Source: Leucoraja erinacea (Eukaryota). From it: a DNA stretch of 64,000 nt. This document shows, in pieces, positions 1 through 64,000 of the stretch (position 1 is the first letter of the stretch; every line of letters starts with the position of its first letter). The stretch spans positions 4,898,001-4,962,000 of the forward strand of contig NC_073403.1 in NCBI RefSeq assembly GCF_028641065.1. The letters are read 5' to 3'. The notes below the pieces were generated by a model. That model had not been told where the DNA came from. It did no database searches and was given only the letters and a program-made list of their open reading frames with translations. The position numbers and the translations under genes were made by a program.

Positions 1-283
1 TGTTACAAGGACCTCAAAAATACTAATAGAAGATGACAGCCAAAGATGATGTCTCCGACCATTTGAATGTGAACTGTGTGCATTGTTTCTTTTCACTGTA
101 TAGCACACATATGCGGTATTAAAATATGTGAGCAAGGAAGGACAGTAAACAAGTATAACCTTTCACCTTAAAGAGAACACTGTGAAAACAACTAAAGTTA
201 GTCCTGTAGGAAGGATGCTGATTTGCACCGAAGATAGACACAAAAGCTGGGTCGGGCAACATCTCTGGAGAAAAGGAATAGGT

Positions 284-311
284 GACGTTTCGGGTCGAGG
301 CCCATCTTCAG
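284..311 (-). ncRNA. Minimal hammerhead ribozyme-like core (PLE type)
   Basis: Minus strand gt-CTGAAGA-T-GGGCCTCGACCC-GAAAC-GTC-ac, with a GUC cleavage triplet and a 2-bp stem I. Confidence 0.5.
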
Positions 312-1363
312 ACTTCTTCAGCAAAGTTTGTGCTTATATCTTCAGGATCCTATTTACATTTTATCCTCCTAGTGTAGTTTCAAACAAGCAATCTGAAGGG
401 TCCTGACCTGAAATTTCATCTATCCATTTTGTTTCACAGATGCTGCTTGACCTATTGAGTTTATCCAGGAGTTTGTTCTTAGCACAAAAGGTCTTAATGG
501 ATAGAATCCATGGGCCACATAACGTAGGTAAATGTCCACACTTAATTTATTCATATTTGCTTATTTGATGAAAGAGGCCATTCAGCCCATCATGTCTATG
601 CTAGCTCTCAGTAATTCAATTTTTCCAATCAGTATCAATTAGCACTAACCCCAATTCTGAATACTTTCAAGAGCGTGCTAGATAGGGCTCTTGAAGATAG
701 CAGAGTCAAGGTATATGGGGAGAAGGCAGGGACTGGGTACTGATTGTGGATGATCAGCCATGATCATATTGAATGGTGGTGCTGGCTTGAAGGGCCGAAT
801 GGCCTACTCCTGCACCTATTGTCTATTGTCTTCTACTATCCACCTTTGTTAGAGCCAATTTACAGTAGCCAATTCACATAGCAACTGGCTAGTCTTTGAG
901 ATGTGTAGGGAAATCAAAGCATTGAAAAGAAACTCATGCAGTCACAGGGAGAATATGCAAATTCAAAACAAATAGAGCCAGGGATCACAATTCAACCCAG
1001 CCACTGAAGGTACGAGACTTTATTATTCAATCCGAAAAGACATGATAAAAGCTTGATCTTATTCTTCTGCGAGTCATACCCGATTTTCCAAAATTCATGC
1101 AGGAACGAGGGAACTAGCTCCACACTTTCTCAATCCCATCATTCGCACTAAACCAATACCAATACTAAATGCTACGCCGAACAAAACTGCGGGTCCAATT
1201 GAGGAAATAATAACAGCGTAATTTGACTCAGGGGCTTATGGTCTAAACAATTGTTTTCCTCGTCTACTAAACAATTATTTCTCTCATCTACCTAACACAA
1301 ATAACAATTGTAAGTTGTCACCTGAAAGGTTGGCTTTTAAATGCCTGGGGCATCTCTATTCTG

Positions 1364-1412
1364 ATATATATATATATATATATAGATATATAGATATATA
1401 TAGATGTATATA
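1364..1412. repeat. (TA)n/(TAGA) microsatellite
   Basis: Direct inspection. Confidence 0.9.
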
Positions 1413-2101
1413 ATTTTTTTTTAATGCTTATAATGCAAAAAAAATGTCATGCCGAGTCGTCTTCCCCGATGTAAACACATATATTTACAGTATGCTCGAT
1501 ATCGAGCTACGGATGGTATTTGGTCCTGCGCTTGTTACATCTCTAGCAACTATATACAATAGATTTAAAGTGTACTATCCAACAACAATAAAAAAAAATC
1601 CATGTACTTGCAATGCGTAAGGTTTAGCAAAAATGTATATAATCTAAAAACAAAAGCAAAAGACCCGTTATAAAAATTGTGATACAAAATGTAAACGGCT
1701 GGATGCTTGTTTGAATGAAATTTAAGACACTATGCAAAGATGGCTGCCTATAATAAACAAACCTACCGTTTACTTTCACTGGATGCTGGAAACAAAATAT
1801 TACGGAGAAAGGAAGGGAAGGGGCGAGCGTGTATTAAATCATTCGAATGTAGGTTGTCAAATAAACAGAAATGAATGGGGATACGCGGGAAGAAGTATTG
1901 GCACACACTTCATGGTTGCAGAACCGAAACAATAATAAACCCATGCGCGCCCCCAGCCCTGTGCGGTGTAGTAAATGGAAGTATTTGTTGATTCTCAGGA
2001 CACACACACACACACATGAAGCCCGAAGTTGTCAGCCCTGGCTGGCTCTGCCAACCCTCGGGCTCCTTGCTCTGGTGACACTTTGCGCTATTACTACTCA
2101 C

Positions 2102-2137
2102 CCTCTCCTCGTCCGTCAACTCTTCCGTGTCACTCAT
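2102..2137 (-). CDS. First coding exon (MSDTEELTDEER) of a minus-strand gene running off the left edge; probable TRA2-family SR-like splicing factor
   Basis: AAAATG start at 2137, 36 nt, then a consensus donor AGG|GTGAGT (2101-2096), directly downstream of a CpG promoter. Its 12-aa length, MSD start and terminal R match recalled TRA2A (MSDVEENNFEGR) and TRA2B (MSDSGEQNYGER) exon 1. The exon is well supported; the identity is inference. Confidence 0.6.
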
Positions 2138-2269
2138 TTTTAACACAGAACAAAAAAAAAACCCACACACGTACGCACGCTTCCGCAACGAAAATAAATA
2201 ACCGGATTAAATAACTTGGGGTTTTTAAAAAAAAAAAGACAAATGGGCAAATTAAAAGGAAACTTGGCC

Positions 2270-2465
2270 GCGCAGATTCCCGACAGCTGACAAAATGGCG
2301 CCTTGGCAACCGCGATCCGCTTTATACTGCTTGACAACCGCACTTGCTGGCGACCGTGACGTCACAGACGACGCTGATTGACGTGAGCCATGTCCAATGT
2401 GCGTTTGGTATCTTGGCAATGACGCTCCCCTCTGTCCCGCCCCCCCGTGTGGAAGTGGGCGGGGT
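2270..2465 (-). promoter_or_regulatory. CpG-rich housekeeping promoter/5' UTR of the minus-strand gene
   Basis: YY1 motif AAAATGGCG (~2292-2300), X-box-like CTTGGCAAC (~2302), palindromic CRE TGACGTCA (2357-2364), a second TGACGT (~2379), CCAAT (~2394) and GC box CCCGCCC (~2436), with locally high CpG density. Confidence 0.7.
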
Positions 2466-3679
2466 TACCCCCACCGTCAAGTTAGGCAGACCCGTAGGGA
2501 CCCCAGCATGTTCTAATCAAAGATACTCTTTGATCTTTTGTTCTAATTTCTATGTCAGAGGGAGAAGAGGAGGGAAGAGACAGTAACCCTAAGATTTTTG
2601 CCTCCATCACAGTGAGGAGTGCCTGGTGAACTCACTGTGGTGGATGTTAATTTGTGTTTATTGTGTGTTTTGTTGTTTATTATTACATGTATGGCTGCAG
2701 GCAACGACATTTCGTTCTCTGAATGACAAATAAAGGATCTAAGTAAGTCATGAGATCACTTCAAAACAAAACATCCAGTTGGGAAGGTATTGTACATAAC
2801 TGCAACAAGGCAAAGGATTACCTCATGAAATTGATAGAAAAGTTAGAGAAACTCTTGCCCACAGTAGGGGAATCGAGAACCAGAGGACATTGGGTGGTGG
2901 TGGGTGTATGGAACAAACTGTGGGCGAAGGTAGTTGAGGCAGGTCCTACCTCAAAGTTTAAGAAACGGTTAGACAGGTAGGTATATGAAGATACCACACA
3001 AATAGTTGGAATAACTCAGCGGGTCAGACGGAATCTCTGGAGAAGAGGAATAGGTGATGTTTTGGGTCGAGACCCTTCTTCAGACAGTCTGGGGAAAGGG
3101 AAACGAGAGATATAGACAGTGATTTGGAGAGGTATATAGAACAAATGAATGAAAGATATGTTAAAAAAAAGTAACAAATGAATGAAATATATGCATTCCT
3201 TTCTCCACAGATGCTGTCTGACCCGCTGAGTTACTCCAGCGTTTTGTGCCTATCTTAGGTTTAAACCAGCATCTGCAGTTTCTTCCTAGACAGGTACATG
3301 GAGAGGACAAATGAAGACAGGTGGGACTATTGTAGATGGGACATGTTGCCCGTTGTGGGCAAATTGGGTTTATTAAGTATATTCAGCACTTTTTTGTTTT
3401 TTTTCAAATTTCCGGACTTGCAATATTTTAAATTATTGTGTCCTTCAAATGTAACTTGTTATAACAAAACAGATCCTGTTTTTCAATGAATTGGTTTCAT
3501 GGTCACTGATGGCCACTGATATTTCATATCTGTATTGTTTTTAAACACGATTATGGACATTGTTACCAGTATTTGAAATCCAGGCTATTTTTAAACGGAA
3601 TACAAATTCTCAAATTGCCTTGATGGTATTGGAACTCACATTTGGTACACTGTCAATTTGGGGGTTTGGAATATTGAGA

Positions 3680-4670
3680 AACAAGGAACTACAGATGTTG
3701 GTTTACAAGAAAAGACACAAAGTACGAGGATAACTCAGTGGGTCAGGCAGCATCTATGGAGAACATGGATAGATTATGTTTTGGCTCCAGACATTGTGGT
3801 GGGGAGTAGTGAGAAAGCTGGAAAAGAAGTGGGGGCAGGACAAAGCCTGGTGAGTAATAGGTGGATGCAGATGAGGGGGGGTTTAATTGACAGATGGTGG
3901 GACAAAGGCTAGAACTGAAGTGACAAGAGATGTGGCATAAGTAGGAAAAGGTGTGAGATGGAGAAATGGGTGAAAATTTGGGTGGGGCATAGTGATAAAT
4001 GGAGTGATGGGGGAAGCAGGGGAGGGTTGTTTGTGAGTTAGTTCCCTAAAATTGGAGAATTCAATGTTCATATCATTAGGTATCAGATTCCTAAGTAAAA
4101 TATGAGGTGTTGTTCCTCCAGTTTGCAAGTGACCTCACTCTGGCATGGAGGAGGACAGAAAGGTCAGTATGAATGAATACGTTATATTTTATTGTCACAT
4201 GTGATAAGTCACTGTGAAATTCTTTGCTTGCATACCCAAGGTATACAAATAGTCACCACATAAAGGGCACGTAGAAAATTACAAAGTATCCATTCCAGGC
4301 CCCCCTTTATGGGATCTATTTATGACAGCAGGATAAAGAAAGATGACATCCCAGATGTCCTGGGATGGAAAACCTCATCTTGGGAGCAGATGCGGCGAAG
4401 ATGTAGAAATTGAGACTAGGGGATAGCGTCTTTGCAAGAGACAGTGTGGGAGGAGATGTGGTCCAGATGACTGTGGGAGTTGGTGGTCTGCAGTCGATAG
4501 TCTGTCGCTTGTGATGGAGACAGAGAGATCAAGAAAGGAGAGAGAGGTGTCAGAGATAGTCCAAGTGAATTTGAGGGCAGGGTGGAAGTTGGGAGTAAAG
4601 TTAATGAAATCAACAGGTTCTGCACAGGTGCAGGAAGCAATTCCGATGCAACGTCATCAATGCAGGGAAA
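3680..4670 (-). mobile_element. Decayed Penelope-like element (RT C-terminus, GIY-YIG end, 3' terminal repeat)
   Basis: Minus-strand translation gives CIDD (decayed YIDD, ~4655-4665), HLDHISSHTVSCKDAIP*SQFLHLRRICSQDEVF (PLE RT thumb) and LIPNDMNIEFSNF (PLE endonuclease end), followed by the AAGGAACT(G/A)CAGATG terminal repeat. Confidence 0.75.
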
Positions 4671-7600
4671 GGAACAGGATGATAGGGTTCATGGAATAAA
4701 TATGTGTGCACTCCATACCCTTCTCTTTGTCTTTACATGATGCAGACCAAGAAACAGGCAGGGAACCAAACCATTATCACGTTGGACATTGTGCTGAACT
4801 ATCTGGGTGAATTCTTGATTATTTTTAAATGATAATTCATAAAACAAAATAGAATCACTTTAGAAATAGAATCACTTCCAAATTTAGGAAAGACTGAATT
4901 TTGATTCTAATAACATTAATTTAATTTAATCATGTTTAAAGTTACTGGAGTGGTTCTCGGTAATGGCTGCTGAGAAAGATCCATGTAGAAATACTCAACC
5001 CAATCAATACCCATTCATTCGATCAATAACCTTTACTGGTCTAAAACATCAACATAAATTAAATGAATAGAATCACTCAAAGTCAATTGACATTTATAAA
5101 ATTTGTTTTAACCTTCTACTTGTAACAATGAATAAATATTGAGCATTAAGGTTTACAGTTGGGGTTAAATAATCCAATATTTGACAAGCTATGGCAGTGG
5201 AGAAAAATGCTACATGTCATGTAACAGTATTGAGACAGAAACTGACAGACTAAGGAAGGATTAAAATTAAAGATTATTATTTGATTAGAGTACATAGAAA
5301 CAAAGAGGGGAGGGTTTAAGAAGAAATTCCTGACTTAAAAGTCTAAAGAGCTGAATGAGTGGCTGCCAATTAAGAATTAAGAGAATTTAATTGCCATACG
5401 GTATGTAGCCACAGAGCAATGAAAATCGTACCTGCAGCAGCTTAAAAGAACAGTCCGAAGAAGGGTCTGATAATGGCAGGGAAGAAACGTCACCCATTCC
5501 TTCTCTCCAGAAATGCTGTCTGTCCCGCTGAGTTACTCCAGCATTTTGTGTCTACCCAGATGAATATAATAATCAAAAATCTTCAATAAATTCACATTTG
5601 TTATACTATTGTAAAAGAAAAACAAAGTCCATAGAGCAACCAAACACACAGACCAGAGACGATCAAAATTGGTGAGGTTTGGGTCTTGTAGTGTTGATGA
5701 GCCTGATGTTTCCTGGGAAGAAGCTGTTCATGAAACTGTGCTCACAGTTTTCAGACTACAGTGACTTCTTCCTGATGGTAGTAATGAAATGATAGCATGG
5801 CCAGGGTTGGCTGGGTCTCCGATGATATTGGCTGCTCTTTGAATGGGGGAAAGAACCCTTTGGTGGTGGGATGGTCAGTACTTGTGATGGATTAGGTATA
5901 CAGTATATATTAAAAATAGATAGACACTTAATGCTGGAGAAACTCAGTGGGACAGGCAGCATCTTGGGAGAGATCCCATTCCTTCTCTCAGAGATGCCTC
6001 CTGTTCCACTGAGTTACTCCAGCATTTTGTGTCTGTCTTTCGTGTAAACCAGCATCTGCTGTTCCTTCCTACAGATATGAAAAATGGTTTGATATTGATT
6101 TATCGTTTTCACTTGTACTTAAGTACAGTTGAAAAACATTTTTTGTGTGCTATCCAGGTATATCAACCATCTTCATCCGCAGGTGCACCACGCTGTCGGA
6201 TTGCATCACAGCTTGGTTCAGGAACAGTTCAGCCATGACCGCAAGTAATTGCAGAGATTTGTAGATGTAGCCCAATCTATCAAATAGACCACACTCCCCA
6301 CCAATGACTCCATCTACACAACGCTGCTTCTGGAAAGCTGGGACATAATCAAAGACTTGTCCAACCCAGTTCATTCTTTCTACTCAATGTTCTGGAGTAA
6401 CTCAGCAGGTCAGTCAGCATCTCAGGAGAACATGGATAGGTGACTTCTCGGGTCAAGACCCTTCTTCATACTTTCATCCCCCGGCTCCTGTCAGGAAAAG
6501 GTTCAGAAGCTTGAAAGCTCACACTCCAAGACTCAGTAAGAGCCTGTTATCAGGATTTTGAATGGTTCTTCCATAAGATAGGGTACTGTCAAATTCTCCT
6601 CCACCCCATTGCAGCCATTGGACTTTGTGTATGGAACTGGTGTGTTACAATGCTGAGACCGATATTCTGCACTCCGTGTCTTCCCCTTTGCTCTCCCGAT
6701 TGTATTTATTTATAGTATTATCTGATCTGATCAGATGGCATGCAAAACAAAACCTTTCACTGTATTTCAATACATATGACAATAATAAACCTAAACAATC
6801 AAACCATGTTCGAGTACAACCGGAAGTATAAAAAGAGAAAGGAAATAGAGTGCAGAATATAGTAATACAGCCACAGAGAAAGCACAGATTTTTTTTAAAT
6901 GCAAGCGCCCAAACAACGTAGATTGTAAGATCAGGAATACATCCTTAAACTAATGCGAAGTCATGTCAGGAGCCTGATAATGGCAGGGAAGAGGCTGATC
7001 TTGATTCTGGTGGCATGTGGCTTCCAAACTTTTCATCTTTTGTCTGGCAGGAGTGGGGAGAAGAGGGAATGGCAGAGATGTGGGTGGTCCCCGATTATGT
7101 TGGCTGCTTTCCCAAGGCAGCACAGAGTATAGACAGAGTCAATGAGGTGGGGAGGGAGGATGGTTTGTGTGAAAGACTGGGCTGTGTCCACAACTCTGCA
7201 ATTTCCTGCGCTCTTGGGTGGAACAGTTACCAAACCAAGCTGTCTGACACACGGTGAATAAAGAAATAACAATTAGAGGGCCTGCTGTAAAAATCATCAG
7301 GCTGGCTTTTATTTTTAGTGGACTATTAATTATCACAGTTGTAGCAGAAACTTGGACAATTTAATTGCTAGTTTATTAACAATGCGGGGTCCATAAAGCA
7401 GGCTGACACGTGCATTATCTCTGTGAAGTGAATGTTGTGGTGAACATACACTTAAATTACAGAGTGTATTATATATAATTGTTTTGGGGCTGTTGATTAC
7501 TTCCAGCCTGGGCAGAGAAAGAACTAATTTTCAGCTTTGAGCACAAGAAGATGTCAAAGAAGTTCCAGAAGTCAGGTGAAGAATCTGTGAAAGTACAGCA

Positions 7601-8059
7601 ATGACATTTGGCTTCTATATTTAGGCTTTACGGAAGGTAATTAATTCGTGACTGCGCATGCTAAATGTAATACCTAAATATTGACACGATGCAGAAATAT
7701 AATGTTATATTTTCGGAGGAAGAATAAGAGGGTCGCAGAAACTAAAGAGTCAAGCTTCAAGAGTGTTTTATTGTCATATGCCCTGAAAAGGAATAATGAA
7801 ATTCCTACTTGCAGCAGCACAAGAAATGTATACATAGTACTCTGTAAACACAAAAAAGAAGTTCAATATACATATAAAAAGAAACAAACAATAATAGTGA
7901 ATAGACACAATTTTAGGAGGAATGCAAGGACATGATGTGATTTTTTTTTTAATGGATCTGGGACTTTATTTATAAAGGCATGGATACAGCGCAAGGAAGT
8001 GATGATGGATCTTCACTAATTGTTGGCTTGGCCAGTAGGAACAATGTGGCCAGCCCCGG

Positions 8060-8620
8060 ATAGCAGTGGTGCAGCGGTAGAGATGCTGCCTTGCAGCGCT
8101 AGAGACCCAGGCTTGATCCTGACCACAGGTACTGTCTGTACAGAGTTTGCATGTTCTCCCCGTGACCGCGTGGGTTTTCCCCAGGTGCTTCAGTTTCATC
8201 CGGGGAAAAGTGGTGAATCTCTGGAATTCTCTGCCACAGAAGGTAGTTGAGGCCACAGTTCATTGGCTATATTTAAGAGGGAGTTCGATGTGGCTCTTGT
8301 GGCTAAAGGGATCAGGGGGTATGGAGAGAAGGCAGGTACAGGATACTGAGTTGGATGATCAGCCATGATCATATTGAATGACGGTGCAGGATCGAAGGGC
8401 TGAATGGCCTACTCCTGCACTTAATTTATATGTTTCTATGTTTCTATCCCACACCCCAAAGCCGTACAGGTTTGTAGGTTAATTGGGTTCAATTAAAAAA
8501 ATGTAAATTGTCCCTAGTGTGTAGGATAGGGCTAGTGTACAGGCATGATCGCTGGTAGGCGTGGACATGGTGGGCTAAAGGGGCTGTTTTCGCGCCGTAT
8601 CTCTAAAGTAATGTCTAAAT
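8060..8620 (+). mobile_element. tRNA-derived V-SINE interrupted by a CR1 3' end (~8207-8447)
   Basis: A box TGGTGCAGCGGTAGAG, B-box-like GGCTTGATCC, V-domain GAGTTTGCATGTTCTCCCCGTGACCGCGTGGGTTTT; SINE resumes after the CR1 tail. Confidence 0.8.
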
Positions 8621-9274
8621 GTCAAAGACCCTGACAAAGGGTTTTCATCCTTAATAATATGTTAACTCTATTTCTCTCTTTCCACAATTGTTGCTGTGTG
8701 TTTTCAGCATTTTCTAATTTTGTTTCAGATTTCCAGTAGTCTCTGGGCTTTGCCCTTTGAGGGAGCAATGAAGATTTTCAATCCAATTTTCATGCACTTC
8801 ATTTTTTCATACCGTTGGATTAATATGTGGAGAGCTGCATTCCAATTCTACAATCTCAGATACTATGTATATTTGTACAGAGAATTCTTGAAAACAAGAT
8901 TTTTTTCCCCTCGGGTTTGGGATCCGGGAACCAGTGGACATAGGTTAAGGTGAGAGGGGAGAGGTTTAATAGGATCCTGAGGGGCTATGTTTTCTTACAG
9001 AGGGCAGTGGGTACATGGAAAGAGCTGCCAGAGGCAGTAGTTGAGGCAGGTCCTATAACAACATTTAAAAGTCATTTGGGCACGTGCATGGATAGGAACA
9101 ATTTAGAGGGATACAGGCAGGAAGAAACTGCAGATGCTGGTTTAAACTGAAGATAGACACAAAAAACTGGAGTCAGACAGCATCTCTCGAGAAAAGGAAA
9201 GAGCCAATTTCCATACTTTATGACTCTTTAACTATTAATATACAGCATGCAAATCCGGCCAAAAGTACATTATG

Positions 9275-9880
9275 GGCAGCACAGTGGCACAATGGTAGAG
9301 TTGCTGCCTTACAGCGCCAGAGGCCCGGGTTCAATTCTGATTACAGGTGCTGTCCCTGTACAGAGTTTGTACATTCTTCCTGTGACCGCATGAGTTTTCT
9401 CTGGGTGCTCCAGTTTCCTCCCACATTCGAAAGGCGAACAGGTTTGTCGGTTAATTAGGTTCTGCAACTTGTCCCTGGCGTATAGGATAGAACAAGTGTA
9501 TGGGTAATCGCTGGCCAGTACACTCAGTGAGCAGAAGGACCTATTATCATGCTGTATCTATAAACCAAGCTGGTGGAGCTGCTGCCTCACAGCGCCAGAG
9601 GCCCAGTTTCAATCCTGACATTGGATGCTACCTATGTGTACGTTCTCACTGTGCATTGTTCCTCCAGATGCTCCGGTTTTCTCCCGCATCTCACAATCGT
9701 GTGGGTTGCTCGGTTAATTGGACACCGACTCTAAGTCTCCCCCTAGTGTGTAAGTGAGTGATAGAATCTAGGAAGAGCCGATGTAAATGTAGGGAGCACA
9801 AAATGGGATTAGCGTTGGATTAGTATAAATTGGTGCTTGAAGACGGAGATAATCTCTATCTAAAGGGCCTGTTGCTCAGC
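9275..9880 (+). mobile_element. Two tandem V-SINE copies
   Basis: tRNA-like head (GGTTCAATTC B box) and V-domain occur twice. Confidence 0.75.
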
Positions 9881-11417
9881 TGCTGGACACTCATAAAGTG
9901 GATTCTCTGACAGTTGCACACTCCTTCAGTTGAATGGCAAGCTAGATTATCTGGGTGTGATTTGGACCTATACCTTCCCACTCAGCGTTCCGACTGAGCC
10001 AATGCTGATGGATCGGCTAAGTACATCTCTGTTCAACCATCCAAACCTCATTCATTCACAAACAGAGCTGTTTTTGGGAGCAGAGTGCTGCCTTTGAATG
10101 AACAGATAAACGTATACATACTCATGTGTGAAGAGTCAAGAGCGTTTTTATTGCCATATGTTCACAGATACATAACCCAAAGGTATCGGCATTTCCTTGT
10201 TTCTACATGATAGGAGCAGAACCCACTATTGATGAATGCCACCAACAGAAATCCAACCATTTAAATATAGTCGTGACCATAAAATACATTATTATGTTGA
10301 AACAACACAAATCCAGAAAGGAAAAATCACAAATTAGATACATTTCGCCTCTAATTATAAACAGTGAAATAGAGATAATAGCAATTGTAAGGATGGCAAA
10401 AATAAGTGTGACAATGCATGAAACTTTGAACAATGTCGATGATGTCGTAAATTGTCGATGTTGAAATACAAGAATTAATATCCTTAAACCTATTGATCTT
10501 GGAAAACCGTATCTTACTGTCATTATCAGGGAATCATTTTTTCCCCCTAGTAACAACAATAAAACTGAAAACAGCTTCCACGGAATTAAATTTCAACTTG
10601 ATTATGGACTTAGGGTGAAGATATTTATTCACTGTTTCTCACCGTGGGACCCATTATTATCCTCAAAACCAATTCTGACGTCCACTGCAATTATTTTATC
10701 GTTCCATTTGAAAGAGATGTCTGGAGTTCATGATTTACGATCACTGTCTTTAATTCTGGGTTCCTTAAATGAAGTCCAACCATGAGATTAAATCTTGGCA
10801 CAGAGCGTGATAAAATGAGAGTGTTTTTTTTCACCCTGGCACTCTTGACTGATGCACAGCATCCTGAGATATGACCTAAAGCTGCAGTGACAATACCTCC
10901 AAGCTCTGTCCATTCTGCTCCACCTGACAGATCAACTGCTCTTGATATGATGTGATTTGGGGCTCAATAACGCCTTAATAGATCTGGGTTCATTGATAGG
11001 TTTAACTTATCTTACCCAGTAATTTGAAGTGTAAATCATTTTTTAAAGGCTATATACCAAAACAGCAAAGGTAGAACTTGGATCAGATACTGAATCCTTT
11101 CATATAAATTGAAAATACTGGACACATTTAGCAGGTCAGGCTGCATTTGTGGGAAGAGGAATTTGGAATAGTACACCACAGGAACAGGCCTTTCGGCCCA
11201 CAAGGTCCATGTCAAACATGATGCCAAGTTAAACTATCTCTGTTTACATGCGATCCATATCCCTCCATTTCCTTGTGTAAATATATATGATGAAGGGTCC
11301 CAGTCTAAAGATAGGCGATCCGGAACATCGCCTATTCCTGTCCTCCTGAGATGCTGCTTGACCTGCTGAGTTACTCCAACATTTTGTGTTTTACTCAAGA
11401 TTCCAGCATCTGCAGTC

Positions 11418-11690
11418 AAAATGAAATGAAATGAAATGATTCAATTTATTGTCATTGTCAGTGTACAGTACAGAGACAACGAAATGCATTTTTAGCATCT
11501 CCCTTGAAAGGGAGACACAGGGCGTCGCGGTGTGCCCGCGCCTGCCGCCGTAATTACATTCCATTACAGGCAAAGGTGGGTGAAGTGTCTTGCCCAAGGA
11601 CACAACGACAGTATGCACTCCAAGCGGGATTTGAACCGGCTACCTTCCGGTCGCCAGCCGAACTCTTAGCCCATTGTGCTATCTGTCGCC
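11418..11690 (-). mobile_element. Distinct tRNA-derived SINE with CORE-like domain
   Basis: Minus strand A box TAGCACAATGG, B box GGTTCAAATCC, CORE-like GTGTCCTTGGGCAAGACACTT and a (CATTT)n tail. Confidence 0.7.
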
Positions 11691-12689
11691 AATTGTGTGT
11701 CTCTCCATGTGCCTATGCAAAAGTATCTTAAATGCGACTATCTTATCTGTCTCCATCACATAGAAACAAGAAACATAGAAAATAGGTGCAGGAGTAGGCC
11801 ATTCGGCCCTTCGAGCCTGCACCGCCATTCAATATGATCATGGCTGATCATCCAACTCAGTATCTCGTACCTGCCTTCTCTCCATACCCCCTGATCCCTT
11901 TAGCCACAAGGGCCACATCTAACTCCCTCTTAAATATAGCCAAGATATCACCACCCCTGACATCACTTTCCAGGCACCCACCTCACAACTACCTCACACA
12001 TCACCTTTAAGCCTTTCCCCTGTCACCTTAAAGCTATGCCCTCTAGCCCGTTGACATTTATACCCTGGAAAAAAGGTTCTATCTACACAGAGTTAACATC
12101 TTCGACCTGAAATGTTAACTCTACTTCTCCCACAGATGTGCCCTGGTCTGCTAAGTGTTTCAAGCGTTTTCTGTTTTTATCTTTTAGATTTCCAGCATCT
12201 GCAGTTTTTAAAATTGAATTCCTTCTTTCTCCATCCCATATCATTGTTATCAATCAGACCCCTATTTGCACAGGTCAATATTCCTGTGAGGTTTGGACAT
12301 CTTAATATCACCAATGTCAGGTTCCATATAGCACAGTGCTGGAGGAACTCAGTGGGTCAGGCAGCATTTGCTGAGGGAAGTGGATAGATGACGTTTTGTG
12401 TTGGGGGTCTTCTTCAAATGAGGCGAAGTTATCCTCTGTCTCTATTCTTTTTACTGCTGTGTTCTCCAGATACAACCATGGCCCTAACATCAACCAAACA
12501 TTTGTTGGCAAAATGTCATTACTACCCTCAAACACCACAATTTAATGTCTTTAACTTGAAGCAAATGGAAAAGAATTCAAAGTCAATGTTCGCCAATGGT
12601 TCAAACGTCAGCATTTGAATTTTTTTTAATTGTTCTTAGAAACTGGTGATCAGAAGTTGGGAAGATGTGGGTGGGCAGGGGATTGTGGG

Positions 12690-13238
12690 TGGTTCTTATA
12701 GAAACATATAAAATTCTTCAGGGATTGGACTGGCTAGATAGAAACATAGAAAATAGGTGCAGGAGTAGGCCATTCGGCCCTTCGAGCCAGCCATTCAATT
12801 TGGCTGATCATCCAAAATCAGTACCCCGTTCTGGCTATTTCCTCATATCCCTTGATTCCCTTGGCCCTAAGAGCTAAATCTAACTCTCTCTTGAAAACAT
12901 GAATGAAGGAAAAATGTTCCCGATGTTGGGGGAGTCCAGAACCAGAGGTCACAGTTTAAGAATAAGGGGTAGGCCATTTAGGACTGAGATGAGGAAAAAC
13001 TTTTTCACCCAGAGTTGTGAATCTGTGGAATTCTCTGCCACAGAAGGCACTGGAGGCCAATTCACTGGATGTTTCCAAGAGAGTTAGATGTAGCTCTTAG
13101 TGCTAAAAAAATCAAGGGATATGGGGAAAAAGCAGGAACGGGGGACTGATTTTAGATGATCGGCCATGATCATACTGAATGGCGGTACAGGTTCGAAGGG
13201 CTGAATGGCCTACTCCTGCACCTATTTTTTCTGTTTCT
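12690..13238 (+). mobile_element. CR1 3' fragment with a nested inverted CR1 3' end (~12738-12900)
   Basis: LIETYKILQGLD..MFPMLGESRTRGHSL interrupted by an antisense family tail. Confidence 0.8.
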
Positions 13239-13239
13239 A

Positions 13240-14375
13240 GGAAAGATGGAAGAGGGGGGAGGCAGGAGGTGATTGGGGGTGGATGGGGATGATGAGAGTG
13301 TGGGGAAGGAGAACGGTTGGGAAGAGCATGTGGGAAGGGAGTGTGGGGAATACGAGGAGGTGAGGAAGATGAGGGGGGGAGGGGGGTGTGGAGTGTGGAA
13401 AAGGGCATGTATGAAAGGAGAAGGGCTGGGACGATGGGGTGTGGAAGGAAAGGGGCCGGGGAAGAAAAGATGGGGGTTGACATGGAAAGCAGGGAGGGGG
13501 ATGGGATGTGGTGGAAAGAGGGAGTTTGGGGAGGAAGAGGACAAGGCAATGTGGCGGGTTAGGGTCGGTGGGGGGGGGGGGGGGGAGTAGATAAGACATG
13601 GGGTCAGCAGGTAGCTGTGGGTGGGGGGGCGGGGGTGGGGAGAGTGGACAAGGGGGAAGCAGGTAGCTGTGTGTGGGGAAGTGGACAAGGGGGGGGAGTA
13701 GATAAGACATGGGGTCAGTAGGTAACTGTGGGTGGGGAAGTGGACAAGAGGGCGGGGGGGGGGGGGGGAAGCAGGTAGGTGTGGGTGGGGAAGTGGACAA
13801 GAGGGCGGGGGGGGGGCAGCAGGGTGGGGGGGGCAGCAGTGGACAAGTGGGGGGGGAAGTAGACAAGGGGGGGGTCAGCAGGTATCTGTGGCGGGGGCAG
13901 TGGACAGGGGGGGGTCAGCAGGTAGCTGTGGTGGGGGAAGTGGACAGGGGGGGGGGGAGTAGATAAGACATGGGGTCAGGTAGCTGTGGTGGGGGCTGTG
14001 GGAGGGCGGGGCAAGCTGTGGGTGGGGAAGACGGGGGGGGGGGGGGGGGGGGGGGTCAGTAGGTATCTGTGGGTGGGGAAGTGGACAAGGGGGGGGGAGT
14101 TGATAAGACATGGGGTCAGTAGGTAACTGTGGGTGGGGAAGTGGACAAGAGGGCGGGCAGCAGGTGGCTGGGGGGGAAGTGGACAAGGGGGAGTAGTAGA
14201 CTGTGGGTCAGTAGGTAACTGTGGGTGGGAAGTGGACGTGGGGGGGGGGGGGGGGGAGTAGATATACATGGGTCAGCAGGTAGCTGTGGTGTGGGGAAGT
14301 GGACAAGGGGGGGGGGGGCAGCAGGTATCTGTGGGTGGGGAAGTGGACAAGGGGGGGGGGGGGGAGGCAGCAGAG
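13240..14375. repeat. G-rich low-complexity tract and minisatellite upstream of SNF8
   Basis: Repeated GGGGGGAGTAGATAAGACATGGGGTCAG(C/T)AGGTA(G/A/T)CTGTGGGTGGGGAAGTGGACAAG units separated by long G runs. Confidence 0.9.
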
Positions 14376-14540
14376 GAGGTGGGTGGTGCAGGGTTGGTTG
14401 TCCTGCGGTTCCACCTGGCGGCCGCGGCGGGAGGAGGAGGAGAAGGAGGAGGAGCCGGGGCCTTGGATCGAGGCGGCGGCCGGGGGCCGGAGCTTTCCCG
14501 TGGGCGAGGGCAGCGGCGGCGGCGGCGGCGGGGAGCGGCC

Positions 14541-14594
14541 ATGCACCGGCGGGGGGTCGGAGCCGGCGCTATCGCCCGCAAGAAGCTGGCGGAG
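14541..14594 (+). CDS. SNF8: SNF8 (ESCRT-II subunit Vps22/EAP30) coding exon 1
   Basis: GCCATG start; MHRRGVGAGAIARKKLAE matches the SNF8 N-terminus; donor GAG|GTGGGT. Confidence 0.97.
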
Positions 14595-14932
14595 GTGGGT
14601 GGCCGGGGCCGGGGGCCGGGGTCTGGGGTCTGGGGTTGGGGTAGGCCCCGGGGACAGGCCTCACTGCTACTGGTGGTGGGACCGTGCTAGAGTCAGGACA
14701 GTGACATTACTTGTTGCAGCACAGCAGCATAAATAAACCTCCAGGCAGGGGTTAAACTCCATTACAACAGGCAGACAAACATCCAGCAAGCGATCAGCCA
14801 TGATCATATAGATTGTCGGTGCAGGCTCGAGGGGCCGAATGGCCTACTCCTGCACCTGTTCTCTATGTGTCTAAATGTTTAGAGGGATCTGGGGCAACGT
14901 TGAACACAGAACAGTACAGCACAAGAACAGAC

Positions 14933-15566
14933 CCCTCACTCCCACCCTCACCCCCCCCCCCTCCCCTAACCCCCCCTCCCTCACTCCTCCCCTCACCCCC
15001 CCCCCTCACACTCACACCCCCCCCACTCTCAACCCCCATCCCACTCACCCCCCCCCACTCTCAACCTCTAACCCCCCTCCCTCACTCCCACCCTCACCCC
15101 CCACTCTCGCCCCCACCATTACTCCCCCACTCTCACTCCCAACCTACCCCCCTCACACCCCCCTCACCCCGCCACTCTCAACCTCCATCCCACTCACCTC
15201 TCACTCTCACCCCCTCCCTCCCTCCCTCTCACTCTCACCTCACCCCCCTCCCTCACTCTCACCCTCACCCCCCTCCCTCTAACCTCACTCACCCTCACCC
15301 CCCCTCCCTCACTCTCACCCCCCTCTCCCACTCACCCCCCTCTCTCACTCTCACTCTCCACTCTCCTCTCACCCCTCCCTTACCCCCACTCTCACTCTCA
15401 CCCCCCCTCCCTCACTCTCACCCTCACCCCCCCTCCCTAACTCCCACCCCTCCCTCACCCCCTCCCTCACTTACACTCTCACCCCCCCTCCCCCCACACT
15501 CTCACCCCCCTTCCCCACCTCACTGTCCCCACCTGGCCGCACACCCATTTATACCCTTCCCCCCCT
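14933..15566. repeat. C-rich low-complexity repeat in SNF8 intron 1
   Basis: (CCCTCACTCTCACCC)-like units; G nearly absent on +. Confidence 0.9.
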
Positions 15567-15924
15567 TTTAAAAATAAAAATAAACTTCAGAATAAAAAAT
15601 ATAAAGAATATATTATTATTATTATTAAATCGTTGAAAACATTAGCGACGCAGTGGTGCTGGTTTCCGATGGTCTTACAATGCTATTTGCGACAGTGATC
15701 GCAACTTCTACTGAAGTGTGGATGGCCGTTGGCTCGCTAGGAGCTCATCCGCCCTTTGACAGGTCTTGTTTTTGGTCCTGCTGGGGGTCCACAGCCCCCT
15801 GGCCTCACCTGGCAAACCAGGTGAGGGAGACGGTTTAGTCGCCGACTATCCGACCATGGAGCAGGTAGCACGGGATTACATGGTACCCTTGGCGGGGTGG
15901 AACTCCCCCCCCGACCTGACAATT

Positions 15925-16452
15925 CAGAGTCTGAGGATCCTTCAGTGCTTCTACTCTGGGGCTGTAGAAAGCATCTTGTCCGACAACATCACAATCTGGT
16001 TTGGGAACTGCTCCGCCCAGGACAGGAAGGCTCTGCAGAGAGTAGTGCGTTCGGCCGATCGCACTATGGGAACTACACTCGCCCCCCTGCAGGACCTATA
16101 CATCAGAAGGTGCAGATCCAGAGCCAGCAACATTATGGGGGACCCCTACCACCCCAGCAACGGACTGTTCCAGCTGCTACGGTCAGGCAAACGCCTCCGC
16201 TGTCATACGGTGAAAACAGTGAGGATGAGATGGAGTTTCTTCCCACAGGCCATCAGGACTGTAAACTCTTATCTCACCAGGGACTAATTTACTGTACTAA
16301 TTTACTGTTGTGTTGTGTCTTTTTTAAATTGTTTTTTTTCTAACATGTTTCTGTTCTGTTCTGTAGTTTTTACACAATCCGCAGGCATTGCCACTTTCAT
16401 TTCACTGCACATCTTGTATGTGTATGTGACAAATAAAGTTGACTTGACTTGA
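15925..16452 (+). mobile_element. Rex1/Babar LINE 3' fragment
   Basis: ESILSDNITIWFGNCSAQDRKALQRVVR...SFFPQAIR, ending AATAAAG(TTGAC)n. Confidence 0.85.
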
Positions 16453-17465
16453 ATATACACAAAACAAGAACAGTGCAAAAATGGTTCTGGCATTCTCGGA
16501 GACTATACATACATTCATTAATTTTTCCCCTCCACCTACATTCCTTCCTCTGGCTTCACAGTTCTCACTTTTTCTATCCTTATCTCCCACCTTTTGTATT
16601 TTCATCTCTTGCCTTTCTCCAATTGCCTATCAAAAACCACACTCACTTGTAGCCACCTATCATTCGCCAGGCTTTCTCCTGCCTCCTCCAGCTTTCTCCT
16701 CTTCCAGCCTTCCAGAGGTTATGAAATAAGTTTGCAAATTCAGTTTAGTTGATAGATACAGCGTGGAAACAGGCTCACCGAGTCCACTCCGACCAGCGAT
16801 CCCCACACACTGGGAAACACCCCTCCTTCTTCTTCTTGCCTATGCCGTGCACAGCCTAAAGTTGTAGGACAGCTTGTTCTATTTGATCTTATTTCATTGT
16901 GCACGCTGGGTTGATTGCATTCGTCGAAACAGGGCAGACCACGTGAAGGTTGCAATCTTCCACCCCACTGGGTAACACAATTTACAATTATACCAAGCCA
17001 ATTAGCCTGCAAACCTGTAGGGCTTTGGAGTGGGGTGGTAGGAATCCAGAGATTCCAGAGAAAACCCACGCAGGTCACAGGAGAACATATAAACTCCATA
17101 CAGACAGCACCCGTAGTCAGAATCAAACCCAGGTCTCCGCCGCTGTAAGGCAGCTACTATACCGCTGAGCCACACAAGGTTTACAGAAAATATTCAGTGA
17201 CAAAATGTTCAGGAGCAGTGGACTTGTCTCCAACTTTCTGAAGAATATTTGTACCACTAAAACATTATCTGGTCTTTACCACATGTAGGTCTGTGTTGTG
17301 TGCAGATTGCTACTACCTTTTCTGAATTTCCCCAATGACTTGATTTGAAACATTATTCTTTATATGTAAACATCATTACAACCTCAGGTCATGTAATAAG
17401 CTCTGCAAATGCGAAATGATATTTAAGTCTGACAGTAGACTGACTTGCAAACTTGATTTGTTTAG

Positions 17466-17516
17466 GCCAAATATAAGGAGAGAGGAACAGTGATGGCTGA
17501 GGATCAACTAATGCAG
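17466..17516 (+). CDS. SNF8: SNF8 exon 2
   Basis: tttag|AKYKERGTVMAEDQLMQ|gttagt, 51 nt. Confidence 0.96.
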
Positions 17517-17655
17517 GTTAGTGCTCAATGTCTTGAGTTGAAATCCCTTCATCTGATCATTTTTCCTGCCTGAGTTTTGCCTTTTAAATTCCTGCATCTT
17601 TTTCGGCGGAAGAAGTAGTGGACAGTATTACAAAAGTTTGTCCCACATTTTGCAG

Positions 17656-17794
17656 ATGTCAAAACAGTTGGAAATGTTCAAGACTCACCTGGAGGAATTT
17701 GCCAGCAAACACAAGCAGGAGATTCGGAAAAACTCAGAGTTTCGAGTTCAGTTTCAAGACATGTGTGCAACAATTGGAGTGGACCCCCTGGCAT
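17656..17794 (+). CDS. SNF8: SNF8 exon 3
   Basis: tgcag|MSKQLEMFKTHLEEFASKHKQEIRKNSEFRVQFQDMCATIGVDPLA|gtaagt, 139 nt. Confidence 0.97.
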
Positions 17795-18127
17795 GTAAGT
17801 CCAGAAACACAATGAAGTGCAGATGCAGGAATCTTAAGCAAAACACAAAGTGCTGGAGGAACTCAGTGGCCCAGGCAGCATCTGTGGATGGAACGGGCAG
17901 ATTGATGTTTGGGTTGGGACCCTTTTTCAGTCCTGATCCAAAAAGTCAGTACATTTCCTCCACAGATATTCATAAGTTAAAGGAGAAGAATTAGGCCATT
18001 TGGCCTATCAAGTCTACTCTGACATTCAAGCATGACTGCTCTATCTTTCCCTCTCAACCCCATTCACGTGCCTGCTGACCATAATCCCTGACACCCGTAG
18101 TAACCAAGAATCTGTCAATCTGTGCCT

Positions 18128-18360
18128 TGCGGCGGCACCTGATAGCAACCCAAGGTCACGACAAACCATCGGCTCTAGAGGGCAGCGTCTTGGTGGGGGA
18201 GGCACGAGTCACGGGGTTGTTATCTGAGTTATTATTTAAGGCCGGGCAACGCCCGTGTCAGCTGGGGAGTAGGGAGCTGTATGCAGAAGAATAAACACGT
18301 CTAGAGCACACACTTGTGTCGGACTAGTTTTTGGCTGGACTCCTGCCAGTCCCCGCCACA
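18128..18360 (+). mobile_element. Solo LTR (233 bp)
   Basis: TG...CA ends with inverted termini TGCGGCGG/CCGCCACA, 4-bp TSD-like GCCT/ACCT, TATTTAA (~18233) and AATAAA (18290); interrupts an antisense CR1 3' UTR. Confidence 0.75.
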
Positions 18361-18379
18361 ACCTTAAAAATACCCAATG

Positions 18380-18945
18380 ACAATGGCCGGACTGCAGAGC
18401 AAGAATTCACCAGATTCTGATTCCTAGAGAATGTCCAGGACTGTCTTCTGTTGAAAGCACTTTGGATAGACTTGTAATTGCCTACTCTCTAGAGTTTCCA
18501 GGATCCATATGTTGGAGGTGATCTTATATAGATGGACCTTTCCACAAAATTTCTTAAGGGCCTATCCTGACAGGCTAGATGCAGGAAGATTGTTCTGCCT
18601 AATCCTGTGATTGGGGAAGTCCAGGACAAGGGGTGTACAGCTTAGCAGGAAAAGGGGGAAATCCTTTAAAACCGAGATGAGGAGAACTTTTTTCACACAG
18701 AGAGTGGTGAATCTCTGGAACTCTCTGCCACAGAGGGTAGTTGAGGCCAGTTCATTGGCTGTATTTAAGAGGGAGTTAGATGTGGCCCTTGTGGCCGGGG
18801 GGATCAGGGGGTATGGAGAGAAGGCAGGTACGGGATACTGAGTTGGATGATCAGCCATGATCATATTGAATGGCGGTGCAGGCTCGAAGGGCCGAATGGC
18901 CTACTCCTGCACCTAATTTCTATGTTTCTATGTCTATGTTTCTAT
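18380..18945 (+). mobile_element. Young CR1 3' insertion in SNF8 intron 3 (5' part garbled)
   Basis: Close match to other CR1 copies from 18660 to 18945 with (CTATGTTT)n tail. Confidence 0.8.
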
Positions 18946-19483
18946 GACTTGGCCTCCACTGCCGTTTGTAGCAATGAATTCCACAGATTCACCACCCTCT
19001 GACTAGAGAAATTTCTCCTCATCTCCTTTCTGTTGCCTAACCAGCACTTTGTACTTTGCATGTAATCCTGCCTATTTCTCTCCAGTCAACTTTCCACTAT
19101 CCATATCCGTTGGGGGTGTTGGTTAGTATAGATGGACCTTTCCACGGCATTTATCCCATAGCATGCCTATCCTGAGGGCATTCGATGGGGCAGACTTTAT
19201 TCTGCCTAATCCTTGTGATCTTTGCCCTGGCAGTGTTTGATGGTACAGTGTACAGGGAGCAGGAAAAGGGTCCCAACCCAAAACATTGTCAAGCTCTTCC
19301 CTCCATCGATGTTGCCTGAGCTAGAGAGAGGTATCTAACCCAAAATGTGTCTCTGTATGTACCTTGTACCTTCACTGTATCTAACTGTACCTGTGCTTGA
19401 AGTGTTTGATGGGGGCAGTGTCAGAGCAGAAAGTATTAGGTAGACAAAAATGCTGGAGAAACTCAGCAGGTGAGGCAGCATCT

Positions 19484-19736
19484 ATGGAGCGAAGGAAATA
19501 GGCAACGTTTCGGGTCGAAACCCTTCCGGGTTTCGGCCCGAAATGTTACCTATTTCCTATAGTGGAGATTGTTCAACTCTTTGCATGGAGCGAAGGAAAT
19601 AGGCAACGTTTCGGGTCGAAACCCTTCTGGGTTTCGGCCCGAAACGTTACCTATTTCCTATAGTGGAGATTGTTCAACTCTTTGCATGGAGCGAAGGAAA
19701 TGGTCAACGTTTCGGGTCGAAACCCTATCTTCAGAC
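19484..19736. repeat. 101-bp tandem duplication (~2.5 copies) of a fold-back element plus flank
   Basis: ATGGAGCGAAGGAAAT... restarts at 19484, 19585 and 19686. Confidence 0.85.
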
Positions 19737-19870
19737 TAATGTGAGGGTGGGGGCAAAGTCACCGTAATAAAACAAACAGAATATTTGCCACCAATAATTG
19801 TATTACAGATTTTTGAAAGTTTCTATTCCACTACCACTGACTTGAGGTTTATTTTTCACTCCCCCTGTAG

Positions 19871-19975
19871 CCGGCAAAGGATTCTGGTCTGAGATGCTGG
19901 GTGTTGGAGATTTTTACTATGAGCTGGGAGTACAGATTATTGAAGTCTGCCTGGCTCTGAAACACAGAAATGGAG
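19871..19975 (+). CDS. SNF8: SNF8 exon 4
   Basis: tgtag|(S)[34 protein letters not shown]|gtaat, 105 nt. Confidence 0.97.
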
Positions 19976-20167
19976 GTAATACACTGACATTGTTCTGCAT
20001 GTGTCTCTGTGCTGTGTTCATGGGTGGAAATATAAAAGGCACTATAATTTAGTCATCAAGTTGTACAGCATGGAAACATGCCCTTTGGCCCAACTCTTCC
20101 ATGCCGACTAAGATGTCCCATCTATGCTAATCACATTTGCCTGCGTTTGGCCCATAACCCTCTAAAC

Positions 20168-20535
20168 CTGTGGTTCCCAACCTTTTTTTGGCCATGCCCC
20201 ACCTAATGACCTCTAAAATCCTGATGCCCTCACCCCCCCCCCATGTGGTGATATATAATTCTTATCATTTAAAAAGTGAACTCCGTTTCAGCTGAAGAAG
20301 CTTAAAACGCCAATACCTTGGTTTAAACAAGCTTCAAAAGAACATGGCATCCATGAAAAAGAAAAATGAAAGAAACAAAAGACAGTTAAAGTTCTGAGCA
20401 AGAAATTACTAAAAAATTGTAAAAATAAAATAAAACGAAAATTTGGACCCAGACCTCCTCAGTCGCGCTCAATTGCCTCCCTTAAAAATCAAATTGCTCC
20501 CCTGTGGGGCGTACGCCCCACGTTGGGAACCACTG
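20168..20535. mobile_element. hAT-type MITE
   Basis: TIRs CTGTGGTTCCCAAC / GTTGGGAACCACTG and perfect 8-bp TSD CTCTAAAC (20160-20167, 20536-20543). Confidence 0.9.
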
Positions 20536-20652
20536 CTCTAAACCCTTCCTATCCATGTAACTGTCCAAGTGTTTTTTAAATGCTGTTATTGTACCTGCCC
20601 CAACATCCTCCTCTGGAAGCTCGTTGCATATACCCACCACCATCTGAGTGAA

Positions 20653-21135
20653 GAAACATAGAAACATAGAAAAATAGATGCAGGAGTGTAGGCCCTTCAA
20701 TATGATCATGGCTGATCATCTAAAACCAGTATCCCGTTCCTGCTTTTTCCCAACATCCCTTGATTCCGTTAGCCCTAAGAGCTAAATCTAACTCTTGAAA
20801 AAATCCAGTGAATTGACAGAGAATACTGGCAGAGAATTCCACAGATTCATAACTCTGGGTAAAAAGTTTTTTTCCTGATCTCAGTCCTAAATGGCCTACC
20901 CCTTATTCTTAAAGTCCTGACATCCCAGGAATCAGTTTGGTGAACCTTCTCTGTACTCCCTCTATGGCAAGAATGTCCTTCCTCAGATTAGGAGACCAAA
21001 ACTGTACACAATACTCCAGCTGTGGTCTCACCAAGACCCTGTACAGTTGCAGTAGAACCTCCCTGCTCCTATACTCAAATACTATATATTGTAAATAACT
21101 GGGTCCCAGCACCGAGCCTAGCGGCACCCCACTAG
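20653..21135 (-). mobile_element. CR1 fragment in SNF8 intron 4
   Basis: [20 protein letters not shown]; tail seen as (GAAACATA)n on +. Confidence 0.85.
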
Positions 21136-22171
21136 TCTATCTTTGAGACCTTTGTTTGGACTCATGGACTTATTGGGTGAAAGGGCATGTCGGTAGCTTA
21201 TTTGGCTGTTATAAATTGACCTTAATTTGTTACAAAACTGGAGGAAATTGATGGAAGGAGGGGAGAATAAAAAAGACTGGGATTACTGCAGGATTGACGG
21301 TCAGCATGGACTTTGTGGACCAAAGGGCCATGTGAGGGAGAGGGTGATAGTAAGGAGTTCCAGAGCTAATCATGTGCTGGCTGAAACCTCTAGAGGGCAG
21401 TGTAAATTAGGAATGTGTGAGTGACCAGAACGGGATGTGGAGATGCCGGAGGGAGGAAGGGTCGTCGGGATTGGGAGGGGGAGGGGGAGGGGGACGATGG
21501 AATCAGATAAGAGGTGCTGCTGCTAGTCTGTTGGGAAGAGTTTCTTGCCCAGAGTAGATGAATCGAGGACCAGAGTACATAGGTTTACAGTGAAGGGGAA
21601 AAGATTTCAGAGGAATCTGAGGGGTAACCTTTTCACACAAAGGGTGGTGGGAACAAGCTGCCGGAGGAGGTAGTTGAGGCAGGGACTATTCCAATGTTTA
21701 AGAAAGAGTTAGGCAGGAACATGGAGTGGTGAGTCTCTGGGGAAGTCCAGGCCAAGGGGTCACAGCTTGGTGAATCTCTGGAATTCTCTGCCACAGAAGG
21801 TAGTTGAGGCCAGTTAATTGGCTATATTTAAGAGGGAGTTAGATGTGGCCCTTGTGGCTAAAGAGATCAGGGGGTATGGAGAGAAGGCAGGTACAGGATA
21901 CTGAGTTGGATGATCAGCCATGATCATCTTGAATGGCGGTGCAGGCTCGAAGGGCCGAATGGCCTACTCCTGCACCTATTTTCTATGTTTCTATGGATAG
22001 GACAGGTTTGGAGGGATATGGACCAAACGCAGGCAGGTGGGACTAGTATAGCTGGGACATGTTGGCCGGTGTGGGCAAGTTGGGCCAGTTTCCACATTCT
22101 ATTACTCTAAGACTTTGAGATGTATGGGGTCTGGGGCAGGAATCACCTCTCCTCCTTGTATCCTCGGACAG

Positions 22172-22244
22172 GCCTGATCACACTGGACGAGCTGCACCAG
22201 CGTGTGCTGAAAGGGAGAGGCAAGTTTGCCCAAGACGTCAGTCA
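22172..22244 (+). CDS. SNF8: SNF8 exon 5
   Basis: acag|(G)LITLDELHQRVLKGRGKFAQDVS|gtgagt, 73 nt. Confidence 0.96.
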
Positions 22245-22341
22245 GTGAGTAGTGGAGAGTAAAGAGAGTATCATCATGATTGCTGAGTGTCTTCTCAGTT
22301 CTTTGCATTCAAATTCTGTCCTCTGCAACCCGCTCATCCAG

Positions 22342-22483
22342 GGACGATCTCATCCGAGCGATAAAGAAGTTGAAGTCCTTGGGCAATGGCTTCACTATGA
22401 TCCCAGTGGGAGGCAGGTACCTGGTGCAGTCTGTTCCGGCCGAATTGAACATGGATCATACTGTGGTGCTGCAAATTGCAGAG
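22342..22483 (+). CDS. SNF8: SNF8 exon 6
   Basis: ccag|(Q)DDLIRAIKKLKSLGNGFTMIPVGGRYLVQSVPAELNMDHTVVLQIAE|gtaggt, 142 nt. Confidence 0.97.
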
Positions 22484-22796
22484 GTAGGTGTCCCGATTCC
22501 TGACAGCTTCTGCTGTTTAACTCAGCGGGGCGGGACAGGCAGCATCTCTGGAGAGAAGGCATGGGACCCCTTCTTGAGACTTAAAACGTCGCCAACTCCT
22601 TCCTTCAATCCAGAGATGCTGCCTGTCCCGCTGAGTTACTCCAGCATTTAGTGTCTATCTTCGGTTTACAGTTCCTTCTGAACCATCAAATTCTACTTGT
22701 GCTCTCCATTCAACTGTTTTGTTTCAAATACTTCATGTGTTTAGATTCTGATTTATTCGGGGAAGGGAATTAACTCAGCCCATCTTATTTTTACAG

Positions 22797-22871
22797 AGGA
22801 ATGGATACGTGACAGTCAGTGAGATCAAATCAAGCTTGAAGTGGGAGACGGAACGCACCAACCAGGTGTTG
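22797..22871 (+). CDS. SNF8: SNF8 exon 7
   Basis: ttacag|RNGYVTVSEIKSSLKWETERTNQVL|gtgggt, 75 nt. Confidence 0.96.
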
Positions 22872-23042
22872 GTGGGTATTTACACTTGGTCTGGGATTCC
22901 CACGGTAACACCTTGCTGTGCTTTGGAAACAGTGAATTAGACTGTTTGCATCAAACAGCTTTCATTTTCACACATCTTGAAATAACTTTTCAGTGCAAGG
23001 TGCTACATTCAAACAAATGGCACCAATGGGTGCAGAGTGATG

Positions 23043-23535
23043 AAACATAGAAAATAGGTGTAGGAGTAGGCCATTCAGCCCTTCGAGCCTGCACCGCCAT
23101 TCAATATGATCATGGCATGGACATGTTGGCCAGTGTGCTCAGTATCCTGTACCTGCTCAGTATCCTGTACCTGCCTTCTCTCCATACCCCCTGATCCCTT
23201 TGGCCACAAGGGCCACATCCAACTCCCTCTTAAATATAGCCAATGAACTGGCCTCAACTACCTTCTGTGACAGAGAATTCCACAGATTCACCACTCATTG
23301 TGTGAAATATGTTTTTCTCATCTCGGTCCTAAAAGACTTCCCCCTTATCCTTAAGCTGTGACCCCTTGGCCTGGACTTCCCCAACATCGGGAACAATCTT
23401 CCTGCATCTAGCCTGTCCAACCCCTTAAGAGTTTTGTATGTTTCTATAAGATCCCCCCTCAATCTTCTAAATTCTAGCGAGTACAAGCCGAGTCTATCCA
23501 GTCTTTCTTCGTATGAAAGTCTTGACATCCCATCA
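23043..23535 (-). mobile_element. CR1 3' fragment in SNF8 intron 7
   Basis: LSYEERLDRLGLYSLEFRRLRGDLIE, with reverse-complement family tail. Confidence 0.85.
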
Positions 23536-23664
23536 AGAAATATAGTTTGCATGTTGCTACCGACTACTTTATAGTTGATAGCTGTGGTGTGAAAAACAGT
23601 GGGCCGAAGGGCCTGTGTCCACACTCTAGTTCTAAACTATAATGAAGCTTCCCAACTTTTTCAG

Positions 23665-23802
23665 GAACACTTGTTGAAGGAAGGCTTGGCGTGGATTGAC
23701 AAGCAGGCTCCCGACGAGCCTCAGTATTGGCTGCCTGCCCTATTCTCTGACCTGTACTCTCGGGACGTGACACCAGAGGAAGCTGATGAAAGCTTGCCAT
23801 GA
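23665..23802 (+). CDS. SNF8: SNF8 exon 8 (last coding exon)
   Basis: ttcag|EHLLKEGLAWIDKQAPDEPQYWLPALFSDLYSRDVTPEEADESLP*. The eight exons total 777 nt = 258 aa + stop. Confidence 0.97.
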   Translation, partial: EHLLKEGLAWIDKQAPDEPQYWLPALFSDLYSRDVTPEEADESLP

Positions 23803-24356
23803 GAGGAATAAGTTCATCAAACCGAGGGGGGAAACAACAGCACAGATTGGGACTGTAGCACTGCTGCCTGAGTGAGGGGAATTGGTGTCTGAAGATGAAA
23901 AATGTCGCCACTTGTTATTCATATCCTGTATTTAATTTTACTTAATATTTCTGGTATCAGTGTCAAAGATCTCATTCTATATTGCTGTTGGTGGCAACTT
24001 TGTGTGTTGTTGAGACAGAAAAAACTACAGATGCTAAAACACGGAGAGTGGAGTAACTCAGTGGATCCGGCTGCATCTGGGGGTGGGGGGAGGGGGGTGG
24101 AATGGACAAGTGATGTTTCAGGTTGGGACTCTGCACCCTGAAACTTCATCTGTTCATTTCCCTTCGCAGATGCCGCCTGACCGGCTGTGAATACCTACAG
24201 TACTTTCATTATTTTACTGTATTGTTGCAATTATATATCTTTCTCCCAGTCTTTACCTGGGGGTTAAAGTTTGAGAGGATACAAGGAGGCAGAGGAAGGA
24301 GGAATGGGTGAAGGGAGAGTGGAGGAAATTGATCAATTTGTTATATATTCCTAAAA

Positions 24357-24633
24357 AATAAATGCTAATGGTCATAGCTGAACTGCAGGCCAACTGATGT
24401 TGCTGCAGCTTAGAATCAGTTCCAGCAACTGGCTCATATTTAGAGAAATTGAATAACAAAAGTCAAGAAGAATAACGTGATTTTGTTTCGGTAACTTAAC
24501 GCACTAAAAACATTGTGCATCCTGTTCACATCCCATCCATGGTAGAGATTGGGACTGTAGTACTGCTCCCTGGGGAAGGGGAATTACCTGAAGGTGAGAA
24601 ATGGGGATTTGTTATTCAGTTCCCGTTATTAAA
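24357..24633 (+). terminator. SNF8: Candidate SNF8 polyadenylation signals
   Basis: AATAAA at 24357-24362 and ATTAAA at 24628-24633 downstream of the stop; usage unverified. Confidence 0.4.
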
Positions 24634-25855
24634 GGTGTGTTGAAAACAATCCAGAAGAGTTTTGAGTTTTTCACGGCGTTCGGTCACTTTAAGTAATGGA
24701 GAGTTTCCAGTCTGCATTGAGTCTTTTACCACAATGAAACAGGCCCTTTGGCCCGACTAACCCATGCCGACCAAGATGTCCCATCAAATGGTTTCATTTG
24801 TTAATAGTCCTCTTCGCCATGTCTCACTTTCTTGTAGTTCATAAAACCAACTTCAGGCTTCACGGCAGATCATTTTACGTAACTGCCTCTAAGAGCTGAT
24901 CAGAGCCAAATGTGGATTGTGGGCCAGTTTTGTCCTGAGGTTTATTTAAGTTCACGATAGCCTATAAGTATTTATCAGTTTTATTTTTAAGGGGCCCTGA
25001 CCTGCAGCGTCACCTATCCAGAGACGCTGCCAGACCTGCTGAATTACTCTGGCACTTTGTCTTTTTGTAAATTCTCACTGGATTGTACAGTTGTGCAGGA
25101 CTGTGCAGGATTGTAGTTTAACACCTTACACCTTGGTTTTTCTCCCACCCTCATTCAGACCTAACACTTTGTCTCCTTGATCTTCATGCAAAGAACTTTA
25201 ACTTGTTATAGAGAGTAATACCCACTGTACAGTTCTCAATCCAAGTGCATAAACACAGGTCTAAGGTGATGTTTTAGTACAGGGTGCTGCTGTACTGTCA
25301 TTGCGATGTATATCCAAGGCCACATCTAACATATATTGAAGAATAGCAGAGCCGTCTAGTATTAATCCTTCAATCATCATGACGGAAATAGATTTCAAGA
25401 TTCAGTTGGTGGGGAGTTACTGTGTGCAAAATAGCCGACACTTTCTAAAACAGTGAGTACACGGCAACAAGATGCACTCACGCCACACGTCCTTCCTTTC
25501 TGGCAAGGTAACTGTTATACATTCTCTTGGGTGGAAGCTTACGATCGGATATTGCTTCTGTCAAAGTAGATTCTCCTGTTTCTGTAGAGTACCCCAAAAC
25601 ATTCTCATACACACCTGCAGCAAGATTGAACAACGTACCTCGGTGACTGCCAATCACCACCCCCCCCGGACACTTATTATTATTTATTCAAATCATTTGC
25701 TATGTCGCTCTTCCAGGGAGATGCTAAATGCATTTTGTTGTCTCTGTACTGTACGCTGACAATGACAATTAAAATTGAATCTGAATCTGAATCTGAATCT
25801 GAAGAGACAGTCAAGGTGCAGGTCGACTAACAAAATACAAAGTTCTGGAGTAACT

Positions 25856-25883
25856 CTGAAGAAGGGTTTCGGCCCGAAACGTT
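25856..25883 (+). ncRNA. Minimal type I hammerhead ribozyme-like core (PLE type)
   Basis: CTGAAGA-A-GGGTTTCGGCCC (stem II)-GAAAC-GTT, with palindromic AACGTT stem III. Activity not demonstrated. Confidence 0.55.
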
Positions 25884-26521
25884 GCCTATTTCCTTCGCTC
25901 CATAGATGCTGCTGCACCCGCTGAGTTTCTCCAGCACTTTTGTCTACTCTGGAGTAACTCAATGGGTCAGACAGCATCTGCAGAAGAATGGACATTTTGG
26001 GTCAGGACCTTTCAAGATTTGATCTGATTTATGATCAACCCATTGCATTTTAATTAGTTTGAGTGACTTTTACCAGATCGTTCCAACTCAGTTTAGTTTA
26101 GAGACACAGCGCGGAAACAGGCCCTTTGGCCCAGCGAGTCCCCGCCGACCAGCGATGCCCACACATTAACACTATCCTACACACACTAGGGACAATTTAC
26201 TATTTTACCAAGCCAATTAGCCTACAAACCTGTACGTTTTTGGAGTTGCTCTCAGTTCAACTGAACACTTGCATTGTGGACACAAATGTCTGCAAAGGAA
26301 TAGCTGGAAAGGTTTGCAAGGCTCTTAAGCAATTTCAGACAGGATTAAATGATTTTTTTTTCCCCCCAACAGCCTGTGTAATTAACTGAATGGCTTCTGT
26401 ACTGAGATCTCGACAAATGATCGCGACAAATCTGGTGCACTCTCCCATCATGGGTCTATTTGCAAAGAATGAGGCAGCACAAGAATCATGCGTTGTGTAA
26501 ATTTTCTGCTATCAGCAAATT

Positions 26522-26527
26522 TTTATT
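26522..26527 (-). terminator. UBE2Z: Candidate distal UBE2Z poly(A) signal, implying a ~5.7 kb 3' UTR
   Basis: TTTATT on + (AATAAA on -) at the end of a long, mostly unique UTR-like stretch; an alternative signal lies at 29407-29412. Confidence 0.45.
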
Positions 26528-28398
26528 GCACCAAAAAATTCAATAGTTGCTTATATACAATATGAAACAAATAGACATCAGTGCTTTACATAGTTTGCAT
26601 ATTAGTTGTTAACCACAATTAGACAGTCCTTAACAGATGCAGGTGGTTAAATCGGTGTCATAACCCAGCCTGAGTAGCATTACTGGATCTCCTATCACCC
26701 AGGGACTAGCAAATAACCCCTTCCCTCATGTGTAGGAAGGAACTGTAGATTCTGGTTCACACCGAAGATAGATGCAAAATGCTGGAGTACCTCAGCGGTC
26801 TCTGGAGAAACGGAATAGGTGACTTTTCGGGTTGGAAAAAGGGTCTCGATTTGAAACGTCACCTATTCCTTTTCTCCAGACATACTGCCTGACCCCCTGA
26901 GATATTCCAGCATTTTGTGTCTTAATCTCCTCCCTCATGTTGCCTTGGATAATGTCCTTGCTCACCACTAACGGGCACTGGAATGTACTTTCCAGCTGGA
27001 GAATTTAAACCGCTGCATGGAGCCATGAAAAGCCGATGAATGGCCATTCCCCCAGATACATTTTCACCACATAAGGAAGCCGATCAGAGACAAAAACTAG
27101 TGCGGCACTGCCTGGCATCATAGACCGAGAGATCACCTGTATGTGTGGTCCATCCGGCCCAGGTTGCCATACAAGGAGTCACTGCAGTGAGATGTCGCTA
27201 ACACGAGTAGCCCAGGCTGAACAAACCAATGTGTGGAAAGGAACTGCCGATGCTGATTTATACCGAAGATAGACACAAAATGCTGGAGTAATTCAGAGGG
27301 TCAGGCAGCATCTCTGGAGAAAATCCGACAGGTGATGTTTTAGGGTCGGGACCGTTCTTTAGACTCTGAGGTACGAAGAAGGGTCCCGTCCCAAAACATC
27401 ACCCATCCTTTTTCTCCAGAGATGCTGCTTGACCTGCCGAGTTAGTCCAGCATTTTGTGTCAATCTTCTGAACGGACCAATCTTTAATTTACAAAAGGAG
27501 GTGCAAGCAGGTGTTTGACATGAAGTTCTCACTTCAGTATTTTCTCTCCCCACTCGTTGCCGAGATACCTGCACCCCATCCAGGTGCCTGCAGTGACTTG
27601 CAGGATGTTTGGACAAGAGTGGAGACGGCACAGTGCCTTTTCAGGCCAACGTACACAAACACTCGAGGCATTGGCGGAGGATGACGAGGTTGGGCAGACT
27701 GACTGAGGGCATCAGTGTCAACTCCCATCACAATCAGAACACTCAGTCCTGCACAACCCTGGGTCTCCCGACATTTACCTGGGGCTTGAAAACAAAAAGA
27801 AATCCAAATAATTGGTTTAAAGTGAAAAAAAAAAAGCATTTGATTAGTGCAGGGACGGAGCAAAGAAGACCAAACTCAAGTGGTCTTCTGTGGGAAAATT
27901 ATTTTTGACCAGAATCAGCTTCAAGGCTTGCCTGCCTGTACAAAAAACCCACTGGTTTCCAATCCTTGTGCAAGACAATACAGCAAAGACTTTCAGGGAG
28001 GTTCTGTGTGCTTCTTGGTTGGACCCTAACAAGTATGCTTCAGTCAATATACCCTTCGAACTACAACCTTCCTGCCACTAACAACATCATTTGCAATCCA
28101 GTGGATGTCTTTGCAAAGAAGAAAGTCAATTGATGCACTGTTTGTTTATCCTTCTGATGCTTTGCATCAGACAGTACTCATGCAAGCCTTTTGGGTTAGA
28201 AAGAATATCTTGGCAGCTAATTTCGGAACCACACTTTTCGATACATTTGGGATCCACGAGTATAATAAATTCCAGTTTCACAAACTACTGCTTTTAAAAT
28301 GGACAAATCAATCATGAAATTAACGACAGCCCAGTGGACCAGAGAGCTATTATCAATCTATTATCCATTCACCCATTTACAACATTCCAATAATCCTG

Positions 28399-28580
28399 TT
28401 CAAGAAGGAACTGCAGATGCTGGAAAAACTCAGCGGGTGTGGCAGCATCTATGGAGCGAAGGAAATAGGTAACGTTTCGGGGCCGAAACCCTTGAAGGGT
28501 TTCGGCCCGAAACGTTGCCTATTTCCTTCGCTCCATAGACGCTGCTGCACCCGCTGAGTTTCTCCAGCATTTTTGTCTAG
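28399..28580. mobile_element. Penelope-derived fold-back element with TSD
   Basis: Inverted arms centred at ~28495; flanking direct repeat TCCAATAATCCTG (28386-28398 and 28581-28593). Confidence 0.85.
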
Positions 28581-28861
28581 TCCAATAATCCTGGTGGCCA
28601 GAGGTCTGGTGGTCAGTCGTTAAACATGTTCACCTACTAACGGCCTTAAACGTATTGCATTACGTTTGGTTCAAACATTTCTTCCATTTCATTCCACATG
28701 ACCGCATCTGAGAGAAGTTTTGCCTGAATGTGTACCCCGGGTGGTTGAAGTTCAGAGGGGCAAACCTGCTTTGGATTAGGTGTCAGAATCTACACTGATC
28801 TGAGATCTCAGTTCTGGGTAGCAAAAGGTTTCCATTGCAAATGAACATTAATGATGAAAGG

Positions 28862-29051
28862 TTTACGAAGGAACTGCAGATGCCGGAACAATCGAAGGTA
28901 GACAAAAAACGCTGGAGAAACTCAGCGGGCGAGGCAGCATCTATGGAGCGAAGGAATGGGTGACGTTTCGGGGACCCGAAACGTCACCCATTCCTTCGCT
29001 CCATAGATGCTGCCTCACCCGCTGAGTTTCCCCAGCATTTCTGTCTACCTT
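28862..29051. mobile_element. Penelope-derived fold-back element with TSD
   Basis: Near-perfect inverted arms centred at ~28973, flanked by direct repeat TTAATGATGAAAGG (28848-28861 and 29052-29065). Confidence 0.85.
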
Positions 29052-32035
29052 TTAATGATGAAAGGGTTAGAACAACCCAGTAATAATTGTATATCTGTGT
29101 AATGTGAGCCAGTCTATGGACTGCAAAACAGTTCTCACATCCCTATCTTCCCTTATGGCACAATACTTTACTGTGTTGTGGGGGGGTTTGAAGCCTGAAG
29201 TGTACATGACATAGGTTTTAAAATGCGCACGCACAGGCACAGAGTAATGCATGTTGCCCAACAGCACCGTGAATGAAGGAACCCTGGACATCCCACCAGA
29301 AAGCAAACCGAGCCACTGAAGTGGTCTGGCACCAACTCACTCTTGAGAAACAAGGTGTTAGTCATCATGGTGAAATCGGACCAATTGTCTCAAAATATAA
29401 AGTGACTTTATTGTTCCATCAGATATCTATCAAAACCATTTGCTCACAGGAGCAAACCCTCGCACTGGCCTCGGCTATTAATTGCATTGAAAGTGCATAA
29501 TTACAAGAGCTGTGATCAATGTCCGTGGTCGTTATCTTGGATCGCTTTATAGGATGGAGAACTATTGCATAACACGACATGCCCACCGAACAATCACACA
29601 CTCGACTCCTGAGAGCAGCACACTCTCGCTGGTACAACAGGCAAGCGGCTGGAGGATCCCTCCTCATCATGCGACGGGGCAATTTCAAGCTGGGTGACCC
29701 AGGCACACACACACACACATCTTTTAAACCCGATCTTGCTGGAAAGTGCACAGGGGAGAAGAGTCTTTGCACATCGATCAGGAACAAAGGCAGTTTGGTG
29801 AATGTTTCCCCTTCCCCTTCCTCCTGTCACCTGGCAAACCAAAGGAGCCACTCTGGTGTCAACCAACCCAATGCAACCAACCATCAACGGCCCAGGACAC
29901 CTCTGGGGTCTTTGGGGGGGGGGAAAGGATTACTGTGCAAGAACTGAACTATTAACCGAGTTCCCTTTTTCCCCACAAACGTTGCCTAACCCGCTGAGTG
30001 TTTCAAGCAGTTGATATGTTTGCTTGTGGTCCATCTACTCAGGTCCAGTGGCAGAGAGCCAGCTCACCGAAGAGTTAAATTAAAAAATGGAGACATTATT
30101 TAGAGAAAAAGGAAATCCTGATTGCACCGTGATGTGACATGCTTCAAGATCCTGCCACAAACTGACAAAAAAACCCAGGATTCTATGTCTTCAACTTTTG
30201 AATGACACACGAGCAGGTCCCTACAGTACTCATCACCAGTCAAGCCCATAGATTAGTGTAACAAAGGATCCAAGGCAAATTCATTGGACTTGTTGAGGAA
30301 CACAGTGTATGGCCTTGTCCTCTGGACCACCAGAAACGGGATCCTTGGACAAACAAGGTAACACGGTCCATAGGCATCTACTCCACTCCATACATCAATA
30401 ACTCCATACCACAAAAGTATAATCTCTGGGTGGGATAGAAGAATAAAGCAACAAGCAGGCCACATGGAAAGTGTTTTGTTTTATCTCCTACTTGTTGTTG
30501 GTCACAGAGTACAAAACCAGGAGGACAGGATACTCGAACCCCAGGAATTTTACAGCCATTGGCCTGTCAGGGTTGATGTTTTACAAATGTTCTGTCTTGC
30601 TCGCACCTAGTTAGTTAATTCACCTGAGCAACAAATCCGAAATAGACACCAGAACTCAACTAAGGTGAAAGCTACTTTGAACCAGAAGGGACATTGTGGA
30701 TTGAGGAAGGATTTAACAGTCTAGTCTCCTAGATTGGATTTGAACTTGCATCGGAGAATGACAAAGTTATGATGGGAACGCAAAGAATCCAGGGCGTGGA
30801 GACGGGACTTCAGTAGCATAGTATGTAGGAGAAACTTTGAATAAAGATTTATATTTATCTCCAGTTTTAAGCCAGCCCAACTGTACATTAATGCATAAGA
30901 AATTAATTAGCTATGATCGCACATCATCTCCAGATATGGTCTGCAGAAACCTAACAGATCACCAGCCTTTTAAAGACAATAAAAGGAACAAGCAGGCAAT
31001 AGTGCTTCTTCAACAGGTTGTTACAACTGTTAACCGTGGGGCTTTTTTTGGATTCTAGTTCGATTTTCCAGCACACACTTCAAACAATCTTTCTCCTCGA
31101 CCTGGGTAACTGACTGCTCAACCAGTTACTCCACAAGACAATTTGCAGGCACCCAGTAGAGTTAACATTATTACACAACATGTGAGACTTGAAGCCAGAC
31201 TGTGATAAATTCACAGTTTTTAATACTTAAAATCTCGATATGTGGAAAAGGGTCAGGAATAAAGCTGTCAAACTACCATGAACATTAGACTAAATATTTC
31301 ACAATGCGTGGTTAGTCACGTACCACAAATTCCCTTTAAAAAAAATACATGCCTTTGGGTAGTTTGATAAGACAATTTGAATCGTATCGATTTACGTTAT
31401 TGATTGGTTAGGGGAGGGACCATAAGGAGCTACTTGTCACCAGTGCAGCCTCATGGAAACAAAACAAAACTGAAATGAAGTAAAAAATGTGGGATTACTG
31501 TAAATACTTACTTTAGTGGACAATCGAATGTCATTAATAGAAATGCCTGTAAAAGTGGCCTTTCAGTAAACTGTATTTTGCTGCCTTTGTTTGTGTTTAT
31601 CTGTTAGCAAGATCAAAGGGCCTTTGAAAAAGACTGAAGGAAGATTCTCTGTAAATGGAGTGGATTAATTCTGTAGGTTGTGCGGGAACACGTTAGCCCC
31701 AGGCTCTCTCGCCCCACCTGGTGAAGCTGCAAAAAACTGACTGAAGATGCAAATCCTGAAGCCATAAATACTTGGAACAACAACAGCCCAGAGGAAGTCA
31801 CCACCACAAACTGCTTTGCATGTGAATGTCACTTATGTAAAACACACAAAACGTCTGTCTGCTGGTTGTATTGGTCGGGATGAAGCACAAGGGTGACATT
31901 GTTGGGTAATCTGGGCATTGGAGCAACACTTTACAATGAAAGCAGGGCCCTGCCATTGAGGAGTATGGATTGGAGAGCTAAAATCTTAAAAAAAAAAATA
32001 TTATCATATATGATTCTGACCCAAGCCAATTCTCC

Positions 32036-32041
<6 letters not shown>

Positions 32042-32074
<33 letters not shown>

Positions 32075-32077
32075 CTA
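32042..32077. repeat. (CT)n microsatellite in the UBE2Z 3' UTR
   Basis: Direct inspection. Confidence 0.9.
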
Positions 32078-32243
32078 TCATTATAAAGCGAAAGCCAAGT
32101 GAAACAGGTGGCCCACAAAGATCCCTGACCTTTGGTCTATTTACAAAACCACACGAAGGGTCTCGCCCCTGGACCTGAGCTTGTGCCCAGCTTCCCTTAG
32201 ATCCTCACCACCACAGACACGGCCCGTCCCACAGTCTGTACCC

Positions 32244-32414
32244 TTAGGGGTTCGAGGTGCCCTGGCTGTCTTGCTCGTTTCCTGAGGAGCTGCTGTCAGA
32301 GTCTGGCTCTATCTCCTCCTCTTCGTTTTTCTTTTTCAATCGTTGCCGGGTGATCTGCAGCCGATTCAGTAGGGTCTGGTAATCAAAGTGACCGCGCCTC
32401 TCTCCAAACGGATC
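32244..32414 (-). CDS. UBE2Z: UBE2Z (USE1, UBA6-specific E2) exon 7, last coding exon
   Basis: ttgcag|[56 protein letters not shown]. Confidence 0.96.
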
Positions 32415-32964
32415 CTGCAAGGGCAAGAAGAAAATGGCCGCCTCTTTACGCTGAAATTGATTACTACCATTAACAAACACACACGCGCACACATACACGC
32501 ACACGCACGCGCACACACACACAATATACAATACGGTTTTATTTTTCACATTGCACATAAAGTGCAAGTGAAATGAATTTGCCAGCAGCGGTACAATGAT
32601 AAAGAACATACAATACACAATTAAAATTTAACACAGACACCCATCACAGCATTCATCACTGTGGTGAAAGGCACAAAATGCACACACACACACACACACA
32701 TGCAGGAAGGGAATGCAGACGCCAGTTTATACCGAAGATGCTGAAGTAACTCATCTTCACCGGGCAGCATCTCTGGAGAAAAGGAATAGGCATTCTGGTT
32801 GGGACCCTTCTTTAGACACGAAACGTCACCCATTCCTCTTCTCCAGAGATGCCGCCGCCTGACCCGCTGAGAGCTTAAGAGCCTTTTCGATAAGTAGATG
32901 GATATGCAGGGAGTGGGGAAATAGGATCATGTGCAGTTTAGATCAACCTGGAATCAATCATGTT

Positions 32965-33170
32965 CAAGAAGGAACTGCAGATGCTGGAAAATCGAAGGTA
33001 GACAAAATTGCTGGAGAAACTCAGCGGGTAAGGCAGCATCTATGGAGCGATGGAAATAGGCGACGTTTCGGGCCGAAACGCTTGAAGGGTTTCGGCCCGA
33101 AACGTTGCCTATTTCCTTCGCTCCATAGATGCTGCCGTACCCACTGAGTTTCTCCAGCAATTCTATCTAC
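32965..33170. mobile_element. Penelope-derived fold-back element with TSD
   Basis: Inverted arms; flanking 18-bp direct repeat CCTGGAATCAATCATGTT (32947-32964 and 33171-33188). Confidence 0.85.
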
Positions 33171-33870
33171 CCTGGAATCAATCATGTTTAGCATGGGCAT
33201 TGGGCCGAAGGGCCTGTTCCTATGCTCTACTGCTCTATGTTCCTAAGTAATTCGCAGAGAAAGTTCAGCAAATTTACCGACGACTTTGCAAGATGCATAA
33301 CTCCTTTCGACAAGCATGTGTGAAATCATGTGTATGGCATTAAATGTGAAGTGCTTTGCGTCCTCAATGACAATTTGAGGCATAAATTAAGGAGATTGGC
33401 TCAGAATGGAGAGATGACGACACAGTTGGGCTGCTTGTAAAACAACAATTAATCTGATTTGAAACATGCCAATGTTACATTTCTCTTTGTAGTGGTGCTA
33501 ATGTCAGCTTTTGACTGTCAAGTGGGAACAGATGAGTCAACCTGGATGTGTAATGCTTGGAGTACTGATGCATCATCGTTGACTTTGAAAGAATTTGGCA
33601 TTACTCTTAGTCAATAACCCCAATGGAATGATATCCCAGTAACTAATTAATAACAGATTCTGTAGAGGCAACAACATCAATCCAGTCCATGTGGAAGGTT
33701 GCTTCACAGAACAACTTTGTGAGGAGAATCCACAAGGAAGCGCCCTGCCCAAGTGCGGGGGGAAATGAAGAAGCAATATGTTTTTTTAAATGCTCCAGTC
33801 TGGGATCTAACAAAACCAATCAGCATGCCAGATATAATTAAAACAACGTATGTGGGTGTTCAATGCAAAG

Positions 33871-34097
33871 CAACGTGGAGGAAGGAACTGCAGATGCTGG
33901 TTTGAACCGAAGTTAGACACAAAATGCTGGAGTGACTCAGCGGGACAGGCAGCATCTCTGGAGAGAAGAATGGGTGACGTTTCAGATCGAGACAAGTCTT
34001 CAGACTGAAGAAGGGTCCCGACCCGAAATGTCACCCATTCCTTCTCTCCAGAGATGCTGCCTGTCTCGACGAGTTACTCCAGTATTTTGTGTCTATC
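33871..34097. mobile_element. Penelope-derived fold-back element retaining a hammerhead core
   Basis: Inverted arms with CTGAAGA-AGGGTCCCGACCC-GAAAT-GTC at 34005-34032; flanking TTCAATGCAAAG repeats (33859-33870 and 34098-34109). Confidence 0.8.
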
Positions 34098-34947
34098 TTC
34101 AATGCAAAGGAGATGGATTGGATTAGGTTGGATTATTGTTGTAACGTGTGCCAGAGTACAGTGAAAAGCTTTTGCTTTTTGTGGTAACCAATGAATTCAG
34201 ATCATACTATACATGAATACAATCAAGTCATACACAAGTTCTACAGCTAGCGCAGAGAAAAAATACCAGAGTGCAGAATATAGTTTACAGCATTGTAGCA
34301 TTACGTTTACAGAGAAAAACAGAATTTAAAAAATAAATTGTTAGTTTATTCCTTTATTTACTTTATAAGTTTATTACTGAGATATAGTGCAAAGCTTTTT
34401 GTTGCATGCTAGCCAGTCAGCGGGAAGGACAATACATTATTACAATCGAGCCATCCACAATGATTTGGAAAATAAATGGTTAAAGTTATTTTTGTACACT
34501 GATGCTGGATGTTGGATGAATGATGCTCAAGAAAATGAGGCTCTCTATAAGAGCACCCATTATGGCTGAATTAATCACCAACAAGGCTGGGAGGTACAGC
34601 TGATGCCTCACGGTGCCAGAGACCCAGGTTTGATCCTGATCTCGGGTACTGCCAGTGTGGCGTTCGCACGTTCTCACTATGACCATAGGATTTCCTCCGG
34701 CTGCTCTGGTTTTCTCCCACATCCCAAAGACGTGCCGGTTTGTAGGTAAATCGCCCCCAAATGTTCAGTGAGTGGATGGGAAAGTAAGATAGGAGAACTA
34801 GTACAAACAGGTGATTGAAGGTCAGGGTTTGACTCGGTGGACTGAAGGGGCTATTTACACGCTGCAATCAATCAACTGATTTCACCAATGGCACAGGAGA
34901 AAATCACATGTAGATATGAGTAACAAGATTGAGCAAAAAGATGTTAC

Positions 34948-35038
34948 CTGCATGGTTTGTCCCTGTAGATGAAGTCGATCCTTACAAGACAGTTCATAGA
35001 AATCGTAGAACTCCATGAAAGATTTCTCCATCACACTC
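34948..35038 (-). CDS. UBE2Z: UBE2Z exon 6
   Basis: tcag|(R)[30 protein letters not shown]|gtaac, 91 nt. Confidence 0.96.
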
Positions 35039-36616
35039 CTGAGTCAATGGAAAACAATCATACAGTAATTTAACTAATCAATATTTTACAGTTGTGTATC
35101 TGATTTGTAATTTACACAGCAACAAAAACAACCTACGGCTGAAGACTAGAGGGCATAGGTTTAAGATGAAAGGGTTTTTTTGGAATCATATGGTGCAACA
35201 CAATTGTTAAAAAATAACTGTTTCAGGACTGGACGAGGGTTGGTCAAGATTATAAATAATGATTCTGGGAATCATCCCCTATCCTTTTCTTTAAATTAGG
35301 GGCATAGTACTACTTCTAATACTGTAAATAAAATATTAAATTTTTTAAAAAAAAAATCACAAAAAAAAATAAGATGAAAGGGGCAAAGTTTAAAGGAGAT
35401 GTGCGGGGCAAGTTTTTATTTGACAGAGTGTGATGGGTACCAGGGCTGGAGATGGAGTTGGAATGAAATTGGCTTTAAGAGAGACTTTTAGATATGCACA
35501 CGGATATGGATCATGTGCAGGCTGAGGAGATTAGATTAATTTGCCACCAGGTGCAGCGTGGACATTTTGGGCTGAAGGGCCATATCCTGTGACGTACTGG
35601 ATATCACGCAACAAAAAAGCTTTTCACTGTACCTCGCTACATGTGTCCATAATGAACCAAACTACTGTTTTATGTTCCATTACTGGATGGTGGAGGAGAG
35701 ATGAGGGGCAAGATAGCCTACTCCTGCTTCAATACCGTATGTTTTTATACTAGCCAATTTAAATGCCACTAGAATAATAGAGCACAAGAGGCCATTCACC
35801 CCACGGCATCCATGCTGGCTCCTTCAAAGAGCCATTCAGCTCCCTTGCTTTCTTCACCTTGTTTGCAAATTTCCCACAGAATCGTGTCAATATCAAATTC
35901 TCGTCCACTGAATTAAACCCTTTCAGGGAATGCATTCCACATTACATCCACCTACTGATTAAATATTTTCATTTCCATTCGACAAATATTACATCCTTTG
36001 GGTATTGACTGCAGTCAGTCACAAGTACTCTGTGCTTTCTTTAAACTCCCTCAGTATAATTATCACGCAAATCGCATTTAACAGTGAAAGGCAACTGGAT
36101 GGCATTTGATGGCACTGGGCCTGTACTCGCTGGAGTTTAGCAAGATGAGGGGTGCCGTACTTATTGAAACTTACTGAATCGTGAAAGGCCTGGACAGAGT
36201 GGACGTGGAGAGGATGTTTCCACTAGTGGGAGAGCGCCCAGGACCAGAGGGCACAGCCTCAGAATAAAAGGAAGCATCTTCAGAAAGGAGATGGAGAGGA
36301 ATTCCTTTAGTCAGTGGGTGGTTCATTGCCACAGACAGCGGTGGAGGCCAAGTCATTGGGAATTTTTAAGGCAGGGATCGACAGATATTTGATTAGCAAA
36401 CATGTCAAAGGTTATGGGGAGAAGGTAGGAGAATGGGGTTGAGAGGGAAAGATAGATCAGCCACGACTGAATGGCGGAGTAGACTCGGTGGGCCGAACAG
36501 TCTAATTCTGCTCCAATGGTTTATGATCTGAAGGATGAAATATTTCAGAGCATAATTTAACAAGCTTCACCCTTGAGTGAAATTGCTTCATTTAAACCCA
36601 TGTGAAGTGACCTTAC

Positions 36617-36729
36617 CTTAGTGCATCTGGGCAAGGACATTTCCCATCTAACATATCACAGACAGCTACCCTGACAGATTCATGCCGGATGCATTCATTG
36701 TAGTTTTTACTGTCTCCTGGATGTCTCTC
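36617..36729 (-). CDS. UBE2Z: UBE2Z exon 5
   Basis: ttttag|[37 protein letters not shown](R)|gtaagg, 113 nt. Confidence 0.96.
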
Positions 36730-37344
36730 CTAAAAAGATTAAGTTAAAAATATCACAGTTTTTAAATAATGTCCATTAATATATTTACAAATATTACCCG
36801 ACCCATTCTCCTATCCTTCCAAATTTTTCTCCGACTCAATAGGATAGGGAGGTTCTAGAGAGATGTGGGCGAAATGCAGACAAGCCTAAAATGCCAACCT
36901 GGTTGGTATGGACAAGATGGGCTAAAGCTCAATGTTGCTGATCTATATAGCTCTGTGGCTCTAAGTGACACACGGCTAGGATTTTGATGGGAATGACAAT
37001 ATTTTGATAGCCTTTGTGTCTCTCTTAGGCATAAATCAACATCTGCAGTTCATTTTCATTACAACATTAAAGGAGATTTTTTTTTTCATGTTACCCCTCT
37101 TTCCCCTACAAAGATAAGCCGTTACTCGACCACGGTCCCGGAATAACACATTTAAATGGTTACAGCTTGTTAGCTCTGACTGCTGATGGTAATGGCTTCT
37201 CATTTGCAGCATGCACCACGTGACGAGCCTGCCTTTACTCCATCTGCTCTCTGGTATAACAGGTACAAACAGGAACCTCGGGCAATTTTCCCTTTTGCAA
37301 AGTCCAGAGTAAAACCTGGACGCTGCTAAAGAATCACAACCCTC

Positions 37345-38700
37345 CGCAGTCACCAGTGGTGTTCCCCAGTGCTCAGTCCTAGGGCCCCTCATTTTTATCA
37401 TTTATTTACTTCCCCTTGGTTTTATTTTCAGGAAATACAACATTCAATTTCACTGCTACGCGGATGAAACCCAGCTCTACCTGTCCCACCAAACCCACTT
37501 CCATGCTTCCTCCCTCTTCCCTGTCTGCCTGCTTAGTGGAAATTAAAACCGTGTTTGCTCACAACTTCCTCAAACTCAACAGTGGCAAGACTGAAATTCT
37601 CCTTGTTGGCTCCAAATCCACCTTATCTAACTGTCCCAATATCTCATTCACCATTGACAATTCCATAGTCCCTCCTTCCCCCCAGGTCAAGAGTCTGGGT
37701 GTCATCCTTGATAGCGCACTTTCTTTTGAAAAACACATCAATAGTCTCACTCGGTCTGCTTACTTCCACCTACGCACTATCCACCGTCTTCGCCCATCAC
37801 TCACCCCTAACAGCACTGCTACTCTCATCCACGCCCTCGTCACCTCCATTATTGATTATTCAACTCACTCCTCTCTAGTTTACCCCACAAGTCCATCCAT
37901 AAACTCCAGTTGGTCCAGAACTCAGCTGCCCGTACTATCACCAGAACCCCATCCACTGAACACATCACTCCCACCCTCACCCTCAGTGATAGGATGAGAA
38001 TTTTTATACTGACGAATTGTAATGTTTATGTTGGCCAAAAATAGGACACCTTGATAGTGTCCTCTGTGATGTTCAAAGGAAAGACTCTGAACTCTTGAAG
38101 TCCCTGTCCAATTGGTTTTAAGATTCTCCTCCTCACTTTCAAAGCCCTCCACAATCTCGCTCCTCCATACCTCTCTGAACTCCTCCAGCCTTACACTCCA
38201 TCCCGAACTCTCTGATCCTCTTCTTCCTCCCTGCTCTCCACTCCATCTGCCTGCCCGCCCACGATGGGGTTCAGAGCCTACAGCCGTTTTGCCCCCCGCC
38301 TCTGGAACTCTCTCCCACCTTCCACCTGTACTATAGAGTCTCTCCCCACCTTTAAAACCTCCCTCAAAACTCACCTATCCAGCCTGGCCTATCCCACGTA
38401 ACTCCACCTTCTATCAAATTCATGGATGTGTTGTTTTTGTTTCATTTTGTACTGTTCTGGGTCTTTTTGCTTTTTCTTTTTTATTTTATATGGGTTTATT
38501 GACATTTAATCTACTCAATTAGTTTAATCAATCTCTGTAAAGCACTTTGGTTCAAAGTGATTTTGTTTAAAAGTGCTATATAAATAAATATTATTATATT
38601 ATTATTTTATTTATATATTTGCAATTTGCTTGTTTTAACTGTAAGGTGTCCTTGAGTGCTCTGAAAGGGCGGCCATAAATAAGATGCATTATTATTATTA
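37345..38700 (+). mobile_element. L2-clade LINE 3' fragment
   Basis: [24 protein letters not shown] and [12 protein letters not shown], frameshifted; L2-type 3' ends TGTAAAGCACTTTG and TGTAAGGTGTCCTTGAG followed by (TAT)n. Confidence 0.8.
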
Positions 38701-39217
38701 ATATCAGCAACCGCGGGAGAGGTGCCGACTGGAACCAAGGATTATGAAGTTCTCGTCCGTTTAATGCTATCTCTGGTCTCAGACTTGGGGAGGAAGCACA
38801 GTGGTTTCAAGACTAAGTTGGATGGAAGAAGTTCCGAGGTTGGACTAGGTCCGAAGAAAGGTCCCAACACAAAACATCACCTATCCCTTTCTCCAGAGAT
38901 GCTGTCTGACCCACTGAGTTATTCCAGCACCGTGCGTCTATCTTTAGGATGGAAAACAGATTGGCAGAATTTAAATTAAAAATTCATCCACCTAACAATA
39001 CTTCTTTGGCATATCACTACACTCTAGAGGCCAAATGCCTCAGACGTTTGCTACTTGCCACAACTAGATTGCACTAGTGTCGCTGGGCTCTCCCACTCCT
39101 TCACTTCACCGCAATACCGTCATCTTCCATTTCCATCACTCATCTATTTATCTAACTTCCCATAAATAAAATCGTCAAGTCCAAATTATAAATGACTCTA
39201 ACGTTGTTGAAGCTTAC

Positions 39218-39329
39218 CTGTTCAAAACCCGGCTCATTGTGATATGGGTTCTCAGTCATCAGGGACTGAATGGATATGAGTACTGAAGAGATGCTCTGGG
39301 CCGGGCTCCATGCTGGACCTGTCCAGGTG
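39218..39329 (-). CDS. UBE2Z: UBE2Z exon 4
   Basis: ttttag|(G)[37 protein letters not shown]|gtaagc, 112 nt. Confidence 0.97.
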
Positions 39330-39749
39330 CTAAAATGAAAGATGTCTCCTTAAGACAGAGCAGAAACCTCCAAAATCAGAATATTGGTGATTCGGCACCA
39401 ATCTCATGCGATATCGGCAAATCTTTTATTTAGTGCAAATCGTCAGCCTGCAACTGTTTTCTTTAAAATACAAAATGCTGCAATCATTCAGCGGGTCGGG
39501 GAGCATCGATGGGAAGAGACACTGCCTGGTCCGCTGAGCACTTGTGGCTTTTATTCCAGCTTTCCACAACTCCAAACGCAGGCAGGACGGACTAGTGTAG
39601 ATGGGGCATGCTGGTCGGTGTGGGCAAGTTGGGTCTGTTTCCACACTGTGTGACTCTGTGAACTGGTGGTTCGGTGATCCCTCTGAATTTTATAGTCGGC
39701 AGGGCAGTACTCTGCATATCGCCAACTTGGACAATTTTTACATTTTATC

Positions 39750-39952
39750 AAGCCAATTAATCAATCCAATTAACCTACAAACCGGTATGTCTTTGGAGTG
39801 TGGGAGGAAACTGAAGACCTCGGAGAAAACCCACGCAGGTCACGGGGAGAACGTACAAACTCTATACAGACAGCATCTGTAGTCGGGATCAAACCCGGAT
39901 CTCTGGCGCTGCATTTTGCTATAAGGCAGCAAATCTACCGCTGTGCCACTGT
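39750..39952 (-). mobile_element. V-SINE
   Basis: Reverse complement of the same SINE head and V-domain; another copy at ~16975-17175 (-). Confidence 0.75.
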
Positions 39953-40486
39953 TCTTGTGTTGTACTCTCTATGATTCTGTCTTTGCAAGGACAGCAAAGC
40001 AAAACGTAACTGCATATTCGCACATCCACTGTGCCAAACATCATAGCATTCTGCATCTCTTTATGAGGTGTGTCAATTGCTGATTTCTGCTGGTAAAATG
40101 GCTCAGCGGGTCAGGCAGCATCTCTGGAAAAAAAGGATGAGTGATGTTTTGAGTCGGAACCCATCTTCAGCCAGTCTGGAGACCAGTTCCAACTCGAAAC
40201 GTCACTCGTTCTTTTTCTCCAGAGATGCTGTCTGACCCGCTGAGTTACTCCAGCACTTTGTGTCTACCCTCAGTACAAACCAGCATCTGCAGTTCCTTCA
40301 TACGTTCATAAGTGATAGGAGCAGAATTAGGCCACTCTGCCCATCAAAGACCCTTCCTCAACATTAGGTAATTCTCTCAACTGGTTGCAGAGTTCAGCAT
40401 TCAGCCCTGCCTCAGCCTAGTGGGAGGCATTTCAACTTTACTCAGAAATATATGCACTGCATCTCCACCTGACTGTCAGTACTTAC

Positions 40487-40674
40487 CCAAGTATGCTGAG
40501 GCACACTTTGCCGTTTCTGTAAAAATTTGGGTTAAAGCGCACGCTGTTATTTCCAGTTGTCACGAGTTTGACCCTCGGAGGGTGGATGGGATAGTCAGGA
40601 GGGCAGCGAAAGAGAAAAAGAAAAAAGCCCCCTTCATACGGTGTGTCGAAAGGTCCTGTGATTAGTGCATGGAT
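40487..40674 (-). CDS. UBE2Z: UBE2Z exon 3 (UBC core with catalytic Cys)
   Basis: gcag|[62 protein letters not shown](G)|gtaagt, 188 nt; NPN and VCLS motifs intact. Confidence 0.98.
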
Positions 40675-41089
40675 CTGCATGGAAACGACACAGAAAATCT
40701 GATCAGAATGTACTTAACAATTACAGGGCATCAACCAACAAGAGAAAAATTCACGTGTTACAGTGCCCTCCAAATTGTTTGGGACCAAGACCCGTCATTT
40801 ATTTATTTGCCTTTGTACTCCACAATTTGAGATTTGTAATAGAAATCACACGTGGTTAAATTGCCAAATTCTATTGGGAGGCCGTTTTTGTATATTTTGG
40901 TTTCACCATGTAGAAATTACAGCTGTGTTCAAAAGAGCTAACATAGAGCTCTTGGGGCTAGCAGAATCAAGGGCTATGGGGAGAAGGCAGGAACAGGGAT
41001 ACTGATTGTGGATGATCAACCATGATCACATTGAATGGCGCTGCTGGCTCGAAGGGCCGAATGGCCTACTATTCCTATTGTCTATGTAT

Positions 41090-41760
41090 AAGCTATGCCC
41101 TCTATTCTTTGACATTTTCTTCCAGGGAAAAAGGTTCTAGCTTTCTATCCTATCTATGCCTTTCAAAATGTTATACATTTCTATCAGGTCTTGACTCAAC
41201 TTCCATAGAAAACAATTCAAGTTTGTGCAACTTTTCCTTATTAGCTAATACACCCTAATCAAGGCAGTATTTTGGTAAACCTCTTCTGCACCTTCCCCCA
41301 AGCCTCCACATCCTTCCGGTAAAGGACTGATCAGAACTGCATGCGATACTCCAAATACGGCTTTACCAAAGTCTTAAAGAGCAGCAACAAGACTACCTGA
41401 CTTTTATACTTAATACCCTGAAGTATTAAGGGTTCAGAAGGTTAGCATTCTATAACCTACTTCTATCCACCACTCTATCTATGTGTTGCCACTTTCAGGG
41501 AGCTATGGACCAGGACCCCAAGATCCCTCTCACATCAATGCCGTTAATGGTCTTGCCACCTACTGCATACTCCCTCCTTACATTTTGCCTCCCAAAGTGC
41601 AAAACGCCACACTTGCTTGGATTAAACTCCAGCTCCCATTTCTCTGTCCTTATATGTCGGTATTCTATATCCTGATGTACACGTTGACAGCCTTCCTCAC
41701 TGTCTGCAACCCCATCAATCTTGGTGTCATCTGCAAATTTGCCATCTACATGCATGTCCA
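41090..41760 (-). mobile_element. Older CR1 fragment
   Basis: KFADDTKIDGVADSEEGCQR..FNPSKCGVLHFGR. Confidence 0.8.
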
Positions 41761-41889
41761 AGTCATCTATTCCACATGCAATTATATGGATCTGAATTAA
41801 CTCTAAAGGTCAGATTTCAGAATGTATTTTTGGTTTAATATGGAATGCTAAACGAAATTGTGTATGTGTGTAACACGTTGCAGTCACAC

Positions 41890-41962
41890 CTTGGTCATAT
41901 CTTGTGGGTCTGGCACCACAAACATCCCCGGGGGCGGCTCTTTGTAAATGGACATGATATCC
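41890..41962 (-). CDS. UBE2Z: UBE2Z exon 2
   Basis: tgcag|(R)DIMSIYKEPPPGMFVVPDPQDMTK|gtgtga, 73 nt. Confidence 0.96.
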
Positions 41963-44900
41963 CTGCATCAGAGAAGGAGGACAGCATTAAAACACATTCA
42001 ACGTTAGACTGCAAAGCTGCATACTACAACAACTAATTCAATCACTGTAACTGAAGTCTTTAAAATTGTGAAAGGATTTGAACTTTTAGTTTAGTTTTTG
42101 ATTTGCTCTCTGCGGAGAAAAAAAAAGAATAATGCAACAAACACCGGGAGAGACAGAGAGATTCAAAGACAGTGTGAACTCCCTGGCAATTGGGAGTGAT
42201 GATCAATGTTTGCTGCAGAACAAGGGGCAGAGAAATGGCAGCTTCATCCCAGAAACAGTTTGTGTTTTTGGAACACTTTCCCAACCCAACCAAATTCTAG
42301 AGAACATACATACAGAGGTAAAGAATCCCAGATTAAACCCAATCCAGTTCCCGTTCTATTGCGCTTTTCATCCACGTAACCACAAAATCCCAGGTAAACC
42401 ACGTGAAAAAGGTAGAGGACTCAATATCGTTTCTGATAATCATTTAACTGCATCACTGATAAAGCTAGCGTTTATTCCCCATCCCAATTGCTCGAGAAGG
42501 TGTTGGCGAGCTGCCTCTTGAACCCCTGCGGTTCTTTTGGTTAAGTTGCTTCCAGTGTTGTTGGGACTTATCATGTTCTTTGTGCTGGGGTGCAGAGTCA
42601 TACAGCGTGGAAATAGGCCAAACAGACTGACGCCAAACAACATACCCTCTAAACCTATCCTATGCTACCCATGAGCCTGTCCAATTGTCTCTTAAATGTG
42701 ATGATAGTGCCTGCAGTACTAATCCTGGGCGATTTTCCGTATTGCCAGGTAGATGTCAGTGTTATGACAGTACTGCTTTGCCTAGATGGCAGCCAGCTCT
42801 GGTGTACATGACCACACTTGGGACGTTGTCTGTGCTTTCAGTCATTGCTCGGTATCGTGCGGAGTGAATTGATGGGCTGCACACTCTTGTGGTGGCATGG
42901 ATGTCGGGAGAAGTCCAGATGCATCATCTATTCGGCATTTCCGACATATCAAATGAAGCAGATCTGCCACCCTATCACAGCCTGTGGACTGTTGCTGCTA
43001 AAAATAAAGGCTGAACATCAGATAAGAATAGAATTAAGATTAGCAGTGATGGCTTCCACAGTCGAATTGCTCATGAAGACGAACAGTGAATTTGTCCTTG
43101 AAGACACACTGGAATGATGACATGTGAGCGGAGTTAGCAAAGTCTATTGACAATCAAGAAATTTTGTTCTGAAATATTACGCTTCAATTTTTCGTCCTGC
43201 TAGAATTTGATGACAGAATTTAACAGGCAATATTTAATGTAGAGCCCCAGCAAAATTGGTCAGTCTATTCAATAACAGATCAATAATAGAAAACAACAGC
43301 CGTGCCAAAAGCTAAAAGGTCGCAACACAAAATGCCAAAGCTTAGAACATCGCCAACTCCAGTCTGGATTAGATGCCACGTGAAGGAAATTTAGTTACAG
43401 AGAGCAATTTATTTAATTATTTAGTAAAGTGTGATTGCAGATCCACTTCTGTGACCCGTACACAAAGAGTCGCCTGGCCTGGGCGCCATCTTGGATTGCA
43501 CGAGCAGATACAAAAACTGTATGTACATTCAGAATACACTCAAAACATGTTTTGAGACAATTAAGCACCTTTGAAGTACCGTCACTGTAGAAATGTAGAA
43601 AATACAGTCTAATTGCACAAAACAAGTTCCGATGTAATAGACGGAGAATGGTTTTGTTAAAATTATGCTCTCGGCACCTCTGGACCAAATTGCTTCACCA
43701 TACACCAAAAGAGCTCACTAATAATTCTTCGGAAGGAGAGCAGGAACTGTATTTTTTTTAAAATGTTGATCTCGTGCTCATCTCCAGAAGAGAATGAACC
43801 ATAAATACCCAAGGGCCTTCAGTTATTTAGCCAAGGTGCACTGGAAGCTCTCAAGGATACACGAACCAAGACCTTGTGACTTAGTTTCAACAAAGCCTTA
43901 GTTTTTTTTAGAATTTAACCTACTGCATAATTTATTGGAGCAGTGTCAATCATGATATGTTCATTGATAATTAAAAATTAACTGAATGGACAAAACTGTG
44001 CTAAATGGATTTCAATGCAGGTAGATATAAGGCTGTCCATTCAAAACTAGCACAGAGATTGCTTTCCAAACGGAGGGGTACATAAATCATTAAAATATCA
44101 AGGAGAAAGTCAGAAAATAATTAAAATGGCAAACAGAACCTGGACCTTTACATCAGGAAAATTAAAATACACAGCATTAAGTCACGCAAGAGCTTGCCAG
44201 GACTACAATTGAAATACAGCTGGCAGTTCTGGGTGCCATTTAGGAATGATCCATTGGTCTTAAAAGAATAGATTTAGTCAAGCTATGAAGGTACAAGGGT
44301 GCGGGTCACCACTGCCTTCTCAACAGCCGTAAGAGATGGGCAAAAGGTAGGCCCAGGTCTTAAAAAATAACTGAATTCCAAGGATAAACTGAACAACCTC
44401 AGGGCGCATTCCCTAATTCAAAAGGTAAATCTGCAATTTGATTAACGTTTCGACGGTACTGAGGAGAATTATTAGAAAGGTTGAAAGAAACACTTGCCGC
44501 TGCAAATAGTTTGAAGTGAGGAATCCTCTCCCGCACAGAGCTGCCAGAGGTGGTAATTGAGGCAGGTACTATTTAAATTTAAAATAGCTCCTTCCAAGAC
44601 CGCAAGAAATTGCAGAGCATTGTGGATGCAGCCAAGGCCATCACGCAAACCAACCTCCCTTCCATTAACTCCATCTACACTTCACGCTGCCTCGGCAAGG
44701 CCACCAGCATAATCAAGGTCGGGTCTCACACTCCTTCTTTTCTTTCTCCTCTCTCACATCTGGCAAGAGGTGCAGAAGTGTGAAAATGCAAAGCTCCAGG
44801 TTCAGGAAGAGTTTCTTCCCAGTTCAGGCAACTGAACCATCCTATCACCAACTAGAGAGTACTCCTGACCTAGCATCCACTTCTTTGGAGACCTTGAGAC

Positions 44901-45045
44901 TACATGTAATTGGACTTTATCCTGCATCTGTCGACAGTGGATGGCAGGATTGTAATCATGTATAGTCTTTCTGCTGACTGAATAGCACACTTTTCACTGT
45001 ACCTTGGTCCACGTGACCAAAAACGAAACTAAAGGTGGCCCAAAG

Positions 45046-45478
45046 AAAAGATTGAAAAGACTAGGCTTGTATTCACTGGAGTTTAGAAGGATGAGGGGAT
45101 ATCTTATAGAAACATATAAAATTATAAAAGGACTGGACAAGCTAGATGCAGGAAAAATGTTCCTAATGTTGGGCGAGTCCAGAACCAGGGGCCACAGTCT
45201 TAGAATAAAGGGGAGATCATTTAAGACGGAGGTGAGAAAAAACGTTTTCACCCAGAGAGTTGTGAATGTATGGAATTCCCTGCCACAGGGGGCAGTGGAG
45301 GTCAAGTCACTGAATGGATTTAAGAGAGAGTTAGATAGAGCTCTAGGGGCTAGTTGAGTAAGGGGATATGGGGAGAAGGCAGGCACGGGTTATTGATAGG
45401 GGACGATCAGCCATGATCACAATGGCGGTGCTGGCTCGATGGACCAAATGGCCTCCTCCTGCACCTATTTTCTATGTT
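45046..45478 (+). mobile_element. CR1 3' fragment
   Basis: RLKRLGLYSLEFRRMRG...RTRGHSLRI...VVNVWNSLP plus family 3' UTR. Confidence 0.85.
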
Positions 45479-46459
45479 GGCCCGAAAGGCCTGTCTCCAT
45501 GCTGTATGGCTATCTAATAATTCTACAGCATAAGAATGGGTAGATCCACATTATACCCATTGTTTCACAACTCTCCATCTCCCTGCACAGAATATTACCA
45601 AAGGGGTTAGTTCGCAATATTTTAATTCCACCAAATCCTCTGTTGCTTTAAAATATTCACACAGGACAAATCATAAAGCTCCAAATACCTTCATCAGAAC
45701 ATCTGCAAATGTAACTGCTGGCACTTTGTTAGCTAGCAACAGATATGAATGCTCATGACCGTAGGGAGTTTAGCAGGGAGTGGGCCTCCATCACAGAGAG
45801 GAGTAGGAAGTTGAAATAAACACCAACGTTTGTGTAAAAGCAGTATGCAAATAAAGTTGGCTTTTGAAAACAAAAGAAAAAGCGGGCTTAGGGAATGCTG
45901 GTGGAGGAAAAACCGAGTTGAAGGTACAATGAAAAGAGACACCGTAAATATACATTTAGTACGCGCACTGATGTGCATTAAAGTGAAACTGATAGACACT
46001 GGAGTAACTCAGTGAGACAGGCAGTATCTTTGGAGAGAAGGAATGGGTGATGTTTCGGCTCGAGACACTTCTTGAGACTTGAGACGTCACATTCCTTCTC
46101 TCCAGAGATACTACCTGACCCGCTGAGTTACTCCATCAATTAGTGTCTATCTTCGGTTTAATCAGGCATCTGCAGTTCCTTCCTGTACAAGTGAAACTGA
46201 TAGTTGTGTACGAGGGAGGCTGGGATTGAAAGGATCGCGGATGAAGGAAGTGATTGAGCTCAGGAGACTGCACCATGAACGTTCTCCTAGACCATTCTTG
46301 CTTTTTGCTCCTTACTGCACCCTGCTATCCTAAACATCCCCCCCCTCCCTCCATCTCACAGCGACCCCCAGAAGCCCCCGTCCTCTACACCCCCTGGATA
46401 TTGGGTTACTTCACTAACGCCCTTCCCCCACCCTTCTCCTGTGTCCCCCCTCTTCTCTC

Positions 46460-47005
46460 CATTGTGACCCCTCTCCCCTGTGATCCCTCACCTCGTCCCC
46501 TCTCTCCCTATGACCCCTCACCCTGTGACCCCTCTCCCTGTGACCGCTCACCTCGTCACCCCTCTCCCTGTGACCCCTCACCCCGTCCCCTCTCCATATG
46601 ACCCCTCACCCCGTCCCCCGCCCTGTGACCCCTCACCTCGTCACCCCTCGCCCTGTGACCCCCCACTCCTCTCCCTCCCCCTCTCCGTCCCCTCGCCGTG
46701 ACCCCCTCACCTCGTCCTGTGACCCCTCTGTCGTCCCCCTCACCCTGTGACCCCCTCCTCCTCACCCTGTGACCCCTCACCCCGTCCTGTACCCCCCCCC
46801 TCCTCACCCTGTGACCCCTCACCTCGTCCCCTCGCCCTATGACCCCTCACTCACTCTCCCTGTGACCCCTCACCTCGTCCACCTCTCTCCCTCCTCACCC
46901 CTCACCTCTCCCCTCCCTGTGACCCCCTCACTCCTCACCCTGTGACCCCTCACCCCCGCCCTGTGACCCCTCACTCCTCACCCTGTGACCCCTCACCCCG
47001 CCTCT
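46460..47005. repeat. CCCTGTGACCCCTCA minisatellite at the start of UBE2Z intron 1
   Basis: Many degenerate copies of CCCTGTGACCCCTC(A), G-rich on the transcribed sense (-) strand. Confidence 0.9.
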
Positions 47006-47036
47006 TGTCCCCTCTGGGCCGGCCTAACGAACCCAC

Positions 47037-47209
47037 CTCTTGATCCGCAGCAGGCAGGGCTGCGAGGGCTTCTCGTTGTCCCAGTCGGTGCTGAGGGTGG
47101 GGTCCCACGAGGTGGCGTGGAGCTGACTGAGGAGGCCGCTCGCCACCGTGCCGGTGCTGCCTGGTAACAGCATCGGGCTCACGCTCTCCTCCACCGGGGC
47201 CTCCGCCAT
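47037..47209 (-). CDS. UBE2Z: UBE2Z coding exon 1
   Basis: AAGATGG Kozak; MAEAPVEES...SWDPTLSTDWDNEKPSQPCLLRIK(R)|gtgggt. The seven exons total 921 nt = 306 aa + stop. Confidence 0.95.
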
Positions 47210-47274
47210 CTTGCCCGCTCCGCCCGCACTGCGCGCACGCGCCGACAGCCGGCCGGCCCCGGCGTCAGCAGCGC

Positions 47275-48000
47275 CGCCACCGCCCGCTCCCAGTACTGCA
47301 GCCCGCCCGCCCGCCGCAAACACCGCCCCCCCGCCGCCCGCTCCCAGTACTGCCAGCCCGCCCGCCCGCCACAAACACCGCCACCCGCCGCCCGCTCCCA
47401 GTACTGCAGCCCGCCCGCCCGCCGCAAACACCGCCCCCCGCCGCCCGCTCCCAGTACTGCCGCCCCTCCCAGTACTGCAGCCCGCCCGCCCGCCGCAAAC
47501 ACCGCCACCCGCCGCCCGCTCCCAGTACTGCAGCCGCCCGCCCGCCCACCGCCACCCGCCCGCCCGCTCCCAGTACTGCAGCCCGCCCGCCCGCCGCAAA
47601 AAACCCGCCCACCGCCGCCCGCTCCCAGTACTGCCGCCCGCCCGCCCGCCCGCCGCAAACACCGCCACCCGCCGCCCGCTCCCAGTACTGCCGCCCGCCC
47701 GCCCGCCACAAACACCGCCACCCGCCGCCCGCTCCCAGTACTGCAGCCCGCCCGCCCGCCACAAACACAAACCCACCGCCCCTCCCGCTGCGCCCCCGCC
47801 CTCCCCAGTACCGCCGCCGCCCCGCTCCCAGTACCGCCCGCCAGTACCAAAGATCTTTGGCCAGTACTGCGCCCCCGCCCGCCCACCGCAAACACCGCCA
47901 CCTGCCGTCCGCTCCCAGTACTGTCGCCCGCCCGCCCGCCGCAAAACACACCGCCACCACCGCCCGCTCCCAGTACTGCCGCCCGCACGCCCGCCAGTAT
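47275..48000. repeat. GC-rich minisatellite in the UBE2Z promoter/5' region
   Basis: About 17 copies of core (CT)CCCAGTACTGC joined by (CCCG)n and CAAACACCGCC; period mostly ~50-57 bp. Confidence 0.9.
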
Positions 48001-50052
48001 CGTGAACTATGCAGCAGCCTCGCCCCGCGTCTTGCGTCTGCCACACACCCAGGCTCTGCAGCAAATGGCGGACTTGAGCAAGGAAACACTGCAATGCCGG
48101 CACAATGAGATTCCCAGAATAGTGCAAAAGATAAAATGCTGGAAAAACCCAAGCAGACGCAGCCTGACCGACTAAGCTAATCTGTGTACATATTTACGAA
48201 CATTCCCAGATTTTTTGCTTTTATTGCAAATTTCTAGTACATGCATTTTTTTTTGTTTTAAAAATCACTGCTGAATGTAAATGGGTGCCTCTATATATCA
48301 CACACTGCGCTGTTGAGTCACGTCCTTATGGGAAGAGCAGGAAGTGGGGAATTATCCACGTTACATACGATGTGCAACACCAAATGTCGTTTGACCCAAC
48401 CAGCTCTTACTGCCAAGCACATTGCGTAAATATAGTTGGTCCTATCTCTATAACTCATTTGTTTAATCTAATCGTAAAATATATCTACGCCCTATACCTC
48501 GACTACACAAGAGAACAAGGTAAAGATAGACACAAAAAGCTGGAGTAACTCAGCGGGACAGGCAGCAGCTCTGGAGAGAAGGAATCGGTGACGTTACTCA
48601 ATATTCTGACTGATGAAGGACAATGTGCCAAAAGCCTTTTTGACCACTTAATCGATCTGCGACTCAACCTTCGAGGAAGCATGCACCTGCACTCCGAGAA
48701 CCCTCTGCTCCACAACACTCCCCAGAGGCCTACCATCCGTTGTATAGGTCTTGCAGGACTAATCCTTAATCTTTATCTGCATGGATCCTATTTCTGTCTT
48801 GCCCCCTTTAAAAAAAAAATTACTGCTGCTCTGATGCCCAATAGGCATTGCAATTCCACTCCATTTCCTTCTATCCTTTATAAATCCATCTCACCCCGAA
48901 CTGATCCATCCTCATCCGATTTTTCTTTAGCCGTCTCATTACATCCCACCCAGTCTTGTTTCAGTTCAGTTAATTGTCATGTGTACTGTGGTTATAATGA
49001 ACAGCTTTTGCTGCATGCTAACCAGTCAGCAGAAAGACTATACATGATTATAATCGAAGGTAGACAAAAGTGCTGGTGAAACTCAGCGGGTAGAGCAGCC
49101 TCTATGGAGCAAAGGAAATTCGGGCGAAACCCTGCCTATTTCCTTCGCTCCACCCGCTGAGTTTCTCCAGCACTTTTGTCTACCTTCAATTTTCCAGCAT
49201 CTGCAGTTCCTTCTTAAACATGATTATAATCGAGCTGTCCAGTGTGTTCACTAACGCCAAGCTTTATTAGACACCATTGTCCAGAAAGTTGAACTCGTGT
49301 GAATTGGATTTCCAATCACCTTTAAAATCTCCACCCAGTTTAACTCCTAGAAATGTTTATGCAAACCACTCATCCATAACCTCCCATATTATTGTCATAT
49401 GCTCTTTTACTAACTATACTTTTTGTTCATATTTCTTGGAGATGTTTCCTTGTGTAAGGACTTTGACATCGTCCCGTTTACATAGATTACCTGACCTTGA
49501 TGTTAACCTCTTGCTGAGTTACTCCATTATTGTGTGTCGATCTTTGGTGCAGCTACATATGTGGGAATGCTCCAAGAATAAGGGGTAGGCCATTTAGAAA
49601 GGAGATGAGGAAAAACGCTTTCACCTGGAGAGTTGTGAATCTGAGGAATTCTCTGCCTCAGAAGGCAGTGGAGGCCAATTCCCTGGATGCTTTTGAGAGT
49701 TAAATAGAGCTCTTAAAGATAGCGGAGTCATGGGATATGGGGAGAAGACAGGAACAGGGTTCTGAATGTGGATGATCGAAGGGCCGAAGGCCTACTTCAG
49801 CACCGACCGTCTATTATAAGCAAGCCACGATGGGGCCTGTAAAGGTACTGCCATGTTTGAAGTACATCTGTTACAGACACGTTCATGGAATCATCAAAAT
49901 GTGAAGAATAAAGTCAGTTAGCGAGCAGCCTCATCACCGAGCGTTATCAAATTTCTGGCTCCATATGATTACCACACTCCTCAGTCATGCACTGTTTCTG
50001 GACAGGACAATGATTCATTACTGACACACATTTTAGGAGTTGGTTTAACCAT

Positions 50053-50058
50053 TTTATT
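50053..50058 (-). terminator. ATP5MC1: Candidate ATP5MC1 poly(A) signal
   Basis: AATAAA on the minus strand about 150 nt after the stop codon. Confidence 0.65.
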
Positions 50059-50209
50059 CAGACATCGATCCTGTTGGACTAAATCAAAGAGTTCTTACAC
50101 AATTGGACTGGACAAAATAATCGGTTTGAATACTCGGGGACGACAGAGGCCACCTGTCTTTGCAATAATTTACTCTTCCCCAACATGTCTTCCAGATCTC
50201 TGCAGGAAT

Positions 50210-50324
50210 TTACATGGCAAACAGGATGAGGAAGGCAACCATCAGACAGAAGAGCCCCATGGCTTCAGACAGGGCAAATCCCAGGATGGCGTAGGAGAAA
50301 AGCTGCTGTTTCAGAGAAGGGTTC
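50210..50324 (-). CDS. ATP5MC1: ATP synthase Fo subunit c, last coding exon
   Basis: acag|(R)[37 protein letters not shown]; proton-carrying Glu (LSEAM) intact. Isoform assigned from synteny with UBE2Z-SNF8. Confidence 0.96.
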
Positions 50325-51151
50325 CTGTTGAAGAGACAAAACAATGATTGAGTAAAGTAAATCCATATTCACTGATGAAGTGTCATTGGCATAAAACTTT
50401 AACTGGTTATCCAAGTCTGAAGAAGGGTCCCGACCCAAAACATAGTCTGTCCATTTGCTCCCCTAATGTAGCCTGAACCGCTTCTTCAAGATTCCAACAT
50501 CTGTAGCTCCTCGTCTCCACGATTACATTTTGGAGACACTGCCCAAATTGTTGATTTTGTTCGTTCCCTTGGCTACCTGCTCAGCAAATTTCATTGCCAC
50601 CCACGGTTGAGCTCCCATTAATCTTAGCACCCCATATATGGCGCCTTCTCCCACACACAGCAACCCTGCTTACTACCCATTGTCCTGTAACCTTCTTATC
50701 ATGTTGACCTAAACTACAATGGAACTTGCAGTGCAAAAAAGCAACCCAGCATTCTGCTCTGCACAACCGGTGGAATCAAAAAAAAAAAAAAAGTTCTAAT
50801 GGATGATTTTACCATAGGCCGCAGCACACATAAACAGACCTGGATAATGGTGAAATTCAAGCCGGTTCCTTCTCCCTAGAGTATTAATCCTCCTTTAGAT
50901 CGAAGCAACGTGGGACAGATTCAAAGTTTTACAGAACATGATTGGTAGTGTTTCCGGCTGAGTTAAAAGACACCCGACCCAAAATATCACCTATCTTTGT
51001 TCTCCAGAGACGCTGCTTGACCCGCGGAGTTACTCCAGCACTGTCTTTTGTTTTGTGTAAATCAGCATCTGAAGTTCCATGAGTCCACAGTTCCTTGGTT
51101 CAACACGTGATAGCTAAACTAACACTCCACAACTTGGCTCAAGGAGGCTCA

Positions 51152-51343
<192 letters not shown>

Positions 51344-52233
51344 CTATAGAGGAGGCAGACAGGGTTAAAATGCACCGCCTAAAAACACAAACCATTCCTT
51401 GCAATTTGCCAAATTCTACTATTTGATACAAATCATAGCCGTGTGGCCTAGGGGCTTCCCTGGTCAAAATGGGAGATAATGGGGAAGTGAGATCTCAGGC
51501 ACACAAGCATAACATAACATACGCTCCAAACAAAACTACATTTAAGGCAAAGTATAAATTTAAAGTGTAAGTGCGTGATCACTTGTCATAGTACTCTGTT
51601 AGGAACAGTGGACATGAGGTTTTGGTTTATGTACAGGGACCATTAAAATGACACGGGCAGGTACAAACATCAATGGGATGTTAGACAACAACCAAAGGGC
51701 CAGAACATCAATGGGAAGATGTGGGTGCTACCGCTTCACCACACTGGAGAATTGCTTCAGAAGGAAAGCAGAGTAACAAACCGCAATGGCAGAGTGAGGT
51801 TCAGCACTCTGGCTTTTATATGGGGCAATTTGATTAAAAATAATAGGACTTTGACAGAAAAATAGGAACTGTTTAGGGGGATATGGACAGACAGATAAAT
51901 GGTATCAGCTTACATCACCACAGAAAGGTTGAGTCGAAAGACACGTTTCTTTGCTGTGTTACTCTATGACAGCAGGACACACATACAGCAGGCAGAAGCT
52001 ACAATGAAAAGGAGATCCAGAAGCACCTGCCACAAACAGCTTGGCAGGCCGCTCAATGTTAAATCTGAGTACAACCTGAATCTGCGAGCCAGGGGGCACG
52101 CAGTCAAGACAGGATAAGCATATGAAGCTCAATCAGGATGTTGTACAGGTGAACAGAAGCTTCTGCTGCCACGAGGCTGCTCAAGGGCAAAGCGTGAAAC
52201 TTTATCCTAATGCATTCAGATAGAGCTAAATGA

Positions 52234-52236
<3 letters not shown>

Positions 52237-52264
<28 letters not shown>
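52237..52264. repeat. Poly-G tract in an ATP5MC1 intron
   Basis: 28 consecutive G. Confidence 0.9.
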
Positions 52265-52957
52265 AAGGAATGGACACCTTCTCCATTGATGTGTATGCTT
52301 TACTATTCAAACTGAGCATCTCCCTCCCATATTCTCACCCAAACATCTACCAATTCTTGGTCCCAGCCAAAATCCACTGGAAGGAACTCCAGATTTTCAC
52401 TCCACGGAATTTGCGCTTCACTACACAGAAGCAGCAACTCTGTTGACCCAGTCAACCGCCCACCTTAATGGCCTGGTGAAGAACTCTGCTGCAGGCACCA
52501 CTGGATAGATTGGAACCCAGCACCGAAGGTCGTTTGTATTTAATTTAGCAAAGGCAACCAATGGTACTGGCCCTGGGCTCCAATGGGGAGGGTAAAAGCA
52601 GAAAAATCGCCAATCTATCCCTGAGAAATACCATTGGCTGTTTTATGCCACGTTCTATACAAATAGGCATTACTACTGCCGTTTTAACAGCAGCAATTAA
52701 TTGAACAGATCAATCTGCTACAGGCACAAAGGAGATGCGTAAAGTGGCAAATTGCTTTTCCTGTACCCAATCTTTTAATCATTTTATTTGTAGCAGCAAT
52801 CCATTTTGGGGAAGGGAAATGTCCGTCGTGCTTTTGACTTGCATTGCACTTGGCGAGTGTCACTGCCACCATGACAAGTGGCCAAGAGCAGTCTGACAAT
52901 CGTGTCATTCAACAACCCCATTTCCTAAACTCCACGAGGTTTCAAAGAAATTTGCAC

Positions 52958-53035
52958 CTGTTCATTTCGGAGCTCTGGTCTGCTTAGGACAGAGGCCGAC
53001 ATAGGCCTGAGGAATGTCCTTGAAGTGCTGCGAAC
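52958..53035 (-). CDS. ATP5MC1: ATP synthase subunit c, second coding exon (mitochondrial presequence)
   Basis: tttgcag|VRSTSRTFLRPMSASVLSRPELRNEQ|gtgcaa, 78 nt. Confidence 0.92.
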
Positions 53036-54047
53036 CTGCAAACAAAAAAAGGTGCTTCAATAATAAAATAAAAAATCCTCGTCCTACTTCAAACCCAATC
53101 GCCATGCGCCATGCCCACTCCCCATTGTCCCAAAGACAATTCTGCCCAATGGCTAATGATTCAGACACCTCACCCAACCATCTCCACTTTGAGCATGCAT
53201 GTTACCTCTCTACCCAACCACCCACAACCCTCTCCAACTCTCCAAGGTAAGAGAATGGGGTTGATAAAAAAAGGACCAGCCCTGACCTAATAGCAAAGCA
53301 AATTCACCCGTCTTATGGTCAACGGCTCAAGGCATCCTATAAAGATCATGACCCACAGTTAAACCACCTCTTTTCTGCAACCCACAGTTAAACCACCTCT
53401 CTTCTGCAAAATGGTGCCAGATCAAGGCAACTCTTTGCATGCTCTTCCCAGAGTTGGATCTACTACCATCACTCAACTCTTCCAATTATCTTTTCTACAA
53501 AGTACCACCCCTTTGCTTATTTTATTGTACTCAAATTTGAATTGATGGGAGTCCATGTATGATGTGCCTGAACTGTTTAGATAGCCTGCAAGACAAAGCT
53601 TTTCACTGCCTCAGTACAGGTGACACTAAAAGCCTGAACCCACATTTCTTCAACATATACCATTACACTTGAACATCACACATCCTTTCCAAGCATCAGT
53701 ACATTTCATTAGAAATCTACCAGAAACTGACCATCAAGGTTTGCCATTTTCTGAGCAGCACAAGGTCAGATACGAGACACTAGCAAGGTAGGGCACAATA
53801 TGGAGAAATTGCTGATATTGGAGATTGCAGATAACATTTCTTGTTCCAGAGAGAAGCTAATTAAGGTACACTTCATCTTTCAAGTCAAGTCATCTTTACA
53901 CCGAGCATAAAGACAATGACAAGGTGACCCACAATTATGCCAGAGGAATGTATAGCAAATCAAGGAGATTAATTCCATCGTACAAAATGAAACAAAATGT
54001 CATAGTAAAGAGCAGGGAACCACACAGAGTTTTCATCAAACACTTAC

Positions 54048-54089
54048 CACAGCAGGACAGGAGACAAACTTAGCACAAGCGTACATCAT
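54048..54089 (-). CDS. ATP5MC1: ATP synthase subunit c, first coding exon
   Basis: Acceptor ctgtag| at 54097; ACCATGATG start; MMYACAKFVSCPAV|gtaagt. CDS totals 426 nt = 141 aa + stop. Confidence 0.92.
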
Positions 54090-54339
54090 GGTTAAACCTA
54101 CAGGAAAGAAGAAAGGTTACACACAATGTCTAAGATAGACAAACGTGCTGGAGAAGATGCTGCTGCACCCGCTGAGTTTCTCCAACACTTTTGTCTACCT
54201 TCGATTTTCCAGCATCTGCAGTTCCTTATTAAACACACAATGTCTATCTGACTCGCCCCTAATGGCCTGTACTATAACCGGCACTTTAATGCGCGGAGAT
54301 AAAGGAATAATGCGATTAAGGGGGTGAGGTGGGTGGGGG

Positions 54340-55200
54340 ATGCCGAGTGAATGGGGACACGCAGGGCTGCGGCCAACACCGAGCCCCGGGGTCGGTCCAG
54401 GGGACCCTCGCCGCCGGCTGGAGGTCAGCCCGAGGTCGGGGCCGGAGGATCCTCCGCTCGGCCGCACGGGGAAGGGGTGACCGGGGGCCCAGGAGGTGGC
54501 GCTGACCGCCCGAGGTCAATGGCCGCAGTGGAAGCCTCGGGGCGCGGTGAAATCGGCCTGAGGCGCTGGGCCCCGACCACCGGGATCGCCGAACCCTCCC
54601 TCCACGCCGCGCCCGTCCGCCCACGAGCCGCAGGTCCCGGCCGCCAAAGCAGGCGAGGCCCGAGGCCTATGGTGAGGCCCACAGGCCCAACCCTCCGAAG
54701 CCCGGGGCGATTCCCACCGCACCGCGGGGTGACGGGGGGACGGAGGCCCGGGAGCGGGGGCGAGGGATGTTACCGGCGGCGGTGGTGTAGCGACGCGCGT
54801 CTGTCCGTCCGTCTCTCAGCCCCGCTCCCCCAATGGCGCCGCCGCTCACTCACCTTCTCCTTTAAGTCACCTCGAAGCTCCTCTGTGCCGATTGGCTGCC
54901 CGCGCCGGATATCCCGCCCCACCCACGCACGTCCGCTCGCCGATGATTGGCCGGCTGCGCTGAGCGGCGGCGCGGGCGGCCAATGGCCGGGCAGTCGGCG
55001 GCGGCGGTGGAAGTGGAGGCAGCGCTACCTGGCGGCGGGAGGACCGAGGGGCAGCGCTCCCTGGCGGCGGGAGGACCGCGCGGCAGCGCTCACTGGCGGC
55101 GGGAGGACCGCGGGGCAGCGCTCCCTGGCGGCGGGAGGACCGCGGGGCAGCAGCCAGCGCCCCGTCCCTGCGCGCCAAACCGCCGTCCGCTGCATTCTCA
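54340..55200 (-). promoter_or_regulatory. ATP5MC1: ATP5MC1 CpG island, non-coding exon 1 and promoter
   Basis: Very high CpG density; donor AAG|GTGAGT at 54854/54853; CCAAT boxes at ~54891, ~54946 and ~54980; GC box at ~54914; YY1-like AATGGCG at ~54832. Confidence 0.8.
55018..55151. repeat. 32-bp tandem repeat (4 copies + partial), each unit carrying a CTCF-like motif
   Basis: Unit GGCAGCGCT[AC][CA]CTGGCGGCGGGAGGACCGNGN starting at 55018, 55050, 55082 and 55114. Confidence 0.9.
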
Positions 55201-55411
55201 ACCTCAAGGTGACTTTGCATCAGGGACACGTTCATTGAGGGGAATAAGTAATTGTCACCACATCTTCACACCATGAATCGAATTAACAATCACCTCATAG
55301 ATTAATACAGTGCGGAAACAGGCCCTTCGGCCCAATATGCCCACACCGGCCAACAATGTCCCATCTGCATCAGTCCCACTTGCCTGCGCCTGGTCCATAT
55401 CCCTCCAAACC

Positions 55412-55581
55412 CCACATTTTTCATTTTTTTATTTGTATCATTTTCCTTCCACTTCACAATTATGCACCACTTTGTGTTGGTCTATCACACCAAACCCCAA
55501 TAAAATACATTTACGTTTGTGGTTGTAACGTGACAAAATGTGGAAAAGTTCAAGGGGTATGAAAACTTTTGCAAGCCACTG
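55412..55581 (+). mobile_element. Tc1/mariner terminal inverted-repeat fragment
   Basis: Ends AAAAGTTCAAGGGGTATGAAAACTTTTGCAAGCCACTG|TA, a typical Tc1 terminus at a TA target. Confidence 0.75.
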
Positions 55582-56556
55582 TATTTACAATATACATCAA
55601 TGATTTGGATGAAAGGATTCAAAGTAACATTAGCAACTTTGCAGATGACACAAAGCTGGGTGGCAGTGTGAACTGTGAGGAGGATGCTGTGAGAATGCAA
55701 GGTGACGTGGATAGGTTGGGGGAGTGGGCTGATGCATGGCAGATGAAGTTTAATGCGGATAAATGTGAGGTTTTCCACTTTGGTAGCAAAAAAAGGAAGG
55801 CAGATTACTATCTAAATGACGTCAAGTTGGGAAAAGGGGAAGTACAACGGGACCTTGTACATCAGTCTATGAAAGTAAACATGCAGGTACAGCAGGCAGT
55901 GAGGAAAGCGAATGGCATGTTGGCCTTTATAACAAGAGGAATTGAATATAGGAGCAAAGAGGTCGTTCTGCAGTTGTACAGAGCCCTAGTGAGACCACAC
56001 CTGGAGTATTGTGTGCAGTTTTGGTCCCCTAATTTGAGGAAGGACATTCTTGGTATTGAGGGAGTGCAGCGTAGGTTTACATGGTTAATTCCCGGGATGG
56101 CGGGACTGTCATATGCTGAGAGAATGGAACAGCTGGGCTTGTACACTCCGGAGTTTAGAAGGATGTGAGGGGATCTCATTGAAATATATAAGATTGTTAA
56201 TGGTTTGGACACGCTAGAGGCAGGAAACATGTTCCCGATGTTGGGGGAGTCCAGAACCAGTGGCCACAGTTTAAGAATAAGGAGTAAGCCATTTAGAACG
56301 GAGACGAGGAAACACTTTTTCTCACAGAGAGTGGTGAGTCTGTGGAATTCTCTGTCTCAGAGGGCAGTGGAGGCAGGTTCTCTGGATGCTTTCAAGAGAC
56401 AGCTAGATAGGGCTCTTAAAAATAGCAGAGTCAGGGGATATGGGGAGAAGACAGGAACGGGGTACTGATTTGGGATGATCAGCCATGATCACATTGAATG
56501 GCGGTGCTGGCTCGAAGGGCAGAATGGTCTACTCCTGCACCTATTGTCTATTGTCC
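55582..56556 (+). mobile_element. CR1-clade LINE 3' fragment
   Basis: [33 protein letters not shown], with 3' UTR ending CCTATTGTCTATTGTC. Confidence 0.9.
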
Positions 56557-56856
56557 ATGTTCATGTCATAGGAGCAGAGGTAGACCCTTCGAGTCTACTC
56601 TGCCATTCAATCATGGCTGATCTATCTTTGTTTCTCAACCCCATTCTCCTGCCTTCTCCCCATAACCCTTGACGTCCTTACCAATCAAGCATCTGTCAAT
56701 CTCTGCTTTAAAAATATCCAATGACTTGGCCGTTTGTGGCAATATATAGGATGTGGGCTTAAATTCTAAGATATTTTAAAGGAGCAACAAAGGTTTGTGT
56801 GGTACAAAATTGTATCAATCATCATCACTATCCACTTCCCGAACCTGGAGCCTCAC

Positions 56857-57110
56857 AAGTTCAAGTTCAAGTGAGTTTATTGTCATGTGTCCCTGTATAG
56901 GACAATGAAATTCTTGCTTTGCTTAAGCACACAGAAAATAGTAGGCATTTACTACAAAACAGATAAATCTGTCCATATACCATGATATAAATATATACAC
57001 ACATGAATAAATAAACTGGTAAAGTGCAAATAACAGAAAGTGGTTATTAATAATCAGTTTTGTCTGAGCCAGGTTTAATAGCCTGATGGCTGTGGGGAAG
57101 TAGCTATTCC
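56857..57110 (-). mobile_element. Rex1-type LINE 3' end in inverted orientation
   Basis: Minus strand NSYFPTAIRLLN, then 3' UTR, GACAATAAA and a (CTTGAA)n tail. Confidence 0.75.
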
Positions 57111-57146
57111 ACTGCCTGCTGTACCTGGGGGAGGGGAAAGCTTACA

Positions 57147-59154
57147 AAGCCGTCCCCCTCCCCCACCTTGGTCAGTCTGATCACCTCTCATTGTTCCTGC
57201 TCCCTAAGTACTCCCCACTCATCAGACGGGTTAAACCCACTGTGAGGACAGTTAAAGTCTGGTCAGAGGAGGCGGACTCCACACTTCAGCAGTGTTTTGG
57301 AAACACTGACTGGAAGGCGTTTGCAGCCCAGGCCACCCTTGACTCCCACACGGACATTGATTCCTACACATCCTCTGTTCTGGACTTTATAAACTCCACC
57401 ATCAATAGTGTCACCTCCCTCAAACGGGTGACCATATTCCCGAATCAGAAGCCATGGATGAACAGCGAGGTCAGGCTACTGCTGAAAGCACGGGACACCG
57501 CTTTCAGGTCAGGCGATGCTCGAGCCTACAATTCATCCAGGGCTAACCTGAAGAGGGGCATCAAGAAGGTCAAGCACTGCCATAAGTTCAGGATTGAGGA
57601 GCACTTCAACAACAACTCCGACCCCCGACGCATGTGGCAAGGCATCCAGGCCATCACGGACTATAGACCCACCAACACCACCCCCACATCCAGCGACGCC
57701 TCCTTCCTTGAGGAGCTTAACCACTTCTATGGCCGCTTCGACAGGGACAATCTAGAGACAGCCATCAAGGCTGTGCTCCCTGCTGATCGCCAACCCCTCA
57801 CACTCACCCCCTACGACGTGTACGTGGCACTGAGTAGGACTAATGCACGTAAGGCTGCTGGCCCTGACGGCATCCCCGGGCGCGTCCTCAGGGCCTGCGC
57901 TGCGCAGCTGACAGACGTCTGGACTGACATCTTCAACCTGTCACTTGCCCAAGCAGTTGTCCCCACGTGCCTTAAAACCACCTCCATCGTGCCGGTGCCA
58001 AAACACTCCACTGCGGCAAGCCTCAACGACTTCCGCCCAGTTGCACTTACTCCCATCATCACGAAGTGCTTCGAGAGGCTGGTCCTGGCACACCTCAAAG
58101 GCTGCCTACCCCCCACATTGGATCCCTATCAGTTTGCCTACCGCAAGAACAGGAGTACGGAGGATGCCATCTCAATGGCACTTCACTCCGCCCTCTCCCA
58201 CCTCGACAACAGAGACACTTACGTAAGAATGTTGTTCATCGATTACAGCTCAGCATTCAACACCATTATACCCTCTAAACTGATCACCAAACTCGGTAAC
58301 CTGGGCATCGACCCCTCCCTCTGCAACTGGATACTGGACTTTCTAACCAACAGACCCCAGTCTGTTAGGTTAGACAAGCACACCTCTTCAACCCTCACCC
58401 TGAACACCAGCGTTCCACAGGGCTGTGTGCTGAGCCCCCTCCTCTACTCCCTCTTCACCTACGACTGCACACCTGTACATGGTACTAACACCATCATCAA
58501 GTATGCAGATGATACAACGGTGATTGGCCTCATCAGCAACAATGATGAGTCGGCCTATAGGGAGGAGGTCCAGCTCCTAGCAGCATGGTGCGCTGACAAC
58601 AACCTGGCCCTTAACTCCAAGAAGACCAAGGAGCTCATTGTAGACTTCAGGAAGTCTAGGGGCCGCACGCACACCCCCATCCACATCAACGGGACGGAGG
58701 TGGAACGTGTTTCCAGCTTCAGGTTCCTGGGGGTCAACATCTCCGATTACCTCTCTTGGACCCACAATACCTCAACTCTGGTCAAGAAGGCTCACCAGCG
58801 TCTCTTCTTCCTGAGAAGACTGAAGAAGGTCCATCTGTCTCCTCAGATTCTGGTGAACTTCTACCGTTGCACCATCGAGAGCATCCTTACCAACTGTATC
58901 ACAGTATGGGATGGCAACTGCTCTGTCTCCGACTGGAAAGCACTGCAGAGGGTGGTGAAAATTGCCCAACGCATCACTGGTTCCTCGCACCCCTCCATTG
59001 AGTCTGTCCAAAGCAAGCGTTGTCTGCGAAGGGCGCTCAACATCGCCAAGGACTGCTCTCACCCCAACCGTGGACTGTTTACCCTCCTACCATCCGGGAG
59101 GCGCTCCGTTGCCGGAGCAGCAGGTCTAGGAACAGCTTCTTCCCTGCGGCTGTC
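57147..59154 (+). mobile_element. 5'-truncated Rex1/Babar-clade LINE with an open reverse-transcriptase frame
   Basis: 669-aa ORF 57191-59200 with [39 protein letters not shown] and RLFFLRRLKK; starts at the endonuclease C-terminal GQSDH motif; a small deletion near 59105 shifts the last RNSFFP motif out of frame. Confidence 0.9.
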
Positions 59155-59371
59155 GAGAGATGCTGCCTGGCCTGTCAAGTTACTCCAGCATTTTGTGTGA
59201 ATTCTCAGATGCACAGTTTGTTTGATGCATAGACTGTGATATATATTTATATATCCACATTACCTTCTTATGGCAATGAAGAGAGCCATTCAGACAGGCA
59301 TGTCTATGCTTCTAAAGCAATCCCGTCAGTCCTATTCCCCCATTTATTTTTTCTGTAGCCTATTGGAATAG

Positions 59372-59625
59372 CATAGTGGCGCAGCGGTAGAGTTGCTGCC
59401 TCATGGCGCCAGAGACCCAGGTTCGATCATGACCTCGGGTGCTGTCTGTGCAGAATTTGCACGTTCCCCCTGTGACTGGGTAGTTTACCTCAGGGTGCTT
59501 CGGTTTCCTCCCGCATCCCATAGACGTGCGGGTTTGTGGGTTAATAGGCCTCTGTAAATTGCACCAAATGTGTGGGGATTGGATGAGAAAGTGGGATAAC
59601 ATACAACTAATGTAAATAGGTGATC
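59372..59625 (+). mobile_element. V-SINE
   Basis: TGGCGCAGCGGTAGAG A box, GGTTCGATC B box and V-domain. Confidence 0.8.
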
Positions 59626-60784
59626 ACCCTTGGACGGAAACCTTCTACAGGCTGATTATGATAAAGGGGGTGAAAGCTGGGAAAGAGAGGTGGGGGCGGA
59701 ACAATGCCTGGTAAATGGGAGGTGCCCAGAATGCAAACTTGGTCAGCATAGACAAGTTAGGGTGATGAGCCAGTTGGCATGCTGTACACTCTATGAATCT
59801 AGGACACCACAATGGACTGGGTCCACGCCAACCATTGATCATCCATTTACACTAGTTCTCTATTATCCCTCTTTTACATCCATTCCCTATATACCAGGGA
59901 CAATTTACAGAGGCCAATTGACCTACAAACTCACATGTCTTTGGGATGCGGGAGGAAACTGGAACACCCAGTGGAAACACGAGGTTACGGGGAAAACATA
60001 TCATTTTTTAGCTGAATGGATAGCACGTAAACGACAAGCTTTTCACAGTACATTGATGCACATGACAATAATAATAAACTAAACTAAACTAAAACATACA
60101 AACTCCACAAACACAGCACCCAAGGTCAGGATCAAGCCTGAGTCTCTGGCGCTGTGAGAGAGCAGCTATACAAGCTGCGCCATTGTGCCGTCCAAACTAG
60201 CGTGCTGAGCAGCAGCAGCAGGAAATATCTTCAGGAAGGAAGGGAGAAATGCCTGTTAATATTTCATGGTGGACAGGATCAAATAACCATGATAAATGTT
60301 TAGCACTGACATATCTTCCACTGTCCCAAAGATTAAGGGTCACAGGAAGAATTAAAAGCATCTCATAAACATCACAGGATATAAATAACAAACAATTTAA
60401 AAGGCTGAGGTCTTTCGCAATTTAGATGATGGGTAAATCCTGCATTTACAGGAATTAAATCATCCTACAAGATTATTGCTGTGTAATTATTCCTCTGTGA
60501 TTTCTCTTTTGCTTTTTTATTTATATAAATTGAACTTCATGATTGAACCCAGGATAATTTTGAAGTTAGATCAGTTCTAAACTTTCACAATCAATTTAAG
60601 CTAAAGCTTGAGATTGAAGAAGGGTCCCGACCAGAAATGTCACCTACCCATGCTCTCCAGAGATGCTGCTTGACCCTCTGAGTTATTCCAGCCATTTGAG
60701 TCATTTTTTGCCAACCAGCATCTGCAATTCCCTGCATCCCTTATAGGTTGGGAGAGGTTGGGCAGGCTGGCACTTTATTCCATA

Positions 60785-61766
60785 CAATATATATATTAAT
60801 GATTTAGATGAGGGAATTGAATGCAATATCTCCAAGTTTGCGGATGACACTAAGCTGGGGGACAGTGTTAGCTGTGAGGAGGATGCTAGGAGGCTGCAAG
60901 GTGACTTGGATAGGCTGGGTGAGTGGGCAAATGCATGGCAGATGTAGTATAATGTGGATAAATGTGAGTTTATCCACTTTGGTGGCAAAAACAGGAATGC
61001 AGACTATTATATAAATGGTGGCCGATTAGGAAAAGGGGAGATGCAACAAGACCTGGGTGTCATGGTACACCAGTCATTGAAAGTAGGTATGCAGATGCAG
61101 CAGGCAGTGAAGAAAGCGAATGGTATATTCATAGCAAAAGGATTTGAGTATAGGAGCAGGGAGGTTCTACTGCAGTTGTACAGGGTCTTGGTGAGACCAC
61201 ACCTGGAGTATTGCGTACAGTTTTGGTCTCCAAATCTGAGGAAGGACATTATTGCCATAGAGGGAGTGCAGAGAAGGTTCACCAGACTAATTCCTGGGAT
61301 GTCAGGATTTTCATATGAAGAAAGACTGGATAGACTCGGCTTGTACTCGCTAGAATTTAGGAGATTGAGGGGGGATCTTATAGAAACTTACAAAATTCTT
61401 AAGGGGTTGGACAGGCTAGATGCAAGAAGATTGTTCCCGATGTTGGGGAAGTCCAGGACAAGGGGTCACAGCTTAAGGATAGAGGGGAAATCCTTTAGGA
61501 CCGCAATGAGAAAAACATTTTTCACACAGAGTGGTGAATCTCAGGAACTCTCTGCCACAGAAGGTAGTTGAGGCCAGTCCATTGGCTATATTTAAGAGAG
61601 AGTTAGATGTGGCCTTTGTGGCTAAAGGGATCAGGGGGTATGGAGAGAAGGCAGGTGCGAGATACTGAGTTGGATGATCAGCCATGATCATATTGAATGG
61701 CGGTGCAGGCTCGAAGGGCTGAATGGCCTACTCCTGCACCTATTTTCTATGTTTCTATGTTTCTAT
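60785..61766 (+). mobile_element. CR1-clade LINE 3' fragment
   Basis: [21 protein letters not shown] and RTRGHSL motifs; (CTATGTTT)n tail. Confidence 0.9.
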
Positions 61767-62019
61767 ATAAGCATCCATCATAGGAGCAGAGTTAGGCCAT
61801 TTGGCCCATCCTTGGAGCACAAGAGCCTGAGCAGTGATCTTCCAGACGTATAAAAAATCATGAGGAGAATAGATAGGATGAAAGCACAGAGTCTTTTACC
61901 CAGGGTGGGGCAATCAAGAACAAGAGGACATTGTTTTAAAGTGGGGAGATTTAAATAGGAACCTGAGGGGGCAACATTTTCACTCAGATTGGTGGATATA
62001 TGGAACGATTTGCCAGAGG

Positions 62020-62400
62020 ATAGACACAAAATGCTGGAGTAACTCAACGGGACAGGCAACATCTCTGGAGAGAAGGAATGGGTGACGTTTCGTGTTGAGA
62101 CCCTTCTTCAGACTGATGTCAGGGGAATGGGAGGTACATAGATAAGGAAGTGTATAGCTAAGGAAATGTAAGGTGTGAAAACAGGACAAAGGGAATGGAG
62201 ATCAAGGAAAATGTAGAATAGATCATTGTGAGTTGGGAGAAGGGAACAACGAAGCAAACTGAGATAAAATGTAGTCGGAGACAGTAAGATTGGTCGGTGA
62301 ACTGGGAAACGGGAGGGGATGGAAAGAGAGGGAAAGAAAAGGTTACAAAGTTTCTCCGACTACATTTTATCTCTGTTTGCTTTGTTGTTACTTCAAGTAA
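62020..62400 (-). mobile_element. Penelope-like 3' terminal region with hammerhead-like core
   Basis: Same terminal repeat family; minus strand reads CTGAAGA..GAAACGTC at ~62084-62112, adjoining a purine-rich PLE 3' segment. Confidence 0.6.
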
Positions 62401-62761
62401 CCCTTTCTTGTTGGGAGGGGGTTTGTGTTCAATTACACTGTATTGTTGCATGTACCCAGGTACAATGAAATTCCTTTCTTTTTGCTTACCGTTCAGTAAA
62501 AATCTTACTCGACATAGGCACAATCATCCTTCAAGTTTCAAAGTAGTTAAAAACCTAGAGCCTTAACTTGGCCATAAAGGCTTGTGTAGGGAGGAGGTAT
62601 GGATTAAGCTTCATAGTTTTGAGGCTGTGGAAAATAACAACTGACTTGCATTTTTTCTGAGTAATAATCAGTGCAGCAGATGGTAAAATTGATCAGCCTA
62701 CACTTATAACTCTTTATAAACCCAATTAATCTGATAATATTTTCAGCTTCAATCATATTAT

Positions 62762-63210
62762 GGTGGCACAGTGGTGCAGCGGTAGAGTTGCTGCCTCACA
62801 GCGCCAGAGACCCGGGTGTGATCCTGACTATAGAGGGAGTTAGATGTGGCCCTTGTGGCTAAGGGGATCAGGGGGTATGGAGAGAAGGCAGGTACGGGAA
62901 TACGGAGTTGGATGATCAGCCATGATCATATTGAATGGCGGTGCAGGCTCGAAGGGCCGAATGGCCTACTCCTGCACCTAATTTCTATGTTTCTATGTTT
63001 CTATGTGCTCTCTGTATGGAGTTTGAACGTGCTCCCTGTAACCTGCATGGGTTTTCTGCAGGAGCTCCAGTTTCCTCCCACATTCCAAAAGATGTGCAGA
63101 TTTGTGGGTTAATTGCTTTCTGTAAATTGTAAATTGTCCCTAGTGTGTAGGATAGTGTTAGTATACGGGGTGATTACTGGTCGGCATGGACTCAATGGGC
63201 CGAAGGGCCT
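62762..63210 (+). mobile_element. V-SINE interrupted by a CR1 3' end (~62832-63005)
   Basis: SINE head, CR1 3' UTR with (CTATGTTT)n, then V-domain continuation. Confidence 0.8.
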
Positions 63211-64000
63211 GCACACTGGCACTTTCCTACACACTAGGGCCAATTTACAATAGCCAATGAACCTACTAACCTGTACGCCTTTGGAATGTGGGAGGCAACT
63301 ATTTCTGCGCTGTATCACTAAACTCTACATGGAGGAATTCTTCAAAGTGCGCAAAGCAGGATCTGGATTAAAGAGCTGGACTTTGCAGAATGGGGGAATC
63401 GTTTCGACTGACCTCTGCACCGTTGCCAGACCACTTCCTTTGCAGTTCCGTCACTGGCCAGACGGTGCCACATGCGACCTGTTAATGTAAAGACTGTTCA
63501 GTTACAACAGGAGCCAGGCAAGGTCCCAAAATCACAAGACCCAGAGGAACACTTAGCATGTCTCAGCTTACCCCGACCCAGACACTTTACCCTGTAAAAA
63601 GGTCTGATGAAATATGTCGACCCGAAACGTCATCTATCCATGTTCTCCAGAGATGTGGCCTGGCCTGCTGAGTTTACTCCTGCAGTTTGTGTCCTTTTCT
63701 GTATTAACCAGCATCTGCAGATCTTTCTTTCTATAACTTAACTGTGTATGTTTGTCTGTTCATTATTTCGGTTTAGGTTAATTATTGTCAAGTGTATCGA
63801 GAATCGGTGAAAAATGAGTCAGTCTGAAGAAGGGTCTCTACCAAAACGTCACCTATCCATATGACTCTTGTGTACTGCAAGGTGAGATATGATTTTACCA
63901 GATTATATGCAAAACAAATAATTTTGCTGTACTTAGGTACATGTGACAATGAAGTATAATTGTTGATTGATTGATTCTCCAAAGATGCTGCCTGACTCAT

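Follow-up and report, generated by a model that had tools for sequence, protein, structure and literature searches.

A probable third vertebrate TRA2 gene, TRA2C, beside IGF2BP1 in the little skate

Introduction

A short exon near the left edge of the 64-kb stretch of Leucoraja erinacea DNA analysed here (the window, contig C27:4898001-4962000) opens an intact, transcribed third TRA2 gene, which is named TRA2C in this paper. TRA2C is very probably a functional third vertebrate TRA2 gene, the HoxB-side ohnologue from the genome duplications, which bony vertebrates have lost. The vertebrate TRA2 literature, as far as its available text goes, describes two paralogues (PMC3240583, PMC4175592, PMC12077678, PMC12469348). 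A description of a third was found neither in the literature searched, where subscription journals are mostly absent, nor in 12 of the 24 supplement files of PMC8455134 and four of the five of PMC8302630. One supplement available in part, SI Table 10 of PMC10115646, does list a 'Tra2a-2' on little skate chromosome 27 and a 'Tra2a-1' on chromosome 2. TRA2C is also already in databases: the RefSeq entries called 'transformer-2 protein homolog alpha-like' from sharks, rays and Callorhinchus are this gene (RRM exon 90-98% identical in elasmobranchs, among the matches listed). These names are automatic, some entries being 'beta-like', and the status of a separate ohnologue was stated nowhere that we found.

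First exon and gene structure

The coding part of exon 1 lies on the minus strand at 2137-2102 and consists of ATG and a further 33 nt (MSDTEELTDEER, 12 codons). It is followed by a phase-0 GTGAGT donor (2101-2096). The 5' UTR is placed at 2138..2300, minus strand, with a presumed outer limit set by the TATA box and by GCCATTTT at 2299, which we take to be a YY1/initiator-like element. Beyond it, at 2300..2465 on the same strand, is a CpG-rich promoter with TATAAA (2326), the CRE-type site TGACGTCA (2364) and a GC box, GGGCGG (2442). TGACGTCA is present upstream of TRA2A on contig C2 too. The ratio of observed to expected CpG is 1.23 across 2096-2465 (370 bases, 50% G+C) against 0.45 for the window. 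Everything that the earlier note had read from the letters, namely a CpG promoter, a 12-codon exon and a phase-0 GTGAGT donor on the strand opposite SNF8, is there: the plus-strand gene SNF8 follows at 12-18 kb to the right.

Stop-free stretches of the form ATG-33nt-GTRAG occur twice across both strands of the window. The pattern is therefore not unique, and exon 1 needs support from outside. This comes from the orthologues. In RefSeq, 26 of 44 TRA2C orthologues start with MSDTEDLTDEER/K, and orthologue N-termini run on into exon 2, located 11.3 kb downstream of exon 1. The shared start and its continuation into exon 2 lift exon 1 above chance.

Exons 2-8 were located in the 150 kb to the left of the window. 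Together with exon 1 they give eight coding exons in one open frame of 266 aa on the minus strand of C27, and every intron is GT-AG. Intron 1 starts at window position 2101, takes up 1..2101 of the window and measures 11,255 nt in all. It is followed by exon 2 (C27:4888846-4888695, 152 nt), exon 3 (C27:4886624-4886453, 172 nt), exon 4 (C27:4885459-4885271, 189 nt), exon 5 (C27:4884686-4884571, 116 nt), exon 6 (C27:4883599-4883531, 69 nt) and exon 7 (C27:4881569-4881508, 62 nt), all on the minus strand. The last exon, also minus, begins at C27:4881420 with five coding bases, and its stop ends at 4881416. That stop (C27:4881420-4881416) comes two codons early, so the protein ends TPR and not TPRRY. 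The terminal RY is present in 38 of 44 orthologues; the skate RNA contig described below agrees with the early stop. The exon plan, in its phases and its exons of 36, 189 and 116 nt, matches that of TRA2A and TRA2B in the same genome, whose first coding exons are likewise 36 nt long with a GTGAGT donor. The exons to the left thus encode the RS-RRM-RS TRA2 protein that the earlier note had foreseen, and an IGF2BP1-type gene comes after them.

Transcription is seen in a 1254-nt contig from run X1, which was taken as RNA by guess. It covers exons 2, 3, 4, 5 and 8 and the 3' end with no extra letters, and a gap of 133 nt fits exons 6 and 7, pieces of both being missing from the listing. Ahead of exon 2 the contig has about 114 nt, and its match reaches one base into the acceptor. 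That base would agree with the final G of exon 1 but not with the final A of the poison exon of intron 1. From it we infer the exon 1-2 junction, and with it a 5' UTR that would reach to about 2215. Of the RNA junctions to which the earlier note had looked, then, those across exons 2-5 and 8 stand on a spliced contig and the exon 1-2 joint on inference. Exons 2-3-4 are also joined in a contig (X3) from a related organism. On the exons, raw poly(A) reads reach a depth of about 15-24 in X23 and 2-3 in X24, and two repeat-free intron bins have no such reads.

Genomic setting

The skate genome has three loci of this kind. A query with exon 5 gives exactly three matches (C27, C2 and C7). With exon 4 there are 17, of which those on C27, C2 and C7 are 79-100% identical and the other 14 at most 46%. 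No fourth TRA2 locus appears among the genome candidates scored with these two queries. The C2 gene gives a TRA2A model of 286 aa and the C7 gene a TRA2B model of 272 aa. The first exon of IGF2BP also has exactly three matches, each on the strand of its TRA2 gene, and no fourth in the genome. The IGF2BP genes start 21.8 (C27), 41.6 (C2) and 37.7 kb (C7) downstream of the TRA2 stop codons. On C27 the start codon is at C27:4859659, minus strand, co-directional with TRA2C. The KH2 exon has IGF2BP1 residues in the C27 copy and IGF2BP3 residues in the C2 copy. A second match, at C1342:75211-75330, equals the C2 IGF2BP3 KH2 exon in score and identity and is possibly an unmerged haplotype. The claim of a TRA2 gene next to IGF2BP1 is therefore correct, with a co-directional IGF2BP1-type gene 22 kb downstream, and separate TRA2A (C2) and TRA2B (C7) genes exist, each with an IGF2BP gene of its own downstream. 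In human, we take it, TRA2A and TRA2B have 12-codon first exons and lie just upstream of, and co-directional with, IGF2BP3 and IGF2BP2, and IGF2BP1 lies beyond SNF8/GIP on the strand opposite SNF8, without a TRA2 neighbour.

Each of the three contigs also has a homeobox cluster: C27:5.21-5.39 Mb, C2:83.88-83.98 Mb and C7:21.70-21.79 Mb. Of 365 homeobox candidates 150 were scored, and these are the only Hox clusters among them. Their ends carry Hox group-1 and posterior (group-13/10/12-type) genes, and TRA2C is about 0.3 Mb from the cluster on C27. From layout and neighbours, and in part from general knowledge, we take C27 to be HoxB, C2 HoxA and C7 HoxD. The context looked for in a product of the 1R/2R duplications, a TRA2-IGF2BP tandem together with a Hox cluster, is thus found on C27, C2 and C7.

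Three other genes in the window serve as markers of synteny. SNF8 is the divergent neighbour, with its first exons at 14541..19977 on the plus strand (EAP30 matches at 17644-17802 and 19879-19977) and a start codon presumed from motif to be at 14541. Exons at 39200..40674 on the minus strand we assign by motifs to UBE2Z (UQ_con match, E 2.4e-16, for 40486-40674). An exon at 51152..51265, also minus, is presumably of ATP5MC1 type (ATP synthase c subunit); this assignment is by motifs only, and the 38-aa piece has no Pfam match at E 0.001. The order ATP5MC1, UBE2Z, SNF8, IGF2BP1 with SNF8 reversed is, we assume, that of the human HOXB flank. Presumably the human SNF8-IGF2BP1 interval also holds GIP. 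None of 23 matches to the glucagon/secretin family (Hormone_2, E up to 1) is on C27, and GIP may have been lost from the skate interval, moved or become too diverged. Fifteen of those 23 are within 350 kb on one strand at C8:18607561-18961690 (minus), a cluster that is a tandem expansion of secretin/VIP-family peptide exons. Two stretches searched against Rfam (L002, in the SNF8-IGF2BP1 interval, and L037) gave no matches. Elsewhere in the window, a CpG-rich peak at 46440-48000, between UBE2Z and ATP5MC1, is due to two adjoining G+C-rich minisatellites, one with a repeat unit of about 15-21 nt and the other of about 53 nt, and G-rich, then C-rich low-complexity repeats surround the first exon of SNF8 (13000-15700).

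Phylogenetic position and distribution

Protein searches returned 239, 476 and 1881 matches, of which the best 120 were kept in each case. A multi-RRM eel protein, top by summed score in the RRM exon listing, was dropped. The closest relatives of the RRM exon are ten shark and ray proteins at 90-98% identity, and all others are at 86% or less, among the matches listed. RefSeq names the ten 'alpha-like' or 'beta-like'.

TRA2C forms a group of its own. From 270 proteins, the 208 that measure 200-340 aa and have a complete RRM core were put in one tree, where TRA2C falls in a clade of 44 rows, with support of 99, that holds cartilaginous fishes only, chimaera included. The position of TRA2C beside TRA2A in this tree was disregarded, being forced by the choice of a TRA2B row as root. 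Of 411 sequences, 45 carry a motif combining a TRA2A-type loop with a TRA2B-type helix, and all 45 belong to the TRA2C group. In a careful tree, built from 23 selected rows of vertebrates, support is 100/98 for TRA2C, 99/97 for TRA2A and 100/99 for TRA2B. Its TRA2A and TRA2B clades each contain both cartilaginous and bony fishes, so TRA2C split off earlier. In a quick tree with six outgroups the three clades stay, without a fixed order of A, B and TRA2C, and one outgroup row is misplaced among the vertebrates. The trees hold no cyclostome sequence and the outgroup tree no named amphioxus row. On the branches from the node joining the three genes there are 0.46 changes per column for TRA2C, 0.15 for TRA2A and 0.27 for TRA2B; TRA2C evolves about three times faster than TRA2A.

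The phylogeny with skate TRA2A and TRA2B that the earlier note had proposed therefore groups TRA2C with neither. TRA2C is not with the TRA2A of bony vertebrates nor beside IGF2BP3, a place filled by the C2 gene. Nor is it with their TRA2B or beside IGF2BP2, where the C7 gene fills the place. Between sharks, rays and chimaera the TRA2B RRM exon (C7:34214457-34214645) keeps 98-100% identity, among the matches listed, and among these it scores bony-fish TRA2A above most bony TRA2B. The C7 TRA2B model shows no glycine-rich exon.

As for loss, the earlier note had spoken of an ohnologue missing from mammals. The gap seems broader than that and would extend to all bony vertebrates retrieved by the protein searches. 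Bichir, sturgeon, gar, coelacanth, lungfish, teleost, amphibian and amniote rows all fall in TRA2A or TRA2B, and no bony-vertebrate TRA2C is among the proteins retrieved (best 120 of 239, 476 and 1881 matches). A diverged bony-fish copy is unlikely. To gauge sensitivity, a TRA2C profile was built from elasmobranchs only; it gives the held-out chimaera protein 395 bits, above the best A or B row at 366 (256 rows). Diverged TRA2B-type proteins from two marsupials (P0316 and P0335) are without the TRA2C motif and are possibly retrocopies.

The TRA2C protein

The TRA2 family is defined by a single RRM in the middle, with the RS1 domain on one side and RS2, the shorter of the two, on the other (PMC3240583). 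TRA2C has an RS1 of 120 aa with 35 RS/SR steps, a single RRM (RRM_1 match, E 2.4e-15) and an RS2 of 45 aa with seven. The family hallmarks are all present: G at position 2 and F at 4 of RNP2, RGFAFVYF as RNP1, and extensions on the N- and C-terminal sides. Solved structures of the TRA2B RRM exist that cover the domain, and the residues of human Tra2-beta that contact GAAGAA, with 193 as a main-chain contact, are given in PMC3045587. R111, F123, F161, F163, Y165, R187, R188, R190, D192 and I195 are kept in 45 of 45 TRA2C sequences. Position 193 is Tyr, as in TRA2A, and Phe in human TRA2B, so that ten of the 11 scored positions equal human TRA2B. With these residues and the poison exon described below, TRA2C most likely acts as an AGAA-binding splicing activator under poison-exon feedback.

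One residue sets most TRA2C proteins apart. Ten residues ahead of the first Arg that contacts RNA, 158 of 160 scored A and B rows have a Met (65 others unscored). In TRA2B this internal Met starts a short form that lacks RS1. In TRA2C it is kept in three of 44 rows (chimaera and sevengill shark), and 41 have Ile or Val. Skate TRA2C has no other Met ahead of the RRM. The short RS1-less form of TRA2 and its repressor action are described in the available parts of PMC3240583 and PMC12469348. TRA2C also has a more acidic exon 1 than TRA2A and TRA2B, and no glycine run after the RRM.

The two known systems can be set beside TRA2C. TRA2A, next to IGF2BP3 on the HoxA chromosome, shares eight coding exons of equal phases, a 36-nt first exon, the RS1-RRM-RS2 layout, the DQRTGRSRG loop, RVDYS, 89 of 100 RRM core residues, a clearly alignable poison exon that lies about 300 nt ahead of exon 2 and an upstream CRE-type site. 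Unlike TRA2A, TRA2C forms its own clade, has an acidic exon 1, lacks the glycine run, has a shorter RS2 and (41 of 44) Ile or Val for the internal Met, sits on a branch three times longer and is found, among the matches listed, in cartilaginous fishes only. TRA2B (SFRS10), next to IGF2BP2, shares the exon plan, the ENV.D.KEAKE helix, a poison exon in intron 1 and every RNA-contact residue of the human structure but 193. TRA2C differs from it in a core with 85 of 100 residues identical, in Tyr for Phe at 193 and in a poison exon that is far less similar.

The poison exon and feedback

The poison exon of TRA2C (C27:4889389-4889122, minus strand, 268 nt) lies in intron 1, 275 nt before exon 2, with AG/GT ends. 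Those of all three genes begin GTTAAT, the C2 (TRA2A) exon being 321 nt long and the C7 (TRA2B) exon 265 nt. AGAA occurs nine times in 280 nt at the TRA2C exon, where the frequency in the intron would give 1.7, and inclusion leads to a stop at codon 70. Among the reads aligned, which are mostly repeat-derived and show no exon joints, depth on it is low, no higher than in the adjoining intron bin, and would fit intron retention as well as inclusion. Nine of 44 TRA2C database isoforms, from five sharks, start MKNEEKK or MKKRK joined to exon 2. Both frames are found inside the skate poison exon, which suggests that those gene models include it.

In mammals, Tra2 proteins bind and activate poison exons and so repress their own and each other's expression, and the two genes can compensate for one another, according to the available parts of these papers (PMC3240583, PMC4175592, PMC12077678). 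If TRA2C behaves as this literature has it, the protein would bind AGAA exonic enhancers via its RRM and activate splicing via its RS domains. High Tra2 levels would turn on the AGAA-rich poison exon, giving the stop at codon 70 and nonsense-mediated decay. TRA2C would then join, as its third node, the loop in which TRA2 genes regulate themselves and each other.

Is it a specialised node of the cartilaginous-fish loop and not a spare copy? We regard this as a tentative idea, with the odds against it. Such a node would make no short RS1-less repressor form, the internal Met being gone in most elasmobranchs. It would have an acidic first exon and a level differing several-fold from sample to sample, and an alternative basic N-terminus may come from part of the poison exon in sharks. 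If it is true, the three homologous poison exons would date the feedback before the first vertebrate genome duplication, and would make a three-way system in which to ask why bony vertebrates could lose one copy under dosage control.

Origin of TRA2C

The history that we propose begins with an ancestral TRA2-IGF2BP tandem on a Hox-bearing chromosome, which the two vertebrate genome duplications would have multiplied. The HoxA side would have given TRA2A-IGF2BP3, the HoxD side TRA2B-IGF2BP2 and the HoxB side TRA2C-IGF2BP1. Cartilaginous fishes would have kept all three TRA2 genes, and bony vertebrates would have kept IGF2BP1 and dropped TRA2C. The earlier note's view of a TRA2 ohnologue beside IGF2BP1 is upheld by the separate clade and by three tandems on three Hox contigs. 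The closest sister of TRA2C would be TRA2A, from the second duplication, with TRA2C on the beta segment; non-coding similarity and the pairing of the Hox clusters point this way.

The protein is of little help here. Of 100 RRM core residues, TRA2A and TRA2B share 90, TRA2C and TRA2A 89 and TRA2C and TRA2B 85; since A and B are at least as close as TRA2C and A, the protein does not show TRA2C and TRA2A to be sisters. The poison exon says more. Globally aligned, that of TRA2C has 212 identities with that of TRA2A (z 17.6 against shuffles), whereas z is 6.2 with TRA2B. Its downstream flank gives z 6.4 and 1.5, respectively. For the IGF2BP exons beside TRA2C, identity is 83% and 93% with the C2 copy and 63% and 85% with that on C7. 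Non-coding sequence and neighbouring IGF2BP exons thus favour TRA2A as the sister. In the portions available, PMC7269912 assigns HoxA to alpha and HoxB to beta segments and PMC10972751 groups Hox A/B versus C/D.

The alternative that survives best, though it is improbable, is that TRA2C is a true ohnologue with a different history: the second-round sister of TRA2B (HoxB-HoxD), or a gene also kept in some bony vertebrates. TRA2C and TRA2B have ENV.D.KEAKE in common where TRA2A has ER..D.KEAME, and the outgroup tree does not order the three. SI Table 3 of PMC10115646, available in part, pairs skate chromosome 27, as the beta partner, with 7 and not with 2, a pairing that the available text of PMC7269912 terms arbitrary. 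The absence from bony vertebrates is drawn from the best 120 of 239, 476 and 1881 matches. However, the poison exon and its flank, the IGF2BP neighbours and the chimaera protein's place over every A and B row in the profile search all go the other way. In any case, this variant alters the history of TRA2C and not its function.

Less probable still is a later duplicate of TRA2A (or TRA2B), specific to cartilaginous fishes, that moved next to IGF2BP1. One could point to the seemingly restricted distribution (among the matches listed), to the name 'alpha-like' and to the poison exon and flanks, which are nearest to those of TRA2A. Nevertheless, trees that unite TRA2C with cartilaginous-fish genes are worse, by 26.2 log units for TRA2B (AU p 0.008) and by 15.7 for TRA2A, where rejection is borderline (AU p 0.041). 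A late duplicate would also need to have reached the third IGF2BP gene on its upstream side and in its direction, copying the arrangement at the other two loci. Finally, the codons for identical residues differ about half the time in each gene pair (45 of 90, 50 of 91 and 51 of 86). With divergence so similar in all pairs, the TRA2C-TRA2A split can hardly be younger than that of TRA2A and TRA2B.

What if TRA2C is decaying, transcribed but freed from selection in this lineage? Its branch is the longest of the three, its RS2 the shortest and its terminal RY lost to the early stop, but an open frame, canonical splice sites, spliced RNA, an RRM exon 90-98% identical across sharks and rays (among the matches listed), a full set of RNA-contact residues and a conserved non-coding poison exon make this very hard to believe. 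The earlier note's weaker alternative, a CAPZA-like exon 1, was rejected, all eight F-actin_cap_A matches being on C16, C19 and C24 and none on C27.

Significance

As a HoxB-side ohnologue, TRA2C fits a known pattern of retention in cartilaginous fishes. PMC10115646, in the parts available, reports 19 ohnologues that chondrichthyans have retained and bony fishes have lost, and names wnt6b and cspg5, but not TRA2, among the retained genes; TRA2 may be on that list. Like those, TRA2C is faster evolving and would be a beta-segment paralogue lost in bony fishes. Beta segments, according to the same source, show more gene loss and faster evolution, a tendency that fits both the long branch of TRA2C and its loss.

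The jawed-vertebrate ancestor, by this account, had three TRA2 genes, and both the TRA2-IGF2BP tandem and the poison exon predate the duplications. Sharks, rays and chimaeras have held TRA2C for more than 400 million years, and its loss in bony vertebrates would mean that a dosage-controlled splicing factor can be lost. The gene is a marker for the pairing of HoxA with HoxB and a reason to correct the 'alpha-like' and 'beta-like' labels in shark annotations. It is also a third sequence for finding which elements of the poison exon matter. The value of TRA2C is not in a new mechanism; it is in a preserved poison exon and a three-way feedback that can now be tested.

Follow-up and report, generated by a model that had tools for sequence, protein, structure and literature searches.

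A short repeat dispersed through a 64-kb stretch of the Leucoraja erinacea genome (hereinafter, the window) likely represents the terminal repeat (the end of a pLTR together with its tail) of EN+ Penelope-like retrotransposons (PLEs) of the Zn-linker (Neptune/Nematis) type in this cartilaginous-fish genome, and its solo and hairpin copies are, as part of the same explanation, best accounted for as one-at-a-time insertion products of the PLE protein rather than those of a rolling-circle retrozyme. An iterated profile search identified 59 arms of this repeat in the window and none in the reversed window. Together, the arms span 4,080 bp, at a density of ~0.9 per kb, and most of the inserts are only 90-320 bp long. 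Arms lying no more than 30 nt apart form 16 neighbour pairs compared to 5.4 expected (maximum of 13 among 2,000 random placements), of which 14 are head-to-head, 2 are tail-to-tail and none is direct (Table 1), bearing out the inverted pairs reported in the first-pass annotation of this DNA. Three subtype consensuses were compared; the two subfamilies previously proposed, GUC and GUU, do exist but are not the only ones. The short insertions are mostly decayed, and the copies decay neutrally, with 7.4% decay in the core versus 9.7% in the body (p = 0.35). A tRNA-like head was not detected by ARAGORN (0 genes; a weak test for decayed heads), and Rfam gave no tRNA match.

Table 1. Copies of the repeat and the associated Penelope-like remnant in the 64-kb window (positions counted from its first nucleotide)
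Feature	Position	Strand	Details
Near-complete core, GUC subtype	284..311	-	Solo arm with tail, about 205-314
Inverted pair	2980..3287		No-tail arm long, ~110 nt into UTR; tail arm from +4; 10-bp TSD at 2970 / 3287
5'-truncated decayed PLE	3679..4690	-	RT/endonuclease homology and terminal repeat
Inverted pair lacking whole core	5918..6074		Arms from +11 and from +2; right-hand tail; TSD weak, scoring 8
Additional old inverted pair	17806..17967		Tail arm (-) to about -30; short (+) arm -18 to +23
Tandem array	19484..19726	-	101-bp unit, 2.4 copies, 97% identical; unit is a small fold-back plus unrelated spacer
Complete core, GUU	19706..19734	-	One extra base after CUGAAGA; 5' end of complex locus
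Inverted pair	22518..22678		Right-hand tail with partial deletion; no TSD found; an EAP30-domain exon lies ~35 nt upstream
Old inverted pair	24023..24206		Tail left; no TSD found
Complete core, GUU subtype	25856..25883	+	Exact match to degenerate core; opens a tailless solo insertion of 91 bp (25857-25947) that lies within an older copy; 13-bp TSD at 25844-25856 / 25948-25960
Inverted pair	26731..26930		Tail left; 10-bp TSD at 26722 / 26931
Inverted pair	27232..27467		Tail left; degenerate 14-bp TSD, 2 mismatches, below cut-off used
Inverted pair, GUU type	28398..28580		Tail left; 13-bp TSD at 28386 / 28581
Inverted pair, intermediate subtype, GUC	28861..29051		14-bp exact TSD at 28848 / 29052; left-hand tail; apex within helix II
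Inverted pair	32701..32871		Tail left; junction like 22518/45996 type, opposite polarity; no TSD found
Inverted pair, GUU type	32962..33170		Tail left; 18-bp TSD match at 32947 / 33171
Inverted pair, GUC type	33871..34097		Both arms extend to CUGA, the left one alone bearing the tail; 12-bp TSD at 33859-33870 / 34098-34109
Inverted pair	40088..40303		Tail right; 5 derived bases common to both arms; no TSD found
Inverted pair	45996..46188		Tail right; 15-bp TSD at 45981 / 46189
Inverted pair, GUU type	49055..49217		Tail right; 16-19 bp TSD match at 49039 / 49215
Additional inverted pair	54133..54232		22-nt no-tail arm and tail arm; 14-bp TSD at 54119 / 54233
Arm with near-complete core	62016..62375	-	Core at 62084-62111; no tail
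Solo arm, CUGAUGA	63601..63730	+	Core 63604-63631; 4-bp helix I, broken helix II; tail present

The connection to PLEs is provided by the truncated element, which retains the C-terminal region of the RT (4335-4650, minus strand), followed, beyond an unrelated insert (about 4180-4330), by the last ~30 endonuclease codons (about 4050-4135) and a pyrimidine-rich 3' UTR. As annotated earlier, this ORF remnant is capped by a copy of the same repeat, with a tail, at 3679-3792; the copy belongs to a third subtype and has lost CUGAAGA. Among 68 candidate homologues, 55 passed, the named matches being ray and shark proteins, from Mobula and Stegostoma. The full-length relatives carry RVT_1 (RT) and GIY-YIG, and close relatives possess a CX2-5CxxC linker between RT and EN; both the linker and the GIY-YIG motif itself are deleted in the window copy, and Pfam yielded no match for pieces of the fragment itself. 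The earlier reading of an RT/GIY-YIG fragment holds for the RT and for an endonuclease C-terminal stretch reaching about 4098, but not for the GIY-YIG motif. Counting against our explanation, only one repeat subtype is directly tied to coding sequence in the window. In the arm at 62016-62375, the ~260 nt of pyrimidine-rich upstream sequence, which gave no coding match, may correspond to the PLE 3' UTR, judging from composition and length.

By its sequence, the repeat carries a minimal hammerhead of the PLE type, whose ACGU palindrome is suited to dimer pairing. The CUGANGA-H, GAAA and NUH boxes occur in this order in the consensus; all three are kept in 7 of the 59 arms, and the complete motif in four. 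Helix II consists of 4 bp (GGGU/RCCC) in all three consensuses, with the G10.1-C11.1 closure and an unpaired base after A9, and positions 15.2-16.2 are palindromic (ACGU), as needed for the predicted dimer helix III. Helix I is 2 bp long in the consensus and 4 bp at 63604 (published range 2-6 bp) and does not form in predicted folds; the pairing probability of helix II in folded consensus leaders is at most 2%. The minimal hammerheads of PLEs have the same CUGANGA-H, G10.1-C11.1, helix II, GAAA, C-G palindrome and NUH in the published Fig. S3 consensus (Cervera and De la Pena, 2014; PMC4209133), in agreement with the original assignment, and the combination of a 2-bp helix I with a 4-bp helix II lies at the weak end of the range given there. 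The loose pattern CTGANGA-N(9-20)-GAAANNTH has eight matches versus 0.55 expected (0 of 100 shuffles reach eight), seven of which fall in this repeat; CUGAUGA is found in the 63604 copy only. Four of the five cores originally cited (25856-25883, 284-311, 19706-19734 and 63604-63631) read as described, but the fifth, 34005-34032 (+), contains GAAAT-GTC, so that its helix III palindrome is broken. A covariance-model search did not recover the hammerhead: no hammerhead family was among the 31 Rfam matches at E<=10, which comprised only sub-threshold miRNA-hairpin and similar matches. The anticipated enrichment or covariation of the core was likewise absent among copies, with no excess over shuffles in 24 of them, but emerged weakly between the subfamily consensuses: a single position of the 11 in the core differs (a CpG site), compared to 31 of the 103 in the body, and helix changes preserve pairing.

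In the 14 called pairs, not one of the 28 arms retains an intact palindrome and helix II together with both boxes, and one hairpin is predicted to fold at -151 kcal/mol with the core buried, suggesting that the ribozymes in hairpins are very probably inactive, as previously thought. CUGANGA is mostly absent from the apex owing to formation of the junction further downstream rather than to decay. In the short copies, the ribozyme is a passenger.

The ends of the arms bear the signature of PLE insertion, and the earlier view that PLE machinery spreads the repeat holds. Each of the 14 pairs carries a tail of ~35 nt on exactly one of its arms (p = 6e-5 against 0.5), by a threshold that 1% of random windows pass. 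TSDs scoring at least 10 flank 8 of 14 pairs, compared to 4 of 182 mismatched flank pairs, and vary in length from 10 to 18 bp; two results count against our explanation, namely, the lack of a TSD at this cut-off in the other 6 pairs and the finding that, of the 25 arms treated as solos in the scan, just two attain it. Numbering from the base 3' of the predicted cut as +1 (C3 being -28), the 3' ends of the 59 arms, two of them corrected by eye, are bimodal, with 21 at +60..73, 0 at +74..87 and 24 at +88..101, the remaining 14 being shorter. The uncorrected 5' ends (n = 59), called with a reference that itself stops at -31 to -39, include 20 at -33..-27, 15 at -26..-20 and 5 at +1..+6; after by-eye corrections, the stop rate is 0.22 per nt at -33..-27 versus 0.007-0.022 downstream of -21. 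Thus, the 5' ends cluster just before CUGA and not at the cleavage site, indicating that self-cleavage does not define the arm ends. UTR similarity was absent in the upstream flanks of all 11 short arms tested, although the test is weak, given that even the three read-through arms score only 18-21 when compared with the other UTRs (null 95% value, 21.5). Derived bases are shared three times as often between partner arms as between non-partners (0.027 versus 0.009 per site), in a pseudo-replicated test whose result gene conversion could also produce.

We propose that the endonuclease would nick the target in a staggered fashion, 10-18 bp apart, matching the observed TSDs, and that the RT would prime internally on the RNA, at either of two positions (about +65 or +100) reflected in the bimodal 3' ends, and copy to the 5' end of the PLE RNA. 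In hairpins, both target strands would prime, one per site; priming of one strand at each site gives exactly one tail per hairpin, the pattern observed. The two cDNA ends would then be joined within the self-complementary hammerhead region. In the parent element, judging from the literature, ribozyme cleavage is probably weak and would involve a protein-assisted dimer formed by the two pLTRs. From a sequence motif and the DNA ends alone, the PLE RNA may start near CUGA; against this, the same bases also resemble a splice acceptor, and pausing of the RT would produce a comparable 5' pile-up. More tentatively, and with somewhat less than even confidence, the short copies could be run-off leader cDNAs of a PLE RNA starting ~3 bases before CUGA, with one RNP priming both target strands asymmetrically, one per tail end, such that each hairpin is a single twin-priming event, while some hairpin lineages, one with a dead G5-to-C core, may self-copy on PLE enzymes without ribozyme cleavage.

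Other routes to the same copies deserve consideration. Some hairpins or solo arms might be master elements of a non-autonomous, SINE-like family, with read-through RNA copied in trans by the PLE protein and apex and polarity inherited; this amounts to the first-pass proposal minus its ribozyme step. The pairs at 22518-22678 and 45996-46188 have the apex, the polarity and the G5-to-C change in common, and their tail arms cluster in the tree (97/75). At 28398-28580 and 32962-33170, an identical one-base apex occurs in the same polarity, and each locus is flanked by a separate TSD. A self-copying hairpin accounts equally well for such recurrence, which thus counts against our explanation. In addition, there are 59 short copies to a single coding remnant, and, in rotifers, pLTRs alone suffice for trans mobilization (PMC3846280). 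Nevertheless, the apex differs in all other pairs, a similar junction occurs in the opposite polarity at 32701-32871, the outer ends usually coincide with the two priming sites, an arrangement unnecessary for a copied hairpin RNA, and, by alignment, the two GUU loci with the same apex have no derived bases common to matching arms, making this route unlikely. Slightly less probable is single priming followed by snap-back, whereby a tail-primed cDNA folds at the hammerhead hairpin and self-copies the second arm, the endonuclease trimming at the first site. Self-priming has been proposed for palindromic junctions (PMC3846280), and this scheme accounts for the single tail per pair and the variants common to partner arms; several junctions, furthermore, lie at GAC/GTC or helix II complementarity. 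The tail arm should then reach further 5', yet the no-tail arm does so in 4 of 16 pairs (2996, 22518, 26839 and 45996; by eye), and a tail arm that is sometimes the shorter argues against simple snap-back, as do the loops of 0-1 base at several apexes (by eye). Later apex deletion could blur the arm-length argument.

The first-pass annotation favoured a retrozyme-like non-autonomous family. In a non-LTR retrozyme, dimeric hammerheads would cut tandem RNA into monomers to be circularized and reverse transcribed by rolling circle. Metazoan non-LTR retrozymes are likewise non-coding and pLTR-related, with type I hammerheads, and are probably PLE-mobilized (PMC7229834; 10.64898/2026.07.22.740005), and this pLTR-derived class has been reported in one chondrichthyan (10.64898/2026.07.22.740005); the window contains the hammerhead motif and one 101-bp tandem. 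However, retrozymes are defined by circular RNA and by units repeated head to tail, every one of which contains a complete ribozyme, whereas the window copies are solo or head-to-head and mostly incomplete, none of the 16 close pairs being direct. The sole tandem array of the repeat has CUGA in its 5'-most unit only, arms starting at +1..+6 are few, copies show no circular permutation, helices I and II are as weak as noted above, decay proceeds at a similar rate in core and body, and the hairpins display the published PLE signature. We therefore regard a retrozyme as highly improbable. A fold-back DNA transposon (MITE) unrelated to PLEs, which the short, abundant copies with long inverted repeats might bring to mind, is ruled out by the unequal outer ends in 14 of 14 pairs, the 10-18 bp TSDs, the solo arms with TSDs and the termination of a PLE ORF by the repeat sequence.

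Previous work has described both minimal hammerheads within the terminal repeats of PLEs and inverted pLTRs that have a tail on one side. In PMC4209133, the minimal hammerheads are likewise mostly solo, truncated copies, opposite-strand neighbours are mentioned, and the text covered from Table S1 and Fig. S3 includes no cartilaginous fish. EN+ PLEs of Adineta (PMC3846280; PMC8557442) insert in a like manner, with 5'-truncated copies arranged head to head, a palindromic junction, variable TSDs and, on one end, a tail of 30-40 bp; the present insertions differ in their mostly short inserts, the arm density given above and the sharp 5' boundary beside the ribozyme. The anole Poseidon element PAc primes internally in vitro, with both target strands extended; its hammerhead is dispensable for insertion, RNA ends are absent at the cut site, and, as here, two RT start sites bound the tail (Frangieh et al., 2024; PMC11167929). 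PAc belongs to another clade, whereas relatives of the window PLE have the Cys linker, and the PAc ORF starts in helix II, whereas no conserved ORF start is demonstrable in the window repeat. During L1 twin priming, both target strands also prime, producing an inversion within one TSD, and the two pieces derive from different parts of the RNA, whereas both window arms repeat the same end sequence.

The formation of tandem and inverted PLE inserts has been described as undefined (PMC8557442). In the largely open-access literature covered, we found no report of Penelope twin priming or of a shark or other cartilaginous-fish hammerhead matching the present case. From a single window, the repeat yields countable rules, namely, a single tail in every hairpin, a pair of 3' sites and a 5' boundary that lies beside the ribozyme instead of at its cut, and the arm ends argue that ribozyme cleavage is not what sizes the inserts. 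A genome-wide tally could tell twin priming, snap-back and self-copying hairpins apart without bench work. If the arm density of this window is typical, shark and ray genomes would constitute a very large natural data set on the mechanism of PLE transposition and would encode many intronic double-stranded RNAs.

An iterated profile recovered 59 arms, as single copies of the repeat are called here, in the window and none in the reversed window. Among the 16 neighbouring pairs no more than 30 nt apart, 14 are head-to-head, two are tail-to-tail and none is direct, whereas random placement of the arms would be expected to yield 5.4. In a tree limited to arms of at least 60 nt (40 of 59), the group with GUU as the predicted cleavage triplet, together with an intermediate pair, was strongly supported (100/98), and the remainder was poorly resolved. 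The proposed GUC and GUU subfamilies exist, and at least four subtypes can be distinguished by eye. At 25844-26011, a young GUU-type arm with a 13-bp target site duplication (TSD) is nested in an older member of the family.

The connection of the repeat to Penelope termini, asserted in the first-pass annotation, is borne out: the repeat caps a decayed minus-strand fragment of a Penelope-like element (PLE) at 3679-4690, and three further arms (62021, 2996 and 19687) run into UTR-like sequence. Within the fragment, relatives align to 4335-4650 (-) through the C-terminal region of their RT (65-78% for the closest ones), and the RT is followed by an unrelated insert, the last endonuclease codons, ~250 nt of pyrimidine-rich UTR and, at 3679-3792, the repeat with its tail, a 3' extension of ~35 nt. 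The fragment's named protein matches belong to Mobula hypostoma (79%) and Stegostoma tigrinum (62%), which makes a cartilaginous fish the likely source of this vertebrate DNA. The fragment's own pieces gave no relevant Pfam match, and it was identified through homologues; the full-length relatives scanned carry RVT_1, GIY-YIG (five of six) and a Cys linker. Given that this linker, a mark of Neptune and Nematis according to PMC8557442, is known from the relatives, the fragment is probably of the Neptune/Nematis type, a label that rests on these relatives and not on a tree. Neither further PLE coding pieces (202 protein queries) nor the source of the insert were found within the window. A lone 69% match to the PLE 3' UTR (3811-3950) lies at 16568-16698, with no terminal repeat found alongside. 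Overall, the repeat behaves as a terminal repeat of a PLE (pLTR) that carries a minimal hammerhead with predicted cleavage, and it is best classified as such.

TSDs of 10-18 bp enclose the whole pair at eight of the 14 called pairs, compared to four of 182 mismatched flank pairs; of the other six, two show degenerate candidates and the rest no TSD at all. Two of 25 arms scanned as solo reached the TSD cut-off (25856 and 54155), and 54155 is in fact a pair with a partner arm of 22 nt. When positions are numbered so that +1 directly follows the predicted cleavage triplet, which places C3 of CUGA at -28, the 3' ends are bimodal: 21 fall at +60..73 and 24 at +88..101, the interval +74..87 is empty, and 14 ends are shorter (25862 and 45996 were corrected by eye, and 63975 is truncated where the window ends). 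Exactly one arm is tailed in all 14 pairs, a count that takes in 2996/3195, whose arms are 117 nt apart with UTR between them, and leaves out 247/396, with a gap of 90 nt, as well as the complex pair in the tandem at 19.5 kb. A CCAGCAT motif lies 10-16 nt before each 3' site; in both consensuses that were folded, the copy in the tail is predicted to pair with AGAUGCUG near +20. At 45981-45995, 32947-32964 and 2970-2979/3287-3296, the TSD overlaps the repeat 3' end by ~4-6 bases, which suggests priming aided by short target-RNA pairing. The same architecture, namely, inverted pLTRs with an optional tail on one, a TSD of 8-10 bp and a palindromic junction, is described for rotifer PLE insertions in PMC3846280 and is presented as general in PMC8557442 and PMC8969392. 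In the anole element, the tail extends from one RT start site to the other (PMC11167929).

The uncorrected 5' ends are distributed as three at -45..-34, 20 at -33..-27, 15 at -26..-20, nine at -19..-10, two at -9..-1, five at +1..+6 and five at +7..+25. Of the 23 arms reaching -27, 19 stop by -33, corresponding to 0.22 per nt; the rate is 0.07 per nt at -26..-21 and 0.007-0.022 downstream of these positions. For these rates, four read-through arms were kept apart as long, and eight ends were adjusted by eye. Cleavage was rejected as the process setting these ends, given 5/59 uncorrected ends at +1..+6 versus 20/59 at -33..-27. None of 11 short-arm flanks resembles four UTR samples, which is a weak test because the samples barely match each other; arms whose extent is fixed by a partner or a TSD reveal this boundary too, without relying on the test. 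The boundary bases are TCAGT, which fits the initiator consensus and a splice acceptor as well. In the D. virilis PLE, an intron ends immediately 5' of the hammerhead, and the start site is located 46 bp upstream of a 75-bp intron (PMC4209133 and PMC2377424, respectively). For the present repeat, a spliced-RNA origin of the boundary is disfavoured by the short arms, which have no common upstream exon. Furthermore, short stretches of the boundary region are directly repeated in solo arms 247 and 11316, as expected from template jumping at the end of an RNA. For these two reasons, we prefer to interpret the boundary as a putative transcription start site. A second acceptor-like element, a pyrimidine tract ending CAG (TAG in the GUU type), occupies +5 to +19, downstream of the ribozyme, and is immediately followed by ATG; the frames after this ATG, near +21, differ among the subtype consensuses, and a conserved ORF start is accordingly unsupported.

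A loose hammerhead pattern yielded eight matches versus 0.55 expected, seven of them inside the repeat. Four of the five cores cited in the first-pass annotation read as claimed, whereas the one at 34005-34032 has GAAAT and a broken palindrome. The repeat consensus (CUGAAGA-A, a 4-bp helix II closed by G-C, GAAA, C-G, U, C or U) agrees with that of minimal hammerheads in Fig. S3 of PMC4209133, and its 2-bp helix I has counterparts in the rows for Drosophila and Culex there. CUGANGA is kept in 10/59 arms, all three boxes in 7/59, and the boxes along with helix II (at least three of four pairs) and the palindrome in 4/59 (284, 19706, 25856 and 62084). A longer helix I involving upstream bases at 38858 and 17841 was rejected because these bases are better explained as inverted fragments of the repeat (weakly so at 38858). 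The Rfam scan of the whole window matched no hammerhead model, and its miRNA matches merely reflect hairpins. In folding of the monomer, dimer and full leader, the hammerhead was not the predicted minimum in either consensus tested; the predicted helix II probability is at most 0.02, and the GUU subtype pairs its helix II loop with GAAAC. PLE hammerheads are likewise described as weak in PMC4209133, and that of the anole PLE requires its protein (PMC11167929).

Across 24 core regions, the hammerhead structure pairs better than slid controls (76% versus 11-50%), and pair counting revealed no covariation above shuffles (the observed percent paired was reached by 341 of 500). No selection on the core was seen among inserted copies, with decay of 7.4% in the core versus 9.7% in the body (p = 0.35) in the arms reaching -29, a choice that favours the core. 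By contrast, only 1/11 core positions differ between three subtype consensuses, versus 31/103 body positions; this single difference, in a small sample, is a CpG site, and the remaining changes affect loop II or the base at the cleavage site, or replace a U-A pair by U-G. Thus, the suggested enrichment of the core is weak between consensuses and absent among copies; the master elements look constrained and the inserted copies unconstrained.

Under the twin-priming scenario, which we favour, the target would be cut by staggered nicks, internal priming would start from both target strands at the two 3' sites, the cDNAs would run off to ~-31 and then be joined within the self-complementary hammerhead region; such a sequence of events would account for the TSD, the single tail and the head-to-head arrangement, and would explain why most apexes, the junctions between arms, lack CUGA. 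Derived bases are common to partner arms at 0.027 per site versus 0.009 for non-partners (14 versus 168 comparisons, not independent), consistent with one template or later conversion. Snap-back of one cDNA as the origin of the second arm is a weaker explanation because the arm without a tail extends further 5' in four of 16 pairs (by eye). Two recurring apexes speak against a purely one-off origin of the hairpins and may have been inherited, as from a self-copying master hairpin: 22518 and 45996 have the apex, polarity and G5-to-C in common, and 28398 and 32962 the apex and polarity. However, a like junction occurs at 32701 in the opposite polarity, so that junctions can also recur independently.

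The retrozyme-like nature initially proposed for the family is not supported. By definition, a retrozyme consists of head-to-tail units that all contain a complete hammerhead (PMC7229834 and bioRxiv 10.64898/2026.07.22.740005), whereas the sole tandem here, at 19484-19726 (-), contains one CUGA followed by three GAAAC-GUU, and direct pairs are lacking among close neighbours. This tandem consists of 2.4 copies (97% identical) of a 101-bp unit, a small core fold-back plus a spacer with no source found within the window, and may have arisen by local duplication or repeated template jumping. No published report of this case was found in the literature searched, which included few subscription papers.

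The window is rich in LINE remnants and contains two convergent host genes, presumably SNF8 (EAP30 domain) and UBE2Z (ubiquitin-conjugating domain, UQ_con). The second abundant repeat is the 3' end of a CR1/L2-like LINE, which resembles HER1/HE1 of sharks and rays.

Genes, repeats and other features surrounding the hairpins (window coordinates)
Feature	Position	Strand	Remarks
EAP30-domain gene	14.1-22.5 kb	+	EAP30 exons at ~17.6 and 22.3 kb
UQ_con gene	32.2-47.3 kb	-	UQ_con exons at 39.2 and 40.5 kb
Densest hairpin cluster	26.7-34.1 kb		around the 3' ends of the EAP30 and UQ_con genes
GC-rich islands	~14-15, 47 and 54-55 kb		
GC-rich 53-bp minisatellite	47282-47996		beside what is presumably exon 1 of the UQ_con gene
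CR1/L2-like LINE 3' ends	752, 8357, 13158, 14792, 18849, 21912, 41014, 45401, 56477, 61676, 62914 and others		
CR1/L2-like coding remnants	55.6, 60.9 and 45.0 kb		
Open RT frame	57104-59200	+	698 codons, RVT_1 and ALKBH8_N; different non-LTR retrotransposon, unusually intact
142-bp inverted repeat	59485-59977		another family; 78% complementary, arms 209 nt apart
41-bp match to PLE 3' UTR	59672-59712		enclosed by the 142-bp inverted repeat

Two hairpins, 17806-17967 and 22518-22678, start ~10-35 nt past the splice donors of EAP30-domain exons and would therefore form double-stranded RNA in the pre-mRNA, with possible effects on splicing or through ADAR.
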